Source: an uncultured Pseudomonadales bacterium (GTDB taxonomy: Bacteria; Pseudomonadota; Gammaproteobacteria; Pseudomonadales; CANNCY01). Taken from it: a DNA stretch of 64,000 nucleotides. Positions within the stretch are counted from its first letter, which is position 1. Every line of letters starts with the position of its first letter. The DNA lies in NCBI GenBank assembly GCA_947503335.1, contig CANNCY010000002.1, positions 355,823-419,822 on the forward strand, written 5' to 3'. A program made the position numbers and the translations under genes. The notes beneath the pieces were generated by a model. It was not told where the DNA came from, did not search any database, and worked only from the letters and a program-made list of their open reading frames with translations. Positions 1 to 64,000 of the stretch are shown here, one piece after another.

Positions 1-523
1 GCGCTTTATCTTGATATTGATCAGCGATGCTATTAAGCCGGGCACGATAACCTTGAGCCACTTTGTTTGCCTGCTCTTCGCGACCAGTAAGTTGCCCTAG
101 GTGTTCAAAGGTGTCGGCTAAGCCTTGCAGTGTTTTAGGGTTAGAGTAAGCAACGCGAATACCCTGCTTTTTTAATGTCTCTAGATCATCACTAGGGGTA
201 CCCGTTTGCCAAGCGATAATAAGATCAGGCTGTAGCGCCATGATTTCTTCGATATTTAAGCGGGCGTGATTACCTACCTCTTTAATTAGCTTTGCCTGTT
301 CTGGATAGTCGGCATAACTGCTGGCACCCACAATCAAATCGCCCGCGCCGATCTCAAAAAGGTTTTCGACGATATGCGGGGCGAGTGCAATAATGCGCTT
401 AGGAGGCGCCGAATCCGAAGCCGAATCCGAAGCCGAAGCCGAAGCCGAAGCCAAATTGCTCGCCAACATCGCTGCAACCAATAAGGCAATCACCTTGAGT
501 GACTTCAGAGAATGATCAGCCAT
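1..523 (-). CDS. btuF: Cobalamin ABC transporter periplasmic binding protein (3' end runs off the window)
   Basis: Absent from the ORF track. Manual translation from ATG 523 (overlaps cobO TGA): MADHSLKSLKVIALLVAAMLASNLASASASASDSASDSAPPKRIIALAPHIVENLFEIGAGDLIVGASSYADYPEQAK, a signal peptide plus typical BtuF N-terminus; lies in the B12 operon. Confidence 0.88.
   Translation of the reverse strand, partial: MADHSLKSLKVIALLVAAMLASNLASASASASDSASDSAPPKRIIALAPHIVENLFEIGAGDLIVGASSYADYPEQAKLIKEVGNHARLNIEEIMALQPDLIIAWQTGTPSDDLETLKKQGIRVAYSNPKTLQGLADTFEHLGQLTGREEQANKVAQGYRARLNSIADQYQDKA
409..450. repeat. 7x hexamer tandem repeat CCGAA(G/T) encoding (Ala/Asp-Ser)n in btuF
   Basis: ccgaat ccgaag ccgaat ccgaag ccgaag ccgaag ccgaag read directly. 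Confidence 0.9.
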
Positions 524-1125
524 CACCAATCAATCCCCTTCTGCACTTTTACACCCGCTTCAAAGGCATGTTTCACCGATGCAACCTTCGACACCGTATC
601 GGCAATCTCGATTAAGCGGGTTGGGCAACCGCGGCCCGTAACAATAACGTGCTGGCCTTCAGGGCGATTTTCGATGGCGTCGCACACCTCATCAAGATCA
701 AGATAGCGATAGCTAAGCATGTAAGTAATTTCGTCGAGTAAGATGGTATTGATTGAAGAATCTTGCAGCATGCGCTTTGCTTCATTCCACACCTTAGTGG
801 CGGCCTCGATGTCGGCTTCACGATTTTGGGTTTCCCAAGTAAAGCCGGTTTTCATCACGTAAAAAGGCACGCCGTGTTGCTCTAGCAAATTGCGTTCGCC
901 GCATTCCCAGGTGCCTTTAATAAACTGGCAAACGCCTGCCGTTAAACCATGCCCTACCGAGCGAGTAACCATACCAAAGCCAGCCGTCGACTTGCCCTTA
1001 CCCTCGCCCGTAACTACTAGAAAAAGGCCTTTATCAACCGTTGCATTGGCGATTTTTTCGTCGACCTTTTCTTTCAGTTTTTGTTGATTTTTCTTGTGCT
1101 TTTCTTGCTTATTTTGATCAGTCAT
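523..1125 (-). CDS. cobO: Cob(I)yrinic acid a,c-diamide adenosyltransferase (CobO/BtuR)
   Basis: TGEGKGKSTAGFG P-loop, QFIKG, LLDEI, TGRG, HAFEAGVKVQKGIDW. Likely start ATG 1125, overlapping the cobQ stop. Confidence 0.95.
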   Translation of the reverse strand: MTDQNKQEKHKKNQQKLKEKVDEKIANATVDKGLFLVVTGEGKGKSTAGFGMVTRSVGHGLTAGVCQFIKGTWECGERNLLEQHGVPFYVMKTGFTWETQNREADIEAATKVWNEAKRMLQDSSINTILLDEITYMLSYRYLDLDEVCDAIENRPEGQHVIVTGRGCPTRLIEIADTVSKVASVKHAFEAGVKVQKGIDW

Positions 1126-2596
1126 TTTTGTTCCACTGTTCAAGTATCTGTTCAATTTTTTGTAAATCTAAATGTGCTTCGCAACGATCAGCTAATACGT
1201 CGATCGCCCGCTGCCCTATGGTTTCTAAATCTTGCGAACGTTCTACCGTTACACCACACCAATTAGCTAACGCAGTAATTGCCTCGGCTTGATCAAACAG
1301 CCCGTGTAGATAACAGCCAGCAATACAGTTATCTGCACTAACTACGCCTTGTTTGCTATCGCCAATTGTCAGCATCGGTTTAAACGCTACATCTGATTGA
1401 GTGCGCCCCATATGAATCTCATAACCACTTACCTGCACGGGTTGTTCGCCTAAATGCATCGTCGCTGTCGTATTTGCTAATACCTTATTAGGGGCGAGTT
1501 CTGTTTGTAACGGCAGTAGCCCTAAACCAACGCTATCGCCAGCCTCGCCCTCTAATCCTAATGGGTCGCTAATTAACTCGCCCAACATTTGATAGCCGCC
1601 GCAGATACCTAATAGTTTGCCGCCATAACGCAGGTGCTTGGTGATCTGCTGATCCCAACCCTGCTCTTTAATAAAAGCTAAATCTTCGCGAGTATTTTTC
1701 GAGCCCGCCAAGATAATCAGATCTGCGGCAGGTAATGGCCGCTTTTCTAGCTCTGACGCGTAGGCGAAGGTAAGGTTTATTTGTGGGTGTAATCTAAGCG
1801 CATCAAAGTCATTGTGATTGCTCATACGCGGGGTGACTGGCACCACCACATTTAATAAGGCGTTGTCGGCATCTTGCTCAATGTTAACGGCATCTTCGGC
1901 TGCAATTGCCAAACCATGAATGTAAGGCAGCACCCCTAACACCGGCTTACCGGTTTTTTGCTCAAGCCATTCAAGCCCAGGCTCTAAGATTTTGATATCA
2001 CCGCGAAAGCGATTGATCACAAACCCAACTACGCGCGCCTGCTCTGACTTAGACAATAAATCTAAGGTACCTACCAAATGGGCAAATACGCCGCCTTTGT
2101 CGATATCTGCAATAAGAATCACTGGGCAATCTGCCTGCTCGGCAAAGCCCATATTGGCGATATCACCCTCTCGTAAATTAATTTCTGCTGGGCTACCTGC
2201 GCCCTCAACCACCACGCGATCATAGTGACTTTCTAGAATCTGATGCGATTCAAACACCGCGGCTTTAGCAACACGTTTATAGTGCTGATAGTCTTGCGCA
2301 CTCATCGTATCTAAGGCTTGCCCCTGCACAATAATTTGTGCGCTTTTGTCTGATTGGGGCTTTAGCAATACTGGGTTAAAGTGCACTGACAGGGGTACAT
2401 TGGCTGCCTTGGCCTGCACCGCCTGCGCCCGGCCAATTTCGCCACCGTCTTCAGTCACTGCACTATTAAGCGCCATGTTCTGGGGCTTAAACGGCGCTAC
2501 ATGCATGCCTTGGCGAGCATAGATACGGCATAAGGCCGTAACCAAGGTACTCTTACCCGCATCACTTGTGGTGCCCTGAATCATTAACGTACGCAT
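1118..2596 (-). CDS. cobQ: Cobyric acid synthase
   Basis: QGTTSDAGKS, FKPQNMALNS, EGAGSPAEINL; glutaminase motifs GICGGYQMLG and YLHGLF. Confidence 0.96.
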   Translation of the reverse strand: MRTLMIQGTTSDAGKSTLVTALCRIYARQGMHVAPFKPQNMALNSAVTEDGGEIGRAQAVQAKAANVPLSVHFNPVLLKPQSDKSAQIIVQGQALDTMSAQDYQHYKRVAKAAVFESHQILESHYDRVVVEGAGSPAEINLREGDIANMGFAEQADCPVILIADIDKGGVFAHLVGTLDLLSKSEQARVVGFVINRFRGDIKILEPGLEWLEQKTGKPVLGVLPYIHGLAIAAEDAVNIEQDADNALLNVVVPVTPRMSNHNDFDALRLHPQINLTFAYASELEKRPLPAADLIILAGSKNTREDLAFIKEQGWDQQITKHLRYGGKLLGICGGYQMLGELISDPLGLEGEAGDSVGLGLLPLQTELAPNKVLANTTATMHLGEQPVQVSGYEIHMGRTQSDVAFKPMLTIGDSKQGVVSADNCIAGCYLHGLFDQAEAITALANWCGVTVERSQDLETIGQRAIDVLADRCEAHLDLQKIEQILEQWNKND

Positions 2597-2597
2597 A

Positions 2598-3578
2598 TTA
2601 CACTCGCCTCAACAGGTGCAAGAAAAAGAACCCGCCAATCACCGAGGTGATCACACCAATAGGAATCTCTTGCCCGTCAATTAGCGTGCGCGCTAGCACA
2701 TCCACCCACAGTAAAAAGCAGCCGCCGACTAACCCTGAAGTAATTAATAATCGCTTGGTGGTTAAGCCAACAAAGGGCCGAACCATGTGCGGAATCATCA
2801 GCCCAACAAAGCCAATTCCACCACAGTAAGCAACCACCAATGCCGTCATGGCGGCACAGACGATTAACACCAATATTCGTAATTTCGCTACTGGCACACC
2901 CAGCGTGCGGGCACTTTCATCACTAACCAAGAGGGTGTCTAACCAACGCGACAATGACAACGTAATTGCGCTACCGGTAATGACGACAGGAATCACCCAA
3001 CTAAGTGCCTCGTAATCGGCCCGTGCGAGCGAACCCATCATCCAAAAGATCACGCGATTGGCTGCAAAGGGCTCGCCAAAGTAAAGCAAGAAACTAGTTA
3101 CCGCACTCAGTAAAAACGAAACCGCTACACCGGCTAATAGAAGATGCTCTACCCGCTGCCAACTACGATTAGCCACCGCCGCCATCACCAATACCACCGA
3201 TAGCAATGCGCCTAAAAATGCCGCAAAGGGAATGGGCATAGAAACTGGTAGTAGTGTCGATATCGTAGCGCCTAATCCTGCACCGGCAACGATGCCAAAA
3301 AGATAGGGGTCTGCTAGGGGGTTGCGGGTTACGTTTTGCATCAGCGCACCCGTAGCGGCTAACGCAAACCCTACTACCAAAGCCATTAACACTCGCGGCA
3401 AACGTACGTCGATTAATATCGATTCATAGATAGGTTTCGCGCACTGATCGGTGACACATTGCCACACTGCTCCAAAGCCTAACTCGGCTGCACCAAAGCC
3501 CATCGATATCAATACACTGGCGAGGGCAACTACCAATAGCAACGGCAGTACAACAGTCATCGGCAACCTAGCTTGCAT
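2598..3578 (-). CDS. btuC: FecCD/BtuC-family ABC permease (corrinoid uptake)
   Basis: RLPRVL, RNPLADPYLFG, GGIGFVGLMIPH, EIPIGVIT; downstream of the B12 riboswitch. Likely start ATG 3578. Confidence 0.8.
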   Translation of the reverse strand: MQARLPMTVVLPLLLVVALASVLISMGFGAAELGFGAVWQCVTDQCAKPIYESILIDVRLPRVLMALVVGFALAATGALMQNVTRNPLADPYLFGIVAGAGLGATISTLLPVSMPIPFAAFLGALLSVVLVMAAVANRSWQRVEHLLLAGVAVSFLLSAVTSFLLYFGEPFAANRVIFWMMGSLARADYEALSWVIPVVITGSAITLSLSRWLDTLLVSDESARTLGVPVAKLRILVLIVCAAMTALVVAYCGGIGFVGLMIPHMVRPFVGLTTKRLLITSGLVGGCFLLWVDVLARTLIDGQEIPIGVITSVIGGFFFLHLLRRV

Positions 3579-4350
3579 ACTCGCCCCCATAACTTATACG
3601 TCTTTTGCCTGTTAAGGGGTGTGTATCAACCACGCAACTTACTTTAAATACGCTGCGTATGTTCTCTTCAGTTAACACCTGTTCGGGCGAGCCAACTGCG
3701 ATGAGTTTACTTTGGTCGATCAAGGCAATTTGATCACAATACTGAGCCGCTAAATTGAGATCATGCAGCGATACGATAACGGTTAAATTAAGTTCATTGA
3801 TGCGCTGTAATATTTGATGCTGATAATAAATATCTAGATGATTGGTCGGCTCATCCATAATCAGCACCGATGCTTTTTGCACTAGCGATCGAGCAATTAA
3901 ACAGCGTTGCTGCTCGCCCCCAGATAGCGAATTAAACGAACGGTGTTTTAGAGGTAGCAGATCTAACTCAGTTAACGCCTGTTCAATCGCTTGGGCATCG
4001 GCTGCAGTATCCGATTCAAATAACGACTTGTGTGGCACCAGCCCCATCTTCACTATATCGATAACACTTAAATCAAATACCGATGGGTTTTGCTGGCTTA
4101 CCACAGCGATCGACTGCGCTACCGTGCGCGCCGACATCTCTGCGATAGAGATGCCATCTAATAACACCTCGCCACCATCAACGGCATACTCGCCGTAAAG
4201 GCATTTAAGCAACGAGGTTTTGCCTGCACCATTGGGGCCGACAATACCGAGCGTTTGATTTTGGTGCGCGCACAGGCTCACGTCGTCGACGATCTTACGA
4301 CCCTCAACGCCCCAACAAATATTTTTTGCTGCTAGCTGTGGTTTTGACAT
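3568..4350 (-). CDS. btuD: ABC transporter ATP-binding protein, FepC/BtuD family
   Basis: GPNGAGKT, LSGGEQQR, MDEPTNHLD, LHDLNLAA; first gene after the riboswitch. Likely start ATG 4350. Confidence 0.8.
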   Translation of the reverse strand: MSKPQLAAKNICWGVEGRKIVDDVSLCAHQNQTLGIVGPNGAGKTSLLKCLYGEYAVDGGEVLLDGISIAEMSARTVAQSIAVVSQQNPSVFDLSVIDIVKMGLVPHKSLFESDTAADAQAIEQALTELDLLPLKHRSFNSLSGGEQQRCLIARSLVQKASVLIMDEPTNHLDIYYQHQILQRINELNLTVIVSLHDLNLAAQYCDQIALIDQSKLIAVGSPEQVLTEENIRSVFKVSCVVDTHPLTGKRRISYGGEYAS

Positions 4351-4389
4351 AGCTGCCACCAAGTTACCCGCTCGGTTCAGAGTTGTTGT

Positions 4390-4565
4390 TAGTGGCAGGT
4401 CTCCTGACTTATAGAGATAACCCTTGTTTCACCTTCCCGGTTTTACAACCAGTGGTTGAGATAAACTCGCGAAACGCAGCTCTATTTACAGTTGCGGGAA
4501 CAGTCGCAGATTTTCACTGCATTCCCTTTTAAGCCCTCGGTGTTAAACGGGGCACCACATGATGG
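4390..4565 (-). ncRNA. Cobalamin riboswitch
   Basis: Minus strand GGTGCCC...AAAAGGGAATGCAGTGAAAATCTGCGACTGTTCCCGCAACTGTAA...CCACTG...GGGAAGG...AAGTCAGGAGACCTGCC (B12 box), upstream of B12 genes. Ends approximate. Confidence 0.95.
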
Positions 4566-4608
4566 GCTGCACATTAGCATAGTCGAATTAAACAAAATAC
4601 GTAGATAT

Positions 4609-5484
4609 CTACGCCATGCGCTGCTCTAGAAAGTCTAGAAACGCTCGCACGCGGGGCAGACGCGTTTTATGTTTGGGATAAACCGCATTAATCGCGATAG
4701 GCTCGCTATGCCATTGCTCTAGCACGCTCACCAACTGACCATCTTGTAATTCGCGTTGCGCCATATAGTTGGGCAACAACCCAACGCCCACCCCGTCGAT
4801 TATCGCCTGCTTCACGACACTAAAGTCGTCTACTACCATTCGAGGGCTTACATCGACCTGCTTAGTTTGCTGACCATTGGTTAATGTAATTTGCGAGTTA
4901 GATAGCTGATTGCTCATCAACAAGATTGGCACACCTGCTAATTGATCAACATCATTAAGGGTCACTTTCAACAGCGGTGATGCATATAAACACAAACGAG
5001 CAGTGCTCAAGCGCTTAGCGACCAGTGTTGAATCATCTAAAGGCCCCACTCGCACTACTAGATCGAAACCCTCTTCAACTAGATCAACACGGCGATTTAC
5101 TAAGCTCAGCTGCACATCGATGTCAGGATAATCATTTAGAAACGTCGACAATATCGGCTTAAGTAGCTGCTGCCCCACCGATACCGACGCACCGATCTTA
5201 ATAGAGCCCCTATATTCGTTTAGGTTGTCTTGCACAAGGGTATCGGCCAGATCAATCTCGTCGGCAATACGCTTACAGTGATCAAGGTATTGCTTACCCA
5301 CATCGGTTAACCGTTGGGTGCGAGTAGTACGCTGCAACAGCGTTACGCCCAACTGCTGTTCAAGGCGTGTTAGCTTGCGGCTTACATTGGCCTTAGGCAT
5401 ACCTAATCGCTCGGCAGCCGCGGTAAGGCTGCCCGACTCGACCACTGCCAAGAACACCATCATGTCGTTAATATCGGTTTTCAC
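4609..5484 (-). CDS. LysR-family regulator (CrgA/DmlR-like)
   Basis: HTH FLAVVESGSLTAAAERLGMPKANVSRKL, LLQRTTR, VDLVEEGFDLVVR; divergent from pirin. Confidence 0.92.
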   Translation of the reverse strand: MKTDINDMMVFLAVVESGSLTAAAERLGMPKANVSRKLTRLEQQLGVTLLQRTTRTQRLTDVGKQYLDHCKRIADEIDLADTLVQDNLNEYRGSIKIGASVSVGQQLLKPILSTFLNDYPDIDVQLSLVNRRVDLVEEGFDLVVRVGPLDDSTLVAKRLSTARLCLYASPLLKVTLNDVDQLAGVPILLMSNQLSNSQITLTNGQQTKQVDVSPRMVVDDFSVVKQAIIDGVGVGLLPNYMAQRELQDGQLVSVLEQWHSEPIAINAVYPKHKTRLPRVRAFLDFLEQRMA

Positions 5485-5504
5485 TCGCCCACCTAACTCA
5501 ATAT

Positions 5505-5527
5505 ATTGTTGTTAAATATGAAACAAT
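5505..5527. promoter_or_regulatory. LysR-type operator ATTGTT-N11-AACAAT
   Basis: Perfect 6-bp inverted repeat with a T-N11-A core in the LysR/pirin divergent intergenic region. Confidence 0.65.
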
Positions 5528-5607
5528 GATTTCAACGATATGGCATATATCAAACAAACACAACCACCTAAACTAGTACCCATAGATTGATTACACAGGT
5601 GACGACA

Positions 5608-6294
5608 ATGAAAACACTATCAAAAAAAGACCTACAACTAGGTGGCTTTGCTGGCCTAACCGAGCACCGATTAGTAACTGATAGCCGCGCCTTTGGCCCC
5701 CGCAAGAATCCGGCGGCATTTGAGGGCATCGGCAACTTTGTATACCTGGCCGACGCTTACTTTAACCCCAAGGGCGAGACTGGCATGCACCCCCACAAAG
5801 AGATCGACGTGATCTCGGTAATGATTGATGGGCGAGTTTCGCACGCTGGTTCACTTGAGCACGGCAAGTCGTTAGAGACGGGTGATGTACAGGTACAGCG
5901 CGCCGGTGGCGAAGGCTTTTCGCATAATGAGGTTAATCCTGATGACGAAAAGAACCGCATGATTCAGCTGTGGGTATTGCCCGAGGTAGCAGGCGAGCCA
6001 GCGGGCTACCGCTATTACTCGCCCAGTGACAAGGGTGTAAGCCGTATCTATGGTGGCGGTCATGACCAAAGCGATACCTTTGCTAGCAACACGACTATTG
6101 ATATCGCGCGCTTTGAAGCTGGCGAACAGTTTAACGTTGAGGGCGAAGCACTGATCTACGTAACCAAGGGTGCGGCAAAATTGTCAGATGAAAGTGGTGA
6201 GTTTAACGCCGCTGACGGTGAGCTAATTAGAGCAACCGATGTTAAAGTGTTAGTAGAAGAATCAATTCAACTAATTATCGTTAAGGCATCATGA
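5608..6294 (+). CDS. Pirin family protein
   Basis: GMHPHKEIDVIS, QRAGGEGFSHNE, IQLWVLP; ATG 5608 after CAGGTG. Confidence 0.9.
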   Translation: MKTLSKKDLQLGGFAGLTEHRLVTDSRAFGPRKNPAAFEGIGNFVYLADAYFNPKGETGMHPHKEIDVISVMIDGRVSHAGSLEHGKSLETGDVQVQRAGGEGFSHNEVNPDDEKNRMIQLWVLPEVAGEPAGYRYYSPSDKGVSRIYGGGHDQSDTFASNTTIDIARFEAGEQFNVEGEALIYVTKGAAKLSDESGEFNAADGELIRATDVKVLVEESIQLIIVKAS

Positions 6295-6494
6295 GCAAAC
6301 CGGTTAACCGCCACATCATGGCACTAGTCAACTTTATTGCGCTAGTGCCATTGGTTTATTTTATTCCCCCTTGGGTCGCCCAGTTTTTTCCCGGCAACAA
6401 GTTGCTTCAGGTGATCACAGCGGTGGGCATTATTGTGCCGATTATTAGTTATCTTGTGGTGCCAAATGCCGTGCGGCTTATTAATCGCCTATAG
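6291..6494 (+). CDS. Small two-TM membrane protein coupled to pirin
   Basis: ATGA overlap with the pirin stop; two hydrophobic segments. Confidence 0.7.
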   Translation: MSKPVNRHIMALVNFIALVPLVYFIPPWVAQFFPGNKLLQVITAVGIIVPIISYLVVPNAVRLINRL

Positions 6495-6497
6495 CTT

Positions 6498-7112
6498 TTA
6501 GGGCAACTGAACCGGCCCCTGAAAACTACGCATTTCGTGCTGTTCGTTGGCTAACCAAAAGAAGGTACTCGCCGGTACAGGCAGTGCTGCAATAAACGGG
6601 TGATTCAACGTCATTTTGGTCAAGGTAGCGCCCTCGGGTAAAACCAAGTCATCATCGTCTTTTCCGGTACCCACACACTCAACGTAGTGCTTACCATCAA
6701 GGGTCATTATGACTAGCTCTCGCCCTGCATCAAAGGCCATGACATGGTCTTTGTGTACCTTAACACGCAAAGGGCCGCCCTCTTCTTGCGCCTTACCAAA
6801 GTCGGCAATACGCGCCACGTTGACCCAGCGGTGGCCAGCAAATTCGCGAATCTCGGTAGGTTCGCCGTCGTAGGCACCCGGTTGGCGAAACAGACAATAA
6901 TCGTAAGAGGGCGAGGCGATACCCGTGGGCACATGATTTTCGGGCAAGTCGGTTAATTGATCGAAATGGGTTTGATCAACAGGTTCAACGGTCATCCAAA
7001 TATCTTGGGTGGTTAGGTCGATACATTCCATCAAACTGCGATCGAGGTCGGTGTCAATTAACGTGCTTACGCCATTATCAAACTGGTTTAATGCCTGTAC
7101 GGTATCGCTCAT
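6498..7112 (-). CDS. Hypothetical soluble protein downstream of soxR
   Basis: 204-aa ORF with an AAGGGA RBS; no motif recognised. Confidence 0.7.
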   Translation of the reverse strand: MSDTVQALNQFDNGVSTLIDTDLDRSLMECIDLTTQDIWMTVEPVDQTHFDQLTDLPENHVPTGIASPSYDYCLFRQPGAYDGEPTEIREFAGHRWVNVARIADFGKAQEEGGPLRVKVHKDHVMAFDAGRELVIMTLDGKHYVECVGTGKDDDDLVLPEGATLTKMTLNHPFIAALPVPASTFFWLANEQHEMRSFQGPVQLP

Positions 7113-7154
7113 TGTGAATATCCCTTCATTGTTATGTCATAGATAATGCCATAA

Positions 7155-7589
7155 TTATTTTAATAGTACAGCCCCGGTGCCTTTACTAGCGAGTTGATCG
7201 TCTTGATTGTAGATCGGGCAGTTATCCATCGACAGGCAACCACAGCCGATGCAACCCTCTAATGAATCTCTTAACCGCTCAATTCGTTGTATTCGCTGAT
7301 CTAACAACACTCGCCATTGTTGAGCGAGTTTAGCCCAGTCACTTTGGGTCGGTGTACGATTGTCGGGCAAGGTAGCAAGCTGCTGTTTGATCTCGCCCAA
7401 GCCAATACCCATGTTTTGTGCAGCCTTGATCACAGCGATACGTCTTAGTACATCGGCACGATACACTCGATGATTACTTTGGTTTCGGCTGCTGCTAATT
7501 AGCCCTTCGGCTTCATAAAAGTGCACCGCACTAATGGCGATGCCACTTCGCTCGGCAACTACGCCGACCTTTAACTCACGTTTGTTCAA
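7155..7589 (-). CDS. soxR: Redox-sensitive transcriptional activator SoxR
   Basis: MerR HTH, LRRIAVIKAAQ, 2Fe-2S motif CIGCGCLSMDNC; TTG start with GAGG RBS. Confidence 0.96.
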   Translation of the reverse strand: MNKRELKVGVVAERSGIAISAVHFYEAEGLISSSRNQSNHRVYRADVLRRIAVIKAAQNMGIGLGEIKQQLATLPDNRTPTQSDWAKLAQQWRVLLDQRIQRIERLRDSLEGCIGCGCLSMDNCPIYNQDDQLASKGTGAVLLK

Positions 7590-7608
7590 AATAACCGCCT
7601 CAAAAGCC

Positions 7609-7639
7609 TTTACCTCAAGTTTACTTGAGGTTTTACAGT
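7609..7639 (+). promoter_or_regulatory. SoxR box in a 19-bp-spacer sigma70 promoter
   Basis: CCTCAAGTTTACTTGAGG at 7613-7630; -35 TTTACC at 7609-7614, -10 TACAGT at 7634-7639, 19-bp spacer. Confidence 0.93.
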
Positions 7640-7672
7640 GTTTTCAACATCACACAATAAGAGGCCTGAACC

Positions 7673-8092
7673 ATGCTACACATTGAACACCTAAACCTCG
7701 TCGTAAAAGACATTGATGCCGTACTAACCTTTTACCAAGCTGCCATGCCCCATTGGCGAGTTCGCACCGAAGGCACTGGCGAATGGTATGGCGTGCCTCG
7801 GCGCTGGCTGCACTTTGGCGACGACTATCAGTATCTCGCCCTAGCAGATGATGGTGACGGAGATAACCGCGACTTAGCAGGCCACCAGCCGGGGCTTGCC
7901 CACTTTGCCTTCGTCACTGACGATATTGATGGCATTATCGAGCGGCTTGATAAGGCTGGCTTTAAGCCGAGTTCAATGGGGGCTGAAAACCGTTATCGCC
8001 GTAACATCTATTTTCTCGACCCTGCCGGCTTTGAGGTGGAGTTTGTTCAGTATTTATCTGACGACCCAATTCAGCGTAATAGTGATCTTTAA
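7673..8092 (+). CDS. VOC/glyoxalase family protein (SoxR target)
   Basis: IEHLNLVVKD, LAHFAF, YFLDPAGFEVEF. Confidence 0.9.
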   Translation: MLHIEHLNLVVKDIDAVLTFYQAAMPHWRVRTEGTGEWYGVPRRWLHFGDDYQYLALADDGDGDNRDLAGHQPGLAHFAFVTDDIDGIIERLDKAGFKPSSMGAENRYRRNIYFLDPAGFEVEFVQYLSDDPIQRNSDL

Positions 8093-8174
8093 CCGCTACT
8101 GCGACTTGTCGCATCACGGGCTCAAGTTAGCGCTTACTAAACGAGATATCGCCTTATTTTAGTAAACTCAGCGG

Positions 8175-9593
8175 ATGCTTCGCATTTTGCTAGTGGTAAC
8201 CGTCACCGCGTTCGCAGCTCTTGTAATAGGGCTGCGGCCCTTTGCTGCCACGCAAGCACCTGATACACGCTCGCACGTGTTTAGCGACGTTACCATTAAG
8301 CAAGACAATACCTTAATAACAGGCCAAACTATCGTCATCACCGACGGTATCATCACCCAGATACGACCCACTCTACAGTCTGACCCTGCTGCTCTATGCA
8401 AACACTGCGTTGTCACGCCTGGCCTAATTGATTTACATGTGCACTCGCCCCCATCAGTTACCCTGGGCGCCAAAGAGTTATTTGGTTACCAGTATCTTCT
8501 TCATGGCGTGACATCGATACGCGATGTCGGGTCTAGTGATAGCAGTATTGATGATTGGCAAATCGATGTGAGTAATGGCGATATCATTGGGCCCAATGTT
8601 CACTACTGTGACAAAATCTTTGACGGTAATCCCGCCAGCTGGCCTGCAAGCTATGTTGCCAGCTCTGCCGATGAACTAAATCACACGCTAAACACCCTAG
8701 TTAAACAGCCCATCGACTGTATCAAAACCTACAACGGGTTAACTCGCCCATACTTTCAAATAGTTCAGCAAACGGCCAAGCAGCATGGTATTCCACTAAT
8801 AGGCCATGTGCCTCATGCTATGAACCTGCTAGAGCTAGATCAGTTCGAAGTGCAGCATTTTACAGGCCTGCCTTACACACATAATCGTAATACACCTACT
8901 GGCAGCGACTGGCTTGATGAAGACTTACTCAATACCTCTGAACAAGAGTTAGCAACGGCAGTTGATCATATGGCTGCCAACAATGTTGCGCTCTTGCCGA
9001 CCTTGGTAAACAGTAGACGCCGACTAATCGCATCGGATAGCGAAACAAAGGCTACTTCGGGCGCTGCTATGTTGCCCTCTTACTTTAGTGAGTTTTGGCA
9101 AGTAGGCATGGGCCACCCAACAACAGCGCACGCCATTGATATTCGCTACCGTTCGATAGACCAACAAAAGCAGCTGATAATGCAGCTGCACCAAGCAAAC
9201 GCATTACTGCTAATAGGCACCGACACGCTAATGCCCTATGTAACACCAGGCGATAGCCTGATCGAAGAAGTCGGTATATTCGAGTCGGTACTGGGGTCAT
9301 TTGATCACGCCCACAACATCGCCACCGGTATTAACGGCGAGCAATTGATTACTGCAAAGACTGGGCGCATCGAAGAAGGCTATCGCGCCGATCTACTTTT
9401 CTACCCTTCAGAACCGACATCTGCAGAGCAATTACCTACGTTTAACTATGTCATGGTAAACGGTCGCTTATACGAACAATCATGGCTTAGACAACATGCT
9501 ACTCAGCGCCTAGATAAAATATCCGATGCCACACTAACCGGTGTAATTGACTGGGGTCTAGCCAAAAGCACCGCACTTTTCGCTCACTACTAA
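8175..9593 (+). CDS. Exported or membrane-anchored amidohydrolase family protein
   Basis: N-terminal hydrophobic segment; PGLIDLHVH, IKTY, GHVP, GTDT, GRIEEGYRADLL. Confidence 0.85.
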   Translation: MLRILLVVTVTAFAALVIGLRPFAATQAPDTRSHVFSDVTIKQDNTLITGQTIVITDGIITQIRPTLQSDPAALCKHCVVTPGLIDLHVHSPPSVTLGAKELFGYQYLLHGVTSIRDVGSSDSSIDDWQIDVSNGDIIGPNVHYCDKIFDGNPASWPASYVASSADELNHTLNTLVKQPIDCIKTYNGLTRPYFQIVQQTAKQHGIPLIGHVPHAMNLLELDQFEVQHFTGLPYTHNRNTPTGSDWLDEDLLNTSEQELATAVDHMAANNVALLPTLVNSRRRLIASDSETKATSGAAMLPSYFSEFWQVGMGHPTTAHAIDIRYRSIDQQKQLIMQLHQANALLLIGTDTLMPYVTPGDSLIEEVGIFESVLGSFDHAHNIATGINGEQLITAKTGRIEEGYRADLLFYPSEPTSAEQLPTFNYVMVNGRLYEQSWLRQHATQRLDKISDATLTGVIDWGLAKSTALFAHY

Positions 9594-9654
9594 AATTGCA
9601 CGCGCCGACATTTCAGAGTAGCCTTAGCTCACATAAAAACAAAAGGCATAAGCT

Positions 9655-10521
9655 ATGCAAATAATTAGCACCCTGATTATTCCTATCACCATGTTCGGCG
9701 TTATGTTCAGCATGGGCCTGACGCTAGATAAGGGCGATTTTAAGCGCGTAGCGGTGTATCCAAAGGCGTCGGTTATTGCGCTAGTGATTCAACTTTTGAT
9801 TATGCCACTTGTGGGTATCGCTTTAGCGCTAGCCTTTGGTCTGAGCCCTATGCTTGCTGCCGGTTTAGTGGCAGTTGCAGCCTGCCCTGGCGGCACCCTG
9901 TCTAATGTAATGGTGCATTTAGCAAAAGCCGATACCGCATTATCGATTACACTTACAGCGGTCGCCTCATTTGTAACCCTAGTGACGCTACCTCTTTGGA
10001 TCAACTACAGCTTGTCGTTAACGGGCACTAGTGCCACCAATATCGACATGCCCATACTTAGAACGGCGGCGCAGTTAGGTGTATTTACCGTGCTGCCTGT
10101 TAGCCTAGGCATGATCGCTGTTGCATACAAACCCGTTTTAAGTAAATGGGAACCCAAGATTACGCAGGTTAGTACAGCGGCAATGTTGATATCATTCGTC
10201 GTATTAGTCATGTCTGATGCCGACAAAAATCTTGATGGTGCCGCCTCGGTAGTCGTGCCATCGATACTGCTATTACTGTCTGCGATTGTTATCGGCTATG
10301 GATTACCGCGTGCCTTTGGTGTGGCCAAAGACCGCAGTGCAACCATCTGTATTGAGATAACGCTAAAGAATATCTTGCTCGCCATCTTTATTGCGACCAA
10401 TAGCCTTAAGTCGCTAGAGGCTAGCTACACCGCCGTCGCCATGACAGGCCTAATGCTGCCTTGTGCATTCTTAGTGGTTTTAGCCTACCGCCGCAGTGCA
10501 CGGCTAGCCGCTAGCATTTAA
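9655..10521 (+). CDS. Bile acid:sodium symporter family transporter
   Basis: MFSMGLTL, ACPGGTLSN, ALSITLTA; multiple TM segments. Confidence 0.9.
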   Translation: MQIISTLIIPITMFGVMFSMGLTLDKGDFKRVAVYPKASVIALVIQLLIMPLVGIALALAFGLSPMLAAGLVAVAACPGGTLSNVMVHLAKADTALSITLTAVASFVTLVTLPLWINYSLSLTGTSATNIDMPILRTAAQLGVFTVLPVSLGMIAVAYKPVLSKWEPKITQVSTAAMLISFVVLVMSDADKNLDGAASVVVPSILLLLSAIVIGYGLPRAFGVAKDRSATICIEITLKNILLAIFIATNSLKSLEASYTAVAMTGLMLPCAFLVVLAYRRSARLAASI

Positions 10522-11681
10522 TGACAGTCGTAGTCGTTTACGCCTACGTATTCTAGCGAGTCATTGTCGCCTACTACGCGATACTCCATTTCTCGGTAAC
10601 AGCGTCCATAGCCAAAGCGAACCATCGCTGTGTTCTCTGTTACCTCGATATGCTGCACCGCTTTTTTATGATCGTCATAGCGGTGCGCGTAGTGATCTTC
10701 GGGTAACTTAAAATTATCAAATACCCACTTGGCTTGCTCTATCTGCGTTGTTGCTGCCACTTTAAAATGTTCGTTGGGCGAGGCTGCATAAAAGGCTTGA
10801 TTCTCGTGCAAGGTGCAATCGGCTTGCATGCTGTCATAACCTTTGCGCTTACAGTTCAAGCTAAAAAACGTGACAATATCTTTCTGAACAATATGAGGTT
10901 CAAAATCGTAATGACGCCCGTGATACAACGACCCATAACTTGACTCAACCTTAGCACCTAACAGCTCAGGAAACGTCGCCTCAAGATACGCCTCGCTAAA
11001 CCGACTACTGTAGCGACTTTGAAAACTAGCGTCGTCAAAATCAACTGTCTTTGACGCTAACAACACTGGCCCAGTGTCTAAACTGCTTGCCGTATTACCA
11101 GCCCCCTGCTCTATAAATCGCAGGTACGATTTAATGCTTTCAAAACGCTTACACTTGTCATATGCCCAACAATATTCTGCGGCTTCGTTGTAATTCGCTA
11201 ACTGTGCCTGAATATTGCTAGCCTCGCACAGATAGCGGTCTTCGTCGCGATCATCGATTAACTGCATATCGATATTGCAGGTAATCTCAAGTGCACTATC
11301 GGGCCCTAGATCAAAACCTCGCCAACCTCGATAAGCTTGACCATCTATCTCGATACAGAGGTGCCATTCAAAAAGCATTCGATGATAATCACTATGGCGA
11401 ACTAAGTTAAAAAACGCCGCTTCAGAATACTCTGGATGAGCCCAGTAATTAATTTGCTCGTGGGGATACCGACAAAAAGTATCATCGATAGAATGCGACA
11501 TGACTAGTTTCACGTCGACCCAGCTTTGGGCATTGGTTTTTAAATGAATAGGCACGGCCGATTCGGCTGGCTCGCGATGATGGCGCATAACGATGTCAGC
11601 AAACACACACTGACCAAACGCCAATAATAGAAACATCAGTACAGCTTGAATTGTAGATACCACAGAGTTTGAGTTACGCAT
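10518..11681 (-). CDS. Hypothetical exported Cys-containing protein
   Basis: Signal-peptide-like N-terminus, AGGAGG RBS, 387 aa; no recognised domain. Confidence 0.7.
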   Translation of the reverse strand: MRNSNSVVSTIQAVLMFLLLAFGQCVFADIVMRHHREPAESAVPIHLKTNAQSWVDVKLVMSHSIDDTFCRYPHEQINYWAHPEYSEAAFFNLVRHSDYHRMLFEWHLCIEIDGQAYRGWRGFDLGPDSALEITCNIDMQLIDDRDEDRYLCEASNIQAQLANYNEAAEYCWAYDKCKRFESIKSYLRFIEQGAGNTASSLDTGPVLLASKTVDFDDASFQSRYSSRFSEAYLEATFPELLGAKVESSYGSLYHGRHYDFEPHIVQKDIVTFFSLNCKRKGYDSMQADCTLHENQAFYAASPNEHFKVAATTQIEQAKWVFDNFKLPEDHYAHRYDDHKKAVQHIEVTENTAMVRFGYGRCYREMEYRVVGDNDSLEYVGVNDYDCH

Positions 11682-11800
11682 AACACACCTCCTGATCTTT
11701 GAGCCGTACTTCTAATATAGAACAATAAGAATGATTATCAATAGCATATCGATTATTTTATCTATATCTCACCCACGCATTGCGAGCTATACTCGCCCCC

Positions 11801-12889
11801 ATGAAACCTATTGATCAAAATATTGCATGGCCCTTTACCGATGAAGCTATATGGGTAGAGTCAGCCAACGGGCGAAACAGCGAGTTACTGTATTCGCGTA
11901 ATACACCACAACCAATTGTTCTAGAACTAGAGCAAACCCTTGCTCGACTTGAACATGCAGAGACGGGTGTTTCATTTAGCTCAGGTATGGGCGCTATCTA
12001 TGCGTCACTTATCAGCACCACTAAACCGGGTAGTAAGGTGGTTGCCTTTGACACCCTTTATGGCGGCACTTTTAGCCTGCTAAAACACATGCTGCCCAAA
12101 TGGGGAGTACAGTGCGAGTTATTTGCCGCTACACAATCTGATGCATTCTTTGACGCGGTGCGCGACGCCGATGTGGTGTATCTAGAAACACCTTCAAACC
12201 CGATGCTACAACAGCTAGATATCGAAGCGATCGTTGAGGCAGCGAAAGCAGCGGGTGCTATTGTCATGTGTGATAACACAGTAGCTACGCCCTTTGCTCA
12301 AAACCCTATATTACTAGGTGCTGATGTGGTGATACACAGCGCCACTAAGTTTTTAGGCGGCCACGTTGATGCACTAGCTGGTGTTGTTTGTTGTAGCGAA
12401 TCAATCGCTCAGCAACTTAGAACACACCGCGAACTGATTGGGTCAGTATTAGCCCCTCAAGCGGCTCATTTAATTATGCGCGGTTTGCAATCGTTCGAAC
12501 TGCGTATGCGCCAAGCAACTAGCAACGCCAAAGCATTAGCCACCTTCTTTTCAGAACACCCAACGGTTAACGCGGTGTTCTATCCGGGTGTAAATGCACC
12601 CCGTTGTAAAAGCCTTAAAAACGACGTCGCGTTACTCAGTATTGATTTGGCGAGTGCCGACAAGCGTAGTCAATTACTCGCAGCAATTTCGCCCATCAAG
12701 ATGATGAGCACGCTTGGGTCAATTGATACGATCGTAGGTATTCCTGAAACCACCAGTCATGTTGAATGCACTAAAGAAGAGCGCGAACAACTGGGTATTA
12801 GTGAAGGGCTGTTACGTATCTCAATGGGCATCGAGCCCTGCGAAACGTTGTTAGACATCTTTTCACAAGGCTTAGAAGCAATAGATTAA
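11801..12889 (+). CDS. PLP-dependent Cys/Met metabolism enzyme (cystathionine gamma-synthase/lyase family)
   Basis: FSSGMGAI, LYGGT, YLETPSNP, DNTVATP, HSATKFLGGH (PLP Lys), LLRISMGIE. Confidence 0.9.
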   Translation: MKPIDQNIAWPFTDEAIWVESANGRNSELLYSRNTPQPIVLELEQTLARLEHAETGVSFSSGMGAIYASLISTTKPGSKVVAFDTLYGGTFSLLKHMLPKWGVQCELFAATQSDAFFDAVRDADVVYLETPSNPMLQQLDIEAIVEAAKAAGAIVMCDNTVATPFAQNPILLGADVVIHSATKFLGGHVDALAGVVCCSESIAQQLRTHRELIGSVLAPQAAHLIMRGLQSFELRMRQATSNAKALATFFSEHPTVNAVFYPGVNAPRCKSLKNDVALLSIDLASADKRSQLLAAISPIKMMSTLGSIDTIVGIPETTSHVECTKEEREQLGISEGLLRISMGIEPCETLLDIFSQGLEAID

Positions 12890-14913
12890 TACTGGTATTC
12901 AAAACCAAACACAACGCGGCGCTCGCGACCAGGAAAATAGCGATCGCCGCCAAAGGTAGTAAAGTCAGCGCGGTCTGCATAGCGCTGATCGGTTAGGTTT
13001 AACACCTGAGCACGCAGCAATAACGACTCGCCCGCTTTATAACTAGTAATCAAATCTAGCAAATCGTGCCCTTCGTAGCGGTGACTGTTAAGCGGGTTGG
13101 TAAAGTATGCATCGGTGTGGCTCCAAACTAAGCTAGCAGTCAAACTATTCGCTTGGTAGTTAACCGATGAGTTAGCTAGCCAACGGGGGGCCGAATCGAT
13201 ATCTAGGCCTTTAAGATCAGCCCCTGTACCACCATCGGCATACTGATGTACGGCATAGCTGCCATTAGAAGACACAGACCAATAATCGTTAAACTGATAA
13301 CTAAGATCAAACTCGACACCGGTATGATCAGTGGCCGCACCGGATTGATTAAAGAATGCTGCATCGCGATAGATCAGCTCATCGCGTTTCATAACATAGG
13401 CTGCTAAATCGTAAGCTAGGTTGCCCGCACCACCCTTAATGCCTAACTCAAACGAATGGGTTTGCTCAGATTCTAAATCAGCAGCTGTTTGCGCGCGCTG
13501 CAGCCGGTACAGTTCGGTAGCCTGTGGCGCCCTAAAGCCTGTCGCGACATTAGCATATATATTTAACTGAGGGTTTAGATCATAACTTGCGCCCAAAAAG
13601 GCACTGGCATCGCTAAAGCTATCGGTACGATCGCTGGGGCGACTATAACGACAGCCACCAAAACCGCAGGCATTGCCCTGATCGTCTGTTCGCCCATCTA
13701 ACATCTGATTGTCGTAGTCGTACTCGATATAGTCTATGCGCGAGCCGCCTTGAATCAACAGTTGATCACTAAGGCGATATTGCACCTCGATAAACATACC
13801 TGCCGACAGTGCATCGACCCGATAGTCGTAGTGTTTACCAACGGGTATCGTTGCCTGTAAAAATGGCGAGCCTTGCGTGGGTTTATCTTGCCATTGTTTT
13901 AGATAGCCGTCGGTCTGTTCAACTTCGCCCCCAATTACCCAAGTAGCGTTAGCGACACTAGCAGTTCGCTGAAGTCGTGCTGCGATCGATTGATGGCCAT
14001 TTTGCTCGACGGGTTGGCCTGGCAAAAAGTGCATCAAAAACTGCATGTCGTTGTTGCGCATTAGCACATCTGCACGCCAGCCGTTGTCTTTATAGGTGGC
14101 AACAAAACTAGCCGACTGTGCGTCGCGGTAGGCTTCAGGGTTAGGGTTAGATAAACGAATATCGTCGTCTTTATACGACTCAAAACCGGTAATGTAGCCT
14201 GCCGTTTGCTGATCTAAATCGGCCCAGTTAGCTGCAAGTAAAAAGCGCCCATCATTGCTTGCTAACGCAACTCGCCCCTTATGCAGTTTAAAGCCAGAGT
14301 CTTCTCGAAAACCACTGTCGTGCTTGTCTACAAACTCGCCACGAATCGCCCAGTCATTAGAGACAGCGGTATCGCCCGTTAACGTTAACGCCGTTGCACC
14401 TAGGCTGTCGATCATTGTGCCTACCGACAATCGGGGCGAACTACTGGGCTTTGCAGAGATCACATTGACCACACCCAACTGGGCGTTACTGCCATACTTT
14501 ACCGAGGCAGGGCCGCGCAATATCACGGCAGCATCGCTAGTTTCGTAGGTAAGATCGAACAGTTCGTTAACGTTACAAAAACCGGCGGCTCTAACGGGTA
14601 CACCATCATAGGCTACGCGCACACTGCCACAGCCGCCAGCGCCCGTTAATACTGCTGAACGTATTGCCGGCAATGATTCTTGCCCGCTGCCTCGATGGTA
14701 GTTCACGCCCGCTGTTTGACTTATGAGTTCAGCCAAATGCATCGGGGCGCGTTGAGTTAACTGCGCGGTATCGATCACTGTTGCTGCAGACGTAATGGCA
14801 GCGTCGCCCGACTCAATATTAGACGCGGTGACTAGTATTTGTTCGATAGTTTGTTCAGACGCAGTGGCAGAGCCTGCCGCCAGCGCCAATAGAGAAAGAA
14901 AACGCATAGTCAT
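12886..14913 (-). CDS. TonB-dependent receptor
   Basis: Signal peptide, EQILVTA TonB box, LRGPASVKYG plug motif, NLTDQRY, C-terminal FEYQY. Confidence 0.92.
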   Translation of the reverse strand: MTMRFLSLLALAAGSATASEQTIEQILVTASNIESGDAAITSAATVIDTAQLTQRAPMHLAELISQTAGVNYHRGSGQESLPAIRSAVLTGAGGCGSVRVAYDGVPVRAAGFCNVNELFDLTYETSDAAVILRGPASVKYGSNAQLGVVNVISAKPSSSPRLSVGTMIDSLGATALTLTGDTAVSNDWAIRGEFVDKHDSGFREDSGFKLHKGRVALASNDGRFLLAANWADLDQQTAGYITGFESYKDDDIRLSNPNPEAYRDAQSASFVATYKDNGWRADVLMRNNDMQFLMHFLPGQPVEQNGHQSIAARLQRTASVANATWVIGGEVEQTDGYLKQWQDKPTQGSPFLQATIPVGKHYDYRVDALSAGMFIEVQYRLSDQLLIQGGSRIDYIEYDYDNQMLDGRTDDQGNACGFGGCRYSRPSDRTDSFSDASAFLGASYDLNPQLNIYANVATGFRAPQATELYRLQRAQTAADLESEQTHSFELGIKGGAGNLAYDLAAYVMKRDELIYRDAAFFNQSGAATDHTGVEFDLSYQFNDYWSVSSNGSYAVHQYADGGTGADLKGLDIDSAPRWLANSSVNYQANSLTASLVWSHTDAYFTNPLNSHRYEGHDLLDLITSYKAGESLLLRAQVLNLTDQRYADRADFTTFGGDRYFPGRERRVVFGFEYQY

Positions 14914-14975
14914 TTTTATGTGATATAAACTGGCACTAGTCTATAACGAACCTGTAACAAGGTAACCAGAAAAAT

Positions 14976-15314
14976 ATGCAGCAGATTAGTTTTGACCAGT
15001 TTAATCAAGTTGAACTGCGTGTAGGTACCATCATTAAAGCGTCGATTTTTAAAGAAGCGCGTAACCCGGCGTATGTCTTACACGTTGATTTTGGCGATGA
15101 GATTGGCGTCAAAAAATCGAGTGCTCAAATCACTGACTTGTATCAGCCCGAATCGCTAGTAGGTAAGCAGGTGGTTGCCGTGGTCAATTTTGCTCCTAAA
15201 CAAATTGGCCCCATTATGTCGGAGTGTTTGGTAACAGGGTTTCATCGAGAAGATGGCGCTGTGGTACTAGCAGTACCCGACAGCGCCACACCTAATGGGG
15301 CCAAACTCGCTTAA
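14976..15314 (+). CDS. csaA: CsaA tRNA-binding/export chaperone
   Basis: VELRVGTI, KKSSAQIT, VVNFAPKQIGPIMSECLVTG. Confidence 0.92.
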   Translation: MQQISFDQFNQVELRVGTIIKASIFKEARNPAYVLHVDFGDEIGVKKSSAQITDLYQPESLVGKQVVAVVNFAPKQIGPIMSECLVTGFHREDGAVVLAVPDSATPNGAKLA

Positions 15315-15318
15315 TTAT

Positions 15319-16227
15319 TTAGTCCTGCTGTAGTAGATAATCAAGCGCACCCACAATGGCAGCAACCTGCGCCTGATTGCATTGTTCTGGCGTTGCATTA
15401 GCACTATCAGGATACACCTCTGTGGTAGATCTATACCTAGCATTGGTGACGCCGGCGCATAGACCTAACTGATTTAACGGATAGCGTATTACCCCTTCAT
15501 CTACCACGTCTGAGCCGATGATCTGATTGTTAGCGTCAGGTGGTGCAATATGTGTCACCTTAGCAACCTCGGCATTCATCGCACTCTGAAATGCCGGCTG
15601 AGGTGCGTCAGTATCATCTACAAGATAAAAACCATCAGGAATCTCGCCCGGTTCATAGGGCTTGCCATCGCGGGCAGCAAGGGCCGGCCTAAACTCAGAC
15701 TCGTCAGTATCAGTGGTTTCGTGTAAGTCGATGTGTGCGATCACCTTATCAGCGTAGCGAGCCACCAATGCCTGCACTGCGTTGGCCTCTTCACTTGGGC
15801 CATCAGCATAGAAAGAACGATTGGGGTCTATCGCGTTAGGGTTCCAGCGATTAATAGTTTCGTATCCCCAAGGGCTAACGCACGGGCAGATCACAAAGTT
15901 AAACTGATCAACGTATTGGGCGAGCTCTGTTCGCACAAACTGTAGCGCACCTTGTACGCCACTGGTTTCGTAGCCGTGAACACCACCAGTTACCAATACC
16001 CAAGGTCGACCAACACCCGCCTGATCAACAATAAAGGCTTTTAACGGATATCGATCAGCATCGATACTAAGGGCGCCATACTGCGTGCAGTTGTAGGTAA
16101 TGGCTAGTTCAGCCACCGCCACTAGCACCTCGTCTTGGTAGCTTCGCTTAATCGATTGCTGATTAAACCATTGGGTCTTCTCTTTCTCGCCCCACGCCTG
16201 CCCAGGGGTACCTATTGGGTAACTCAT
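15319..16227 (-). CDS. M14 zinc carboxypeptidase / succinylglutamate desuccinylase-like protein
   Basis: GGVHGYE (HxxE), DPNRSF, IDLHET, TTEVYP. Confidence 0.88.
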   Translation of the reverse strand: MSYPIGTPGQAWGEKEKTQWFNQQSIKRSYQDEVLVAVAELAITYNCTQYGALSIDADRYPLKAFIVDQAGVGRPWVLVTGGVHGYETSGVQGALQFVRTELAQYVDQFNFVICPCVSPWGYETINRWNPNAIDPNRSFYADGPSEEANAVQALVARYADKVIAHIDLHETTDTDESEFRPALAARDGKPYEPGEIPDGFYLVDDTDAPQPAFQSAMNAEVAKVTHIAPPDANNQIIGSDVVDEGVIRYPLNQLGLCAGVTNARYRSTTEVYPDSANATPEQCNQAQVAAIVGALDYLLQQD

Positions 16228-16264
16228 ACTTAAAACCTATGAAACAAAGTATTCATTATATCTA

Positions 16265-16804
16265 CTATAGCTGTGTCTCACTTGCGTAAGATTCCACTTC
16301 GTCTAATTGCGCATTAACTACATCGATAATCTTATCAAGCGACTCATCGCCATAGCCACGGGCTTGATAAACCACGCGGCCATCAGGGCCTAGCATAATC
16401 ATATGCGGAATCGCGCTTACGCCAAATTTACGCCCTAAACTGCCTCTAGAGTCGTTAGTTACAGTCATCTCCACATCAGCCCAGACTTTCTTAAGCTGTT
16501 TAAAGTACTTTCTAGATTCTTGGTTTATCGCGACTACATGCACACGATCTGTACCAACTCTCTTTTGAATGATTTCTAATATAGGTAGTTCTTTCATACA
16601 GGGCTTACACCAGCTCGCCCAAAAACTAATGATAACTAGCTTACCGCGGTTATCTTCAACGTATATCTTTTCGCCGTCAAAGTTTCGGCCAAGATAGTTG
16701 TATACCTCGTCGCCAATATTGTATTTAAATCGTTCTTCTGCGACGGTGAGTTGACTTAAGGTCAACAGCAATACAACAACCATCCAATGTCTTATATGGC
16801 GCAC
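16265..16804 (-). CDS. TlpA-family thiol-disulfide oxidoreductase
   Basis: Signal peptide, FWASWCKPC, AIPH cis-Pro loop. Confidence 0.9.
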   Translation of the reverse strand: MRHIRHWMVVVLLLTLSQLTVAEERFKYNIGDEVYNYLGRNFDGEKIYVEDNRGKLVIISFWASWCKPCMKELPILEIIQKRVGTDRVHVVAINQESRKYFKQLKKVWADVEMTVTNDSRGSLGRKFGVSAIPHMIMLGPDGRVVYQARGYGDESLDKIIDVVNAQLDEVESYASETQL

Positions 16805-16855
16805 AAGTAAAACTCCTTTTATTTTGTTCCACCTTAAAACTTAGGCACCGCTATT

Positions 16856-18280
16856 TCAATCCTTTGGGCAGGCTGCTTGAAGCTCTTCGATTTCTACCCA
16901 TAACTGATTAGCTTGATAGGCGCTAAAACTTTGCTCATACCATGCTTTTTGCTTTGGCTTATAAAGATTGGTTAGCCACATGCAACGATCTTCATCGGCA
17001 CTTCGTTGTCTAGCCTCACTTACTAGCACAGGCCACGCATCTTGCTTTAGATGCTGAAAGTAGCCGTAGTCGAGCTGGCCCTCGTCATTGGCCACGTTAA
17101 CGACTGCAACTAACTTAGACGGCGACATAACAACCAATGCAATATTGAAAACCAGCCAAGCAATTGACACATTGGGTAGCCAATACTTTCTCGATTTTGA
17201 CAACAGGCTCACCAAGTATAATGCCGTTGCGGTAATCACAAACCCCATAAACCAACTCGCCATGATGCGCTGAATACTCAACCGATAGGCATCAATGTAA
17301 AGCGCCATTCGATAGATTGCCGACGCTTCGATCACCATCAACATAACAACGAGTGAAACGCTTATGGCTACGAGTAATGGCTTTTCGTTAGATAATGCGT
17401 ACTCTGATCGTTTTAGCAGCCAGGCCAGTAAAGGTAAACAAAAAATACTGACCCATACCAAGGCACCGAATCCTTCTCTAGCATAGGTAGCAAAGGTTAA
17501 GTTGTCGGTATCTTGTATAAGTTTTTCGCCACCAAAGAAATAAGTACTCTGAACAAATATATAACTCGCAAAGACTAAAACGATCGGTAACATACCTGCA
17601 ATAACGGCAATGCTTGTTTGCGGTGCGGGCATATCAATATGCTTGAACGGGCTCGACTTAAAATGATTGATCGCAATGGCCAACAATGGCGGCACAGTAA
17701 ATAGCGCTATGCCATATATATGTGCGAGCAAATCAGTGATTACGTCAAACGATAGATCTGATACAAGCTCATCAAACCGCTGATCGGCCGCACTAAAGAG
17801 CAGGCCAAATATCAATACTGGAATAACCGAAAACACCAACCCAGTAATAACCAGTTTAACTCGCCCATAACTGCTTTGTGATTTGGGTAGCATCGATCGA
17901 TACAGACCTACTAAGTCACTAATTAAGCGTCTGAGTAAGCTAAAGGGTGCCAATATAAAACCAAGATAGCTGGCCTGTGTTGTACTTAAACTTACCGCTA
18001 ACGCCCACCAGGTGACACCAATTGATAGGTAGCTTATTAGAATAACCCAAGGGTCTTCGCTAATGGCAAACCCTAGTGACGTAAGTAGCCCTAGCCCCAA
18101 TACGACCCACGGGCGCTTTCGGTGCTCGTGCGATCTGTGTAATCGAACACCGATAAAAAGCGCCACAGCCCAGATATAGATTGTTGTACCGACACCCCCC
18201 ACTTGATCGGCAACTAAATAACCTAGTACGCCTAGGCCTAGAGCTTGTAGGTGGTTAATCGTGTGCGTAGATAGTTTCAT
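16856..18280 (-). CDS. DUF4153/DUF4173-like multi-pass membrane protein
   Basis: LLFSAADQRF, TFATYAREGFGAL, RMALYIDAYRLS, LDYGYF; likely start ATG 18280 after GAAGGA. Confidence 0.8.
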   Translation of the reverse strand: MKLSTHTINHLQALGLGVLGYLVADQVGGVGTTIYIWAVALFIGVRLHRSHEHRKRPWVVLGLGLLTSLGFAISEDPWVILISYLSIGVTWWALAVSLSTTQASYLGFILAPFSLLRRLISDLVGLYRSMLPKSQSSYGRVKLVITGLVFSVIPVLIFGLLFSAADQRFDELVSDLSFDVITDLLAHIYGIALFTVPPLLAIAINHFKSSPFKHIDMPAPQTSIAVIAGMLPIVLVFASYIFVQSTYFFGGEKLIQDTDNLTFATYAREGFGALVWVSIFCLPLLAWLLKRSEYALSNEKPLLVAISVSLVVMLMVIEASAIYRMALYIDAYRLSIQRIMASWFMGFVITATALYLVSLLSKSRKYWLPNVSIAWLVFNIALVVMSPSKLVAVVNVANDEGQLDYGYFQHLKQDAWPVLVSEARQRSADEDRCMWLTNLYKPKQKAWYEQSFSAYQANQLWVEIEELQAACPKD

Positions 18281-18363
18281 ATTGGCTTCCTTCATTATCG
18301 AAACCAATATGCCAGTGCTATGTGCCCTGAGCGCTTCAAGGCTGTGGCAATTTAGATACACTT

Positions 18364-18381
18364 TGTGCAAATTCTGTGCAA
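18364..18381. promoter_or_regulatory. Direct repeat TGTGCAA-N4-TGTGCAA, candidate OmpR-family binding site
   Basis: Two identical heptamers with 11-bp period between the response regulator and the divergent membrane gene. Confidence 0.6.
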
Positions 18382-18437
18382 CGACTACTCTAGCTGCTAG
18401 CAGGTTGATAAACTAACGTCTCAACCTAGGAGCCTAA

Positions 18438-19118
18438 ATGCCTAAAGTATTAGTTGTTGATGACGACACCAATATTCGCGAAGTACTGGTATTTGCCTTG
18501 CAAAAGCACGGCTATACAACCGTTGAAGCGGGCGACGGCGATCAGGCTTTGTCGATGTTCGAAGCATCTCGCCCCGACTTGATATTGCTAGATATTATGA
18601 TGCCCGAGCTTGATGGCATTGAAGTATGTAAACGCGTTCGGCAATCTAGCAACACACCGATTATCTTTATGTCGGCAATGGATGACGATGCCGACATGGT
18701 ACTAGGGTTAGAAATTGGCGGTGATGATTATGTCGCCAAACCCTTTAGCGTGCGCCAGCTGATCGCTCGTGTTAAGGCAGTACTTAGACGCACAGACCAA
18801 CCAGTAGTCTCGCATTCAAACCCTATCATTATTACAGGCAACCTATCGCTTAACCGAGACACCTATCAAGCCTGTTACAACGATCAGCCACTGACACTTA
18901 CCGTTACTGAGTTCAATCTATTAGGCACACTAATGAGCGCGCCCACTAAGGTATTTAGCCGCAGCGAACTGATAGATCATGCATACGATGGCGTCATTGT
19001 TAGTGACCGAACAATCGATAGCCATATTCGCCGGCTCCGTAAAAAGCTAACGAACGCCGGCGAAGATCCTATCCATACGGTTCATGGTGCCGGCTACAGC
19101 CTACGAGTAGCCGAATGA
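18438..19118 (+). CDS. OmpR-family response regulator (CreB/ChvI-like)
   Basis: VVDDD, LLDIMMP, KPF; winged helix DRTIDSHIRRLRKKL, TVHGAGY. Confidence 0.93.
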   Translation: MPKVLVVDDDTNIREVLVFALQKHGYTTVEAGDGDQALSMFEASRPDLILLDIMMPELDGIEVCKRVRQSSNTPIIFMSAMDDDADMVLGLEIGGDDYVAKPFSVRQLIARVKAVLRRTDQPVVSHSNPIIITGNLSLNRDTYQACYNDQPLTLTVTEFNLLGTLMSAPTKVFSRSELIDHAYDGVIVSDRTIDSHIRRLRKKLTNAGEDPIHTVHGAGYSLRVAE

Positions 19119-20656
19119 AGCTAAGGCTGCGTATAAAGACTATTTTAATTGTTAGTAACCTAATGCTCGTGTTGGTTATTGCATTATCGTTAGGCGTTGC
19201 CAATCTTTATCAACATTCGCTTATTCAGCAAACACAACGCGCGTTATTGGCACAGGCGACTTGGATTAAATCGCTGATCGAAATTAAAAATGTAGAGCCA
19301 ACGAGATCTTATAAGATAGCACCGCCAGATTTTACGCTAGACCTCGATCATATTTTACCGACCGAGCCAAAACCCGTGGCACAGCATAATATCAGTAATA
19401 ACTTATCGCCAGGTAGTTTTTTAAGTGGTGATAAAGGTCTGCTAATCGAGCGCATGAAAGCGACCCAATCGGTTCTGTTATCTAGCGTACAAATCGTCGA
19501 CAAGAATAGCGTCATCGTTGCTGCCACAAACCAAGATCTGATCAGTCAGTCGTGGCACAATCGAAAGGATATTCGTCAAGCCCTGTCAGGGCAGCGCGTA
19601 TTCAATTTACGTGCAAGAACTGTTAAGCACCCCGAACAAATCTACAACCCTATTAATCGAGTGGGTGAGTTTCGCGTACATCTTATTGAGCCCATTCGCA
19701 TCGATAACGAAATAGTTGGAGCAGTTGTGCTATCTCGCACACCGCCAACGGTGTGGCAACAGGTGGTTACCAATCGCGAGCAAGGCGCAGCTTATGCTGT
19801 TGCATTTTTCGCCATCGTGATTGTCATCGGCATTTTGCTGGGGCTAGCTATTGAGCGCCCCATTTCAAAACTTGCGAACCGGGCAATTAAAGTAGCTAAC
19901 AGAGAAACGACCGAGCTAGAGGAGCTAGAACACCCCATCACATACGAAGCAGACCAATTGAGCCAAGCCGTAAGCTTGCTTGCAAAAAAACTGCTCGCCC
20001 GTGAAAACCACTTACATCAGTTTATTGCCGAACTATCACACGAACTTAAGTCACCGGTAACGTCTCTACAGGGTGCAATTGAATTACTTGTTGAACATGC
20101 CGATGACATGACCGCAGAGCAGCGTGCCCGTTTTTTATCGAATTTGACCGACGACGGTAATCGGTTAGAAGCTCTAGTGCACCGCGCACTAGAATTTGCA
20201 AAGGCCGATCACGATATTAGAAAAGCGCAGCAATGTTCTCTGTCTAATATTACAACGCTTGCCGCTAACTATCAGACAGACCTTGATGTATCAGTAGCCA
20301 TCGACGACCCAAATGATAACCAGATAGCACTGTCAGAATCTTCCCTACTGACTGTTATCAGCAATATGCTAGACAACGCAAAGGCAGCAGGCGCTACAAC
20401 GGTGTCGATAGACGCTAGTATTCAGCTGCAGGCTGTCGTGCTTAGGGTCACAGATAACGGTAAGGGTATTAGCCAAGCTAACTCAGACAAGGTGTTTACG
20501 CCGTTCTTTACAACTCGCCGCAATCAGGGTGGTACAGGTCTTGGCCTAGCTATCATCGGGTCGATCATCGAACAAGCTGGTGGCACCATTAGGCTAGTAT
20601 CGCCTAGCAACCCCACCCAGTTCGAGCTAGTTGTGCCAATAATTGCCAAGCCCTAG
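19115..20656 (+). CDS. Sensor histidine kinase (CreC/ChvG-like)
   Basis: Two TMs, ELSHELKSP H-box, NMLDNA, DNGKGI, GGTGLGL; ATGA overlap with the regulator. Confidence 0.93.
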   Translation: MKLRLRIKTILIVSNLMLVLVIALSLGVANLYQHSLIQQTQRALLAQATWIKSLIEIKNVEPTRSYKIAPPDFTLDLDHILPTEPKPVAQHNISNNLSPGSFLSGDKGLLIERMKATQSVLLSSVQIVDKNSVIVAATNQDLISQSWHNRKDIRQALSGQRVFNLRARTVKHPEQIYNPINRVGEFRVHLIEPIRIDNEIVGAVVLSRTPPTVWQQVVTNREQGAAYAVAFFAIVIVIGILLGLAIERPISKLANRAIKVANRETTELEELEHPITYEADQLSQAVSLLAKKLLARENHLHQFIAELSHELKSPVTSLQGAIELLVEHADDMTAEQRARFLSNLTDDGNRLEALVHRALEFAKADHDIRKAQQCSLSNITTLAANYQTDLDVSVAIDDPNDNQIALSESSLLTVISNMLDNAKAAGATTVSIDASIQLQAVVLRVTDNGKGISQANSDKVFTPFFTTRRNQGGTGLGLAIIGSIIEQAGGTIRLVSPSNPTQFELVVPIIAKP

Positions 20657-20696
20657 CTCTTTTCATTACCTATCTACGCCACATACAATTGCAGGC

Positions 20697-20778
20697 TCCT
20701 AAGGGGCGGCCACGGCCTGAGATGCAATTATGCAGACCCTTTGAACCTGATCCGGCTAACACCGGCGTAGGGATAGGA
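20697..20778 (+). ncRNA. TPP riboswitch
   Basis: P1 TCCTA/TAGGA, GGGG...CTGAGA...ACCCTTTGAACCTGATCCGGCTAACACCGGCGTAGGGA; downstream GGTCTCT (20802-20808) can pair with RBS region AGAGACC (20826-20832). Confidence 0.95.
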
Positions 20779-20835
20779 TAACCGTCTGTCTTTCGCTGCC
20801 GGGTCTCTCATAGTTCGTTTAATAAAGAGACCATT

Positions 20836-22956
20836 ATGACCATCAAACCTTTAGCCTTTGCTATCACCGCTGCTATCAGCACACCCAGCCTTGCGTCGTC
20901 GATCGAAGAAATTATCGTCACCGCAAATTTTCGCGATGTAGCCTTAACCGAAACAGCACAGAGCGTAACCGTTGTTGACGCAGCTGCCGCTGACGCCCGT
21001 AACGCTACGCACATCGAATCATTACTGGCCCTTGCCCCGAACATCGACTTTAGCAGCGGCTCGTCGCGCTCGCGCTTTATTCAAGTACGTGGTGTTGGCG
21101 ATCTAGAGCAGTACGGCGAGCCAAAGTACTACCCGTCGGTCGGCGTTGTCGTTGACGGTTTTGAGTTAACCCATGCCGGTGCAGCCACTACCTTTGATAT
21201 GGCCCAAGTAGAAGTACTTCGTGGCCCACAGGGTACCCGCTATGGCGCAAGCGCTCATGCTGGTCTAGTTAAGCTAACGACCAATGCACCGACTGAAGAG
21301 TTTGAAGGCAATGTCACAGTAGGCGTGGGTAACCAAGGCGCTTATCAGGTGGGCCTAGTAACCAGTGGTGCTATTGCAGACCGCGTTAAGGCCCGTGTTG
21401 CAGTGTTCCAAAACACAAGTAATGGCTCTACTTACAATGACTACCTAAAAGACGACACTGCTAACATCGACGAATTTACGTTACGTGCTACTGTTGATTT
21501 TGATGCGAGCGATACTAGCAGCTACCGTTTTCAGGTATTAAATATCGATACCAGCAACGGCTATGACGCGTACAGCTTTGACAATACACACACGACTTAT
21601 AGTGATCAGCCTGGTAAAGACACCAACGAAACCCTTGGTTTTAACCTAAGTGGTAACTGGCAATTAGGTAACGGTGAACTAACCGCAACCCTAACCACTA
21701 GTGAAGCAGACCTTTACTACAGCTACGACGCCGACTGGGCGAGCCAAGACTACTGCGTGCAGTACACCTGCTCGTACGGTATTGACACCGCACAAGAGAT
21801 CTTTGCTCGCACACAAGATCGCGATACTGCCGAAGTTCGCTATGTAGCTGGTGCTGCCGACCTTGGTGCTGGCGATAGTAATTTTGTTATTGGCGCGTAC
21901 TACAACAAGGGTGATGAATCGTTAGATTACGAATACCCGAGCCTGTGGTACGGCGATTACGGTTCGCAAAGCACCTACAAAACCCAGCGCACCGCAATCT
22001 ACGGCGAATACGGCTTAGGCCTAACTGACAAGCTTTCGGTAACCGCAGGTGTACGTGCCGAACGCTTTGAAGAAGACTATAGCGACTCGAACATGGTTCA
22101 GCATAGCGACAGTGATACACTAACCAACGCAGAGATTTCGTTTGGTTACGAGCTAGGTAACGGCCACGTCTATGCAACGCTCGCCGGTGCACAAAAGCCT
22201 GGTGGCACTAACGTTAGTGCAAGCAGCCAATACGGCTGGATGAGCCCCGATTTTCAAACCTTTATGGCGCAAAAACTGCAGTTTGGCGCAGAATCTTTGT
22301 TCAACAAAGAGATCGGCTATAAGGGCGAGTTTATGGGCGACCGTGGTTTAGTGCGTGCTGCGCTGTTTCATACCGACCGCAGCAACGCACAGTTAGAAAA
22401 CTGGATGTGGGACGACGCCGCAGGCCTATGGATTGGCTACCTAGACTCTACCTCTGATGCTACTAGCTACGGTGCCGAACTTGAATTAGATTTTGCCGCT
22501 ACCGAACAGCTTCAACTATCTGCATCGTTAGGCTTGCTTAAAACCAAAGTCGATGCGATCGAAGCTTTCGACCAAGATCTATGGGGTTTCGTAACCAAGT
22601 ACGATCGTGATCAAGCTAAGTCACCTGAATATACCTACCACCTTGGTGCCAACTATCAGTTCACTGACGCGTTAAGTGCTGGTCTAACTATTGAAGGCAA
22701 GGGCAAGAGCTATTTTGGTTACTACCATGACGGCCAGCTAGAGGCGATTGATTTGGTGAACGCCCATATGGCATGGAACCAAGGCAACCTAAACCTAACG
22801 CTATGGGCCCGTAACCTCACTGACGAAACCTATGCGACCCACGCACTGTACTTTGGTGCCGACCCTCGCGACGATTTTGGCGCCTGGGGCAACGCGACCT
22901 ACAAACAGTTAGGTGAGCGCCGTACCTACGGTTTAACTGCGCGTTATCAGTTTTAA
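20836..22956 (+). CDS. TonB-dependent receptor, probably for thiamine or a precursor
   Basis: EEIIVTA, VEVLRGPQGTRYG, RNLTDETY, C-terminal RYQF; directly under the TPP riboswitch. Confidence 0.9.
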   Translation: MTIKPLAFAITAAISTPSLASSIEEIIVTANFRDVALTETAQSVTVVDAAAADARNATHIESLLALAPNIDFSSGSSRSRFIQVRGVGDLEQYGEPKYYPSVGVVVDGFELTHAGAATTFDMAQVEVLRGPQGTRYGASAHAGLVKLTTNAPTEEFEGNVTVGVGNQGAYQVGLVTSGAIADRVKARVAVFQNTSNGSTYNDYLKDDTANIDEFTLRATVDFDASDTSSYRFQVLNIDTSNGYDAYSFDNTHTTYSDQPGKDTNETLGFNLSGNWQLGNGELTATLTTSEADLYYSYDADWASQDYCVQYTCSYGIDTAQEIFARTQDRDTAEVRYVAGAADLGAGDSNFVIGAYYNKGDESLDYEYPSLWYGDYGSQSTYKTQRTAIYGEYGLGLTDKLSVTAGVRAERFEEDYSDSNMVQHSDSDTLTNAEISFGYELGNGHVYATLAGAQKPGGTNVSASSQYGWMSPDFQTFMAQKLQFGAESLFNKEIGYKGEFMGDRGLVRAALFHTDRSNAQLENWMWDDAAGLWIGYLDSTSDATSYGAELELDFAATEQLQLSASLGLLKTKVDAIEAFDQDLWGFVTKYDRDQAKSPEYTYHLGANYQFTDALSAGLTIEGKGKSYFGYYHDGQLEAIDLVNAHMAWNQGNLNLTLWARNLTDETYATHALYFGADPRDDFGAWGNATYKQLGERRTYGLTARYQF

Positions 22957-22965
22957 CAACCGGGG

Positions 22966-23757
22966 TTAATCCCAAAGGCTGAGGTGTTCTTGATAGAACG
23001 CCTCGGTTGTTAGCCGATTACCTTTCAAGCTCGTCAACTGGGTATGGGGGTAGGGTAAACTGAACAACGCGAACGAAAAGCGCTCGCCCTCATCGTTATG
23101 ATATCGAACACGATGATTAAGCGCGTTAATCGCACCATCGGTTAACCACTCTAGTAAATGACCAGCAAAGGCAACCACTCGCCCTGTTTGTTCTAGTGAA
23201 TGCCATTGCTGGGTAACAGGGTGTTGGTACTCAAAGCAGCTATCGTTACCAAACACGAACACCGTTATCAGCGACACATCAGGGTGTTCAGTTAAACGTA
23301 AGTCAGGCCTATCAGCCTTACGAGTAACCTGATCAGGATAGTAATTGGCAGACAGCATGTGACCAAAGTTTTGGTTGTATTGTTGTAACAAACGGTCATC
23401 AATTTGGGCGAGTAGCTGCTGCTCGATGGTTGATACAAACTGCTTAATAGGGTGCCATTGGTCATTAAGAAAATGGCTAAACTGTTGAGGGAAATGCTCA
23501 GGCTTTGAAAAGTCTGACAACACAAACGAGTGCAATGGGTCTTCGGGGCCCTGATTAATCGAATCGGTTTGCCCGTCGTACGAGTAACCATCAAAGGCTA
23601 CACCGTACTGCGATTGCAAATATTGCTCGCGATACGATAATGGCTGCTGTACAAATGATCGCAAGCTGCTGGGCAACTCGCCCATCGGCAATGCGTCTAA
23701 GCTTGAGATATAGGGGCCGGTCAATAAAGGGCTGTTCACTGTGACAACTCGACACAA
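22966..23757 (-). CDS. 2-oxoglutarate/Fe(II) dioxygenase (IPNS-like family)
   Basis: NYYP, HPD...H (LNHRV) facial triad, RFS (RxS) 2OG-binding motif. Start uncertain (TTG 23757 or GTG 23739). Confidence 0.82.
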   Translation of the reverse strand: MCRVVTVNSPLLTGPYISSLDALPMGELPSSLRSFVQQPLSYREQYLQSQYGVAFDGYSYDGQTDSINQGPEDPLHSFVLSDFSKPEHFPQQFSHFLNDQWHPIKQFVSTIEQQLLAQIDDRLLQQYNQNFGHMLSANYYPDQVTRKADRPDLRLTEHPDVSLITVFVFGNDSCFEYQHPVTQQWHSLEQTGRVVAFAGHLLEWLTDGAINALNHRVRYHNDEGERFSFALFSLPYPHTQLTSLKGNRLTTEAFYQEHLSLWD

Positions 23758-23778
23758 AATAAAATTAAGGATAGACAG

Positions 23779-24360
23779 TTGTTAAGCACACTACAAATCA
23801 TCGAGATCGTTGCAACACTTTGTAGCCTAACCTACATCGTTTTGTTGATTAACGAACGTATCGCCTGCTGGGCCTTTGGTATATTGGGTTCTGCATTAAG
23901 TATCTATCTTTTTATCGCAAGCAAACTATACAGCGAAGCATTTCTCTATAGTTTTTATGTAGTGATGGGTATTTGGGGGTGGATTCGTTGGTCACAACGC
24001 TCAACGGCTAACGCCAACCCGATTATTAGTCAGCCTTTGCCAGTGCACGCTATGTACGTAGTTGTGGCGAGTTTTGGCGGCTTGCTGTTAGGCTATCTAG
24101 CCGACACCTATACTGATGCGGCTCGCCCCTACATCGATGCATTCACCACCACGTTTAGCTTTGCGGCGACCTATATGGAAGTCAAAAAGGTATTACAAAC
24201 CTGGCACTACTGGCTGGTATTGAACGCGATCTCGATATGGCTATACCAAGACCGCGAACTAGATATCTATGCAGGCCTTACCGTGGTATATACCTTTATG
24301 TCGGTATATGGGTTTGTGCAGTGGCGTAAGGCGTTTAGACAGCAACCTAAAGCGGTATAG
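23779..24360 (+). CDS. pnuC: PnuC-family vitamin transporter (probably the thiamine transporter PnuT)
   Basis: WAFGI, GIWGWIRW, PYIDAFTT, WHYWLVLN (WxxWxxxN), YGFVQW; TTG start with TAAGGA RBS. Confidence 0.9.
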   Translation: MLSTLQIIEIVATLCSLTYIVLLINERIACWAFGILGSALSIYLFIASKLYSEAFLYSFYVVMGIWGWIRWSQRSTANANPIISQPLPVHAMYVVVASFGGLLLGYLADTYTDAARPYIDAFTTTFSFAATYMEVKKVLQTWHYWLVLNAISIWLYQDRELDIYAGLTVVYTFMSVYGFVQWRKAFRQQPKAV

Positions 24361-24361
24361 A

Positions 24362-25144
24362 TTAAGTTAACTCAACTCCTGCACTGGCCACCATACCTCC
24401 ATCTAGGGTTAACGTGTGGCCAGTAACATAAGCTCCTGCTCGAGAGCATAAGTATATTACTGTACCCGCTGCATCTTCATAGGTACCTACCCGTTTTGCT
24501 GGAATCTTCGACGCAATACCACCTTCTTGCTCGATAAGATGAGCAGTCATTTTGCTAAGAAAATAGCCCGGTGCGATAGCATTAACGTTGATCCATTCGT
24601 CTGCCATATCAGCAGCCAAGTGGCGAGTCATCTGATGCACCGCTGCTTTACTTGCCGAGTAACTATAGTTATTTAGCTTTGGGTGGGTGATGCCGTTAAT
24701 TGAACCTATATTGATCACTCGGGCAGGATCTAGCTGTGAAGCACCGTTTTTTAAATGCCCATGAAACTTTTGAATCAAAAAGAAGATCGACTTCACGTTA
24801 AGGTCTAAAACCTTATCAAAGCCCACCTCAGGAAAATCATCTATCTCAGCCCCCCAAGCGGCGCCGGCATTGTTGATAAGAATATCAACGGAGGTTTCTA
24901 ATGAGCATACCTTCTGCGCAAATTCAGTTATACCTTCAATCGTTGACACATCTGAGGCTATAGCAACGCAATCACCGTATTGGCTAAGACGTTCGGCGGT
25001 TTCGTTAAGCTGTGTTTCATTACGTGCAGTGATATATACCTTTGCCCCTGCCTGTAACAAACCTGTGGCAATCATTTCGCCAATTCCACGAGAGCCACCC
25101 GTAACAACAGCGACCTTACCCGCGACATCAAAAAGACTCTTCAT
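24362..25144 (-). CDS. SDR family oxidoreductase (RhlG-like)
   Basis: TGGSRGIG, NNAG, YSASK, NAIAPG. Confidence 0.92.
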   Translation of the reverse strand: MKSLFDVAGKVAVVTGGSRGIGEMIATGLLQAGAKVYITARNETQLNETAERLSQYGDCVAIASDVSTIEGITEFAQKVCSLETSVDILINNAGAAWGAEIDDFPEVGFDKVLDLNVKSIFFLIQKFHGHLKNGASQLDPARVINIGSINGITHPKLNNYSYSASKAAVHQMTRHLAADMADEWINVNAIAPGYFLSKMTAHLIEQEGGIASKIPAKRVGTYEDAAGTVIYLCSRAGAYVTGHTLTLDGGMVASAGVELT

Positions 25145-25164
25145 GCCTGTTTACCTCTGCGTAT

Positions 25165-25554
25165 CTAATTGCCAGATTCTGCCTGAACATATAATGGCTT
25201 ACCAGCGTCTACTACATGTACGGTATAAATCTTCAATGCTGTATCGCCTACAACCGTAAAACCCGCATGAACCTTATCGCGCGGGTTCAACAGATTGGCC
25301 CCTGTCTTTAGCGTAATTTGCTTGCCATTAGGCAGCGCTACCGTTGCCCCCTGCACCACAAACAACGCCTCGACACCTGGGTGGCTATGGCGAGGTATAA
25401 CCTCGCCTGGTTGATAGGTTGCGATGGCCACAACCATTTCAGTTTGCTCGGTTTGTGGAGCTAAGGTAACTCGGTGCTGTTCAACGGTTTCGGCAAGTGC
25501 AGTGCTCGTGGCGGCCAATGCGATGATCGCTGTTAAAAAGGCATGTTTAATCAT
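25165..25554 (-). CDS. Exported cupin-domain protein
   Basis: Signal peptide; HSHPGVE...VHAG cupin motifs. Confidence 0.85.
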   Translation of the reverse strand: MIKHAFLTAIIALAATSTALAETVEQHRVTLAPQTEQTEMVVAIATYQPGEVIPRHSHPGVEALFVVQGATVALPNGKQITLKTGANLLNPRDKVHAGFTVVGDTALKIYTVHVVDAGKPLYVQAESGN

Positions 25555-28500
25555 TAGTACTCACCGGCGTAATGGCATACTGATAGCGATAATCTAATCG
25601 AGGTAAGCGGTACTTCAATAATGGTGGCGTACCCCACGAATCAGTACCGCCAACACCGCGCTGCTTAAAATCGATATTGGCAAAGATACGATCGCGTTTA
25701 ACTAAATCGGTTGGGTGCATATTACGGCGCTTAACGTCGTGCTTACTAGAATCGTACTGATCTGTGTCGTAATACTGTGCACCAAAACTTAGCAGTGGCG
25801 AGCCTTCAAATCGCACACCCTCGCCCTGTTCGTTAGTAAAGGTTACTTCGCGCACGTCGGTTCGATAACCGTTCTCTTGTGGGCGAACATAGGGCACGTA
25901 AAGCTCGTCAACCGTTTTACTATAACGACCCACCAGTGCAGATCGATCGCGATCCCAATAGTTTTCGTGAGGGCCGCGGCCAAACCATTGCACGTTGTGA
26001 AGATTTTGATCTAGTTGCCATAAGGTTCCTAATCGCGGCATCTCTGCCATCTTCGCGTGAGGCGCCGCATAAAACCAAACATCTGCGTCGATACGACCAT
26101 CGCCCGAAATAATATAGGTACTTAGATAACGACTTTGCAACGGCGCCAAGAAATGCTCTAACTGTACCTGCACTCGCGACTTAGACAGTCTTTTAACATT
26201 CATGCTTGTTAGCTGCGCAGAACGACCAGCGTTTTGGTAGGCTCCAAAGCCTTGGGTGTAATCGCCAATATCAAAATCGTTGTCGATCGGTGCTCGCCAA
26301 AAATCAGGGCGCACGTTGTCAACTAGCACTTGGGTCTTACCGTATGTTAGCTGGCTAATAGCACCCTTCTCTTTATCAAACATAACGCTAAAGCTTTTGC
26401 CCGAAATAGCGTAAGCGGTAGATGTCTCTTTAAGCTTTATAGACTGATTCGATACTAATTTAGTACGCGGCGATGAAGGCAATGCATACTGGTTAACACC
26501 AACGACATGCCCCTGCGGTAACATTGGCATCGGCTTGTTTGTATAGGCTTCAAAGGTAACAAAGTATTCTGTACCAGCTTTGGGGGTGTGCTGATAATCA
26601 AAGACCAACGACTGACTTGTTTGGGCTGCCGCACTCAACTGCCCTAACTCACCACTAGCCACTTCAACACCATCGGCTTCAACTCGCCAACGACCGTTAT
26701 AGTCTGATAGGTCTTTAAAGAAGTATTTGTTTGCAACCACAACTGTTGAGTCTTGCAGTGCAAAGTCGATATTTTGGTGCACCTTTTTTACTTCGTGTAA
26801 GTACGGGTAGATCGAGCGATCAGCGTACACTAAGCCATTGGCAGAAAAGCTATCCGAATGCTGCACAGTGGGTGGCTCTAAATCGCCACCGTACGCCCAA
26901 AACATCTCGCCATTGGGTGCTTTTTTGGCGAAGGTTTGATCTACCCAATCCCAAATGAAGCCGCCTTGCAGAATGTCGTACTTTTCGAAGGCATCCCAAT
27001 ACTCGCCAAAGTTACCAAGGCTATTGCCCATGGCATGTTCATATTCGATCAAGATAACGGGGCGCTGATGTAAGCCTGATTCTGCATAACGAACTATCTG
27101 ATCGATACCGGCATACATCTGCCCATAGGCATCAGTGTGTCGGCGTAGTTGAGCCTGCTCTGACATAACGGGCGAGTTGGGCTCTTTGTCTTTTAACCAA
27201 TCGTAAGTGGCTTCTAAGTTTGGGCCATCACCCGATTCGTTACCTAACGATCGCATTATCACCGACGCGCTATTCTTACTGCGCTCATACATGTTGCTAA
27301 CACGATCAATATAGGCCGCAGCCCATTCAGGCTTATTAACGATATGGTTGTCTGCGTCGTAGCCACCCTGGTTTGCCGCACCAATACCGTGAGACTCGGT
27401 ATTGGCTTCGTCCATGATATAAAAACCATACTCATCGGCTAGGTCGTACCAGTAAGGGTCGTGAGGATAGTGAGCAAGACGTACAGCGTTGATGTTGTAC
27501 TGCTTCATTAGCTCGGCGTCTTTGCGCATAGATTCGCGCGACACCACATGCGCTGTAACTGGGTCGTGCTCGTGGCGGTTAACACCCTTAAACAAAACCG
27601 GCTTGCCGTTGACTAAGATATTACTGCCCACAAGTTCTGACGATCTAAAGCCGATGGGCTTACGAATAACCTGTGTCACAGTGTCGCCGTCTTTTAGCGC
27701 TAACTCTAGGGTATAAAGATTGGGCTGCTCGGCGCTCCAAGGTTTGATGTTGTCAAATACCTCGTTCAACGTTAGCGCAACTGTTTTGTCATTCGCTAAT
27801 CGGCTTGTGTTTAGCGATTTACTTAGCAATGTTTCATTGGCGTCTAGCAACGTTACCTCTACCTGCCCGCTACCTGCCTTGCCGTTATTTTCAATATCAA
27901 TGGCTAGCTCAAGCACACCATCACGGTAATCGTTAGTAAGAGTGGTATAGGCATGGTAATCAGCAATATGTAACTTAGGGGTCGCGTATAGGTAAACATC
28001 GCGTTCGATACCCGATATACGCCACATATCCTGGCACTCTAAATAACTGCCATCAGAATAGCGGTACACTTCAGCAGCTATCAGATTCTCGCCTTGTTTT
28101 ACGTACTCGGTAATATCAAATTCAGCGCCCGTTTTAGAGTCTTGCGAATAACCAACTTTCTTGCCATTCACATACAGGTAAAAAGCTGACTTAACCGCGC
28201 CAAAATGCGCAAAGATTTGCTGGCCGTTCCAGTCACTAGGTAACGACACCGTCTTGCGATAAGTACCCACCGGGTTATACGCAACCGGCAACTGAGGCGG
28301 TACTAGATTGTTATCAAAGCAAGCATGCGAATGGTAAAAGGGTATGCCATAACCGTTGATTTCCCAATTAGCAGGCACCTGAAATTTATCCCACTGGCTA
28401 TCGTCTAGATCAACGGCATAAAAGTTATCGATCTGCTTTGAAGGGTGGTCTACCCAACGAAAATTCCACTCGCCATTGAGCAACAGATGATTAGACGCAT

Positions 28501-28711
28501 CATACTCAACGCGATTCTTAGCATCCTCTCGATTGGGATAGCTAAAGTAGAACGCCCTTGCAGGCTGTTTATTGATTCTAAACACCTCAGGGTTTTGCCA
28601 GTCAGGCATAGAGCTTGCTAATTTTTGAATCGCCTTATCCTGAGCGGCTACAGTGCTCATGGCCGCCACAGAGATAGCCAATGCGGCACTAAAAGCATGA
28701 ATCTTAGACAT
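25547..28711 (-). CDS. lacZ: GH2 beta-galactosidase with signal peptide
   Basis: KGVNRHEH, NAVRLAHYP, SLGNESG (acid/base), EYEHAMGNS (nucleophile), GGFIWDWVDQ, YVRPQENG. Likely start ATG 28711. Confidence 0.93.
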   Translation of the reverse strand: MSKIHAFSAALAISVAAMSTVAAQDKAIQKLASSMPDWQNPEVFRINKQPARAFYFSYPNREDAKNRVEYDASNHLLLNGEWNFRWVDHPSKQIDNFYAVDLDDSQWDKFQVPANWEINGYGIPFYHSHACFDNNLVPPQLPVAYNPVGTYRKTVSLPSDWNGQQIFAHFGAVKSAFYLYVNGKKVGYSQDSKTGAEFDITEYVKQGENLIAAEVYRYSDGSYLECQDMWRISGIERDVYLYATPKLHIADYHAYTTLTNDYRDGVLELAIDIENNGKAGSGQVEVTLLDANETLLSKSLNTSRLANDKTVALTLNEVFDNIKPWSAEQPNLYTLELALKDGDTVTQVIRKPIGFRSSELVGSNILVNGKPVLFKGVNRHEHDPVTAHVVSRESMRKDAELMKQYNINAVRLAHYPHDPYWYDLADEYGFYIMDEANTESHGIGAANQGGYDADNHIVNKPEWAAAYIDRVSNMYERSKNSASVIMRSLGNESGDGPNLEATYDWLKDKEPNSPVMSEQAQLRRHTDAYGQMYAGIDQIVRYAESGLHQRPVILIEYEHAMGNSLGNFGEYWDAFEKYDILQGGFIWDWVDQTFAKKAPNGEMFWAYGGDLEPPTVQHSDSFSANGLVYADRSIYPYLHEVKKVHQNIDFALQDSTVVVANKYFFKDLSDYNGRWRVEADGVEVASGELGQLSAAAQTSQSLVFDYQHTPKAGTEYFVTFEAYTNKPMPMLPQGHVVGVNQYALPSSPRTKLVSNQSIKLKETSTAYAISGKSFSVMFDKEKGAISQLTYGKTQVLVDNVRPDFWRAPIDNDFDIGDYTQGFGAYQNAGRSAQLTSMNVKRLSKSRVQVQLEHFLAPLQSRYLSTYIISGDGRIDADVWFYAAPHAKMAEMPRLGTLWQLDQNLHNVQWFGRGPHENYWDRDRSALVGRYSKTVDELYVPYVRPQENGYRTDVREVTFTNEQGEGVRFEGSPLLSFGAQYYDTDQYDSSKHDVKRRNMHPTDLVKRDRIFANIDFKQRGVGGTDSWGTPPLLKYRLPRLDYRYQYAITPVSTND

Positions 28712-28862
28712 TATTATTTCGCCAACCAAATAACGTCTAGATTATCGTCAACATGGCCTGTGCCGCAATTTACTTCTCTGTGCCATAGATGAATTAAATT
28801 AACCTAACAATCGCTGCCATAAATAGGTAAAGTAACTAACTCTGTTGTAGCGAGGCCTCGCC

Positions 28863-29264
28863 TTGATTAAGTTTATTCAAATCGCCTCGGCGTTATTTAG
28901 TCTAGTTATTCTTTATCTGATTTTGTTTGCCACAAAACAGCAAGGTATTCCTTTGTTTTATTGGGCAGAATCGATTCCGTACGGTGACAAGTTAGGGCAT
29001 GTAGGCCTATCAGCCATGCTCGTGTTATTTCTATCTGCAGTAACACGCTGCAAATCGTTCAAGATTGCCGGCATACCAGTTTACTGGTCGTTTGCTGCGG
29101 CACTTGCGCTACTAACCTTTGGCGAGATCACCCACCACTTTAATGCGGCTCGTTCATTTGAATGGGGCGATCTATTAGCCAATTTGACTGGCACGTTGTT
29201 TGGGGTAGCGATTTCGGCCCTGGTATACGACCGTGTGCATCCTTTTACAAAGCGCTATCGATAA
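28863..29264 (+). CDS. VanZ-like membrane protein
   Basis: DKLGH, GEITH, RSFEWGDLLANLTG. Confidence 0.75.
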   Translation: MIKFIQIASALFSLVILYLILFATKQQGIPLFYWAESIPYGDKLGHVGLSAMLVLFLSAVTRCKSFKIAGIPVYWSFAAALALLTFGEITHHFNAARSFEWGDLLANLTGTLFGVAISALVYDRVHPFTKRYR

Positions 29265-29941
29265 GTTACTAGCCCTGGCTCACTGTATAGATAACTGTAG
29301 TCGTTAAAGTTAGAGATACTTATACGATCGCCCGAGTAAAAGCATTCGCTGATCGCACAGTTAATGATTGGCTCATATAATTGATACGCGCTCTCATCAG
29401 GCAAGCCCATTACGCCTGCCATGATCGTGGCCATCGTACCGCCCGACGTAAACACACCAATCGTCTTTCCTGAGCCCTGCTGGGCCATAATATCTGCTAC
29501 GGCCGCGCGCGCTTGATCTCTAAACTGCTGCCAAGGCGTTACCTGCTCGTGTGTTAGCCCGGCGACCCACGCATTGAATAATGCTTTGATCACCTTTTGA
29601 TACTGTTTGCTAGTAGACAAACCATCAGCCACAAACCTCGCCAATGTCTTATCGGTTTTTATCAACTCTGGCAACAAATAGGTAAGGTGCTGATCCATAT
29701 CGATTTCATTTAATCGTGCATCAATATGATGCTCACACGGGGCGAGTTTTGACAGTGCGATGATCGCCGTATCTTTTTGGCGCTCTAAAGACCCCGAGTA
29801 AATTGCATCAAACGTAATCTGGCGTGTTTGTAGGTGGCCGCCTAAGTGCGCAGCCTGTTGGCGCCCAACGACAGACAATTGATCGTAGTTATCACTACCA
29901 AAAGAAGCCTGGCCATGACGAATAAAGAATAATTTTGACAC
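29255..29941 (-). CDS. Histidine phosphatase family protein
   Basis: IRHGQASFG, LERQKDT, LNE, FTSGG. Confidence 0.9.
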   Translation of the reverse strand: MSKLFFIRHGQASFGSDNYDQLSVVGRQQAAHLGGHLQTRQITFDAIYSGSLERQKDTAIIALSKLAPCEHHIDARLNEIDMDQHLTYLLPELIKTDKTLARFVADGLSTSKQYQKVIKALFNAWVAGLTHEQVTPWQQFRDQARAAVADIMAQQGSGKTIGVFTSGGTMATIMAGVMGLPDESAYQLYEPIINCAISECFYSGDRISISNFNDYSYLYSEPGLVTYR

Positions 29942-30055
29942 TTAGTTTGCACCTAGTTAGGTAGTTTTTTAACCATGAGGCAAGTAGAGTACGTTGTTAT
30001 ACGGTATTTTCAAATAAGCATAGGCCTAGCTGTACTGGCGATATAAGAGTTATAT

Positions 30056-30865
30056 ATGATCGGAATAGAGTGGATTGCGGCCTATTTAGTACTAGGCATA
30101 TTTGTTGGATTTATGGCTGGCCTATTAGGGGTTGGTGGTGGTGTCATTATGCTGCCAGTACTTACTTCTCTGTTTCTGTCGCAAGGCTTGCCCACCGAGC
30201 AGGTGGTACACATAGCGCTGGGAACGTCGATGGCATCGATTGTCATGACCTCGCTGAGTAGCATGCTAGCTCATCACCGAAAACGCGGTGTTCGCTGGGA
30301 CCTTTTCAAGGCGATGGCACCAGGGGTGCTAGTTGGCGCGTTCGCCGCAACCTTTTTGGCAACTATTTTAAGCGCACAGGCACTGGCCATATTCTTTGGT
30401 TGCTACATGCTTTATGCATCGATTCAGCTCTATCTAAATAAGCAACCCAAACCATCTAGCAATATCACTGGCACACCCGAACTAATCGCCGCGGGCACCA
30501 CTGTAGGTGGTGTTGCAGCGCTTGTCTCGATCGGTGGCGGCACACTGATGGTGCCGTACTTTACGTGGCGTAATATTAAGCTGACCACTGCTATTGGTAC
30601 GTCGGCGGCTATTGGGTTTCCATTATCGGTGGCAGGCACCATTGGGTATATCTATAACGGCTGGGGCACACCTAACGATTTAGGTCAAAGTGTTGGCTTT
30701 GTTTATTTGCCGGCGGTAATCGTGATCTCAGCAATGAGTATGCTCTTTGCCCCCCTAGGTGCAAAAGTTGCTCATAAACTACCAGTGAAAGTTCTCAAGA
30801 AAGTATTCGCGGTATTGCTAGTAATACTCGCGGCTAAGATGTTAATTCAGGTATTGAGCTCATGA
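30056..30865 (+). CDS. TauE/SafE sulfite exporter family protein
   Basis: AGLLGVGGG, ALGTS, SIGGG, AIGTSAA; multi-TM. Confidence 0.9.
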   Translation: MIGIEWIAAYLVLGIFVGFMAGLLGVGGGVIMLPVLTSLFLSQGLPTEQVVHIALGTSMASIVMTSLSSMLAHHRKRGVRWDLFKAMAPGVLVGAFAATFLATILSAQALAIFFGCYMLYASIQLYLNKQPKPSSNITGTPELIAAGTTVGGVAALVSIGGGTLMVPYFTWRNIKLTTAIGTSAAIGFPLSVAGTIGYIYNGWGTPNDLGQSVGFVYLPAVIVISAMSMLFAPLGAKVAHKLPVKVLKKVFAVLLVILAAKMLIQVLSS

Positions 30866-31344
30866 TTTTTAATAAGAATTATAATCCGCCGACACCCTTA
30901 GCCACCAATGATGTTGTACTGTCTGTACTCGCCCCTGATGTGGTTGAGCAAGACTATGCGGTTGTGATGAAAAACCGCCATCGCCTTCGTTCAATTTTTA
31001 CCGAGCATGATGAATGGCCCGCCGACGATATGTCGCTTGCCGACAATCTTGCCGACTTACAAATGCATCAGCGGGAGTACAACGAGCGCGAGGCTTATGC
31101 TTACGTGATTCACACACCAAAGGGCGAGTATGTTGGTTGCGCCTACGTTTACCCACCTTCGGTTACTGACTATGACGCCGAGCTATTCTTTTGGGTCGAT
31201 GAGCACTTTGTTTTTCTTGAACCGCAACTTGAGCAAGCACTTACTAGCTGGTTAACCGATGATTGGAATATCCCCTCGCTCGCACTTCCAGGGCGCACTC
31301 AACCATGGTCTAGTTGGGCGGGTAAATTATTTCATTCAGAATGA
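30862..31344 (+). CDS. GNAT-like N-acetyltransferase fold protein
   Basis: DYAVVM, DNLADLQMH, YVGCAYVYP, FFWV; overlaps the tauE stop. Confidence 0.65.
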   Translation: MIFNKNYNPPTPLATNDVVLSVLAPDVVEQDYAVVMKNRHRLRSIFTEHDEWPADDMSLADNLADLQMHQREYNEREAYAYVIHTPKGEYVGCAYVYPPSVTDYDAELFFWVDEHFVFLEPQLEQALTSWLTDDWNIPSLALPGRTQPWSSWAGKLFHSE

Positions 31345-31462
31345 TTAAATCGAGAAGCCAGTTATAGGTGAACTGTATCGTAGTCAGTTTCAACAAATCT
31401 CAATAACGTCAAACACTCAACTGCCGTATACTGCGTTCAAGAACAAACATAAGAGCGTTGCT

Positions 31463-33964
31463 ATGCGCAAACTAATCGCGATACTAATGCTAACTGTTTC
31501 AATGCAGTTAGCCGCGGCAGACACCATTGGTCTTGATGACCCGAATATTCGATACACCGGCCGATGGCTCACAACCAATGCCAGCCAACCCCAAACCTCG
31601 TGGGCGGGCACCCAGTTACAGTTTTCATTTACCGGCACCACTGCTGCGATCGAATTAGATACGGGCAAAAAAGCAGAGCAGTTTCGGGTCATTGTTAACG
31701 GCGAGCCTAACCCGCTTCCGATTACCATTAAGCCAGGGCGTCAATGGGTCGAACTGGCAAAAAACCTTACCAAAGATACGCACCACATCGCTCTTTTTAA
31801 AGAAACGCTATATGGCGAGCGCACTACCTTTTATCGTTTAAAAGCTGATGGCGCACTGCAGCCATTACCACCCAAACCGAGTAAACGCATTGCTTTCTTT
31901 GGCGACAGCAACATGGACGGCACGTCGATGTATAGCGACGAAGACTCAGGCCATACAGGCACTTATTATGCTTATCCATCAGTTGTGTCGCGTATGCTCA
32001 ACGCCGAACCCTCTATTCAAGCAATGGGGGGCGCAACACTTGGTGGCAAAGGCAATAACGCTGTTACCCAATTTATTTACTCGCCCGACTTCTATTCGCA
32101 AAACACCGACTATCGCGATAATTTTAAGCCTGACGTGATCGTAGTTAACGCCGGCGCAAACGATATTGGGCGAGTCGATAAAAAAGGCGTTAAAACACAT
32201 TACCGCCAAGTTGTTTCTGAACTACGTAATGTTTACGGCGATCAGCCTCACATCGTGCTGTTCAACGCTTATGCTTGGGATTTTAACGAGCCTGCTAATT
32301 ACTCGCACGAAATCGTCGATGAAATAGGTGGCAACCTGTCGGTCGCACTGTTCCCTTGGGTGTGGGAGAAATGGCATGGCTCAATGGTCGAACATGCTGG
32401 GCAAGCCCGTATTTTAGCAAACCACATATTGTCGCTAAATTTGGGTTTTAAACAGGTCGCAGAGGCTGAAGTATTCAGCCGTTATTCAGGCAATTTCGAT
32501 GTTGTAAACGGCAGTTTTGAGCACATAGCGACTGGTGGTTTCATGGGTTTTGGTTGGCGCTATGTCAATCAAGGTGTTGAACGCATCAACGGTGATGCAG
32601 CTCATGGCGAGTTCTATATTCGATTAGATAAGGGCGAGCAAGTACATCAGGGCAACGACGCAACGGGCGACCTCATGCCTGGTGGTACGCAAGGCAAACA
32701 GCGCTACCGTATTTCAGCAATGATTCGATCAACTAACGATGGCGTAGTCAATATTGGCGCACGTTTTCAAGATCAAGGTCTATATAGCCCTAAGCCTGTT
32801 CAGTTAAAAACATTTAGCGCCAACGATCATTGGCAGCCAGTTAGCACCACTGTCGTAGCACCAGAAGGCAGCTGGAAGATCGAAACAGTGTTGCAAGCCA
32901 CCCAGGGTACTGTCGACATCGATAACATTCAAGTCGAGACTATCGACTATAACGTCGCCGATGATCTTCAACCAATGCAGCAAATCTCATTTCAATATGG
33001 CGAGTACCAACGCGACGCATTTCTATTTATACCCGAGGGCCACGACAAACCGTTACCGCTAGTGGTGGCAATTCATGGCTATACCAGTACGGCGACCGGG
33101 TTTCAGTTGGCTCATGGTTTAAATCGCCACGCAACTGATAACGGCTACGCCATTTTGTACCCTCAAGGTATGCACTTTAAAGCAAGCTGGGGTGGGCGCG
33201 TAACGTCGTGGAACGATGAGGCAGCTAACTTTGCTACCGACACTGGGCCCGACCGTCATTGTGCAGCCGACAAAGACCCCTACCCTATGCCACCCGACTG
33301 TAAACAGATGGGCCCATGCGGTTGGACTAGCTGTCAAGACGACGTAGGGTATATCGAAGCGTTACTAGACAAGATACAAACTCGCCCAGAAATAGATGCT
33401 AGCAAAACCTATGCATTAGGCGTAAGTAACGGCGGTATGATGGTGCTACGCCTAGGATGTAATCTATCTGAGCGCTTTGCTGCTATCGCACCGATCATCG
33501 GGCAACTAGCCCCTCAATTTGATTGCACGCCCTCGACGTCATTGCCAATGATCCATTTAGCCGGCGCGCTAGATACCACGGTAACAGTAGACGGGTCGCA
33601 AACCGCTGATGGATTCTTTTATAACTCTGTCGCAGAAACCACCCAGACTTGGGCAACAGCACTTAGCTGTAACATGAACGAAAAGCCGTGGCCAAATCTA
33701 TTGGCCGCCAACGGCGACATGCAATGTACCCAATATACTCAGTGCGGTGATAAAGGCTCTGCTGTAACCAGCTGCATTGCACCTAAAGAAGCGCACAATT
33801 GGCCAGCACAGGGGTACCTTGGCGCACCAGCGACCTGCGTTACGCAACAACAGACTAGTGCGATGCCCGAATCACCACTTTGTACTATACCTAAAGGCCA
33901 ATATCGATCTGCAGGAATGGATACCATTTGGGGGTTCTTTAAGCAATACAAGGTGGGCGAGTAA
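31463..33964 (+). CDS. Secreted multi-domain esterase: CE2-like SGNH domain, CBM-like domain, PHB-depolymerase/LpqP-like alpha/beta hydrolase
   Basis: Signal peptide; RYTGRW/SWAG, FFGDSN, VNAGANDI; NGSFE...IDNIQV; VAIHGY, DDVGYI, GVSNGGMM. Confidence 0.8.
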   Translation: MRKLIAILMLTVSMQLAAADTIGLDDPNIRYTGRWLTTNASQPQTSWAGTQLQFSFTGTTAAIELDTGKKAEQFRVIVNGEPNPLPITIKPGRQWVELAKNLTKDTHHIALFKETLYGERTTFYRLKADGALQPLPPKPSKRIAFFGDSNMDGTSMYSDEDSGHTGTYYAYPSVVSRMLNAEPSIQAMGGATLGGKGNNAVTQFIYSPDFYSQNTDYRDNFKPDVIVVNAGANDIGRVDKKGVKTHYRQVVSELRNVYGDQPHIVLFNAYAWDFNEPANYSHEIVDEIGGNLSVALFPWVWEKWHGSMVEHAGQARILANHILSLNLGFKQVAEAEVFSRYSGNFDVVNGSFEHIATGGFMGFGWRYVNQGVERINGDAAHGEFYIRLDKGEQVHQGNDATGDLMPGGTQGKQRYRISAMIRSTNDGVVNIGARFQDQGLYSPKPVQLKTFSANDHWQPVSTTVVAPEGSWKIETVLQATQGTVDIDNIQVETIDYNVADDLQPMQQISFQYGEYQRDAFLFIPEGHDKPLPLVVAIHGYTSTATGFQLAHGLNRHATDNGYAILYPQGMHFKASWGGRVTSWNDEAANFATDTGPDRHCAADKDPYPMPPDCKQMGPCGWTSCQDDVGYIEALLDKIQTRPEIDASKTYALGVSNGGMMVLRLGCNLSERFAAIAPIIGQLAPQFDCTPSTSLPMIHLAGALDTTVTVDGSQTADGFFYNSVAETTQTWATALSCNMNEKPWPNLLAANGDMQCTQYTQCGDKGSAVTSCIAPKEAHNWPAQGYLGAPATCVTQQQTSAMPESPLCTIPKGQYRSAGMDTIWGFFKQYKVGE

Positions 33965-34017
33965 CGCCCACTGTGGTAGCCTGAACACATAATAAAAGTT
34001 AGTAATTGAGACGTACC

Positions 34018-36039
34018 ATGCAAAGCACGCAAATTGATCCTCGCGAATCTCTGCAAAAAGCTATTCAAGCCCTTAAAGGCAAACAGCCACACATTGCCGA
34101 GCAGATCTGTCGAGAGTTCTTAGTACACACGCCATCAAGCATGCCGCACATTCAGCTGCTTAGTCACGCGCTGATTCAAACCGATCGCTACGACGAGGCC
34201 GAGTCGCAACTAGAATTTGCCATTAAGATTGTGCCCGATTACGCAAACCTCTACGAAGATCTTGGCAGCCTATACATGCTTCAGGGTAGAACTGACGAAG
34301 GCATCAGGCTGCTAGAACAAGCAGTACAGATGAACCCTCAGTTATCATCGGCGCACAAAAAACTAGGGACAGCCCTTGCTCAACAGGGCGAGACCGAAGC
34401 TGCAGACGAAGCATTTGAAGCGTATATCGATCAAGACCCTCAGCGAAAGCTGGTGGCTCAGGCGATGGGGCATTGGCGTGCAGGTCGCAACAGCGATGCT
34501 ATCTCTACATTGCGCCAAGTGCTAATGGCCGATAATAACAATGTTGATGCAATGCGTTTTTTGGCGATCATCTACATTAACGACGGCAACAACCTTTACG
34601 ATGCCGAAGCGCTACTTAGACGCGCCACAGAGATTGCGCCCGACTATGTGCAAGCGCTTAACGATTTAGGCTCATTGCTTAACGATAGCCACAAATATGA
34701 TGAAGCCGTATCTGTCTGGAATAGAGTAATTGCCCTTACTCCCGATGACAAACGCGCGTACTCGAGCATTGGTAGCTCACTTACTAGGCTTGGTCGTCTA
34801 GACGAGGCTGTTGCAAACTATAAAAAAGCACTTCAAATCGATGAAGCGTCGCCGCAGATTCACATGGTACTCGCGCACCAATTAAAGACACTGGGTCGAC
34901 AAGAAGAAGCCCTGGTTTCTTATCGCCGCTCTATCGAGCTAAATCCAGGTTTGGGTGAGTCGTATTGGAGTATGGCAAACCTGAAAATCTTCAAGTTCGA
35001 ACCCAACGAAGTTGCGGCCATGGAAGCACAGCTAGAAAAAGAAGATATTTCTAAAGATGCGCGCTTTCACTTATTATTCTCTTTAGGCAAAGCCTATGAA
35101 GATCTAAAAGATTACAAAAAGGCTTGGCACTACTATGACGAAGGCAACAAGATTAGACGCGAGACTGTCAGCTACGACCCCACGCGAAATAGAGTGGAGT
35201 GCGAAACTGACAAGACGTTCTTTAATCAAGCGTTTATCGACCAACATAAAGGAAGTGGGCACGATGCTAAGGATCCCATTTTTATTGTTGGCTTACCTCG
35301 CACAGGCTCAACATTAATTGAACAGATTCTAGCAAGTCACTCTCAGGTAGAAGGCACGTCTGAACTACCTAACATTGGTGCGATTGCCCAATCTACTGCC
35401 AAATTCAGACGTGATAATCTGCAGTATCCTCAAACTCTTGAAAACGCTCAGGGTCGTGACTGGCGCGCATACGGTAGACAATACCTTAAAGAAGTAGCGC
35501 ATCACCGTATCGAGGGCACACCGATTTTTATCGACAAGATGCCGAACAATTTCTTTCGTATTGGCTTCATAAAATTGATTTTGCCAAATGCCAAAATTAT
35601 TAATACTCGTCGCTATCCTCTTGATAGTTTGCTCGGTGCATACAAGCAGTTATTTGCTAGAGGGCAAGACTTTACCTACGACCGCTTCGAGCTTAGCGAA
35701 TACTACCGCGACTATGTTGACCTTATGAATCACTGGCATTCAGTGTTTCCTGGCGAGATCTTAGACGTACATTACGAAGACACTGTTACTGATTTTGAGA
35801 CGCAAGTTAAGCGTATTCTAGAGTTCTGTGATCTACCCTTTGAAGAAAACTGCCTTCGCTTTCATGAGACAAAACGTGCGGTTAAAACAGCATCATCAGA
35901 GCAAGTACGCCAGCCTATCTATCGTGGCGCTCTGGGTCTGTTTAAAAAGTATGACGATGAAGCCATGCAAGAATGGAAAGACGACCTTGAAGATATTATT
36001 GAAGCACTACCTCAATCGGTTAAAGACGCTGTTCAATAA
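34018..36039 (+). CDS. TPR-repeat sulfotransferase family protein
   Basis: Long TPR-like N-terminus, then PIFIVGLPRTGSTLIEQIL (5'-PSB), DKMPNN, RYPLDS, VHYED, TASSEQVRQPIY. Likely start ATG 34018. Confidence 0.92.
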   Translation: MQSTQIDPRESLQKAIQALKGKQPHIAEQICREFLVHTPSSMPHIQLLSHALIQTDRYDEAESQLEFAIKIVPDYANLYEDLGSLYMLQGRTDEGIRLLEQAVQMNPQLSSAHKKLGTALAQQGETEAADEAFEAYIDQDPQRKLVAQAMGHWRAGRNSDAISTLRQVLMADNNNVDAMRFLAIIYINDGNNLYDAEALLRRATEIAPDYVQALNDLGSLLNDSHKYDEAVSVWNRVIALTPDDKRAYSSIGSSLTRLGRLDEAVANYKKALQIDEASPQIHMVLAHQLKTLGRQEEALVSYRRSIELNPGLGESYWSMANLKIFKFEPNEVAAMEAQLEKEDISKDARFHLLFSLGKAYEDLKDYKKAWHYYDEGNKIRRETVSYDPTRNRVECETDKTFFNQAFIDQHKGSGHDAKDPIFIVGLPRTGSTLIEQILASHSQVEGTSELPNIGAIAQSTAKFRRDNLQYPQTLENAQGRDWRAYGRQYLKEVAHHRIEGTPIFIDKMPNNFFRIGFIKLILPNAKIINTRRYPLDSLLGAYKQLFARGQDFTYDRFELSEYYRDYVDLMNHWHSVFPGEILDVHYEDTVTDFETQVKRILEFCDLPFEENCLRFHETKRAVKTASSEQVRQPIYRGALGLFKKYDDEAMQEWKDDLEDIIEALPQSVKDAVQ

Positions 36040-36108
36040 GCTTCGGTTTCAATCAGGTGTACAGTGCAGCAGCACCTACACCTGATTGACTCATTTTGTT
36101 ATTACCGC

Positions 36109-37062
36109 TTACATCAAGCTAGCTGGCCATTCAAACGGGAACACCTCTAACCCATGAATCGAGTTACGTATATCGGTACTCAGGGTAATGGTTGCACCCG
36201 TTACACGCTGGTTTAGGTCATGAATCGCAATTGTTGATGGCGAAGAACCGGCAGCGATAATGCCGTCGTTTATCTCGCACAAACCTCGGCCAAACCCCGC
36301 GCGCGCCACCCTTGAATCATCGAGGCCAGTACCTGTAAGAATTGCAGGATCGATCTCAGGCACCTTAAAAGCAACATCATTAGTCTCGTCACTACGACTT
36401 ACATAACGAACGGCGTTACTTGCGGTGTCGTTAAATAATATGCCGTCTCTGTAGGGCCTACAGTTATGAGTACCCGGCGGTAATGTAGCGCTCATGCTTA
36501 CCTTCTTGCCATTAAAATGCAGCATACCGCCTGATTTCAGGCCTGACATATACAAGCCGTCTTTATTGGTAAAGACATTGTTTAGATGTAAGCGATTCAT
36601 GGGTATTGGGCCTTGATCGCTCATTGGATTAAAAGGCACGCCGCGGTAATCTAGACCGTTCGTCTCGATCGCCAAGCCCCAATGAAACTTTTCTTGCGCC
36701 ACATCAAAAGCCACGATCGCATCAAATGCTGTACTGGTAATGAAAATACTACCTTGCCAATAGCTAATTTCGTGACAATGCTTTAAGAAAGGATTACGCC
36801 AGCTTTTTATCAGTTCAAAGTTAGGTGAATAGCAAAATAATTCGTCACTAGCTGCGATATATATTTTATCGTTGGCAAAGCAGATACCGCGTAGGCCGCG
36901 ATCCCATCCTCGGCCCGTCCAGTCGATATCCATTGTGTTCCAGTCGATAGCCTGTGCTGTACGCTGCTCGGCCAAATCAATTAGATACACACCGCCATGG
37001 CTTTGGCCTTGCTGACTGCCACGCACTACTGAAGTCGCTACTAAGATCGTCATTTTGATCAT
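36109..37062 (-). CDS. Hypothetical beta-propeller-like protein (possibly DUF4915/TIGR03032-related)
   Basis: RGLRGI, HCHEI, RLHLN, THN, GFGRGL; all-beta pattern. Family assignment tentative. Confidence 0.65.
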   Translation of the reverse strand: MIKMTILVATSVVRGSQQGQSHGGVYLIDLAEQRTAQAIDWNTMDIDWTGRGWDRGLRGICFANDKIYIAASDELFCYSPNFELIKSWRNPFLKHCHEISYWQGSIFITSTAFDAIVAFDVAQEKFHWGLAIETNGLDYRGVPFNPMSDQGPIPMNRLHLNNVFTNKDGLYMSGLKSGGMLHFNGKKVSMSATLPPGTHNCRPYRDGILFNDTASNAVRYVSRSDETNDVAFKVPEIDPAILTGTGLDDSRVARAGFGRGLCEINDGIIAAGSSPSTIAIHDLNQRVTGATITLSTDIRNSIHGLEVFPFEWPASLM

Positions 37063-37097
37063 ACTCCAATGACATTTATTATTTAGCCTACCTTAAC

Positions 37098-37121
37098 AAA
37101 AAAGGGCGGCAAATGCCGCCC
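37098..37121 (-). terminator. Rho-independent terminator after sglT
   Basis: GGGCGGC/GCCGCCC stem followed by a U6 tract on the minus strand. Confidence 0.8.
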
Positions 37122-37141
37122 ATTTATATCGCTGTAACCCT

Positions 37142-38707
37142 TTACCACCACGCGGTGTAAAGCGCTGCCAAAATCAATACAACCGCTAAACTCGCCATGT
37201 TAAAGCTAGTAGTTGTACTGAAGCTAACATCTTTAGTGCTATAGTCTGCCTGATGCTCAGGCGCTTTGCCCATCAAAGAGACGACAATAGCCAAACCAAG
37301 ACATAACAAGAACACAAGGCCTACACGATCCATAAAGGGCAGTTCAGGCCAAAGCATCTTAAAGGCGAACGAAAATACCGCCGAACCTATAGCTGCCACT
37401 AGCGCACCATTAGCGGTTGCGCGGGGCCAGAACATACCAATCATAAAGATCACAACAACGCCCGGTGTAAAGAAGCCGGTGAACTCTTGAATGTACTGAA
37501 ACGCCTGATCAAATTTGCCCAACAATGGTTGCGCTACAATCATCGCAATAATCATCGCTGTCACACTTACTGTGCGCCCTACCTTTACAAGCTGCTGTTC
37601 ATCTTGCGACTTATTTAGCATGTTGCTGTAGATATCCATCGTAAAGATTGTAGATATGCTATTGGTCATTGACGCTAGCGATGACACAATCGCAGCAAGC
37701 AATGCTGCAAATACGATGCCCTTAATACCCACTGGCAATAGCGCCATCATCGATGGGTATGCTTTATCGGGCGTTTCTAAGTCGGGAATCAAAACCACTG
37801 CGGCGATACCCGGCAATACCACAAGAATAGGCATAAGCAGCTTTAAGAACGCCGCGAATACAATACCCTTTTGTGCTTCTTCAGTACTCTTTGCAGCAAG
37901 CGCGCGCTGAATAATGTATTGGTTAAAGCCCCAGTAAGATAGATTCATCATCCACATGCCGCCTACCAGTACCGAGATGCCAGGTAGATCCATGTAACTT
38001 GGATTCGACTTATCAAGAATCATATCGAAATGACCAGGAATACGTGTCGTTAATTCGTTAAAACCAACCAGAATACCCTGCCCTTCGGCAATCATATCTA
38101 ACGCAATGTACGCAATGATTAAGCCACCGATGACCAACAGCACTACCTGAATAATATCGGTTAGCGCCACGGCCTTAAGGCCACCTTTTAGCGAGTACGC
38201 ACCCGCGAAGATACCTAGACCGATTAATGATGTCATACGATCTAAGCCAGTTACGGTCTCAATGGCGAGTGCACCCAACCAAAGAATCGCTGTTAGGTTT
38301 ACGAATACGTAAATACCCAACCAGAAAAATGCCATCACCGTACGTACCCTGCTATCAAATCGATAGTGCAGGTATTGTGGCATGGTGTAGATCCCTTGCT
38401 TTAAAAAGATTGGCAAGAAGTACTTACCCACAATGATTAAGGTGATTGCAGCCATCCATTCGTACGACGCGATCGCCATACCCATTACGAAACCTGAACC
38501 CGACATGCCAATGATCTGCTCGGCAGAGATATTAGCGGCAATCAACGACGCACCAATTGCCCACCAAGGTAAGGCCTTACCAGCTAAAAAGTAATCGCTT
38601 GTGTTCTTTTCATGCCCCGCTTTTTCGCGCGACACCCATTGAGCAATTGCAAACAGTGCAACGGCGTAGAAAAGCGCTACACCGATATCGATATTTGAGA
38701 GACCCAT
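37142..38707 (-). CDS. sglT: Sodium/glucose-galactose symporter (SSS family, vSGLT-like)
   Basis: DYFLAGKALPWWAIGASLIAANISAEQIIGMSGSG, IASYEWM, YWGFNQYIIQR, AFQYIQEFTG match Vibrio SglT. Confidence 0.9.
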   Translation of the reverse strand: MGLSNIDIGVALFYAVALFAIAQWVSREKAGHEKNTSDYFLAGKALPWWAIGASLIAANISAEQIIGMSGSGFVMGMAIASYEWMAAITLIIVGKYFLPIFLKQGIYTMPQYLHYRFDSRVRTVMAFFWLGIYVFVNLTAILWLGALAIETVTGLDRMTSLIGLGIFAGAYSLKGGLKAVALTDIIQVVLLVIGGLIIAYIALDMIAEGQGILVGFNELTTRIPGHFDMILDKSNPSYMDLPGISVLVGGMWMMNLSYWGFNQYIIQRALAAKSTEEAQKGIVFAAFLKLLMPILVVLPGIAAVVLIPDLETPDKAYPSMMALLPVGIKGIVFAALLAAIVSSLASMTNSISTIFTMDIYSNMLNKSQDEQQLVKVGRTVSVTAMIIAMIVAQPLLGKFDQAFQYIQEFTGFFTPGVVVIFMIGMFWPRATANGALVAAIGSAVFSFAFKMLWPELPFMDRVGLVFLLCLGLAIVVSLMGKAPEHQADYSTKDVSFSTTTSFNMASLAVVLILAALYTAWW

Positions 38708-38774
38708 TGAAGATTCCTATTGGTTATTATTTTTTGCAGCCTACAACAGATTTGGCGACTGGTCTATCGCCCGC

Positions 38775-38788
38775 TGCAAACGTTTTCA
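38775..38788. promoter_or_regulatory. LacI/GalR-family operator TGCAAACGTTTTCA upstream of sglT
   Basis: Matches TGnAAnCGnTTnCA; lies just downstream of a minus-strand -10-like TACGAT (38797-38792). Confidence 0.7.
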
Positions 38789-38816
38789 TGAATCGTATAC
38801 TAAAACGAATATAAAT

Positions 38817-38850
38817 AAAAAGGGTTCGCAGCAAAACCACGAACCCTTTT
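38817..38850 (-). terminator. Rho-independent terminator after the TonB receptor
   Basis: AAAAGGGTTCG...CGAACCCTTTT inverted repeat with A/T tails. Confidence 0.8.
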
Positions 38851-38867
38851 ATGCGAGCGGCTACGAA

Positions 38868-41510
38868 TTAATTAAATTCTTTCTTAAATCGTAACTGGAA
38901 CTCACGTGGGCGCTTACGACTGTTTAACGTCATGTAGCGACCGTTGGTTGGGTAATCAGAGATCTGCCCATCTTGCCAGGTATCAACCCAAGCAACTGAA
39001 CGCTCATCCCAAACATTCTGAATAGAGAAGGTTACACTCCAATCTTCTTGCTTGATTAAGCCCATTCTAAAGTTAGCCCATTCTTGCTCTGGAATCAGCT
39101 CGATACCACGCTGAGCATTCCACCAGTCGTGCGAACGAGAATCTTCCCATGCATGGTCATAGCGGAACCATAGATCGATACCACTCATCACTTCGGGCAC
39201 TTCATAGTTGACACCCAAATACCATTTAGCATCTGGCGCAATCGCAAGCTTCTGCCCTTTCACAGCAAGCATGTCGGTGTTGTAGTCCCAACCACCGAGT
39301 GCATCACTGCCTGCTGGGCCGCGAGCATTGATCTTATCCCACTGAAGTGGCGCATCGGCATATGGAGCATCGTCACTCATACGCGCTTCACTGATAAAGA
39401 AGCTACCATCTAGGCTTATATTTTCTGTCGCCTGGAACCTGAACGAGGTTTCGTTACCCTGCGAATAAGCATCACCCACGTTCACGTGAGCACTCACACC
39501 CCACATGGTCCAATCCCACCAGCCGGCCGGATCACCCACAGAGCGCTGCATGTTCTCCCACTCCATATAGAAGAAGGTAGAGTTCACTTCTAGGCGGCCA
39601 TCTAACCACATCGACTTGATACCGATCTCGTGGTTAAACAGTTTGTCAGACGCATACTGCTTAGGTAGAACTGACTGCTTACGTAGCGAGTTGTTACCAC
39701 CGAGCCTAAAGCCTTCGCTATAGGTACCGTAAATCATGGCGTCGTCAGTGATCTGGTAAGTTACGCTGAACTTCTTAACCATATCGTCGTCTTTGCCATC
39801 GTAGGCATCTAGACCACCGGTTTCGTAGTTACCGTAAGGTACACGCTCGGGCCAGAACTGCCACTCGTCACGCTTACGCTCATAACCAAACCAACGCAAA
39901 CCAGCTAATACAGACAGTTTATCGGTAATGTCGTAAGAGAATTCACCGAACACTGCTTTTTGCGTTGTATCGCGATAGAAGTAAGTATCGTAGTATTTTT
40001 CGGTTGGCATTACTGGATAGTCAACATCGTAACCTGCGTACGACTGCCACCAAGCTAGGTAAGCCATACTGCCCCACCAGTCATAGTAGTTCGTACCCTG
40101 CCAAGCAGTTAGGTTTTCGAGGTTCTCCATGTTGTACCACCAGTTCCAGTAGTCATACGACTCTTCGTAATAACCACCGACCATCCACTGGAACTTGCTA
40201 TCACCTTGCGAAGCTAAACGTACTTCTAACGAGTTACGACGTGCAACCTGGTCGTTATGGATTGTGCCTAAATTAAAGTCAAAATCGTAAGCAGTCTGCA
40301 ACGTGTAGTACGACGCATCGTACGTACCTAAGTAATAGTCGTATTCGCTAAACTGGTTCCAACCCGCTTTGGCTCCGTAAGACTTTAGCAAGGTATCAGT
40401 TGAGTTATCTAAAACGTAATCAACGGTACGATCTAGATGCGATGCCGCAATGGTTAGCTCTGCAAAGCCTAAATCACCTGTTAAGGTTAGTGCGGCAGTA
40501 AACCAATCATCTTCACGCCAATCTTTATAGAAACGAACGATTTCATATTCGCCAACTAGTGGGTCTTCTTTCCAGTCACCACGTGACATAGCAGTCTGCT
40601 TCATGTACATGAAGTCAGCTGTCCAGTCATCATTGATGTTCCAGATAGCATTTACCCTGAAACCAGTTTGATCCCAAGTATTAAAGTCTTTCTCAACAAC
40701 GTCATCGTTAGTAACGTTTGCTAAGAAACTAGTGTCGTAGTAGTACTTTGGATTGGTTGGATCTGGGTTGTCTTCCCATAAACCATTCTTAAAGATGTTC
40801 GCATTGCCACGAACGTTGTCGATGAAGCCGCCTTCATGAACGTCATAACCAACTAAGCGAATTGCAAACTTATCTTCAACAATTGGAATGTTTACCGCAC
40901 CCTCAATTGAGTAGCTCTCGCTGCCTTCAGCAACGGTAGAACCGCTTACTTCAACCCAACCGCTAGTTACAGAGGTATCGGCCTTTTTAGTGATGATTCG
41001 CATCGCACCAGACTGCGAGCTAGAACCAAATAGCGTACCCTGAGGCCCAGGTAGTGCTTCGACACGCTCGATGTCAACCATACGCGGGTCAACCTGAGAC
41101 GCGGCCAAGGTCATTGGCACTTCGTCAAGATAAACCGCGGTAGACGAGTCTGTACGCCATTCGGCAGTACCGGTACTGATACCACGGAACACGATCTCGT
41201 TCTGGCCTGGGTTAACAGCAACAGACGCAACACTTGGAATAGCATTTACGTAATCGCCAAAGTTCTGAAAGTTAAGTTTTTCAATTTGATCAGCACCAAA
41301 GGCCTGGGCTGATTGAGCTAGATCTTGAAGACTAGATTCACGCTTAGTCGCGGTAACCGTAATTTCTTCAAGGGCTAACGACGATTTTTCTTCAGCATCG
41401 GCATTCGCCTCTTGCTCTTGAGCAATCGCTTGCATGGCTGTCATTGACGCTGCAGTAGCAATAGCTAATGCGATAGGCGTCTTTGACGACCTGATAGTCG
41501 GTGTAGACAT
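38868..41510 (-). CDS. Large TonB-dependent receptor (880 aa, Trp/Tyr-rich loops)
   Basis: LEEITVTATKRE, IERVEALPGPQGTLFG, YSEGFRLGG, QNVWDE, C-terminal KKEFN. Confidence 0.93.
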   Translation of the reverse strand: MSTPTIRSSKTPIALAIATAASMTAMQAIAQEQEANADAEEKSSLALEEITVTATKRESSLQDLAQSAQAFGADQIEKLNFQNFGDYVNAIPSVASVAVNPGQNEIVFRGISTGTAEWRTDSSTAVYLDEVPMTLAASQVDPRMVDIERVEALPGPQGTLFGSSSQSGAMRIITKKADTSVTSGWVEVSGSTVAEGSESYSIEGAVNIPIVEDKFAIRLVGYDVHEGGFIDNVRGNANIFKNGLWEDNPDPTNPKYYYDTSFLANVTNDDVVEKDFNTWDQTGFRVNAIWNINDDWTADFMYMKQTAMSRGDWKEDPLVGEYEIVRFYKDWREDDWFTAALTLTGDLGFAELTIAASHLDRTVDYVLDNSTDTLLKSYGAKAGWNQFSEYDYYLGTYDASYYTLQTAYDFDFNLGTIHNDQVARRNSLEVRLASQGDSKFQWMVGGYYEESYDYWNWWYNMENLENLTAWQGTNYYDWWGSMAYLAWWQSYAGYDVDYPVMPTEKYYDTYFYRDTTQKAVFGEFSYDITDKLSVLAGLRWFGYERKRDEWQFWPERVPYGNYETGGLDAYDGKDDDMVKKFSVTYQITDDAMIYGTYSEGFRLGGNNSLRKQSVLPKQYASDKLFNHEIGIKSMWLDGRLEVNSTFFYMEWENMQRSVGDPAGWWDWTMWGVSAHVNVGDAYSQGNETSFRFQATENISLDGSFFISEARMSDDAPYADAPLQWDKINARGPAGSDALGGWDYNTDMLAVKGQKLAIAPDAKWYLGVNYEVPEVMSGIDLWFRYDHAWEDSRSHDWWNAQRGIELIPEQEWANFRMGLIKQEDWSVTFSIQNVWDERSVAWVDTWQDGQISDYPTNGRYMTLNSRKRPREFQLRFKKEFN

Positions 41511-41582
41511 AAAGGGTACTCCCCAATAGTTATTCTTATCTGCGCAGTAATACGTACGGATTTACCGCACGATCAACTCCAC

Positions 41583-41600
41583 TGTAAAGAATACTAAACA
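41583..41600. promoter_or_regulatory. 18-bp operator TGTAAAGAATACTAAACA (PuuR/PauR-like)
   Basis: Same pattern as the two sites upstream of puuC; regulator identity is inferred. Confidence 0.5.
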
Positions 41601-41627
41601 GGGGCTCAACCCTAACAAGCGCTATAT

Positions 41628-42569
41628 TTACGCGGGCTCAGTTGAATTTAATTCATCTGTCAACAATATAAGGCCGGGCGTTTTAAGCAACTGCTGTCGC
41701 AACCATTGATAAAAGGCCGTTATCTTAGGGTCATGACGACGATCGCGACGACAAACAAAATGCCACCCTGCCGACTGCGTTACCTCAAGACCATCAAACA
41801 GTTTTACCAACTCGCCAGAAGCTAGCTGTGACACAACATAGGGATGCATCGCCAAACCAACGCCATGTCCTTGGGCAGCAATGGTTAGTGCGTGATCATA
41901 ACTATCTAACTGTAAACCACCATCAGGGTCAGCATCTTCTACGTCGTTAGCCGCTAACCAGGTTGCCCAATCTTGCTGAGACGGGTACACCTGTAATAGA
42001 GGTAACTGTGACAGCTGTTTTGGATCAGTAATAGGCCCGTGAGCAGCAATAAAATCTGGGCTTGCCACCGGAAACAACTCACAGGCAAATAAAGGCCAAC
42101 ACTCGACATTTGGGTCGTCAGGCGCACCAATCATAATGCAGGCATCGATGGTGGTTTGAGTAAAATCGACATCCCACTGTGCAGTTTGTAGTTGCACGTT
42201 TATATCAGAATGATTTTCTTGAAAATCAGCCAGCCTAGGAATCAACCAACGAATAGCAAGTGTCGAATACAACGACAAATTTAAGGTTGGGCTACGCTCG
42301 GGCGTCAAAATAGACTTAGTCGCTTCGCTTATTTCCCAAAATGCTAGCTGCACCACGGGATAATAATTGCGCCCGGCATCGGTCAACTCAACTGCCCGCG
42401 CGCGACGATGAAATAGCTCGGTACCTAAAAAACCTTCTAAAAGTTTGATCTGATGACTAATGGCAGAATGCGATACGCAAAGCTCATCTGCCGCATCTCT
42501 GAAAGATCCGTGACGAGCCGCTGCTTCAAAGCTTCGCAGGGCATTTAAAGGGGGCAATTTGTGGCGCAT
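41628..42569 (-). CDS. LysR-family regulator, GcvA subfamily
   Basis: LPPLNALRSFEAAARHGSF...SAISHQIKLLE, WLIPRL; likely start ATG 42569. Confidence 0.9.
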   Translation of the reverse strand: MRHKLPPLNALRSFEAAARHGSFRDAADELCVSHSAISHQIKLLEGFLGTELFHRRARAVELTDAGRNYYPVVQLAFWEISEATKSILTPERSPTLNLSLYSTLAIRWLIPRLADFQENHSDINVQLQTAQWDVDFTQTTIDACIMIGAPDDPNVECWPLFACELFPVASPDFIAAHGPITDPKQLSQLPLLQVYPSQQDWATWLAANDVEDADPDGGLQLDSYDHALTIAAQGHGVGLAMHPYVVSQLASGELVKLFDGLEVTQSAGWHFVCRRDRRHDPKITAFYQWLRQQLLKTPGLILLTDELNSTEPA

Positions 42570-42639
42570 ATTATGGTACTTATCGATTGAGCCTTGAGCC
42601 CATTCTGGCACACCTCATTTAGTGCTTTCAATACGATAG

Positions 42640-42686
42640 TTGCGCGGCAAACGTTTTACACTTATAGTGATATCAAATTGATATCA
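42640..42686 (+). promoter_or_regulatory. sigma70 promoter overlapped by a TGATATCA-N3-TGATATCA operator
   Basis: -35 TTGCGC at 42640-45, 17-bp spacer, -10 TATAGT at 42663-68; palindromic octamers at 42668-75 and 42679-86. Confidence 0.75.
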
Positions 42687-42699
42687 TTACGGAGCTATC

Positions 42700-43542
42700 A
42701 TGTACAACTTGATCGAAGAAAAAATAGGCTTTTCGCTAGATGGCTATTTAGTGCTTGTCATCGGTGCCATCGCTATTTACGCACTCGTTTTAATATCAGC
42801 AAGCCCGCTTTGGTTAGGAGTGATACTAGCAATTGTGTTACCCGGTTTCTTTATGATCCAGCCCAACGAAGCTAAGGCACTGATACTGTTTGGCTCTTAC
42901 GTAGGCACCGTTGAGAAAAACGGGCTACGCTGGACCGTTCCATTCTTTATGCGCAAGCGCGTGTCTAAGCGTATTCGTAACTTTGAAAGCTCGAAACTTA
43001 AGGTTAACGATGAGCACGGTAATCCGATCGAGATTGCCGCAGTTGTTGTTTGGCGAGTTCAAAACAGCGCCGATGCGCTATTCTCGGTAGACAACTACGA
43101 GAGCTACGTGGCGATTCAAAGTGAAGCTGCACTTCGAAATCTTGCTACTAGCTTTCCGTACGATCTTCACGAAGGCGACACCATAGCGTTGCGTAGCCAT
43201 CCAACTGAGGTATCAGCCAAGTTGGTCGACGAACTTAAGTCTCGTTTATTGCAAGCGGGTGTTGAAGTACAAGAAGCACGTATCAGCCATCTCGCATATG
43301 CCCCAGAAATTGCCAGCGCAATGCTGCAACGCCAACAGGCATCAGCCGTTATTGCCGCGCGGCAAAAAATCGTCGAGGGCGCAGTGGGCATGGTTGAGCT
43401 AGCAATCAAAAAGCTTAGCGATGATGAAATCATTGAACTAGATGACGAGCGCAAAGCCGCTATGGTAAGCAACTTGTTAGTTGTACTTTGTGGCGAGAAT
43501 AACGCGCAACCCGTCATCAACTCGGGCTCGTTATACACCTAG
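42700..43542 (+). CDS. SPFH (band 7) domain membrane protein
   Basis: Two TMs, [46 protein letters not shown]. Confidence 0.92.
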
Positions 43543-43553
43543 GGATAGTCACT

Positions 43554-43760
43554 ATGAGTAGTAAAAAAAGCTATCCATTGCGCATCAACCCAGACATCCT
43601 CGCCGCCGTACAACGGTGGAGCGAGGATGAGCTACGTAGCACCAATGCACAAATAGAATACCTTCTGCGCGACGCCTTAGTGAAGGCTGGTAGAGTTAAA
43701 CTGGTTGAACCTTCTCAACTAGAGATTGTGAGAATTGACGGCAACGAATCGAAAGAATAG
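43554..43760 (+). CDS. Arc-family ribbon-helix-helix DNA-binding protein
   Basis: [10 protein letters not shown]...[18 protein letters not shown]. Confidence 0.85.
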
Positions 43761-43801
43761 TAGCTAAAGTGAGTACTAGTCTTTTCGAGGAACTGCACAT
43801 C

Positions 43802-44170
43802 ATGAAATGGTTTCTATTAATCTTTATGTCGTCACTTACACTAAACGTAAATGCCATCCAAGATGACATGTATGGCTCTATCGCTATCTCACTATCTACT
43901 GCGCATTATGGTTATTCAATTGATCAGGCATCACAGGGTAAAGCCGAGTCTGTTGCCATGAACGCATGCGAAATTCAATCTAACTACGCCGGCGACTGCA
44001 AGGCCTTAATCTGGTTCAAAAACCAAACCTGCGGCGCTATCGCAGTAAACAAAGATGGCGACTTTGGTGCAGGGTATGGCCCTGGTCATGAGGGTGCCCG
44101 CAATGCCGCTTTAGACCTATGTCATCGCGAAGGCCCAAATTGCGAAGTCATCAAGTCGATGTGCAACTGA
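43802..44170 (+). CDS. DUF4189-like exported Cys-rich protein
   Basis: Signal peptide; YGSIAIS, AMNAC...C...WFKNQTCGAIA...ALDLC...C...C. Confidence 0.8.
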   Translation: MKWFLLIFMSSLTLNVNAIQDDMYGSIAISLSTAHYGYSIDQASQGKAESVAMNACEIQSNYAGDCKALIWFKNQTCGAIAVNKDGDFGAGYGPGHEGARNAALDLCHREGPNCEVIKSMCN

Positions 44171-44238
44171 CATAATTGACACACTTCGTAAAGTAAGTGC
44201 TAGACTGCGCGCATTGATGTTTATGCAAGGGATTCAAT

Positions 44239-44820
44239 ATGTTTAACGCAAAATCGTTAATCACAGCTGCGGGCCTGACGATCGGCTTATTCGCTAGCGC
44301 TAGCACTTTAGCAGAAAAAAACGACGCGCCAGCCGAAGCGGCCATGTGCAACAACCTGCTAGATTACAGCCCACAGAACCTACGCGGCAAAGAATCGACT
44401 AATCTTTGCAGCGCCTTTAAAGGCAAAGTGATTCTAGCAGTTAACACAGCAAGTGAATGTGGTTTCACCCCCCAATTTGAAGGCCTTGAAGCACTCTATC
44501 AGAAATATAAAGACCAAGGCCTAGTGGTGCTTGGGTTCCCTTCGAACGACTTCTTTCAAGAGCATAAAGACTCTGATAAGACCGCTGATGTTTGCTACGT
44601 CAACTATGGTGTGACGTTTCCGGTATTTAAAGAATCAGCTGTTCGTGGCTCAGATGTTAATCCGTTCTTTAAAGAACTAGCCGCCCAAACAGATGTAAAA
44701 CCTAAGTGGAACTTTTATAAATATTTGATTGCTCGCGATGGCTCAGTAATTGATTCTTTTGGCTCGCGCACAGACCCAATGAGCGACACCATCACTAAGG
44801 CTATCGAAGCCCAGCTATAG
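44239..44820 (+). CDS. Glutathione peroxidase family protein (Cys type, exported)
   Basis: VNTASECGFTPQ, LGFPSNDF, KWNFYKYLI. Confidence 0.93.
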   Translation: MFNAKSLITAAGLTIGLFASASTLAEKNDAPAEAAMCNNLLDYSPQNLRGKESTNLCSAFKGKVILAVNTASECGFTPQFEGLEALYQKYKDQGLVVLGFPSNDFFQEHKDSDKTADVCYVNYGVTFPVFKESAVRGSDVNPFFKELAAQTDVKPKWNFYKYLIARDGSVIDSFGSRTDPMSDTITKAIEAQL

Positions 44821-44827
44821 GCTCCTT

Positions 44828-44854
44828 CAAGCCCCTGTTCATTTAAGGGGCTTG
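44828..44854 (+). terminator. Probable terminator after the glutathione peroxidase gene
   Basis: CAAGCCCCT/AGGGGCTTG stem followed by a T-rich tail. Confidence 0.65.
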
Positions 44855-44939
44855 CTACTCTTTACACTCAGTCGATAATGGTAGATTCATATCTATCGTC
44901 CATACTAACACTAGGAATCCATCGATCTGAGTACGCTAT

Positions 44940-46511
44940 TTGAACTTTATTCGACTTGCACTAGGGTCTCCTTTGACCCACCTCGCGCTGCTTGTCGCTA
45001 GCTTCGTGCTTGTCGAGATTAGTATCGAAGCCAAGATTATCGGGCTTGTTGAAGAACAATCCCGACATATCAATCAACGGCTATTAACGCGTATTAGTCA
45101 AGGTAATGCCGATCTAAACAATTTGATCAACGAACCTGATTTGGCAGCGATATTTGACGCCCAGGTGCAATCAGACACGCTTGCAGCCGATAAAATGAAA
45201 TCAGGCCAACTTTACGTGCAAATCAAAGCAATGGTCGTGCAAGCACAGCAAGTCGGGTCTCTGTCAAAGATAGCCCATGCCAGCCCCGACCAGATGATCA
45301 CCGTCACTAAGTTTTATACAACACCGTCTGTTTCACCCAAGTTTTTAGTGTTAATCCACGATATAGGCCGTATCGATTCTTTGATCTGGAGCATTCGTAC
45401 CATATTGATGGTAGCGTTTGCGCTAATTCTATTTATTGGTGCCATCAATTACCGTGCCCTAACCGAGAGCATTAACAAACGAAGGCAACAAGAGCGACAA
45501 GAGCTTGCCCATCTTATCGAGCAGCGCAGCCAATACCTCGACCTCATGATGCAGTTAAGCAGCTTGATGGCAGCATGTAATTCGCTGCAAACTGCTGCCG
45601 AAGTAGTGGCACCGATCGCCACTAAACTCGCCCCAGAATGCCGTGCAGGCTATATCGGGCTAGTTGAACAAGGTCGAGATAGAGTTAGACAAATGGCAAC
45701 CTGGGGGGGGATTGATTTTTCAACAGAAAACTTTGGCCACCAACAATGCTGGGCGCTTGTTAAAGGTCATCATCATGCGTCACATGATAACGATGTAGAC
45801 ATATACTGCGAGCACATATGCGAACGCAATGGCAACCATCTGTGCCTGCCGCTTATCGCTCAAGGCAATACGATTGGTGTATTGAGCATGTTTTTCGATA
45901 CTACTGAGGGGTTAGACTCAAGTAAGTCGATTGCTCTAGCAATGGCAGAGCAAATTGGCTTGGCGCTAGCTAATATGCAGCTACGTGAGCACTTAGAACG
46001 CCAAGCAATCATCGACCCGCTAACAGGGTTATTCAACCGCCGCCACATGATCGACACCCTCGAAACCCTTAATCAACAGATTATCTATGGCGATCATCGG
46101 GCCTGCGTAGTAATGCTAGACGTTGACCACTTCAAATCATTCAATGATTCGTTTGGCCATGATGCAGGTGACCAGCTACTAACCAAGCTAGCTATGGCGC
46201 TGAAACAAAGCTTGCGCGAAGACGATCGCGCCTTTAGATACGGCGGCGAGGAGTTTTGTATCATTTTGCCCAATGCCACACTAGAAGCGGCCGTAGCAGT
46301 GGCCGACAAGATACGTGATCAAATGACGCAGATACAAATTGCCACCAAAGACGGTGCCGCTGGGGCCACCATTTCGGCAGGCATCGCTATGATCGACGAC
46401 GACTGTATGGACACCAACACCGTACTTCAACGGGCCGATCGCGCTCTATATCAAGCCAAGCACAACGGCCGCAATCGTGTTGAGATATTTACTAACCAGC
46501 GCACTGATTAG
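44940..46511 (+). CDS. Membrane diguanylate cyclase (TM-GAF-GGDEF)
   Basis: Two TMs, GAF-like CWAL...CLPL, DPLTGLFNRR, DVDHFK, RYGGEEF, RxxD I-site (REDD). Confidence 0.92.
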   Translation: MNFIRLALGSPLTHLALLVASFVLVEISIEAKIIGLVEEQSRHINQRLLTRISQGNADLNNLINEPDLAAIFDAQVQSDTLAADKMKSGQLYVQIKAMVVQAQQVGSLSKIAHASPDQMITVTKFYTTPSVSPKFLVLIHDIGRIDSLIWSIRTILMVAFALILFIGAINYRALTESINKRRQQERQELAHLIEQRSQYLDLMMQLSSLMAACNSLQTAAEVVAPIATKLAPECRAGYIGLVEQGRDRVRQMATWGGIDFSTENFGHQQCWALVKGHHHASHDNDVDIYCEHICERNGNHLCLPLIAQGNTIGVLSMFFDTTEGLDSSKSIALAMAEQIGLALANMQLREHLERQAIIDPLTGLFNRRHMIDTLETLNQQIIYGDHRACVVMLDVDHFKSFNDSFGHDAGDQLLTKLAMALKQSLREDDRAFRYGGEEFCIILPNATLEAAVAVADKIRDQMTQIQIATKDGAAGATISAGIAMIDDDCMDTNTVLQRADRALYQAKHNGRNRVEIFTNQRTD

Positions 46512-48054
46512 TTACAACGTCTTCAGGCAGCACAAACCATCTTTCTTGGTCTACCCAGCTATCTACTCGCTGATTCTGAGACAACGACTCGGCCAGTTTA
46601 TATGCCCCATCAACAGCAGTGTTAAACGACTCGGCGTGGCCCCATTCTAGCGACTGCCCTAAGGTCACTGATAGCGACTGAGAACCTGTGTACTGCCACA
46701 CCCCAGAACGTTCGTTAAACTGGTAGTGAGCAACCCAATTGATGGCATGCTCTGCAATGTAACTGAGCGCATCAAAGATGTATTGAACCTCGTTTTGGCT
46801 CATCAAAAAATGTAAGTTAAAACGCACCCAACCAGGGCGATAACCCGCCTGCCCGTGACCTGTTTTATGTTCGTAAATCGCCGCTTGTTGTTTAGAAAGG
46901 TTCAACAAATGATGCGCATAGGGCCCTGCACAAGAGCAGCCGCCACGAACTTGAATACCAAACAAATCATTCAATAGCGCCACTACGAAGCCATAATGAA
47001 GCTCAACACCTTGAGCCATTAGCCTAAATGAGAAAATCGGCAATCGAGCTGCTTTGTCTCCACCAAGCAGCTCAAACTGGGGCTTATCTCTAAAAAACGC
47101 GAACGCCTGTTCAGCTAGTTGCTGCTCGCGCTGCTCTATCGCCTGCTCACCCAAATCACTTTTTAACTTAAAAGCGAGCCCTGCTCTAATTGAATCAACA
47201 ATCGCAGGAGTGCCGGCCTCTTCGCGACGTTCAATCGACTCGGTATACCAGTGATTGTTTTGATCCACATAGCGAACGGTGCCGCCGCCACATACCGTAG
47301 GTGCCTGCTCAACGTTTACCAAATCACGCTTAACAATGAGCAAACCAGGTGTAGAAGGGCCACCTACAAACTTATGCGTAGAAATAAATGCCGCGTCGAT
47401 ATCTAAACCCGCAACATCGATATCGATGTAAGGTGCTGCTGCGGCAAAATCAATGCCGAGAATTGCGTCGTGTTGCTGAAACAGTTGGGCGAGTTGCGAC
47501 AGTGGGGTTCTAATACCAGTAACGTTAGAGGCCGCACTAAAGCTACCGATAATTCGCTGCCCGCGGTATTGCTCAAGAAGTGACTGCACCGATGCTAAAC
47601 ATAACGAGCCGTCACTCGCTAATGACGCATTCACAACAGGCACACCCAGCTCTCGCCACACCAACTCGTTCGAATGATGTTCGTACGGCCCCAAGACCAC
47701 CACGGTATCGCTACAGGGCTCGATGTTTAACAAACCCACCCACTTGGTAATGGCCGCCGTTGCCCCAGCGCCGCTAAAGATCACGGCATAACGATCGTCT
47801 GCATTAACTGAATCTGCAATCAGCTGACGTGATTGCTCACGCAATGCCGAGGTATATCGCCCGGTGAATGAGCTCTCGCTATGGGTGTTCGCGTAATAAG
47901 GCAATACCTGCTCTTCGATATACTGTTCTATCGACGACACCGCTCGCCCAGATGCAGTTGCATCAGCATATACCAATGGCTTGTTACCAAAAGGGGTAGG
48001 CACCGCTGCATGATTGCCAATTAATTGCTGTCTAACTTGTGCGAACGTCGTCAT
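46492..48054 (-). CDS. Class V PLP aminotransferase / cysteine desulfurase-like protein
   Basis: YADATASGR, EHHSN, ISTHKFVGGP, RGGCSCAGPY. Confidence 0.88.
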   Translation of the reverse strand: MTTFAQVRQQLIGNHAAVPTPFGNKPLVYADATASGRAVSSIEQYIEEQVLPYYANTHSESSFTGRYTSALREQSRQLIADSVNADDRYAVIFSGAGATAAITKWVGLLNIEPCSDTVVVLGPYEHHSNELVWRELGVPVVNASLASDGSLCLASVQSLLEQYRGQRIIGSFSAASNVTGIRTPLSQLAQLFQQHDAILGIDFAAAAPYIDIDVAGLDIDAAFISTHKFVGGPSTPGLLIVKRDLVNVEQAPTVCGGGTVRYVDQNNHWYTESIERREEAGTPAIVDSIRAGLAFKLKSDLGEQAIEQREQQLAEQAFAFFRDKPQFELLGGDKAARLPIFSFRLMAQGVELHYGFVVALLNDLFGIQVRGGCSCAGPYAHHLLNLSKQQAAIYEHKTGHGQAGYRPGWVRFNLHFLMSQNEVQYIFDALSYIAEHAINWVAHYQFNERSGVWQYTGSQSLSVTLGQSLEWGHAESFNTAVDGAYKLAESLSQNQRVDSWVDQERWFVLPEDVVTNQCAG

Positions 48055-48176
48055 CTATAGCTCCTTAATAGAAGCCATCATGATAATCTCGCCCAAAAGA
48101 GATTTGGTGCCTATATTTTTACAATAAACCCTTTATAGTAAACATTATATCGATTAAATATTAAATCCTGATACAA

Positions 48177-48650
48177 ATGACCATATCTAAACTAGATATC
48201 AATATTCTTGATCTATTACAGCGAGACGCAAGCATTAGTGTGCAAGCAATCGCAGACAAATGCGCCATCTCAAAATCAGCGGCGTGGCGCCGCATTCAGC
48301 AGCTTCAGTCACAAGGCATTATCAAGCAGCAAGTCGCTTTACTAGACGCCGAGAAAATAGGCTTGGCCCTCACGGTTTACATCAGTATTCGCACCAATCA
48401 ACACAACAGTGAGTGGCACCAATGTTTTATTGAAACAATGGATCAAATAGATGAAGTTGTCGAAGTGTGCCGCATGAGTGGCGAGTTAGACTATTTGATC
48501 AAGGCAGTGGTAACCGATATGAAGCACTATGATCGGGTGTACCAGCAAATGATCAAAGCTGACCTAAGCGACGTTAGCGCCAGCTTTGTTATGGAACCAA
48601 TCAAGCAGACAACGGCCCTGCCGCTGTCGCCTGATTTATTGTCGAATTAG
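48177..48650 (+). CDS. Lrp/AsnC-family regulator (DecR-like)
   Basis: LDINILDLLQRDA, AWRRIQQL, RMSGELDY; divergent from the PLP enzyme. Confidence 0.9.
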   Translation: MTISKLDINILDLLQRDASISVQAIADKCAISKSAAWRRIQQLQSQGIIKQQVALLDAEKIGLALTVYISIRTNQHNSEWHQCFIETMDQIDEVVEVCRMSGELDYLIKAVVTDMKHYDRVYQQMIKADLSDVSASFVMEPIKQTTALPLSPDLLSN

Positions 48651-50137
48651 CTAAATTCGATCCAGGTAGTTTTTAGCTCGGTGTAGTCGTCAAAGGCATG
48701 CATCGACTTATCACGGCCGTTGCCCGACTGCTTAAAGCCACCAAATGGTACTGTGATGTCACCGCCAAAGTAGTTGTTGATACCCATAGTACCTACACGC
48801 ACCTTGCGCGCAACACGATGCGCCACGTTGATATTATTTGACCATACCGCGCCAGCCAAACCAAAGATGCTGTCGTTAGCAATTTGAACTGCTTCTTCTT
48901 CGGTCTCGAAGGTAATTACCGACATCACAGGGCCAAAGATCTCTTCTTGCGCAATACGCATATCGTTGGTTACGCCGGTGAAGATGGTTGGTGTGTGGTA
49001 GTAACCACCAGTTTCACTCATCACCTGCTCACCACCGTAAGCCAGGGTTGCACCCTCGCCCTTACCAATAGCTACATAATCAGCAACGGTATTGAACTGG
49101 CCTTCATCAACCATGGGGCCCATCGAAGATTCTGGGTCTAATGGGTTGCCTGGCACCCAACCCTTAGTTGCTTCGATGACCTTAGCAACAAATTCATCAG
49201 CAACTGACTTTTCAACAATGAGTCGTGTACCTGCAGTACAGGTTTGACCACCATTGTAAAAAACAGCCATTGCAGCCATGGTAGCGGCCTTATCAAGATC
49301 AGCGTCAGCGAAGACAATATTGGGGCTCTTACCACCAAGCTCTAAGAAAGTACGCTTTAGGTTGCTCTGACCCGAGTACTCCATAAGCTGCTTTCCTACT
49401 GGTGTTGAACCAGTGAATGTTAGGCCGTCGATGTCCATGTGCGTCGCTAAATGCGAACCTAATGAACCGCCAGGCCCTGGCAATACCTGAAGAACACCAT
49501 CAGGCAAACCCGCTTCTTTTGCTAGCGCAGCAATACGTAACGCAGTCAATGGCGTGTTTGAAGCCGGCTTTAAGATAACCGAGTTACCTGCCGCAATTGA
49601 TGGGGCGAGCTTCCACGCAGTGGTCGATAACGGGAAGTTCCACGGAACAATCGCCGCCACAACACCCAACGGCAAGCGCTGAACTAGCGCTAATGAATCG
49701 TGACCAGTAGGCGAGATTTCTTCATAGATTTTATCGATCGCTTCGCCCGTCCAGCGAATAGTACGAACCGCTGACGGCACATCAACACCAGTTGTGTCGG
49801 CAATTGGCTTACCTACATCTAGGGTTTCTAGTAATGCGATCTCTTCTAGATTTTCTTCTATCAGCTGGGCCCAGCGTACCATTACGGCTTTGCGCTCGGC
49901 GGGTGCTAGATCAGCCCAAGTGCCTGCTTCGAATACTGCCTTAGCAGAAGCAATAGCGCGATCAGCGTCAGCAGGGGTACAGCTAACCACATCAGCTAAT
50001 TTGTCGCCATTGGCTGGGTTAAAGGTTGGGCGAGTTGCGCCAGATTCAGACTCAACGTATTGACCGTCGATAAAGGCACGCGCCTCGATTGAAAGACTGG
50101 CTGCTTTTTCTTGCCAGTACTGAAGAGTATTGCTCAT
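48647..50137 (-). CDS. puuC: Aldehyde dehydrogenase, PuuC/PauC-like
   Basis: LLETLDVGKPI, EAIDKIY, PWNFP, FTGST, SNLKRTFLELGGKSP, GQTCTAG, GNGRDKSMHAFDDYTELKTTWI. Confidence 0.85.
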   Translation of the reverse strand: MSNTLQYWQEKAASLSIEARAFIDGQYVESESGATRPTFNPANGDKLADVVSCTPADADRAIASAKAVFEAGTWADLAPAERKAVMVRWAQLIEENLEEIALLETLDVGKPIADTTGVDVPSAVRTIRWTGEAIDKIYEEISPTGHDSLALVQRLPLGVVAAIVPWNFPLSTTAWKLAPSIAAGNSVILKPASNTPLTALRIAALAKEAGLPDGVLQVLPGPGGSLGSHLATHMDIDGLTFTGSTPVGKQLMEYSGQSNLKRTFLELGGKSPNIVFADADLDKAATMAAMAVFYNGGQTCTAGTRLIVEKSVADEFVAKVIEATKGWVPGNPLDPESSMGPMVDEGQFNTVADYVAIGKGEGATLAYGGEQVMSETGGYYHTPTIFTGVTNDMRIAQEEIFGPVMSVITFETEEEAVQIANDSIFGLAGAVWSNNINVAHRVARKVRVGTMGINNYFGGDITVPFGGFKQSGNGRDKSMHAFDDYTELKTTWIEFS

Positions 50138-50190
50138 GAAGGTACCTACTTTCTGTTATTCGTTTCAAAGCGTTAATTATTTAAAACACA

Positions 50191-50229
50191 TTGTCTACGA
50201 TATCGAACAGAAAGCAAGCACCCTTTGAC
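50191..50229. promoter_or_regulatory. Tandem 18-bp operators upstream of puuC
   Basis: CGTTAATTATTTAAAACA (50191-50208) and TGTCTACGATATCGAACA (50212-50229), 21-bp period. Confidence 0.55.
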
Positions 50230-50236
50230 TAAGCTG

Positions 50237-50806
50237 TTACAGCAGATCCGTTACAATGGTATCGCGTACATCGTTTTCGACTAGCTGTTCTTCGATAGGA
50301 AACACATCACTATCACAATAAACCGAAACTGAAGCCCCTGTAATCAATGCATCACGCATCTCATCAGTAAGTGGCCAAGTTAAGAAATACACTGTCGAAA
50401 TCTCGTCGATCAAAGCGTTATCTTCAGGAGACACCGCATCAAACCCCGAAATTGCCAACTTTAAGCCACGGGCTACGCCGCCCAATTTAGCAAGTAACTG
50501 CGGGTCGGAAAGATCAATAATCAATGTGGCTTTAAAATTGGTGCCGTCAGGAATCAGGCCCTGGTAACGCTCTAACTCGCGTGTAATTGCGTCGTGACTG
50601 TCATCGCCCGCCTCATAGAGCATCTCTTGCACTTGATGGCGCACAGTGATGGAGTCTTCAAAATGCAGCCAACCGCGCACTTGGCCGTTGTGGCTAAGCG
50701 CTACCTGCCGATTCATCTTGTACGTTAATACCTTGGCACAGTAGTCGTCACGCTGCTCTGTGTAATCAGCTAAAGACCAGATATCTTCTACGGTTAATTC
50801 GGCCAT
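50237..50806 (-). CDS. DUF3501 family protein
   Basis: LTVEDIWSLADY, LHFEDSITVRHQVQEML, LIPDGTNFKATL; ATG 50806 with GGAGG RBS. Confidence 0.8.
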   Translation of the reverse strand: MAELTVEDIWSLADYTEQRDDYCAKVLTYKMNRQVALSHNGQVRGWLHFEDSITVRHQVQEMLYEAGDDSHDAITRELERYQGLIPDGTNFKATLIIDLSDPQLLAKLGGVARGLKLAISGFDAVSPEDNALIDEISTVYFLTWPLTDEMRDALITGASVSVYCDSDVFPIEEQLVENDVRDTIVTDLL

Positions 50807-50928
50807 GCCGAACCTCCTGCGCGTCTTGCGCGTAATCTTAAACAAAGATCAACCAGTACAAGCTGGGCGTTATTCCCTCTGGCTTAGTAATCAGAACTGT
50901 ACGCTAGAAACATCAAATTTGCCAGTAT

Positions 50929-51237
50929 TCACATCAACTGACAGTTTATATCAGGTTGGCCATCAACCAAATACATTGCCGAATCGCCCTTGGTCCAGAA
51001 ACCCACGTTCCCGGCAGACCATCGCTCTCCAGAACCACTGCGAACTCGGTCTAAGGCAAATTTATTTTTCTGCACATAAAGTACTGCCGTCTGCTCGCTT
51101 AAATACTCGATTCGAACATCCTTATCAGCACAACTGTAAGCTGTTGTTTTTGAAGATGTTGCGGCACATCCAGCCATCACACCCAACGCCAATGCCAATG
51201 CCAATGCCAATGCCACCAAACTAAGCCTAATCATCAC
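50929..51237 (-). CDS. mliC: MliC-family lysozyme inhibitor lipoprotein
   Basis: Lipobox MAGC, YSC, SGSGERW, FWTKGD, C-terminal Cys. Confidence 0.82.
   Translation of the reverse strand: MMIRLSLVALALALALALGVMAGCAATSSKTTAYSCADKDVRIEYLSEQTAVLYVQKNKFALDRVRSGSGERWSAGNVGFWTKGDSAMYLVDGQPDINCQLM
51188..51215. repeat. (GCCAAT)4 hexamer repeat encoding (Leu-Ala)n in the MliC signal peptide
   Basis: gccaat x4 followed by gcca, read directly. Confidence 0.9.
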
Positions 51238-51321
51238 TATTCTCGCTCTATATACTAATCTTTCTATTGTTGGTCGGTATCACTCAGTTAAGCTTAGCTG
51301 ATCATCTATAGGTATAAATTA

Positions 51322-52269
51322 ATGAGCGAATTCAACCAGCCGCTAGGCGGCAATGAGATGCCCCGTTTTGGTGGCCCTTCAACAATGTTTCGTCTGCCAA
51401 GCGACAACGATTACTCTAACTTAGATATCGGTATTGTAGGCATTCCATTAGATATAGGTGCCTCTAATCGATCTGGCACGCGTTATGGGCCTCGTCAAAT
51501 AAGAAGCGAGTCAGTGCTTGTTAGACCCTACGGCATGGCGACTGGCGCGGCGCCCTTTGATTCATTTCAAATCGCTGACACTGGCGACGTTGCGATCAAT
51601 ACATTCAGCCTAGAAAAATCGATCGGCATTATCGAAGCCCACTATGACAAGATCGTAGCCGGTGATATGAAGCCCGTGACATTGGGAGGCGATCATACAG
51701 TCGCTCTACCTATCTTACGAGCCCTCGCCAAAAAGCACGGCCCGATGGCCCTAGTGCACGTAGACGCCCACGCTGATATCAATGATCACATGTTTGGTGA
51801 ACGTATTTGTCACGGCACAATCTTTAGACGCGCAATCGAAGAAGGCTTAATCGAACCCACCTGCATGACGCAAATCGGCCTACGTGCAACCGGGTATGCT
51901 GCAGACGATTTTGACTGGTCTAGGCAGCAGGGCGCTACCGTAGTGACCGCCGAAGAGTGCTGGCACAAATCGTTAGAGCCGCTAATGGCTGAGGTACGCG
52001 CTCGCATTGGTGATCGCCCAGTGTATCTAAGCTTTGACATCGACGGCCTAGATCCTTCTGTGGCACCGGGCACAGGCACGCCTGAGCCGGGTGGTTTAAC
52101 AACGATTCAAGGGCTAGAGATTATTCGAGGGATGTGGGGCACTAATTTAATTGGTGCAGATCTTGTAGAGGTATCGCCACCATACGACACCACCGGTAAT
52201 ACAGCGTTACTTGCTGCTAACCTTGTTTTTGAAATGCTTTGCAGTTTTAAAGGATGCGTGCGCCGATAG
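51322..52269 (+). CDS. speB: Agmatinase / guanidinobutyrase (ureohydrolase)
   Basis: LGGDH, HVDAHAD, SFDIDGLDP, APGTGTPEPGG, DLVEVSPPYD. Confidence 0.9.
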   Translation: MSEFNQPLGGNEMPRFGGPSTMFRLPSDNDYSNLDIGIVGIPLDIGASNRSGTRYGPRQIRSESVLVRPYGMATGAAPFDSFQIADTGDVAINTFSLEKSIGIIEAHYDKIVAGDMKPVTLGGDHTVALPILRALAKKHGPMALVHVDAHADINDHMFGERICHGTIFRRAIEEGLIEPTCMTQIGLRATGYAADDFDWSRQQGATVVTAEECWHKSLEPLMAEVRARIGDRPVYLSFDIDGLDPSVAPGTGTPEPGGLTTIQGLEIIRGMWGTNLIGADLVEVSPPYDTTGNTALLAANLVFEMLCSFKGCVRR

Positions 52270-52290
52270 CGCCGCATCAACCATCATTAA

Positions 52291-52974
52291 TTAACGGCGA
52301 GATACACTTGCCGCGCGCGCATCTAATCGCGCTAACAGCTCGTCCATCTGAGGGTCGTTAGATAGGCCTGCTCGTGGGCGAGCTTGTGCGGTAGCAGTAC
52401 TAGAGGCAGCTGCAGCCGTCGAAGCCTTTGCAGCAGCTTTAGCTGCTTTTGCAGTTTTACGCGCCTCAGCGCGTCTTTTATCTGCAGCTGACTTTTTCAT
52501 CGACAAACGACGCGCTTCAATAGCCACCATGACCTGATGCATTTCGTCGCGACCGCCGTCAGAACCTGATTTTTTCGCCGGTGCTTCTTTTTTGGGTTCA
52601 GTTTGCTTGCCAGCTTCGTTTAGCATGTCTTTAAAGGCATCTAACGCTAATGCGCTGTTTGCCTTAGCCTTTGGCTTAGCAGCCTTAGGCTTTTCTTTAC
52701 GCGGCATACCTTGCACAAGCGCACCCAGCTCATCTTGCGCATCGCGCAAAAGTTCGCGTGCTTCAGCCGAGCTATCTGCCTCGCCCCAGGTTTCAAGCTT
52801 ATAGTCTTCAACACCGTGAGCGATGAGGTGGTCCATCAAAGGGCCGTGATGTTCTTTTGCCTGCGACTCTAGCAATATACTCCACGATCGCTCTACCGTT
52901 TCGTTACTTGAAACAGCAAACCAAGATTCTGTCTTTTCGTGAAATACAGTAAAAACTAGCACGTCTACAACCAA
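52291..52974 (-). CDS. Hypothetical protein: GIY-YIG-like N-terminus and Lys/Ala-rich tail
   Basis: N-terminal pattern resembles a degenerate GIY-YIG domain; tail contains KPKAAKPKAK and AKAAKAAAKA. Start uncertain. Confidence 0.6.
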   Translation of the reverse strand: MVVDVLVFTVFHEKTESWFAVSSNETVERSWSILLESQAKEHHGPLMDHLIAHGVEDYKLETWGEADSSAEARELLRDAQDELGALVQGMPRKEKPKAAKPKAKANSALALDAFKDMLNEAGKQTEPKKEAPAKKSGSDGGRDEMHQVMVAIEARRLSMKKSAADKRRAEARKTAKAAKAAAKASTAAAASSTATAQARPRAGLSNDPQMDELLARLDARAASVSRR

Positions 52975-53199
52975 CCCTTAAGTTATTCAACCAATGAATA
53001 TAGATACAAATTAGGCCTTCTGCGACTGAAGGCTGAGCTAGTAATTATAATCCAATAATAAAAAAACGGTGTTGGGAAAACCCACTATAGCGGCTTAAAA
53101 GATGACCACACTGTGAACGACTTATTACCAACTATAGAGTTGAGAACTTGTGCCTATTCTGTTTAGTACCATTGCAGTAATTATGGAGACTCATCGGTC

Positions 53200-53313
53200 A
53201 TGACCGCTATCGTCGCTTTCACCGCCCTCGCTACCTTTTCGCCAGCCGCTGCTTCAGCCATGGCCGGCGTCACACTCGCCGGCTGTATTATGGCCTTTGG
53301 AGTGATCGTATAA
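53200..53313 (+). CDS. Candidate 37-aa uncharged hydrophobic peptide [37 protein letters not shown]
   Basis: Manual translation (below the ORF-track cut-off); GGAG at 53185-88 upstream of ATG 53200; overlaps the exporter 3' end by 60 nt on the opposite strand. Confidence 0.4.
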
Positions 53314-55302
53314 CCCCTTAGTTTTTCTATAGTGATCAAAGCGAATGGGCGCATCACCATGATGTACCCATATCTGTGTTGCCGGCATTTGCTCTAGCGC
53401 TGTTGCCACAATTGTGCTATTGCGCTCATCTAAGTGGGCGAGGGGCTCGTCAAGCAGCACTATCTTGGGCTGTTTAAAAAGTACACGCGCTATCGCTATA
53501 CGTGATCGTTGACCATCTGACAGTTCAACACTGTCTAATGGCGTATATAACCCCAATGGCAACGATAAAAACCACTGCCCTAAACCAACTCTCTGCAGGC
53601 TTTCGATAATCTTTGTCGCTTCAGAAACACCACATTCACCAAAGTTCTCGATCAACAACCCATCAACTGGGTCTGTAGACGACACCCAACCAATACTCGC
53701 TTCAAGCGCGATCGAACTAATCTGCTTTACGTGAACACCATCAAAATAAATGTCAGTATCGTCGCTCTGATAACCTAACAACGACCTTAAAAAGTAACTT
53801 TTTCCTGAGCCCGATGGCCCACTAAGCAACAACCGTTCTCCTGCTGATAATTCAAAGCTATCGATTACACTTGTCTTTGACGCGCTAAAGGTTACCGACC
53901 CTTTTAACGCTAGCGTAATCTTGTGCTGCTCAATTTCATCTCTTTCAATTAACTCCACGATACGCTCATCGTAAAGCGACATCATGCGCCGCTCTTGATG
54001 ATATTTGACCAGGCCTTCGCTGCGCACCGCTAACATTGCTCGCCAAGCAGCCAGGGCGGCGATCATACCTACAGATATTGTGCCCACATTAAATGCATTA
54101 ACCAATAACAGGTACATACCACCGAGTTCGATTGCTCTAATAGCGCTCACCAATGCCTTAAGGTTCACCAACAATCGCTGGGTAGCGCTTTCTGTTTCTC
54201 GCTGGCGCTCGCACAATGTTGCCCAATGATTATTTAATGATTCGCTACCCTGGTTAAAGCGCTTGGCGATCTTGGCCGCAGCCCATTGCGCAACATGGGT
54301 GCTTAAGTTAGCTTGCGCTGATAAATCTTGGGCTGCACGTCGCCGAACAACATTCATAACAAACGCGCTCAATAACATATGTACACCAATCGCAATTAAG
54401 CTTAATAAAGCAAGCGGCCAATAGTAGTAGGCCATCAACATCAAAGCAGTGACCAAAAAGACAATGTCGGCAAATGCATTAATCGCGCTGTGTATGCGAA
54501 TACGTACTAACTCGCTCAGGGTAGCTATTCGCGACAGTGTTTCACCCACGCTGTGGCCAACTGACAGACCGGTTTGCTCGATCAATTTTGTGTGCAAGAT
54601 TTGGCGCGATGCCAGCTTTGCCCCTAGATGATTTTCTAACACCAGCGTGTCTTTAACGGCGGTGATCACCGCGATAAGCATCCCCAACAAGAAGAACGCC
54701 CCTATACCAACATAGGTTTCGTTGCGCGCTGACGAAACCGCCAAATGGTCGATCACCCATTGCATTTGCATCGGGGTCATCACTAACAGCATTTGAGCTA
54801 CTAGTGTTAACAGCAGAATCAGCAATGCAACTGGCCGGTTAATGGGTACGGGTATTTTATTGCGCGTATCTTTAGCCACATGAGCTGGTGAGGCCACCAA
54901 TAGGCTGGTTAATGCCACACCGGTAAAACAACGATTAACGTCGTCTTTAGTCACCTCTACATCACCCTGTGCAGGGTCGTATACAAGCCAGTTACCATTT
55001 TTCATAACCCTAATCAGCACAACAAAGTGATTGTGCTGCCAATGCACAATTGCTGGCACGTGTTGCTTTAAAAAGTGCTCGGGTTCGGCCCTTACCGCAG
55101 TACTAGACACGCCCATTTGCGCTAACAATTGACGCAACTGCCCCATCGTGAGGGGCTTAACTGCCCAACTAAAACGTCGCCGCATCTCGAGCAGACTCGC
55201 TTGTGATGCTCGCCCTTTAGTCAACGCCCACGTGGCACAGCACAGACCGCATTCAAAGGGGTGCCCTTGACGCATAGTTGCGCCCAACGAACTATTCGCC
55301 AT
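53254..55302 (-). CDS. Peptidase C39-containing ABC exporter (CvaB/RaxB-like)
   Basis: QGHPFECG (Cys), HWQHNHFVV (His), YDPA (Asp); TM domain; [18 protein letters not shown]. Confidence 0.9.
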
Positions 55303-56476
55303 GACCGGTCATTCCTTTAGGTAGCAATAAGTAACTACCCAATGACATCGACTTGTCTTGAAGAGACACCACACCTTGGTCGCCGATAGCGATTGGGTCT
55401 GGCGGCACGCCGGTGAACGTGAATAGCGCTCGAAACCCCTGAGCACTATCAAGGGCCGTCGTATCAGATTGGTGTAAATCAACGTTGAATGCACCATGAT
55501 AAAGCCACGGCAGGTGGTTCAACTGTACCGATGCCCCACGCTTAATCAGTTCTAAGTCATCTGCGTCACCAATGCGCGTTTCAAAAGCAAGCTCGGCACC
55601 TATGGGCGTTATCAAAGCGATTGCTCGCCCAGCGGCGGGCTGCACACTTGATTTGTATAAATATACTCGCCCGCCAATCGGCGCCCGAAGCCAGTGTGAG
55701 GCACTTAAACGGTTACTGTTACTATCTAACTCTAACATCGCTAACTCTTGCTCGCCTTTCGCCTTGATTAACGCTAGCTGTTGTACCAGAAGCTGGTACT
55801 CTTCATCTGCTTTACGATGCTGCTCTGTTAATTGCGTCTTTTGCTGTAGCAATAGGCTTAGTTGTTGCATCGCCTCAATCTGTTGTACCTGGGCCTGCTC
55901 AGCTGCAGCTACTGATAGCTGTTTAGCCTCCACTAGGAGATCAATTGACGCCTTGCGCTTGGTTAAGCGCTTAGACAACGCGGTAGATTCTTTGATTAGC
56001 TGGCTCAGACTATCTTTGCGTTTTAACAGATTGTCTTGATGCCTTTGTAGCTGACTAAGCGCGTGCTCGATTCGCTTTTTTTCTATCGTAATACTTTGCT
56101 TTTGGTTGTCGATTTGTAAATCAATTAATTCGGCACGGGCGCGATGAAGCTCAGGCTGATTTAACGACTGCTGCCACGCGATCTTAGCAATCGGCTGCCC
56201 TTGTGATACCGACTGCCCGTCGTTAACTGCCCACTCTATCAAATAGGCCTGATGGGGCATCGTAATGCTTATAGGCGAAGGCACGGTGGTTACCTGACCT
56301 GTAAACCGCTTTATCGGGGCGTACTGCACCAACGCCAAGAGTGCGATGATGCCTATCACTAGTACAATCAGTAGTTGCGACCATCTAATCAGTACGTGAT
56401 CACGCGGCTTTAACTCACCATAGCGCTGTACTAACTGAAAAGATTCGGGCCTAAAGAGAGATGAAGTGTTGCTCAT
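55292..56476 (-). CDS. HlyD-family membrane fusion protein (CvaA/RaxA-like)
   Basis: SLFRPE N-terminus, single [15 protein letters not shown] lipoyl half-motif, coiled coil, LRAPIGG. Confidence 0.85.
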
Positions 56477-56511
56477 AACCGCCTCTGCTATTACACAGAG
56501 GCGAGGTTATG
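56474..56511 (-). promoter_or_regulatory. Hairpin sequestering the RBS and AUG of the HlyD gene
   Basis: mRNA CAUAACC-UC-GCCUCUG-(8-nt loop)-CAGAGGC-GGUUAUG: 14-bp stem with a 2-nt bulge. Confidence 0.6.
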
Positions 56512-56537
56512 CTGCTACAACAAAGGTAGGAAAATAA

Positions 56538-57338
56538 TTAAACGAAATGCTTAATCTTATCTTTATAACTGCGGCTCATTTTTAATTGCGCACCTGAGCT
56601 AAGCAATAAATTAAACTCGCCATTAATGTGCGAGATCACCTTATCTACGCACTTAAGATTGACAATAGTCGAACGGTGAACTCGTTGGAATAGCGCAGGA
56701 TTAAGCTGCTTTTCTAGATCTTTCATGGTGACACGCATGATATGGGTTTTACCATTTGCGTGAATACACATGTAATCACCAGCGGCATCAACCCACTCAA
56801 TATCGCGCACATTAACCAGCTCGATCGCACTACCATCTTTAATAGCGATACGCTCAGGCCAAGGATCTTTCGCTTGTTCTGAGGCCGTAAAGTCGTCAAT
56901 GGTAGACGCCTGCTCGCCCGTTAAGTTAACAATCAAATCCATCAAGCGTTGCTTCTGATCTGACAAACTAGCCTGCTCGTGCGCCTTTTCAACCCGCTCA
57001 ATAGCACGCGCTAAACGATCGTCTTCGATAGGCTTTAAGACATAGTCTACCGCTCGCACATCAAATGCATCTAACGCGAACTGCCCGTACGCTGTTACAA
57101 ACACAACAATCGGCATGTTGTCTGATTGCATCTCGCGAACCACATCAAAGCCGTTTTTACCGGGCATCTGAATATCTAGAAACACCAGATCAGGCTTTTC
57201 TCGGTGAATTGCCTCAATCGCTTCACGACCGTTGGTACATTCGCCGATCACTTCAATCTGAGGATAATTTTCTAAACGTAAACGCAGCCCTTTTCTAGCT
57301 AGGTTTTCGTCATCAACAATAATCGTTTTAATGGGCAT
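56538..57338 (-). CDS. LytTR-family response regulator
   Basis: VDDE, FLDIQMP, FVTAY, DYVLKP; LytTR domain FQRVHRSTIVN, MSRSY. Confidence 0.95.
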   Translation of the reverse strand: MPIKTIIVDDENLARKGLRLRLENYPQIEVIGECTNGREAIEAIHREKPDLVFLDIQMPGKNGFDVVREMQSDNMPIVVFVTAYGQFALDAFDVRAVDYVLKPIEDDRLARAIERVEKAHEQASLSDQKQRLMDLIVNLTGEQASTIDDFTASEQAKDPWPERIAIKDGSAIELVNVRDIEWVDAAGDYMCIHANGKTHIMRVTMKDLEKQLNPALFQRVHRSTIVNLKCVDKVISHINGEFNLLLSSGAQLKMSRSYKDKIKHFV

Positions 57339-57384
57339 AGCAGCATCCTACTTATGTTCTTTTGGGTTCTATTGTTGTTAGGTT

Positions 57385-58488
57385 TTATAAACTCGTTTGT
57401 TCAGTTTGGTACGGAATACGAATACTAATGCGTACACCACCACTTTTACGATTCGCAACTTGAAACGACTGATTCTTGCCGAATAGCTCGCGTAGACGAT
57501 CTCGTGTATTGCTAATGCCTACACCCGACGAACTAACTCGTAAGTGATAGTTCTCTGGCAAGCCTGGACCATCGTCAGTCAATTCTATTAACAGCTCATC
57601 AGCAAATACCTTAGCCGACACACCGATGGTACCGCCATCTTCATTGGCAGAAATCGCGTACTTAATCGAATTCTCTACTAGCGGCTGCAACAGCAAACTA
57701 GGTATTAGCCCGCTACGAGAGGCCTCGTCCATCTCTACCTCAAAGCGCAATCGCTCTTCGAAACGCACTTTTTCGATATCTAAATACAATTGTAGAGCGT
57801 CGACCTCTTGAGAAAGGGTCACTCGCGCCATCGGGTCACTATCTAGCGAATAACGTAAAAAACTAGATAGGCGGGTTACCATGGTATTTGCCGTATCATT
57901 TTCTTTAAGTAACACCAATGTAGAAATAGCATTAAGCGTGTTAAACAAGAAATGAGGGTTTAACTGATAGCGAAGCATTTTTAGCTGAGCCGACTGCGCC
58001 ATTGAGTCAGCTTTTAACGCGCGCTCTCTCTCGGCGAGCATTTGCTGGTAGTACTTGATGGCAAAATAAGCTGCGCTCCAACAGATCATCAACGCAAAAG
58101 CGACACCCACCCCGCTCGAGAAATACGTGTAGATATCAGTAATCGGGGGGCTTTTGTGGGCTTTTTCAGGCGCCACCATGATGTAGTAAAGCTTATTACG
58201 AATCACCCACCAGATAGCCGCCAGCACCATTGACGACACCACTACGGTCATCGCCCGCGCCCACAGCGGCCAATGCCAGCTGCCGCGATAGATATAGCGA
58301 AGTGAAAGCGATAAAACTGCGCCCACAAGGGTAACTACGGGCAGCCACAACACGTAGCGCTCAAAAATGCCGATATATACTAGCTGCGCTAGGTATGTCA
58401 GTGCCCAGGCGGTCCAACCGCCGATATGTAGCAACCAGAATTGAAACTCGCGGTTGTCAAAAAGTCGTTTTGTATCCATGAGACGCAT
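57385..58488 (-). CDS. LytS/YehU-family sensor histidine kinase
   Basis: Four TMs, LRYQLNPHFLFNTLN, IEKVRF, LQPLVENSIKY, DDGPG, GVGISN. Confidence 0.95.
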   Translation of the reverse strand: MRLMDTKRLFDNREFQFWLLHIGGWTAWALTYLAQLVYIGIFERYVLWLPVVTLVGAVLSLSLRYIYRGSWHWPLWARAMTVVVSSMVLAAIWWVIRNKLYYIMVAPEKAHKSPPITDIYTYFSSGVGVAFALMICWSAAYFAIKYYQQMLAERERALKADSMAQSAQLKMLRYQLNPHFLFNTLNAISTLVLLKENDTANTMVTRLSSFLRYSLDSDPMARVTLSQEVDALQLYLDIEKVRFEERLRFEVEMDEASRSGLIPSLLLQPLVENSIKYAISANEDGGTIGVSAKVFADELLIELTDDGPGLPENYHLRVSSSGVGISNTRDRLRELFGKNQSFQVANRKSGGVRISIRIPYQTEQTSL

Positions 58489-58628
58489 TATAACCAGATT
58501 CTATTCGGGTTTTTCGCTATTTACCGTATGTTTTCATCACTCTATCGCACTCAGCCTGCGGGTAAACGAAAGCAAACCAAGATAGACAGGTGTATAATTG
58601 TCTGAGCACCATAAATAGAGCCACCAGT

Positions 58629-61600
58629 ATGCGTCAGTTTGCGCTTTTTATCTTCGTTTTTTTAATGACAGCCTGCAATGCAGTGATGGCTCAATCAGGG
58701 CTACCGTCAGACGATGAGTTAAATGAGATTGTTGACACACAGATCGCAGGGCTCGCCGACGCCCCCGATGGTACCGAGACCGATCAGTTATCAGCCCTGC
58801 TCCAGCAAGCAAATACCCACATAACTGCTACTAAAACCCTGCGCGAACAGGCTAAGCAATACGCTGAAATCTCAGAAAACTATCCACAGCTGCTGGCTGA
58901 TATTCAAAGTAAACTCGACGATATTACTAAGCTTCAGCAAAACTCGTCGATAGAGCAGCTAGCCCAGCCATATCTTGAAAAGTCATCAGATCTAACTGCC
59001 AAACTGAGTACACTACAAAGTGAACTCAACAGCACCAATGCGCAAATTGCTTCGTTACAAGCCCGTCAAAACCTCATTGAGCCAGAGTATCTGTCTACTC
59101 AAAGCCAACTCGAAGCGCTAAATCAACAGCTCAACCAATTTGCTGCGGCCGACCAGGTACCCTCTCATCTAGATTATCTATCAGTCATCGTGCGTATTAA
59201 GCTTCGGGCTGCCAATCTTGAAAAGCTAGAGTCTGAACTGACTAGTTTTGACAACCGCATGTCTCTAGCTCGTACTAAACGCGAACAGTTAAACAATGAA
59301 CTCGCTCTGTACCAATCAATTAACAACCATATCCTGGCGCAGCGCAACAGCGAAAACAAGCAAACAGCGCAATCAATCGCAGAAGACAATTCGCGCCAGC
59401 TTGACTCTCTCGTAACCAATAACGATTATCTAAAGCTGGTCGTTAGTAAGAATAAAGAATTAACCGTATTACTAAATCGCATTTACGAAGACATCGACTC
59501 ACTAATCGAGCAGCGACAGCAGATTGATGCCGATTTTCAGAAAATATCTCAGGCCCACCAGCTTATTAACGAGCAGTTGTCGCTTGCAAATGACGATAGC
59601 TACGTTGGCGAGTTATTGCTAAAACAGCGCGCTACGGTCGTTTCTATTACTAAAAATCATTACGACGGCTCTGCATTCAACAGCCAGCTAACACAGGCCC
59701 GAAGGCTACAACTGCAAATAAACGACGAACAACTATCGCTAGAAAAACTGTTGACCGACGCAAAACAAGAATTGCTAAATGACGACTTAAAGATTGCGCT
59801 TAATTTAATTGGTACTCAGCGCCGAGATCTGTACAAGAAGATTTTAGAAGGTCTAAATTCTGAGATTAGCGAACTGATCTCACTATCGCTAACTAGAACA
59901 AAACTAGTGGCGAAAACAGACGAGATCTTAGATCGAATCGATGAACAACTGTTATGGATTGCCACCAACCAGCCCATCAGCATGCAGTGGTTTATCGATC
60001 TAACCCAAACAATTAAAGCGTTGCCCACTATTTTGGGCTCTAACTCACTCGCTGACACTATTGATAACGCGCCGACTAATCGTATCGTTGCTCTGATCGC
60101 AGGTATCGTTATCTTGTTATGGATTACAGCTTTTAAGGGGCGGCTATATGCGAGAGTGCAATCGCACAACACTCTAATACACCGACTAGCATCTGACAGT
60201 ATTCGATTTACCTTAGAGTCGTTAGCAGCGATATTCTTATTGGCGTTGCGTCTACCTCTACTACTAGTTTTAATTTCGTTTATCATCGCTGCTAGCCATT
60301 ACAACGGCAGTATTGAGGTAGCTATTTCATCGGCACTTGGGCGCTTTGCGTTTTCGTGGTTTATCTTAGATTTCATTCGGCGCCTGCTTCACCCATCTGG
60401 CGTGGCCGTGTTGCATTTTAAAATGCCGGCTTCAATGGCCACGGCACTAAATAGCGTTATCACCCAGAGCCTATACACTATTCCTGTTATCTTAGGCTTC
60501 GCAGAATTTTCATCGGCGTTCTCAGACCAACGCGTTGACGACACCATTGGCCGACTGCTATTTATTTTCTTAAGCCTAATTATCGCCTGGCAATTTAGGC
60601 GTGTTCGCAACATCGTGGTGTCGTTAACACCTGAATCTAAGCAACACGGTTGGCGATTTCAACTGTTCGCAACAGGCTTTGTATTCTGCTATCTAAGCTT
60701 GGTTGTATTGGCGATTGCCTCGGCTATTGGCTATCACTATACATCAATCATCATTGCCCAAGATCTTATTCTCACTCTCTGCGCGGCGCTAGTTACGCTT
60801 TTGGCCTACGCACTATTATTTAGATGGCTATTGGTTACCCGTAAACAGATGTTGTTTACCCAGCTTAAGCAGCAAAGAGAAAACGCTGCCAAACTTGAAA
60901 ACAGCAATCAAACGGCAAGCGAATCTCAAGAATCAGCCAGTGATAGCGCTGAAGCAAAAATCGCAGAAGTGAACTCTATTCAATCGCAGGCGTTATCATT
61001 AGTACGTATTGGCTGCACCATATTACTTATTTCGCTAACACTCATGGTGTGGGATAACGCCGGGCCAATATTTGGAGTGCTCGAAAACACTGCACTTTGG
61101 TCTGGCGTGCAAACCGTTAACGGCGAGAAGACAATAGAAACAGTGTCGCTGCTGAATCTAATCATGGCGATTTTTATTTTATTGATTACCTTCGCCTCGG
61201 CTCGCAACTTACCCGGCCTTGTTGAAATGGCCACACAAAAATACATGCACACTGATGCTGGTGCGCGTTATGCAACGGTTACGCTTACTCGATACCTTAT
61301 TATCGTTGTTGGCGTTATTATCAGCTTCAACGCAATCGGTATAAGCTGGTCAAAAATTCAGTGGCTAGTTGCGGCGATTGGTGTTGGGCTAGGCTTTGGC
61401 TTACAAGAGATCGTAGCCAACTTTGTGGGTGGTTTAGTCATTTTGTTTGAGCGCCCACTGCGCATTGGCGACACCGTAACCATTGGTGATCAAAGCGGCA
61501 CGGTAACCAACATAAGTATGCGCACTACCACCATAGCCGATTGGGATAATAAAGAGATTGTTGTACCCAATAAAATGTTTATCAGTGATAGTTTGATTAA

Positions 61601-61934
61601 CTGGACACTGTCGTCAGACGTTACCCGTTTGCACTTTAGTATTGGTGTTGCATACGGTAGCGATACTGAGCTAACACTTCAGTGTATTAATGATGTTGTG
61701 GCAGCCCATGAAGAGATCTTAGACGAGCCTGCACACAATGTTTACTTCTTACAGTTTGGCGATAGCGCGCTTATTTTTGAAGTGCGATGCTTTGTGTCAG
61801 GGGCAGCACGAAGACTACCCGTAACACATGATTTACATATGAGAATCGACCAGAAACTGCGCGATGCTAATGTTGAAATTGCATTCCCGCAGTTAGACGT
61901 TCATCTTAAAACTGATCAGTTGCAAGACCCATAA
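58629..61934 (+). CDS. mscK: Large MscS-family mechanosensitive channel (MscK/MscM-like)
   Basis: Signal peptide, long periplasmic coiled coil, multi-TM, GVGLGFGLQEIVANF, ERPLRIGD, VPNK, IAFPQLDVH. Confidence 0.85.
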   Translation: MRQFALFIFVFLMTACNAVMAQSGLPSDDELNEIVDTQIAGLADAPDGTETDQLSALLQQANTHITATKTLREQAKQYAEISENYPQLLADIQSKLDDITKLQQNSSIEQLAQPYLEKSSDLTAKLSTLQSELNSTNAQIASLQARQNLIEPEYLSTQSQLEALNQQLNQFAAADQVPSHLDYLSVIVRIKLRAANLEKLESELTSFDNRMSLARTKREQLNNELALYQSINNHILAQRNSENKQTAQSIAEDNSRQLDSLVTNNDYLKLVVSKNKELTVLLNRIYEDIDSLIEQRQQIDADFQKISQAHQLINEQLSLANDDSYVGELLLKQRATVVSITKNHYDGSAFNSQLTQARRLQLQINDEQLSLEKLLTDAKQELLNDDLKIALNLIGTQRRDLYKKILEGLNSEISELISLSLTRTKLVAKTDEILDRIDEQLLWIATNQPISMQWFIDLTQTIKALPTILGSNSLADTIDNAPTNRIVALIAGIVILLWITAFKGRLYARVQSHNTLIHRLASDSIRFTLESLAAIFLLALRLPLLLVLISFIIAASHYNGSIEVAISSALGRFAFSWFILDFIRRLLHPSGVAVLHFKMPASMATALNSVITQSLYTIPVILGFAEFSSAFSDQRVDDTIGRLLFIFLSLIIAWQFRRVRNIVVSLTPESKQHGWRFQLFATGFVFCYLSLVVLAIASAIGYHYTSIIIAQDLILTLCAALVTLLAYALLFRWLLVTRKQMLFTQLKQQRENAAKLENSNQTASESQESASDSAEAKIAEVNSIQSQALSLVRIGCTILLISLTLMVWDNAGPIFGVLENTALWSGVQTVNGEKTIETVSLLNLIMAIFILLITFASARNLPGLVEMATQKYMHTDAGARYATVTLTRYLIIVVGVIISFNAIGISWSKIQWLVAAIGVGLGFGLQEIVANFVGGLVILFERPLRIGDTVTIGDQSGTVTNISMRTTTIADWDNKEIVVPNKMFISDSLINWTLSSDVTRLHFSIGVAYGSDTELTLQCINDVVAAHEEILDEPAHNVYFLQFGDSALIFEVRCFVSGAARRLPVTHDLHMRIDQKLRDANVEIAFPQLDVHLKTDQLQDP

Positions 61935-63651
61935 CAGATTCGCTGCCCGCACGAATGGTCTGCTCTAGGCCATTCACACGCGGTAAGATACGCTGCTCAT
62001 AAAACGCCGCAACCGCGCGCTTATTAGTAGCTAGCTGACTATCTGCATCCTTAAGGTGATCAAGCTGCAAACCGAACATGTAGTGGTAAAGCACATAGCC
62101 CACAACATGCAGGTACTCAACGCATGACGCATTTTCAAGGTTAGGATCACCCTGATGCTGTTCTACTAAGAACTCGGTTAGACCGCGTAAGGTGTTAGCA
62201 GACCCAGCCAGCGCCTTATCACTGGTTGAAGCGGCAAAGGCATCGATCTCATCGATCAAGCTAAACATCCATTCGCCACCATTGGGTAGCAGCTTACGCT
62301 TAACCAAATCTTGCGATTGAATGCCGTTAGTGCCCTCATAGATCTGCGCAATGCGCACATCACGAACTAGCTGCTCTTGACCCCATTCACGAATATATCC
62401 GTGACCACCAAATACCATCTGGCCTAGTAACGTAATATCTAAACCCATATCGGTTAAGAACGCTTTAGCAACCGGCGTTAATAGCGCTTGGCGAGCTTCG
62501 GCCTGCGCTTTTACTTGAGGATCTGCAGCACGCGAAGCCGTATCCATTATCTTACCGATGTATACAGCCATTGCTCGGCCACCCTCATTAAGGGCACGCT
62601 GAGTCATTAGCATGCGGCGTACATCTGGATGCTCAACAATTGCATCGGTTTGACCCTTAGGCGCGGTAGATGCAGGCGCTCGGCCCTGATGGCGATCTAA
62701 TGCATAATCACGTGCTTGCTGATACGAGTGCTCACCTGCACCTAAGCCCTGAATACCAATCGCCAAACGCTCATAGTTCATCATAGTGAACATCGCATTA
62801 AGACCACGATTTACTTCGCCCACAAGGTAGCCTTTTGCACCTTCGTAGTTCATTACGCAGGTAGCTGATGCCTTGATACCCATTTTGTGTTCGATTGAGC
62901 CTACGCTCATACCGTTGCGCTCGCCTAGGCTACCATCTTCGTTGACCATAAACTTAGGTACTAAGAATAACGAGATACCCTTAGGGCCGGCCGGCGCATC
63001 CGGCAGTTTAGCTAACACTAAATGAATGTGGTTTTCAGTCATGTCGGTGTCGCCACCGGTGATGAAAATCTTGTTACCGGTTACTTCGTATGAACCATCA
63101 GCTTGCGGTATAGCTTTTGTACGAATGCCGCCAAGATCGGTACCTACGTGTGATTCAGTTAGCGCCATCACACCCTGCCAGCGACCTTCATATAAAGGCG
63201 GCAAGTAGGTTTGCTTTAGCTCTTCACTCGCGTGTGCATCAATACACAAACAAGCACCAGCGGTTAGCGCAAGATACGTTTGAAACGACTGACTAGCACC
63301 ATAGATAATTTCGCTGATCATAATGGTAAGCGGTTTAGGCATACCTTGGCCGCCGTACTCTGGATTACCGGTTACACCAACCCAGCCGCCTTCAGCGAAT
63401 TCTTTGTAAGCTTCTTTAAAGCCCTTTGGTGTAATCACCTGACCATCTACTAGCTTACAACCCTCTTCGTCGCCCTCGCGATCAATGGGGTCTAGCACAC
63501 CTTCAGATAGCTTTGCCGCTTCTTCTAATACTGCGTTAACTAGTTCTGCATTGAAGTCTTCTAAACCCTCTAAAGACTCCCAGTATGTTGGCAGATCAAA
63601 TACGTCGTTGATCAAAAATTGGATGTCGTCTAATGGCGCTTTATAAGCCAT
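61906..63651 (-). CDS. Acyl-CoA dehydrogenase (about 590-aa type)
   Basis: MALTESHVGTDLG, GNKIFITGG, EHKMGIKAS, GGHGYIREW, IYEGTNGIQ. Confidence 0.93.
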   Translation of the reverse strand: MAYKAPLDDIQFLINDVFDLPTYWESLEGLEDFNAELVNAVLEEAAKLSEGVLDPIDREGDEEGCKLVDGQVITPKGFKEAYKEFAEGGWVGVTGNPEYGGQGMPKPLTIMISEIIYGASQSFQTYLALTAGACLCIDAHASEELKQTYLPPLYEGRWQGVMALTESHVGTDLGGIRTKAIPQADGSYEVTGNKIFITGGDTDMTENHIHLVLAKLPDAPAGPKGISLFLVPKFMVNEDGSLGERNGMSVGSIEHKMGIKASATCVMNYEGAKGYLVGEVNRGLNAMFTMMNYERLAIGIQGLGAGEHSYQQARDYALDRHQGRAPASTAPKGQTDAIVEHPDVRRMLMTQRALNEGGRAMAVYIGKIMDTASRAADPQVKAQAEARQALLTPVAKAFLTDMGLDITLLGQMVFGGHGYIREWGQEQLVRDVRIAQIYEGTNGIQSQDLVKRKLLPNGGEWMFSLIDEIDAFAASTSDKALAGSANTLRGLTEFLVEQHQGDPNLENASCVEYLHVVGYVLYHYMFGLQLDHLKDADSQLATNKRAVAAFYEQRILPRVNGLEQTIRAGSESVMGLATDQF

Positions 63652-63665
63652 GGTACGCTCCTTAC

Positions 63666-64000
63666 CTAGTAACCTGCGTCAAACTGTGCTTCTGACATTG
63701 TCATCAGGCTAGTTGCGTCAGTAGACATGGTCGCAACTAGTGCACGGGTACGTGGCAAGATGCGCGCAAAGTAGAACGATGCAGTCTCAAGCTTAGCGGT
63801 ATAAAAAGCTTCTTCTTCAGTTCCTGCGTCTAGGGCCGCTTTAGCCGTTAACGCCATACGTGCCCAGAAGTAAGCTAGTGATACATAGCCGGCATACATC
63901 AAGTAGTCTACAGATGCTGCACCTACTTCGTCTGGGTTTTCCATCGCACGCATGCCAATGTTCATAGTGATCTCGCCCCACTCTTTGTTTAGCTTAGCGA
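63666..64000 (-). CDS. Acyl-CoA dehydrogenase, C-terminal part (5' end outside the window)
   Basis: GAASVDYLMYAGYV...FYTAKLETASFYFARILPR; frame is open to the window edge. Confidence 0.88.
   Translation of the reverse strand, partial: AKLNKEWGEITMNIGMRAMENPDEVGAASVDYLMYAGYVSLAYFWARMALTAKAALDAGTEEEAFYTAKLETASFYFARILPRTRALVATMSTDATSLMTMSEAQFDAGY

Follow-up and report, generated by a model that had tools for sequence, protein, structure and literature searches.

The window, a stretch of 64,000 nucleotides from an uncultured Pseudomonadales bacterium, carries a gene for a TonB-dependent receptor among sugar-related genes and, further along, a gene for a PuuC/PauC-like aminoaldehyde dehydrogenase with an agmatinase-family gene nearby (Table 1). 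Three similar 18-mers, one upstream of the receptor and two upstream of the dehydrogenase, had been proposed in an initial annotation to be copies of one operator linking both genes to polyamine metabolism.

Table 1. Features of the window; positions are counted from its first nucleotide.
Feature	Position	Strand	Remarks
GH2 beta-galactosidase, 1060 aa	25547..28729	-	five GH2/LacZ domains
CE2-type carbohydrate esterase, 833 aa	31463..33964	+	CE2_N and GDSL domains
TPR and sulfotransferase protein	34006..36039	+	PF13469, E 5.9e-50; convergent with the cluster
Conserved protein of unknown family, 317 aa	36109..37062	-	syntenic in relatives
Sodium:solute symporter, SSS family, 521 aa	37142..38707	-	PF00474, E 1.7e-68
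Terminator-like hairpin after receptor gene	38818..38850	-	15-pair stem, then T-run
TonB-dependent receptor, 880 aa	38868..41510	-	Plug PF07715 (E 5.8e-14), barrel PF00593 (E 2.8e-18)
Site 1, TGTAAAGAATACTAAACA	41583..41600	-	near-match to operator, 72 nt 5' of receptor
LysR-family (GcvA-like) regulator	41628..42611	-	HTH_1 and LysR_substrate; directly upstream of receptor
Palindrome TGAATTTAATTCA (T-N11-A)	41643..41655		133 nt 5' of receptor, inside 3' end of LysR ORF
PuuC/PauC-like aminoaldehyde dehydrogenase, 496 aa	48647..50137	-	Pfam Aldedh, E 6e-173
Site 2, CGTTAATTATTTAAAACA	50171..50188	-	weak, auxiliary; 21 nt from site 3
Site 3, TGTCTACGATATCGAACA (letters of the + strand)	50192..50209	-	probable PuuR-type operator
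Agmatinase-family gene	51322..52269	+	TIGR01230, 208 bits

All three 18-mers are present. Site 1 lies where it was reported, at its reported distance from the receptor ATG (41510, minus strand), while the positions given for the other two (50191–50208 and 50212–50229) were both 20 nt too high. The dehydrogenase starts at 50137 on the minus strand; site 2 precedes it by 34 nt and site 3 by 55 nt, with a start-to-start spacing of 21 nt between the two. The description of the three as imperfect palindromes holds only weakly, with 6/9, 4/9 and 4/9 complementary pairs for sites 1, 2 and 3. They do align without gaps, sharing nine invariant columns, but chance suffices for this: a triple with at least nine such columns turned up in 46 of 200 mononucleotide shuffles limited to the two intergenic regions. 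Nor is the bare TGT-N12-ACA frame in excess within the window (15 seen against 17.7 expected), and the fit of the three sites to the proposed consensus is circular, because the consensus was derived from them.

The predicted operator and its regulon

Genome-wide, the consensus of the initial annotation has 12 matches, eight of them intergenic; 150 column-scrambled patterns gave means of 2.15 in total and 0.39 intergenic, with maxima of 8 and 3. A refined pattern of 13 positions, TGTNWANNATWTYNAACA, defined from nine strong sites, has seven exact matches, all intergenic and none in the 2.88 Mb of coding DNA, against a mean of 0.07 intergenic matches for 60 scrambled patterns. Intergenic matches with one mismatch number five (1.9 expected). 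At 12 bits or more, a position weight matrix (PWM) finds 17 intergenic and 24 coding matches; at 14 bits or more, a per-segment Markov null yields 2.2 intergenic matches. Accepted sites lie 17–116 nt from the starts of open reading frames. On the symmetric PWM, sites 1, 2 and 3 score 13.7, 12.1 and 13.6 bits, whereas strong sites reach at least 21. By this measure sites 2 and 3 do not surpass site 1. Against the refined pattern, site 3 has no mismatch and site 2, read by eye, has two.

The exact matches lie at genes for a glutamine synthetase (GS)-like protein with 40% identity to E. coli PuuA, two FAD oxidases (DAO1 and DAO2; 40% and 39% identical to PuuB), the dehydrogenase of the window (site 3), an AptA-type aminotransferase accompanied by a methylmalonate-semialdehyde dehydrogenase, an APC basic amino acid/polyamine antiporter, and an SPFH protein. 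The expectation that a genome scan would reach puuA- and puuB-type genes was thus confirmed, and the aminotransferase and antiporter matches are further new ones. Some sites adjoin fadBA and mmsA-type genes, and a tandem of weak sites with the same 21-nt spacing precedes a PuuD-like gene (C1:1240340 and 1240361). In all, the regulon is spread over at least seven loci.

The dehydrogenase is the genome's best match to E. coli PuuC (51% identity over 99% of its length); it scores 629 bits against the PuuC model NF007352, under the cut-off of 850, and is therefore named PuuC-like rather than PuuC. Since site 3 is exact, the gene is likely to be a regulon member, as had been supposed, and its 72%-identical orthologue in three genomes of the sister family f55 (G102, G054 and G143) also has a strong site, which makes its membership credible. 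The nearby agmatinase-family gene is real (TIGR01230 cut-off 174 bits); a PWM scan of its upstream region found no operator, the best score being -4.6 bits.

A PuuR-like regulator is encoded outside the window at C1:891620-892168, beside and convergent with the PuuA-like target, which carries a strong site. Its domains are HTH_3 (E 8.8e-14) plus Cupin_2 (E 3.1e-21), and an alignment with E. coli PuuR that covers 178 of 182 residues shows 37% identity. The PuuR model NF007408 matches it at E 9e-49; the score, 165 bits, does not reach the equivalog cut-off (211). The region upstream of puuR in this genome has no site (best PWM score -4.9 bits).

Conservation points the same way for the regulon as a whole. 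The refined pattern has exact matches in all four f55 genomes scored, and the regulator, searched for in G102, G054 and G143, is 62–64% identical there. In f55, sites lie upstream of puuR, aptA (in tandem), the puuC orthologue, GS-like/fadB, DAO1/cmoA and purA/SPFH. The site at puuR is exact and about 50 nt upstream of the gene in the three genomes, and the gene adjoining puuR carries a site in both lineages. In G102, eight of nine distinct sites have as a neighbour a puu-gene homologue or a homologue of a target in the present genome. By comparison, ten genomes of other families with regulators 54–65% identical contain one pattern match in total, indicating that this variant of the motif is confined to the two families.

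The proposal of a PuuR/PauR-type operator is therefore borne out by the genome scan, the target genes and the regulator. Judged from sequence and comparison, the 18-base motif is a real operator, predicted to bind a repressor of polyamine breakdown that has the puuC-like gene under its control, and the regulon is an ordinary PuuR/PauR-type one in an unstudied lineage. The SPFH/NfeD operon is an unexpected conserved target; a locus for a Rieske oxygenase and formaldehyde detoxification is probably another.

In E. coli, PuuR represses the puu operons and putrescine induces them (PMC9397018). The regulator described here shares the XRE-HTH and cupin architecture of PuuR, falls short of its equivalog cut-off, lacks a site at its own promoter in this genome, and has homologues of PuuA, PuuB and PuuC as targets. 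Between puuA and puuD, E. coli has the sequence AAAAATATTGAACA, a match to the right half of the motif; the half-site ATATTGAACA is present in this region. The left half differs, with TGT here and TTG in the E. coli instance. The E. coli genes (puuAP/puuDRCBE) form a single cluster, whereas the targets here are spread out. A dispersed and autoregulated regulon is described for P. aeruginosa PauR (PA5301), which has a palindromic operator and controls 29 genes at 12 locations, including pauA/pauB/pauC-type genes, aminotransferases and an amino acid/polyamine transporter (PMC7901475). Its layout matches the one seen here. The SPFH/NfeD operon, a target both in this genome and in f55, has no counterpart among the PauR targets just listed.

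If E. coli PuuR and Pseudomonas PauR are a guide, a repressor dimer would sit on an AT-rich palindrome of 18 bp, roughly TGTwwAwwATATTnrAACA, at promoters of the gamma-glutamylation pathway, and would leave it once a polyamine binds the cupin domain. The predicted regulon comprises the PuuA-like glutamine synthetase homologue, both PuuB-like oxidases, the omega-aminotransferase with its methylmalonate-semialdehyde dehydrogenase, the antiporter operon, the SPFH/NfeD operon and the PuuC-like dehydrogenase. The last of these has the exact site 3 and, at a distance of two helical turns, the weaker site 2. The receptor appears to have a conserved upstream palindrome of its own.

The receptor and its gene cluster

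The nearest homologue of the receptor among 5.8 billion proteins is 48% identical. The receptor is the reciprocal best match of receptors within GH2/SSS clusters in six genomes. By inspection of seven receptor loci, the genes that follow the receptor are GH2 (6/7), an SSS symporter (3/7), the 317-aa protein (6/7) and the TPR-sulfotransferase (5/7); GH30 and MFS_2 proteins are further conserved neighbours. The symporter is 68.5–70% identical to its counterparts in the G102, G054 and G245 clusters and scores 370 bits against NF007790, below the cut-off of 401. The 317-aa protein is syntenic in five relatives at 60–64% identity and in a sixth at 37%; it has no match in Pfam or NCBIfam, and the protein atlas gives only unnamed clusters. 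Syntenic homologues of the TPR-sulfotransferase occur in five relatives (49–72% identity), and G102 and G088 likewise have CE2 esterases next to the receptor. The LysR regulator passes the cut-off of model NF008352 (295 against 288 bits), and the G088 cluster holds a LysR protein 52% identical to it. The GH2 enzyme of the window is 38% identical to the one between receptor and symporter in G102; unlike in the related loci, it lies 10 kb away rather than between the two genes. With a terminator-like hairpin after its gene, the receptor itself is probably transcribed alone.

In its Plug and barrel domains and its size the receptor resembles the TonB receptors of glycan loci in marine Gammaproteobacteria, and its synteny with GH2, CE2, SSS symporter and sulfotransferase genes in six to seven related genomes resembles that of glycan-utilisation loci. 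The abundance of Trp, Tyr and Asp, which the initial annotation took to suit cationic amines, is real, being the highest among the 33 TonB receptors of the genome (19.2%; mean 15.0%, sd 1.7), but does not discriminate: homologues from sugar clusters have 17.1–19.1% in six cases and 15.6% in the seventh. Functional coherence with polyamine catabolism was not found, as the conserved neighbours are sugar genes. A reciprocal-best, syntenic orthologue in a GH2/CE2/SSS/sulfotransferase cluster points to a glycan substrate, and the receptor probably belongs to a conserved glycan-uptake cluster, with beta-galactosides as its predicted substrate.

Upstream of the receptor, TGAAT-N3-ATTCA elements, of which the genome has only five, occur also before the receptor orthologues in G102, G054, G143 and G245 and before a paralogous receptor (C4:240293).

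Site 1 and alternative readings

The single mismatch of site 1 to the refined pattern is a C at position 12, where all nine pattern-defining strong sites have T; the symmetric position 7 is non-canonical too, while the outer half-sites, TGTAAA ... TAAACA, are intact. An earlier PWM, built from five sites, placed it at about eighth among distinct sites genome-wide (19.4 bits). A weak terminator-like hairpin follows the LysR gene (41614-41599), and its T-rich tail overlaps site 1. At the seven orthologous receptor loci, no TGT-N12-ACA was found within 260 nt upstream and no motif match of at least 12 bits near the receptors, the lone 13.0-bit match (L043) being 2.5 kb away. The link between receptor and operator is not supported: site 1 is a grey-zone match, and conservation upstream of the orthologues fails in G102, G054 and G143, which share both regulator and motif, although this comparison covers one genus and orthologues only 39–48% identical. 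Within 1.5 kb of nine G102 sites and ten G143 loci (four loci, and three sites without a locus, were left out for G143), no homologue of the genome's 33 receptors or of the other queries was found except an iron-type receptor at the dehydrogenase loci. Three of the five one-mismatch intergenic matches nevertheless lie upstream of TonB receptors, regions that make up 2.5% of intergenic DNA, and none of 150 scrambled or 119 half-permuted patterns reached three; some real link between motif and receptor promoters may therefore exist. One of the two other near-site receptors follows nagB-nagA-nagP, and its match overlaps a TTGACA-17-TATAAG promoter.

We consider it probable that a PuuR/PauR-type regulon includes the puuC-like gene, that site 1 is a near-match, and that the receptor belongs to the glycan cluster. 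Site 1 is most likely a chance near-match, or one related to the promoter or terminator, and is probably not functional as an operator. On the reading of the initial annotation it would instead be a working operator, before a receptor that is derepressed by polyamines and imports them or their conjugates through TonB. For this speak the close fit of the site and its distance from the start codon, together with the enrichment upstream of three receptors. The receptor has also diverged further (39–48% identity) than the symporter and its adjacent GH2 gene has been lost, leaving room for a new specificity; with orthologues so distant, this lineage may have switched specificity. This reading nonetheless seems quite unlikely, since the mismatch falls on an invariant central position with position 7 also deviating, 13.7 bits lies in the range where matches in coding DNA are equally common, the orthologous receptors of motif-using genomes lack the site, and the synteny is with sugar genes. 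The near-site receptor behind nagB-nagA-nagP, where the match overlaps a promoter, and the Trp/Tyr/Asp richness common to sugar-cluster homologues weigh against it as well. An intermediate account, in which the repressor binds site 1 while the receptor still moves a glycan, would make the site a case of lineage-specific cross-regulation or a weak decoy. It combines the same evidence for binding with the glycan substrate suggested by conserved synteny; the site is weak and unconserved, and polyamine control of galactoside uptake has no obvious logic, so that this too we regard as unlikely.

That the motif is recognised by a different regulator, for instance one of TyrR/PhhR type, is extremely improbable. 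The 18-bp boxes of that type share the TGT-N12-ACA frame, and the f55 site TGTAAAATATATTTTACA presumably fits such a box as well; the fadBA and mmsA-type genes adjoining some sites would also agree with it. Yet f55 has a site just upstream of puuR, the gene adjoining puuR has a site in both lineages, and the right half of the motif matches the E. coli puuA–puuD region. All nine genome matches to an E. coli TyrR query start at residue 182 or later, in generic sigma-54 activator (AAA+) domains; none covers the N-terminal sensor part, and no full-length TyrR homologue was found in the genome. Nor is there an aromatic amino acid gene among the annotated neighbours of the seven exact matches.

Significance for polyamine turnover

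A further version of the receptor proposal would have a PuuR-type repressor recruit TonB transporters for polyamine uptake, namely the 880-aa receptor and perhaps its 821-aa paralogue (C3:10998), each of which has an operator-like site with one mismatch; this appears very doubtful. If true, TonB uptake would be an energised, high-affinity route for polyamines or their conjugates at nanomolar seawater levels, and the receptor the first of its kind; a full-text literature search, at the level of titles and abstracts, returned no description of a TonB-dependent polyamine receptor. Such a receptor would matter because, to our knowledge, no route by which trace polyamines pass the outer membrane has been characterised. 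A weak, unconserved copy of the site and a conserved sugar-uptake cluster make a polyamine receptor unlikely; TonB-dependent polyamine uptake is not supported, and the evidence points the other way, towards an apparent importer of galactosides or glycans.

Regulons of PuuR and PauR are well established in E. coli and Pseudomonas. What is new is a comparatively supported reconstruction, comprising a defined 18-bp operator and at least seven target loci, in a family with a single genome in the collection. This reconstruction aids the annotation of marine polyamine turnover.

The motif in the window and in the genome

The three 18-mers from which the initial annotation derived a shared operator are present in the window. 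Site 1 lies where it was placed; sites 2 and 3 had been placed 20 nt too high. The three have nine invariant columns in common. The stop codon of a LysR-family gene, oriented like the TonB receptor gene, lies 28 nt upstream of site 1. Sites 2 and 3, whose starts are 21 nt apart, occupy the 99 nt that separate two minus-strand genes, a DUF3501 gene and a puuC-like gene whose product is an aldehyde dehydrogenase of 496 aa. The triple has no significance alone: 46 of 200 shuffles of the two intergenic regions were at least as good, the window shows no enrichment of TGT-N12-ACA (15 occurrences, 17.7 expected), and the three consensus matches there are circular evidence. It was the genome-wide scan, not the triple, that ruled out a reading of the motif as all chance.

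In the genome (3.22 Mb, 47% GC), where the window spans C2:355823-419822, the consensus has 12 matches, eight of them intergenic, against about 1.9 in block shuffles; 150 column-scrambled patterns gave on average 2.15 matches and 0.39 intergenic matches, with maxima of 8 and 3. The enrichment expected of such a scan is real, and the targets include PuuA-like and PuuB-like genes. Five intergenic matches outside the window were new, and a rescan with a position weight matrix (PWM) added two further targets (table). The glutamine-synthetase homologue is 40% identical to E. coli PuuA, the two DAO-family oxidases are 40% and 39% identical to PuuB, and the window dehydrogenase, the top PuuC match in the genome, is 51% identical to PuuC. 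A refined pattern, TGTNWANNATWTYNAACA, derived from nine strong sites outside the window, matches the genome exactly at seven places, each of them intergenic, and never in coding DNA (means of 0.07 and 0.12 for 60 scrambled versions). In this genome no site was found at the agmatinase gene, the LysR gene, the puuR promoter, the third PuuB-like gene, the second PuuA-like gene or the second aldehyde dehydrogenase (ALDH) gene. The second large ORF, divergent from aptA, was considered as a receptor and ruled out, being a CHAT-TPR protein.

At L016, a locus of this genome, the site separates two operons: the first codes for a GbcA-like Rieske oxygenase together with an FAD oxidoreductase of 616 aa, the second for a FabK-like oxidoreductase, S-formylglutathione hydrolase and a glutathione-dependent formaldehyde dehydrogenase. 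One possible reading is a demethylating amine pathway controlled by the same PuuR-type repressor. Between fadB and the glutamine-synthetase homologue, a second palindrome, AAACAGCTGTTT, flanked by TTTGAAACA, adjoins the PuuR-type site. This palindrome may serve a fatty-acid regulator of fadBA; PsrA-type sites have such a look.

Coordinates of features (positions in the window unless a contig, C1–C7, of this genome, a contig of the related genome G102, or a locus, L, is named)
Feature	Coordinates	Remarks
Site 1, TGTAAAGAATACTAAACA	41583-41600	72 nt upstream of receptor ATG (41510, minus strand)
Site 2	50171-50188	34 nt from aldehyde dehydrogenase start
Site 3	50192-50209	55 nt from aldehyde dehydrogenase start
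puuC-like gene	48647-50137	minus strand
TonB-dependent receptor, 880 aa	38868-41510	minus strand; one-mismatch site (site 1)
GH2	25547-28729	
CE2	31463-33964	
Sulfotransferase	34006-36039	
317-aa protein	36109-37062	
160-nt gap	38708-38867	strong terminator
TGAAT-N3-ATTCA	41643-41655	upstream of receptor
TGAAT-N3-ATTCA	C4:240293-240305	upstream of paralogous receptor
TGAAT-N3-ATTCA, relatives	L040 about 8590-8605	also L042, L043, L045 upstream regions
Receptor paralogue, 821 aa	C3:10998	one-mismatch site C3:10956-10973, 25 nt upstream
Receptor, 789 aa	C4:56853	one-mismatch site C4:56764-56781, 72 nt upstream
Two further TonB receptors	12886-14913, 20836-22956	
OmpR-type two-component pair	18438-20656	
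C39-peptidase ABC exporter and adaptor	53254-56476	
182-aa regulator gene	C1:891620-892168	
Target between fadBA and glutamine-synthetase homologue		consensus match
fadB/GS-like intergenic region, second palindrome	C1:890020-890050	
Target: DAO-family FAD oxidase		consensus match 33 nt upstream
Target: AptA-type omega-aminotransferase, then methylmalonate-semialdehyde dehydrogenase		consensus match upstream
Target: basic amino acid/polyamine antiporter, then dimethylargininase		consensus match upstream
Target between purA and SPFH (band 7)/NfeD pair	C3:160825-160842 (L004)	consensus match
Its counterpart in G102	G102 C1:227999 (L069)	
Target: second DAO-family oxidase		site 17 nt from start; PWM rescan
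Target between two operons	C7:35971-35988 (L016)	one-mismatch site; PWM rescan
Weak site pair at PuuD-like gene	C1:1240340-1240378	

The regulator and the puuC-like gene

A 182-aa protein of XRE-cupin type, carrying HTH_3 and Cupin_2 domains, is the top cupin match in the genome, and its gene converges with the PuuA-like target. Against the PuuR model it scores 165 bits (E 9e-49), under the equivalog cut-off of 211; its identity to E. coli PuuR is 37% along the full length of the protein. In E. coli, the stretch between puuA and puuD has AAAAATATTGAACA, a match to the right half of the motif in this genome, and published PuuR footprints reportedly fall within that stretch. A TyrR-type origin was considered because TyrR sites have the same 18-bp frame; it is disfavoured, as a full-length TyrR homologue is absent from the genome and aromatic amino acid genes are absent among the targets. 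The P. aeruginosa homologue PauR is described as an autoregulated repressor that binds a palindrome and controls 29 genes at 12 loci, among them pauA/B/C-type genes and one for a polyamine transporter (PMC7901475). The regulon layout here is of the same kind. The motif marks a PuuR/PauR-type polyamine-catabolism regulon, of a kind already known, and the initial consensus had, by luck, caught a genuine predicted operator. By analogy with these homologues, the 182-aa protein would act as a repressor, bind as a dimer and respond to a polyamine effector.

Site 3 is one of the seven exact matches to the refined pattern; site 2, by reading of the sequence, has two mismatches. With a symmetric PWM built from eight sites outside the window they score 13.6 and 12.1 bits, respectively. 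The exact site 3, its tandem arrangement with site 2 and a strong site at the orthologue in the sister family f55 make the puuC-like gene a probable member of the regulon. Two weak sites 21 nt apart are also found upstream of a PuuD-like gamma-glutamyl-GABA hydrolase homologue.

The TonB-dependent receptor and its upstream DNA

Site 1, proposed to place the receptor in the same regulon, has one mismatch to the refined pattern, a C at position 12, where nine of nine defining sites have T; its position 7, symmetric to 12, is likewise non-canonical. One-mismatch matches number five in intergenic DNA (1.9 expected) and six in coding DNA (7.5 expected). The symmetric PWM gives site 1 13.7 bits, compared with 21–25 bits for strong sites; coding matches are equally frequent in the score range of sites 1 to 3, and a per-segment Markov null yields 2.2 intergenic matches at 14 bits or more. 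An earlier five-site PWM gave it 19.4 bits, about eighth among distinct sites, a rank that is not independent because that matrix descended from the initial consensus. A sigma-70 promoter scan found no promoter-like site on the receptor strand at 41511-41627, and none upstream of the dehydrogenase; candidate -35 and -10 elements picked out by hand were accordingly given no weight.

Near the receptor at seven loci in relatives there is no motif match of at least 12 bits; the single 13.0-bit match among these loci (L043) is 2.5 kb from the receptor, and TGT-N12-ACA is absent within 260 nt upstream of the receptor at all seven. For this test of conservation only three f55 genomes, G102, G054 and G143, are informative, as they have both the regulator and the motif; no close regulator homologue occurs in G088, G245 or G213, other genomes of the order. 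In the three that use the motif no counterpart of site 1 precedes the orthologous receptor, and this tells against the proposed link.

Counting against a chance origin of site 1, three of the five one-mismatch intergenic matches lie upstream of TonB receptors, in DNA that makes up 2.5% of the intergenic total (8,589 of 340,306 bases), a count that is post hoc. Scrambled patterns placed 8 of 304 matches there and none of 150 reached three; for patterns keeping one half and the centre of the motif the figures were 27 of 379 (7.1%) and none of 119. The excess is partly explained by the half-motif on the other strand, TWNACA, which resembles a -35 hexamer; the C4 match overlaps a TTGACA-17-TATAAG promoter, and its 789-aa receptor follows nagB-nagA-nagP, another sugar locus. 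With all 33 receptors of the genome as queries, tblastn showed no homologous receptor within 1.5 kb of any of the nine G102 sites, nor at ten G143 loci (a set leaving out L072, L076, L082, L084 and three sites without a locus), with one exception in each, an iron-type receptor beside ALDH loci (L057 in G102, L066 in G143). As a link, the receptor next to the puuC orthologue in G102, G054 and G143 was rejected: a thioredoxin-like gene stands between it and the site, and a sequence resembling a Fur box can be seen, by eye only, at the start of that receptor itself. Site 1 is most likely non-working as an operator, and any binding there is doubtful.

The top homologue of the receptor among 5.8 billion proteins is 48% identical; no closer orthologues were found for footprinting, and a metagenome scan returned no relative. 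Homologues in seven related genomes of the order are 39–48% identical, and all six tested are reciprocal best hits (552–748 bits, against 353–412 for the next receptor). In six of the seven loci the receptor is followed by a LacZ-like beta-galactosidase of family GH2 (about 1060 aa), in three an SSS symporter 68.5–70% identical to that of the window lies further along, and in five there is a convergent TPR-sulfotransferase; the 317-aa protein is 60–64% identical in five loci and 37% in a sixth. CE2 esterases, GH30 and an MFS_2 sugar transporter also lie near related receptors, as does a 52%-identical LysR in G088. The window has the same cluster parts within 16 kb, the order after the sulfotransferase being 317-aa protein, symporter, receptor and LysR gene. 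Its GH2 is not between receptor and symporter, where there is instead a short gap with a strong terminator; terminator-like hairpins follow both genes. The receptor is predicted, as the most likely reading, to import a galactoside-containing glycan, and it is very improbable that it transports polyamines. The richness in Trp, Tyr and Asp that had been taken to suit cationic amines is present, at 19.2% the highest of the 33 receptors; it goes with the family (17.1–19.1% in six of seven homologues, 15.6% in the seventh) and suits sugar as well as amine binding.

Upstream of the receptor lies the palindrome TGAAT-N3-ATTCA (T-N11-A, LysR-box-like), which also precedes the receptor in G102, G054, G143 and G245, as well as a receptor paralogue here; the genome has only five such elements. 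This palindrome is the probable true local operator for receptors of this family.

The 317-aa protein has no Pfam or NCBIfam family and is syntenic with the symporter in five genomes; a protein atlas gives unnamed clusters only, the nearest named lead being NHL (0.93). A 38%-identical GH2 10 kb away in the window adjoins a cupin and a short-chain dehydrogenase. TonB receptors are abundant in the region, with at least three in the window, which also holds an OmpR-type two-component pair. The C39-peptidase ABC exporter (NHLP/bacteriocin type) and a weak HlyD-like adaptor make up a peptide export system with no connection to the motif.

Conservation of the regulon in related genomes

The genome is the sole member of its family among 40 relatives searched. 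A homologue of the regulator at E 1e-55 or better occurs in 30 of 300 other genomes of the order. The refined pattern has two to four exact matches in each of the four f55 genomes scored, and in the three of these that were searched (G102, G054 and G143) the regulator is 62–64% identical. With one mismatch allowed, G102 has nine distinct sites, eight of which adjoin homologues of puu genes or of the targets found here: puuR (about 50 nt upstream), aptA (two sites, 43 nt apart), a 72%-identical puuC orthologue, GS-like/fadB, DAO1/cmoA, purA/SPFH and a second ALDH. Across ten genomes of other families, with regulators 54–65% identical, the pattern was found once in all, and this operator variant therefore belongs to two families, that of this genome and f55. 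The PuuR-type site between purA and the SPFH/NfeD pair is strong and is found in both; that a polyamine regulon should have this membrane-scaffold operon as a conserved member is unexpected.

Follow-up and report, generated by a model that had tools for sequence, protein, structure and literature searches.

In Gram-positive bacteria, the ComABCDE, Blp and Pln circuits combine a LytTR response regulator and a C39 exporter with an AgrC/ComD-type kinase and paired direct-repeat boxes. In an uncultured Pseudomonadales bacterium, genes for a membrane kinase and a LytTR regulator lie next to genes for a periplasmic adaptor and a C39-peptidase ABC exporter (PCAT), raising the question of whether this locus encodes a Gram-negative peptide-signalling circuit, a microcin-like export system or an incidental neighborhood. 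A sequence-only reading of the 64,000-nucleotide stretch of DNA analysed here (the window) had proposed a peptide-signalling or microcin system. Because a real PCAT, an adaptor and double-glycine peptides are all predicted while evidence for a pheromone is wanting, we suggest that the microcin-like part of this proposal is likely correct; the pheromone circuit stays speculative. In other words, the PCAT operon appears to be a variant form of microcin export and not an established new signalling circuit.

Four genes in a putative operon

The kinase (57385..58488; ORF 58488..57385, 367 aa), the LytTR response regulator (56538..57338; ORF 57338..56538, 266 aa), the periplasmic adaptor (55292..56476; ORF 56476..55292, 394 aa) and the PCAT (53254..55302, 682 aa) are all encoded on the minus strand. 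The ORF coordinates bear out the spacing first described, i.e. gaps of 46 and 61 bp followed by an overlap, which comprises 11 bp at the end of the adaptor gene. A promoter/terminator scan found no terminator-like site between the four genes and no promoter-like site between the regulator and adaptor genes, and the four genes are probably co-transcribed. The second ATG of the kinase gene, at 58479, is possibly the true start of the kinase. A TATAAT hexamer (58487..58492, minus strand) precedes this ATG by 7 nt and may serve as the -10 element for a leaderless transcript of the operon. The consensus scan missed the hexamer because it has no good -35 element; TATAAT-N6-ATG also precedes the kinase orthologues in genomes G108, G061 and G100. 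A terminator-like hairpin (53015..53033, minus strand) 221 bp past the PCAT stop codon likely, if weakly, marks the end of the operon, in a region with fewer terminator-like sites than its shuffles.

By Pfam, the operon is flanked by an MscK-like channel, a 227-aa ORF without assignment and an arginase, confirming that no TolC-family gene or RiPP-modifying enzyme adjoins it. No gene for a pheromone or substrate peptide was found in or beside the operon, or in the window.

The 61-bp spacer between the regulator and adaptor genes contains a stable RNA hairpin (56474..56511, minus strand; no T-run after it). In RNA folding, the GAGG ribosome-binding site of the adaptor gene and its AUG are both base-paired within this hairpin. 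The 84-nt stretch with the hairpin folds at -26.4 kcal/mol (z = -4.56), a value matched by 0 of 200 shuffles. Because the ribosome-binding site and start codon are buried, exporter output could be uncoupled from kinase-regulator transcription. No direct-repeat LytTR boxes were found in or upstream of the operon.

Both the missing boxes and the masked adaptor start speak for an incidental adjacency, in which adaptor and PCAT, as a mobile pair, were inserted downstream of a two-component pair that is conserved and has a housekeeping role. The exporter would then be read through or separately expressed, and the regulator would have other targets and exert no control over export. We regard this scenario as unlikely, albeit with a substantial chance of being right. 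The single strand and short gaps with no terminator-like site between them argue against it, and so does the fact that the adaptor and PCAT genes, at 48.5% GC, are not atypical for the contig (47.5%).

A rare PCAT and its divergent adaptor

The exporter has Peptidase_C39 (72 bits, cut-off 22), ABC_membrane and ABC_tran domains in Pfam and scores far under every NCBIfam cut-off. A profile of its subfamily matched PCAT1 (4ry2) over the full length with 177 bits, in agreement with the C39 peptidase type originally assigned. In an alignment of the subfamily, Q12, C18 (FECG), H92 (HNHFVV) and D109 (DPA) are invariant in 4/4 members, bearing out the Cys/His/Asp residues first noted, and the ATPase motifs are likewise invariant. 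The columns of the His and Asp motifs are identical to those of 6mpz, a solved double-glycine protease domain; in C39 peptidases, the Cys, His and Asp columns are the catalytic ones. Because the Cys/His/Asp columns and the ATPase motifs are invariant in four highly diverged proteins, selection for leader cleavage is implied. Only three relatives with >30% identity were found in 5.8 billion proteins, and relatives at 26-29% identity carry the JGI labels CvaB, MchF and RaxB. Judged from these sequence comparisons, the exporter is a genuine PCAT, paired with an adaptor, that is rare and evolves fast.

The adaptor gene, initially read as HlyD, has no Pfam match at E<=0.001, and the only traces are TIGR01843 (E=2e-4) and HlyD_3 (E=0.024). 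Its role as an adaptor nevertheless held up. An exhaustive HMMER search gave 84 matches, itself included, and HlyD_3 was present in 7/7 tested weak matches. The AlphaFold model (mean pLDDT 83) together with hydropathy suggests one N-terminal membrane helix, a lipoyl-like domain, a hairpin of two ~75-residue helices and a beta-barrel, and Foldseek with this model found EmrA (E=6e-14) as well as MacA and HlyD. By sequence and model, the protein is thus predicted to be a periplasmic adaptor (membrane fusion protein) of highly divergent sequence. Its two full-length relatives are only 34% and 26% identical, a divergence that fits an incidental adjacency.

A putative exporter-associated two-component pair

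The kinase contains His_kinase PF06580 (95 bits) and HATPase_c and, as first read, is of the LytS type and not of the AgrC/ComD type. Pfam detected no 5TMR-LYT or GAF domain in it, and by hydropathy the N-terminus has ~4 hydrophobic helices with short loops and no sizeable outer loop; in size, it presumably resembles AlgZ. The regulator contains Response_reg and LytTR domains. Its best NCBIfam match is BtsR (183 bits, below the cut-off of 246), and it scores 148 against LytR (cut-off 375). The pair thus resembles BtsS/BtsR, YpdA/YpdB, LytS/LytR and AlgZ(FimS)/AlgR in joining a PF06580 kinase with HATPase_c to a receiver-LytTR protein. It differs from these systems because the regulator falls below the BtsR and LytR cut-offs, the kinase has just 367 aa and no Pfam match to the two domains mentioned, and the neighboring cargo is an exporter.

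The contigs with the two best relatives of the kinase (76% and 74% identity) measure 40743 and 21962 nt, exactly as long as those with the PCAT relatives at 38% and 36% identity. From these equal contig sizes, we infer that kinase and PCAT share contigs in the two nearest metagenomic relatives and that the linkage is kept in a narrow lineage. By contrast, a PCAT was found at 0/31 kinase-regulator loci of other genomes, and a LytS/LytTR pair at 0/29 distant PCAT loci. Thus, the proposed neighborhood comparison supports linkage within the narrow lineage, while outside it the two-component orthologues are largely unlinked to the exporter. Both null counts favor an incidental adjacency, as does the very unequal divergence of kinase (74-76% identity) and PCAT (36-38%) on apparently identical contigs; conversely, co-location in both nearest relatives despite such strong divergence of the exporter speaks against it.

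The 23 closest of the 31 loci are from other genomes with a close kinase orthologue (43-54% identity) and no copy of this PCAT; because these genomes fall in 10 genera, the counts over the 23 loci are not independent. An RND pump and adaptor are directly downstream and co-oriented at 7/23 loci and an RND pump is one gene further on at 1/23, a plain ABC exporter is directly upstream at 3/23, and no recognised exporter is alongside at 12/23. A tree of the kinases places the PCAT-linked clade (support 100/100) together with RND-linked orthologues, within one of the two 100/99 clades, and the regulator shares 55% identity with its counterpart from an RND-linked orthologous pair. Because exporters of other kinds recur beside this clade of pairs (11/23 loci), the downstream slot can be argued to hold regulated cargo, contrary to an incidental adjacency, and we read the pair as an exporter-associated sensor. 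The LytTR protein would then regulate the exporter.

Sensor pairs adjoining tripartite exporters are also represented by AdeRS-AdeABC and BaeSR-MdtABCD, in which OmpR-type regulators control the adjacent multidrug efflux pumps. The nearest orthologues of the present pair are directly upstream of an RND pump and adaptor; here, however, the cargo is a peptide-processing ABC exporter and not a drug pump. The term "LytTR" has zero occurrences in an efflux-regulation review (PMC10295115).

Two distant peptides as candidate cargo

The genome, which is 99.4% complete, has only three C39 matches, including the operon PCAT. The second is partial (24 bits) and adjoins a giant ORF (at least 2411 aa), HlyD and an OmpA protein; the third (23.9 bits genome-wide, with no C39 on its called ORF) adjoins HlyD and a Big-domain protein. 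From their sequence context, both belong to adhesin-type type I systems, leaving the operon exporter as the only apparent true (catalytic-type) PCAT of the genome.

Pattern scans of all small ORFs, as suggested by the sequence-only reading, did uncover double-glycine-leader peptides: two are convincing, both at C2:679996-680468. Their leaders are hydrophobic at -4, -7, -12 and -15, and their genes have intact frames and strong ribosome-binding sites. Downstream of the two genes is a 65-aa ORF with two helices. The predicted mature peptides have 37 and 51 residues, with average masses of about 4290.6 and 5420.9 Da, and are both acidic; one is non-hydrophobic as well as acidic, unlike a pore-former. 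For the 66-aa peptide, a search of 200 genomes from the order gave no homologue. A separate scan of larger ORFs gave two further matches, which are false positives judged from their sequences. Peptides with such leaders need an exporter of this type. The two peptides are the most likely PCAT substrates, and one of the seven TolC/OEP-family ORFs in the genome would provide the channel. The peptide genes are on the same contig, ~266 kb from the exporter, and have a GC content of 41.7% compared to 47.5% for the contig; because of this distance and lower GC content, they may have been acquired separately.

These observations could also mean that the exporter has nothing to do with the two peptides, i.e. 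that its substrate is unknown or lost, or that it is an efflux or self-protection module replacing an RND pump, with the peptide locus as an orphan remnant. The RND pumps in the equivalent slot at 7/23 orthologue loci, with one more nearby, the remoteness and composition of the peptide locus, and the lack of a substrate gene within the window are in line with this idea. We nevertheless consider it improbable, given the invariant catalytic and ATPase motifs in the four diverged members, the absence of a competing catalytic-type PCAT, and the intact frames, canonical leaders and strong ribosome-binding sites of both peptides.

We favor, tentatively and with slightly less than even confidence, a microcin-like export system that is split between two loci and controlled by an exporter-associated sensor pair. 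In this model, a membrane kinase of the LytS/AlgZ class and a LytTR regulator are coupled within the operon to a peptide exporter of the tripartite type, composed of the adaptor and the C39 ABC transporter, with the outer-membrane channel supplied from elsewhere in the genome. The PCAT would recognise the 15-residue double-glycine leader, cut after Gly-Gly by its Cys/His/Asp peptidase and then pump the mature peptide out. The cargo would be the two peptides, whose genes lie in tandem with that of a small immunity-like protein of two helices, so that the exporter operon and the distant peptide/immunity-like genes together would make up a split class-II-microcin-like system. The sensor pair would respond to a membrane-level cue and not be a dedicated pheromone receptor; in this lineage, it would have acquired the PCAT-adaptor cargo and drive or tune its expression.

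On the other side of the ledger for this model are the 266-kb distance, the lack of LytTR boxes and of a common motif, the spacer hairpin and the 12/23 loci without an exporter.

Relation to microcin and pheromone systems

Passages of the review PMC10233263 describe class II microcin genes as being in close proximity and outline a five-part scheme of PCAT, membrane fusion protein, outer-membrane factor, pre-microcin and immunity protein. The proposed system is similar to CvaA/CvaB/TolC with CvaC and Cvi, including an outer-membrane factor encoded elsewhere, the ~15-residue double-glycine leaders and a small membrane immunity-like gene beside the peptides. Unlike in class II microcins, the exporter genes are not clustered with the peptide and immunity-like genes and share an operon with a two-component pair. 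Moreover, the PCAT is under all NCBIfam cut-offs, and the adaptor is missed by Pfam.

Alternatively, the locus could encode a true Gram-negative pheromone loop, in which the kinase senses an exported peptide, e.g. the hydrophilic product of 37 residues, and the LytTR regulator in turn switches on the operon together with the peptide genes. As in ComABCDE, BlpABCRH and Pln, a LytTR regulator and a membrane kinase are tied to a C39 exporter of double-glycine peptides, here in one operon; one of the two peptides is non-hydrophobic and acidic, and the linkage appears to be kept in the nearest relatives. However, the kinase is of the PF06580 class, whereas we take pheromone receptors to be of the AgrC/ComD class, and it has short loops and ~4 helices. 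Among its orthologues with 43-54% identity, whose genomes lack this PCAT, some adjoin an RND or ABC pump and others no recognised exporter. Also unlike in the Gram-positive circuits, no pheromone gene lies beside the two-component genes, paired direct-repeat boxes were not found, and a Gram-negative host needs an adaptor and an outer-membrane channel. Finally, no motif common to the peptide promoter and the upstream regions of the operon was found. We therefore consider a ComABCDE/Blp-like pheromone loop, as originally envisaged, unlikely.

RaxX of Xanthomonas, which RaxB/RaxA export, is a signal rather than a toxin; an enzyme encoded next to it sulfates a tyrosine of RaxX, and the genes of the system form a cluster. 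Unlike in the RaxX system, no modifying enzyme is present at the operon locus. Like RaxB/RaxA, the operon encodes a proteobacterial PCAT and adaptor, here predicted to export double-glycine-leader peptides, matching the label RaxB among the 26-29% identical relatives.

A genuine but rare PCAT with a divergent adaptor

We suggest, tentatively and just short of even confidence, that the locus belongs to a split class II microcin-like system in which the exporter genes take the cargo position next to a LytS/LytTR sensor pair of an exporter-associated kind. In such a system, the regulator would control the exporter genes, two distantly encoded double-glycine peptides would be the cargo, and the PCAT would recognize the leader, cut after Gly-Gly and export the peptides by means of ATP via the adaptor and a TolC-family channel; the exporter is proposed to act in this way because this is established for PCATs (PMC10233263). 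The kinase (58488..57385, 367 aa), the regulator (57338..56538, 266 aa), the adaptor (56476..55292, 394 aa) and the exporter (55302..53254, 682 aa) are all on the minus strand, and the ORF coordinates reproduce the spacing of the sequence-only reading, i.e. gaps of 46 and 61 bp followed by an overlap, which is of 11 bp. That reading also stated that an outer-membrane factor and a peptide-modifying enzyme are absent from the flanks, and this holds in Pfam searches of the neighboring ORFs, which are an MscK-like channel, a 227-aa ORF without an assigned family and an arginase.

The N-terminus of the exporter is a Peptidase_C39 domain (PF03412, 72.2 bits against a cut-off of 22, residues 10-132), and the protein also matches ABC_membrane (31 bits, cut-off 28) and ABC_tran (74.5 bits) in Pfam. 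The C39 residues noted earlier are indeed present, with Q12, C18, H92 and D109 invariant in all four members of the subfamily. The ATPase motifs are likewise invariant across the four members; in the translation, Walker A, signature and Walker B were checked, and LLDEP and a further 13-letter ATPase motif stretch are present. We take the Cys, His and Asp columns, together with the oxyanion Gln, to be catalytic. In an alignment, the HNHFVV and DPA columns of the C39 domain are identical to those of the double-glycine protease 6mpz, and the whole subfamily profile can be aligned with the solved PCAT1 (4ry2, 177 bits), with HlyB and ComA also matched. Judged from its sequence, the exporter is a true PCAT of a rare kind, and it is predicted to cleave and export a double-glycine-leader substrate, candidates for which are encoded in the genome.

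The rarity is apparent at every scale searched. The exporter falls below every NCBIfam cut-off (NHLM, LssB, HlyB and bacteriocin_ABC; best 126-142 bits versus 500-853). Among 5.8 billion clustered proteins, only three relatives exceed 30% identity (45%, 38% and 36%), all metagenomic, and one feature that goes beyond known microcin export here is a very rare PCAT lineage of four members; the next relatives, at ≤29% identity, are labelled CvaB/MchF/RaxB. PCAT loci from 185,579 species genomes and the JGI metagenomes reach only 22-30% identity, and a match at E≤1e-30 was obtained in only 2 of 40 relatives from the order (25-27% identity). As a separate observation, the C-terminal tail of the PCAT, with a K-G-H-N/D-T/A-A-G/S stretch, is kept in three of the four subfamily members, and a 37-aa, very hydrophobic ORF (53200-53313, plus strand) lies antisense to the final PCAT codons; the constraint may act on either strand.

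The product of the third gene had been called HlyD. Its adaptor fold is recovered by structure prediction and Foldseek, but no Pfam family matches at E≤0.001, and curated models give traces (TIGR01843, E=2e-4; HlyD_3, E=0.024; Biotin_lipoyl_2, E=0.005). A word-indexed search matched no protein except the adaptor itself, and HMMER, run exhaustively over 1.84 billion representatives, retrieved 84 proteins at E≤0.001, the query among them. Only two match as full-length relatives (34% and 26% identity), and the remainder are weak matches to proteins of ~410 aa; HlyD_3 and HlyD_D23 are present in all seven weak matches tested. The AlphaFold model (16 sequences, mean pLDDT 83) has one N-terminal helix, beta strands, two helices of ~75 residues (108-183 and 189-259) and a beta-barrel, and in Foldseek it matches EmrA (E=6e-14) as well as MacA and HlyD (5c22). 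Hydropathy shows a single hydrophobic helix at 35-53. According to these results, the third gene encodes a very divergent periplasmic adaptor with a membrane anchor, a lipoyl domain, an alpha-hairpin and a beta-barrel. We also considered that it might be a retained RND-type adaptor and rejected this; it has no similarity to the RND-linked adaptor of G108, a genome of the order (E=3.2).

The sensor pair is apparently linked to the PCAT in its nearest relatives

The kinase consists of about four hydrophobic segments with short loops in the first 145 residues, followed by His_kinase (PF06580) and HATPase_c, and the regulator of Response_reg and LytTR (PF04397, 79.8 bits). The regulator stays under the NCBIfam equivalog cut-offs for BtsR (183.3 versus 246) and LytR (148.5 versus 375). 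The kinase is of a widespread kind: all 8000 scored candidates match at E≤1e-10, and among them the best relatives beyond the two closest full-length ones have ~50% identity. Relatives named as LytT/LytS-family come from Halieaceae, Pseudomonadales, Thalassotalea, Bowmanella and Parahaliea, which bears out the earlier caveat that the kinase is of the PF06580 (LytS) class and not of the AgrC/ComD class. The peptide-pheromone receptor kinases known to us lack PF06580 and are of another class.

The two best kinase relatives (P0207 and P0208, 76% and 74% identity) are encoded on separate JGI contigs, of 40743 and 21962 nt respectively, and the PCAT relatives P0003 and P0004 (38% and 36% identity) likewise lie on contigs of 40743 and 21962 nt. 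From these matching sizes, we read the kinase and the PCAT as co-located in the two nearest relatives, within ≤41 kb and ≤22 kb. The two full-length adaptor relatives (P0122 and P0123) have 34% and 26% identity. Elsewhere in the order, we compared 31 loci, i.e. those from 13 of 14 genomes with a match at E≤1e-60 (G101, where the match is at a contig edge, was left out) and from 18 further genomes. The kinase gene is followed by the regulator gene in all 31, and a PCAT is beside the pair in none. The gene-neighborhood comparison that had been proposed thus gives a divided answer, with the linkage apparently kept in the two nearest relatives but absent from the 31 loci elsewhere in the order. 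The latter would be expected if the adjacency of sensor pair and exporter were incidental, and the former would not; we consider an incidental adjacency unlikely.

The reciprocal comparison started from distant PCATs. At 29 such loci, HMMs of the kinase and the regulator detected no sensor pair of the window type and gave only generic matches of 17-29 bits, which are HisKA hybrid kinases or a LuxR-type regulator. In alphaproteobacterial PCAT loci (Nitratireductor, Chelativorans and a Paracoccus MAG), a hybrid HisKA kinase of ~560 aa is encoded within a few kb of the PCAT (L029:13122-14801, L026:5428-7104 and L030:6163-7854, all extracted loci), and the LuxR-type regulator is near an Aureimonas PCAT (L027:7810-8508). 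Proximity of PCATs to other classes of two-component genes may be more widespread.

On what are apparently the same two contigs, the divergence of the neighboring genes is extreme, with the kinases at 74-76% identity versus 36-38% for the PCATs. In other words, the PCAT-adaptor lineage diverges far faster than the sensor pair travelling with it, a gap compatible with a diversifying co-evolution of exporter and rapidly changing peptides or with a cargo that has been replaced repeatedly.

Orthologous sensor pairs adjoin exporters of three superfamilies

A maximum-likelihood tree of 16 kinases resolves two clades (support 100/99 each). The PCAT-linked kinases form a clade (100/100) that is sister (88/92) to a group including RND-linked loci, and a further RND-linked locus branches lower within the clade of the window kinase; the regulator has 55% identity to that of an RND-linked orthologue. 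To sample this clade, 400 genomes of the order were searched and gave 23 other genomes at E≤1e-85 from 10 genera. An AcrB-family RND pump with an adaptor is encoded directly downstream of the pair and co-oriented with it in 7 of the 23 loci and one gene further on in another, a plain ABC exporter of ~600 aa without C39 is directly upstream and co-oriented in three, and no recognized exporter is beside the pair in 12, although the 23 genomes are mutually related and these counts overstate independence. At the 4 of these 12 loci with untidy ORF calls, tblastn also found no exporter. The eight RND-linked loci (L059, L060, L062, L079, L080, L087, L092 and L093) have an unusual order, with the pump before the adaptor; the loci with the plain ABC exporter of ~600 aa are L081, L082 and L086.

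These neighborhoods are read most simply as a tendency of the sensor pairs in this clade to have an exporter as neighboring cargo, which in the window lineage is the adaptor and the PCAT. That the clade adjoins exporters of three superfamilies in different genera suggests a modular exporter-controlling sensor. A LytS/LytTR clade tied to exporters would itself go beyond the known microcin systems. Among the titles listed for LytTR and RND efflux, none concerns a LytTR-regulated RND pump or this association of sensor and exporter.

The distant kinase clade (35-39% identity, tblastn) has other neighbors. Downstream of the regulator are GH3 glycosidases with or without GH16 in four of eight loci (L064, L065, L067 and L068), a TonB-dependent receptor in one and other genes in the rest. 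In the GH3/GH16-linked loci of this sister clade, the arrangement suggests LytTR control of beta-glucan use.

Candidate cargo is encoded elsewhere on the contig

None of the 80 ORFs of ≥20 aa within 52200-58700 has a double-glycine leader, and we surveyed the whole genome (3.22 Mb in 13 contigs, 99.4% complete). There are three Peptidase_C39 matches, the window exporter included. The other two belong to type I secretion loci, each with an ABC exporter (L039:47-11302 and L043:10442-15444, at ~455-466 kb of contig C2 and ~324-329 kb of contig C4). One is a partial C39-like domain with HlyD, an OmpA protein and a giant ORF of at least 2411 aa as neighbors; the remaining one scores 23.9 bits genome-wide with no C39 on the called ORF, and it adjoins HlyD and a Big-domain protein. 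Because of these gene neighbors, together with the weak, partial or missing C39, we assign both loci to adhesin-type type I exporters. C39-like domains of haemolysin- or adhesin-type exporters do not retain the catalytic residues. By this census, probably no enzyme of the genome besides the window exporter is suited to processing double-glycine peptides such as the two described below.

A scan for short ORFs with double-glycine leaders, as the sequence-only reading had proposed, was productive. A loose pattern gave 138 matches among small ORFs outside long ORFs, and a position-specific scan gave 63 (11 of them with a ribosome-binding site); only two convincing peptides emerged, in tandem on C2. 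The first (52 aa, C2:679996-680154) has a predicted mature part of 37 residues with a net charge of -5 and an average mass of 4290.6 Da, and the second (66 aa, C2:680268-680468) one of 51 residues with a net charge of -4 and an average mass of 5420.9 Da. In both precursors, the leader comprises 15 residues, is hydrophobic at -4, -7, -12 and -15, and terminates in GG; the ribosome-binding sites are strong, and both predicted mature peptides lack cysteine. A 65-aa ORF that has two hydrophobic helices comes next, followed by an AAA_21 ATPase (locus C2:679996-680695 of the window genome, G000; L038:11997-12696). The peptide locus is ~266 kb from the exporter operon and has a GC content of 41.7% versus 47.5% for the contig. 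Neither peptide contains a Pfam family, and no homologues of the 66-aa peptide were found in 200 other genomes of the order. The language-model neighbors of the longer peptide include MccV and Bacteriocin_IIc/ComC clusters, only at 0.80-0.81 and as a lead only. A predicted complex of the C39 domain (residues 1-140) with the 66-aa precursor (score 0.06, mark 0.32) carries no weight either way. Two further double-glycine matches among ORFs of 131-700 aa were judged from their sequences to be false positives. A few kb upstream of the peptide genes, at L038:4973-10023 (minus strand), are an ABC ATPase, three adaptor-like ORFs (by sequence) and a large membrane ORF.

The genome has seven OEP/TolC-family ORFs, one of which could provide the outer-membrane channel. 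With the peptide genes this far from the exporter, the exporter might have another substrate, have lost its substrate or serve in efflux. The leaderless surroundings of the operon leave room for this, and the invariant C39 residues and the two well-formed precursors in the same genome do not favor it; we regard it as decidedly unlikely.

Possible control of the operon

The split microcin-like reading supposes control of the exporter genes by the regulator. A consensus scan, which is weak evidence, called no terminator-like or promoter-like site between the four genes and placed a terminator-like hairpin after the PCAT gene (53033-53015, minus strand). A TATAAT (58492-58487, minus strand) lies 7 nt ahead of the second ATG of the kinase gene, and TATAAT-N6-ATG is common to the kinase orthologues in the genomes G108, G061 and G100 (L059, L060 and L061). 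This suggests leaderless kinase mRNAs in this clade and a leaderless operon transcript here, with the predicted kinase start at 58479 and not at 58488. In the 61-bp spacer, both the GAGG ribosome-binding site and the AUG of the adaptor gene are base-paired within a hairpin (56474-56511, minus strand; -26.4 kcal/mol, z = -4.56, with none of 200 shuffles as stable) that lacks a T-run. Placed between the sensor and the exporter genes, it could, as modelled, gate translation of the latter.

LytTR proteins bind paired direct repeats. No direct repeats (8-nt seed, within 40 nt) were found in 56400-58720, though the box of this regulator clade may have another form, and LytTR-type repeats were not seen in the orthologous spacers or the peptide promoter. 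Nor did the peptide and operon promoters share a convincing 10-mer, and Rfam gave 0 matches at E≤1 over 52000-59000.

Relation to class II microcins and pheromone circuits

According to PMC10233263, a class II microcin system comprises a pre-microcin, an immunity protein, a PCAT, a fusion protein and TolC, the first four encoded close together, and export of double-glycine peptides by PCAT, adaptor and TolC is the known scheme. The window genome has genes of all five kinds, with the antibacterial and immunity roles putative. The difference lies in the arrangement: ~266 kb separate the exporter from the peptide and immunity-like genes, and the clustering of four genes is not found here. Class II microcin systems are reported to be widespread in Enterobacterales (PMC9746304), and such systems are also reported in Acinetobacter (PMC10333792) and Moraxella (PMC2761928). 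Two-component control of a microcin is known as well, that of MccPDI by EnvZ/OmpR (PMC10233263). As to further literature, we found no report of a LytTR pair connected with a PCAT or a microcin of proteobacteria in a search that covered subscription journals only to a small extent. The publications found that join LytTR with double-glycine peptides or microcins are, by their titles, all on Gram-positive bacteria (bacteriocins and streptococcal signalling), and none of the titles and abstract beginnings found describes a link of PCAT and two-component system in Gram-negative bacteria. Double-glycine peptides of Gram-negative bacteria have been surveyed in silico before. What the locus adds is a LytTR pair in one predicted operon with a proteobacterial PCAT; if the regulation is true, it would be a tractable case of microcin-like export wired to a membrane sensor.

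The sequence-only reading had gone further and proposed a Gram-negative sense-and-secrete peptide circuit resembling ComABCDE/Blp. The true PCAT with its adaptor and the apparent kinase-PCAT linkage in the nearest relatives agree with this proposal, as does the presence of a LytTR response regulator. The class of the kinase, the lack of a precursor gene adjoining the pair or the exporter, and the 31 PCAT-free loci speak against it, and we hold a true Gram-negative pheromone loop to be improbable. In its fullest form, the LytS/AlgZ-class kinase and the LytTR regulator would autoregulate the operon with the sole double-glycine exporter, and one exported peptide would feed back on the kinase, giving an independent ComABCDE analogue in a marine-type gammaproteobacterial lineage, with the PCAT swapped into the RND slot of relatives; to this, too, we assign little probability. 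If the pheromone reading were true, the locus would represent peptide quorum sensing of a kind rare among Gram-negative bacteria.

Flanking genes

The MscK-like mechanosensitive channel gene (58590-61934, plus strand) is divergent from the kinase gene. In G287, another genome of the order, an MscS-family channel (L095:7464-9800) is encoded ~3.5 kb downstream of the orthologous kinase-regulator pair, which may be coincidence. On the other side, we weighed the 227-aa ORF (52291-52974, minus strand) as a possible PCAT substrate or accessory protein and discarded it; it lacks a double-glycine leader, and the terminator-like hairpin lies between it and the PCAT gene. As a lead only, its language-model neighbors (0.92) are clusters resembling GIY-YIG nucleases. 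The N-terminal part of this ORF is conserved and the tail is Lys/Ala-rich, it matches no Pfam or NCBIfam family, and weak homologues are present in 7 of 120 genomes of the order.
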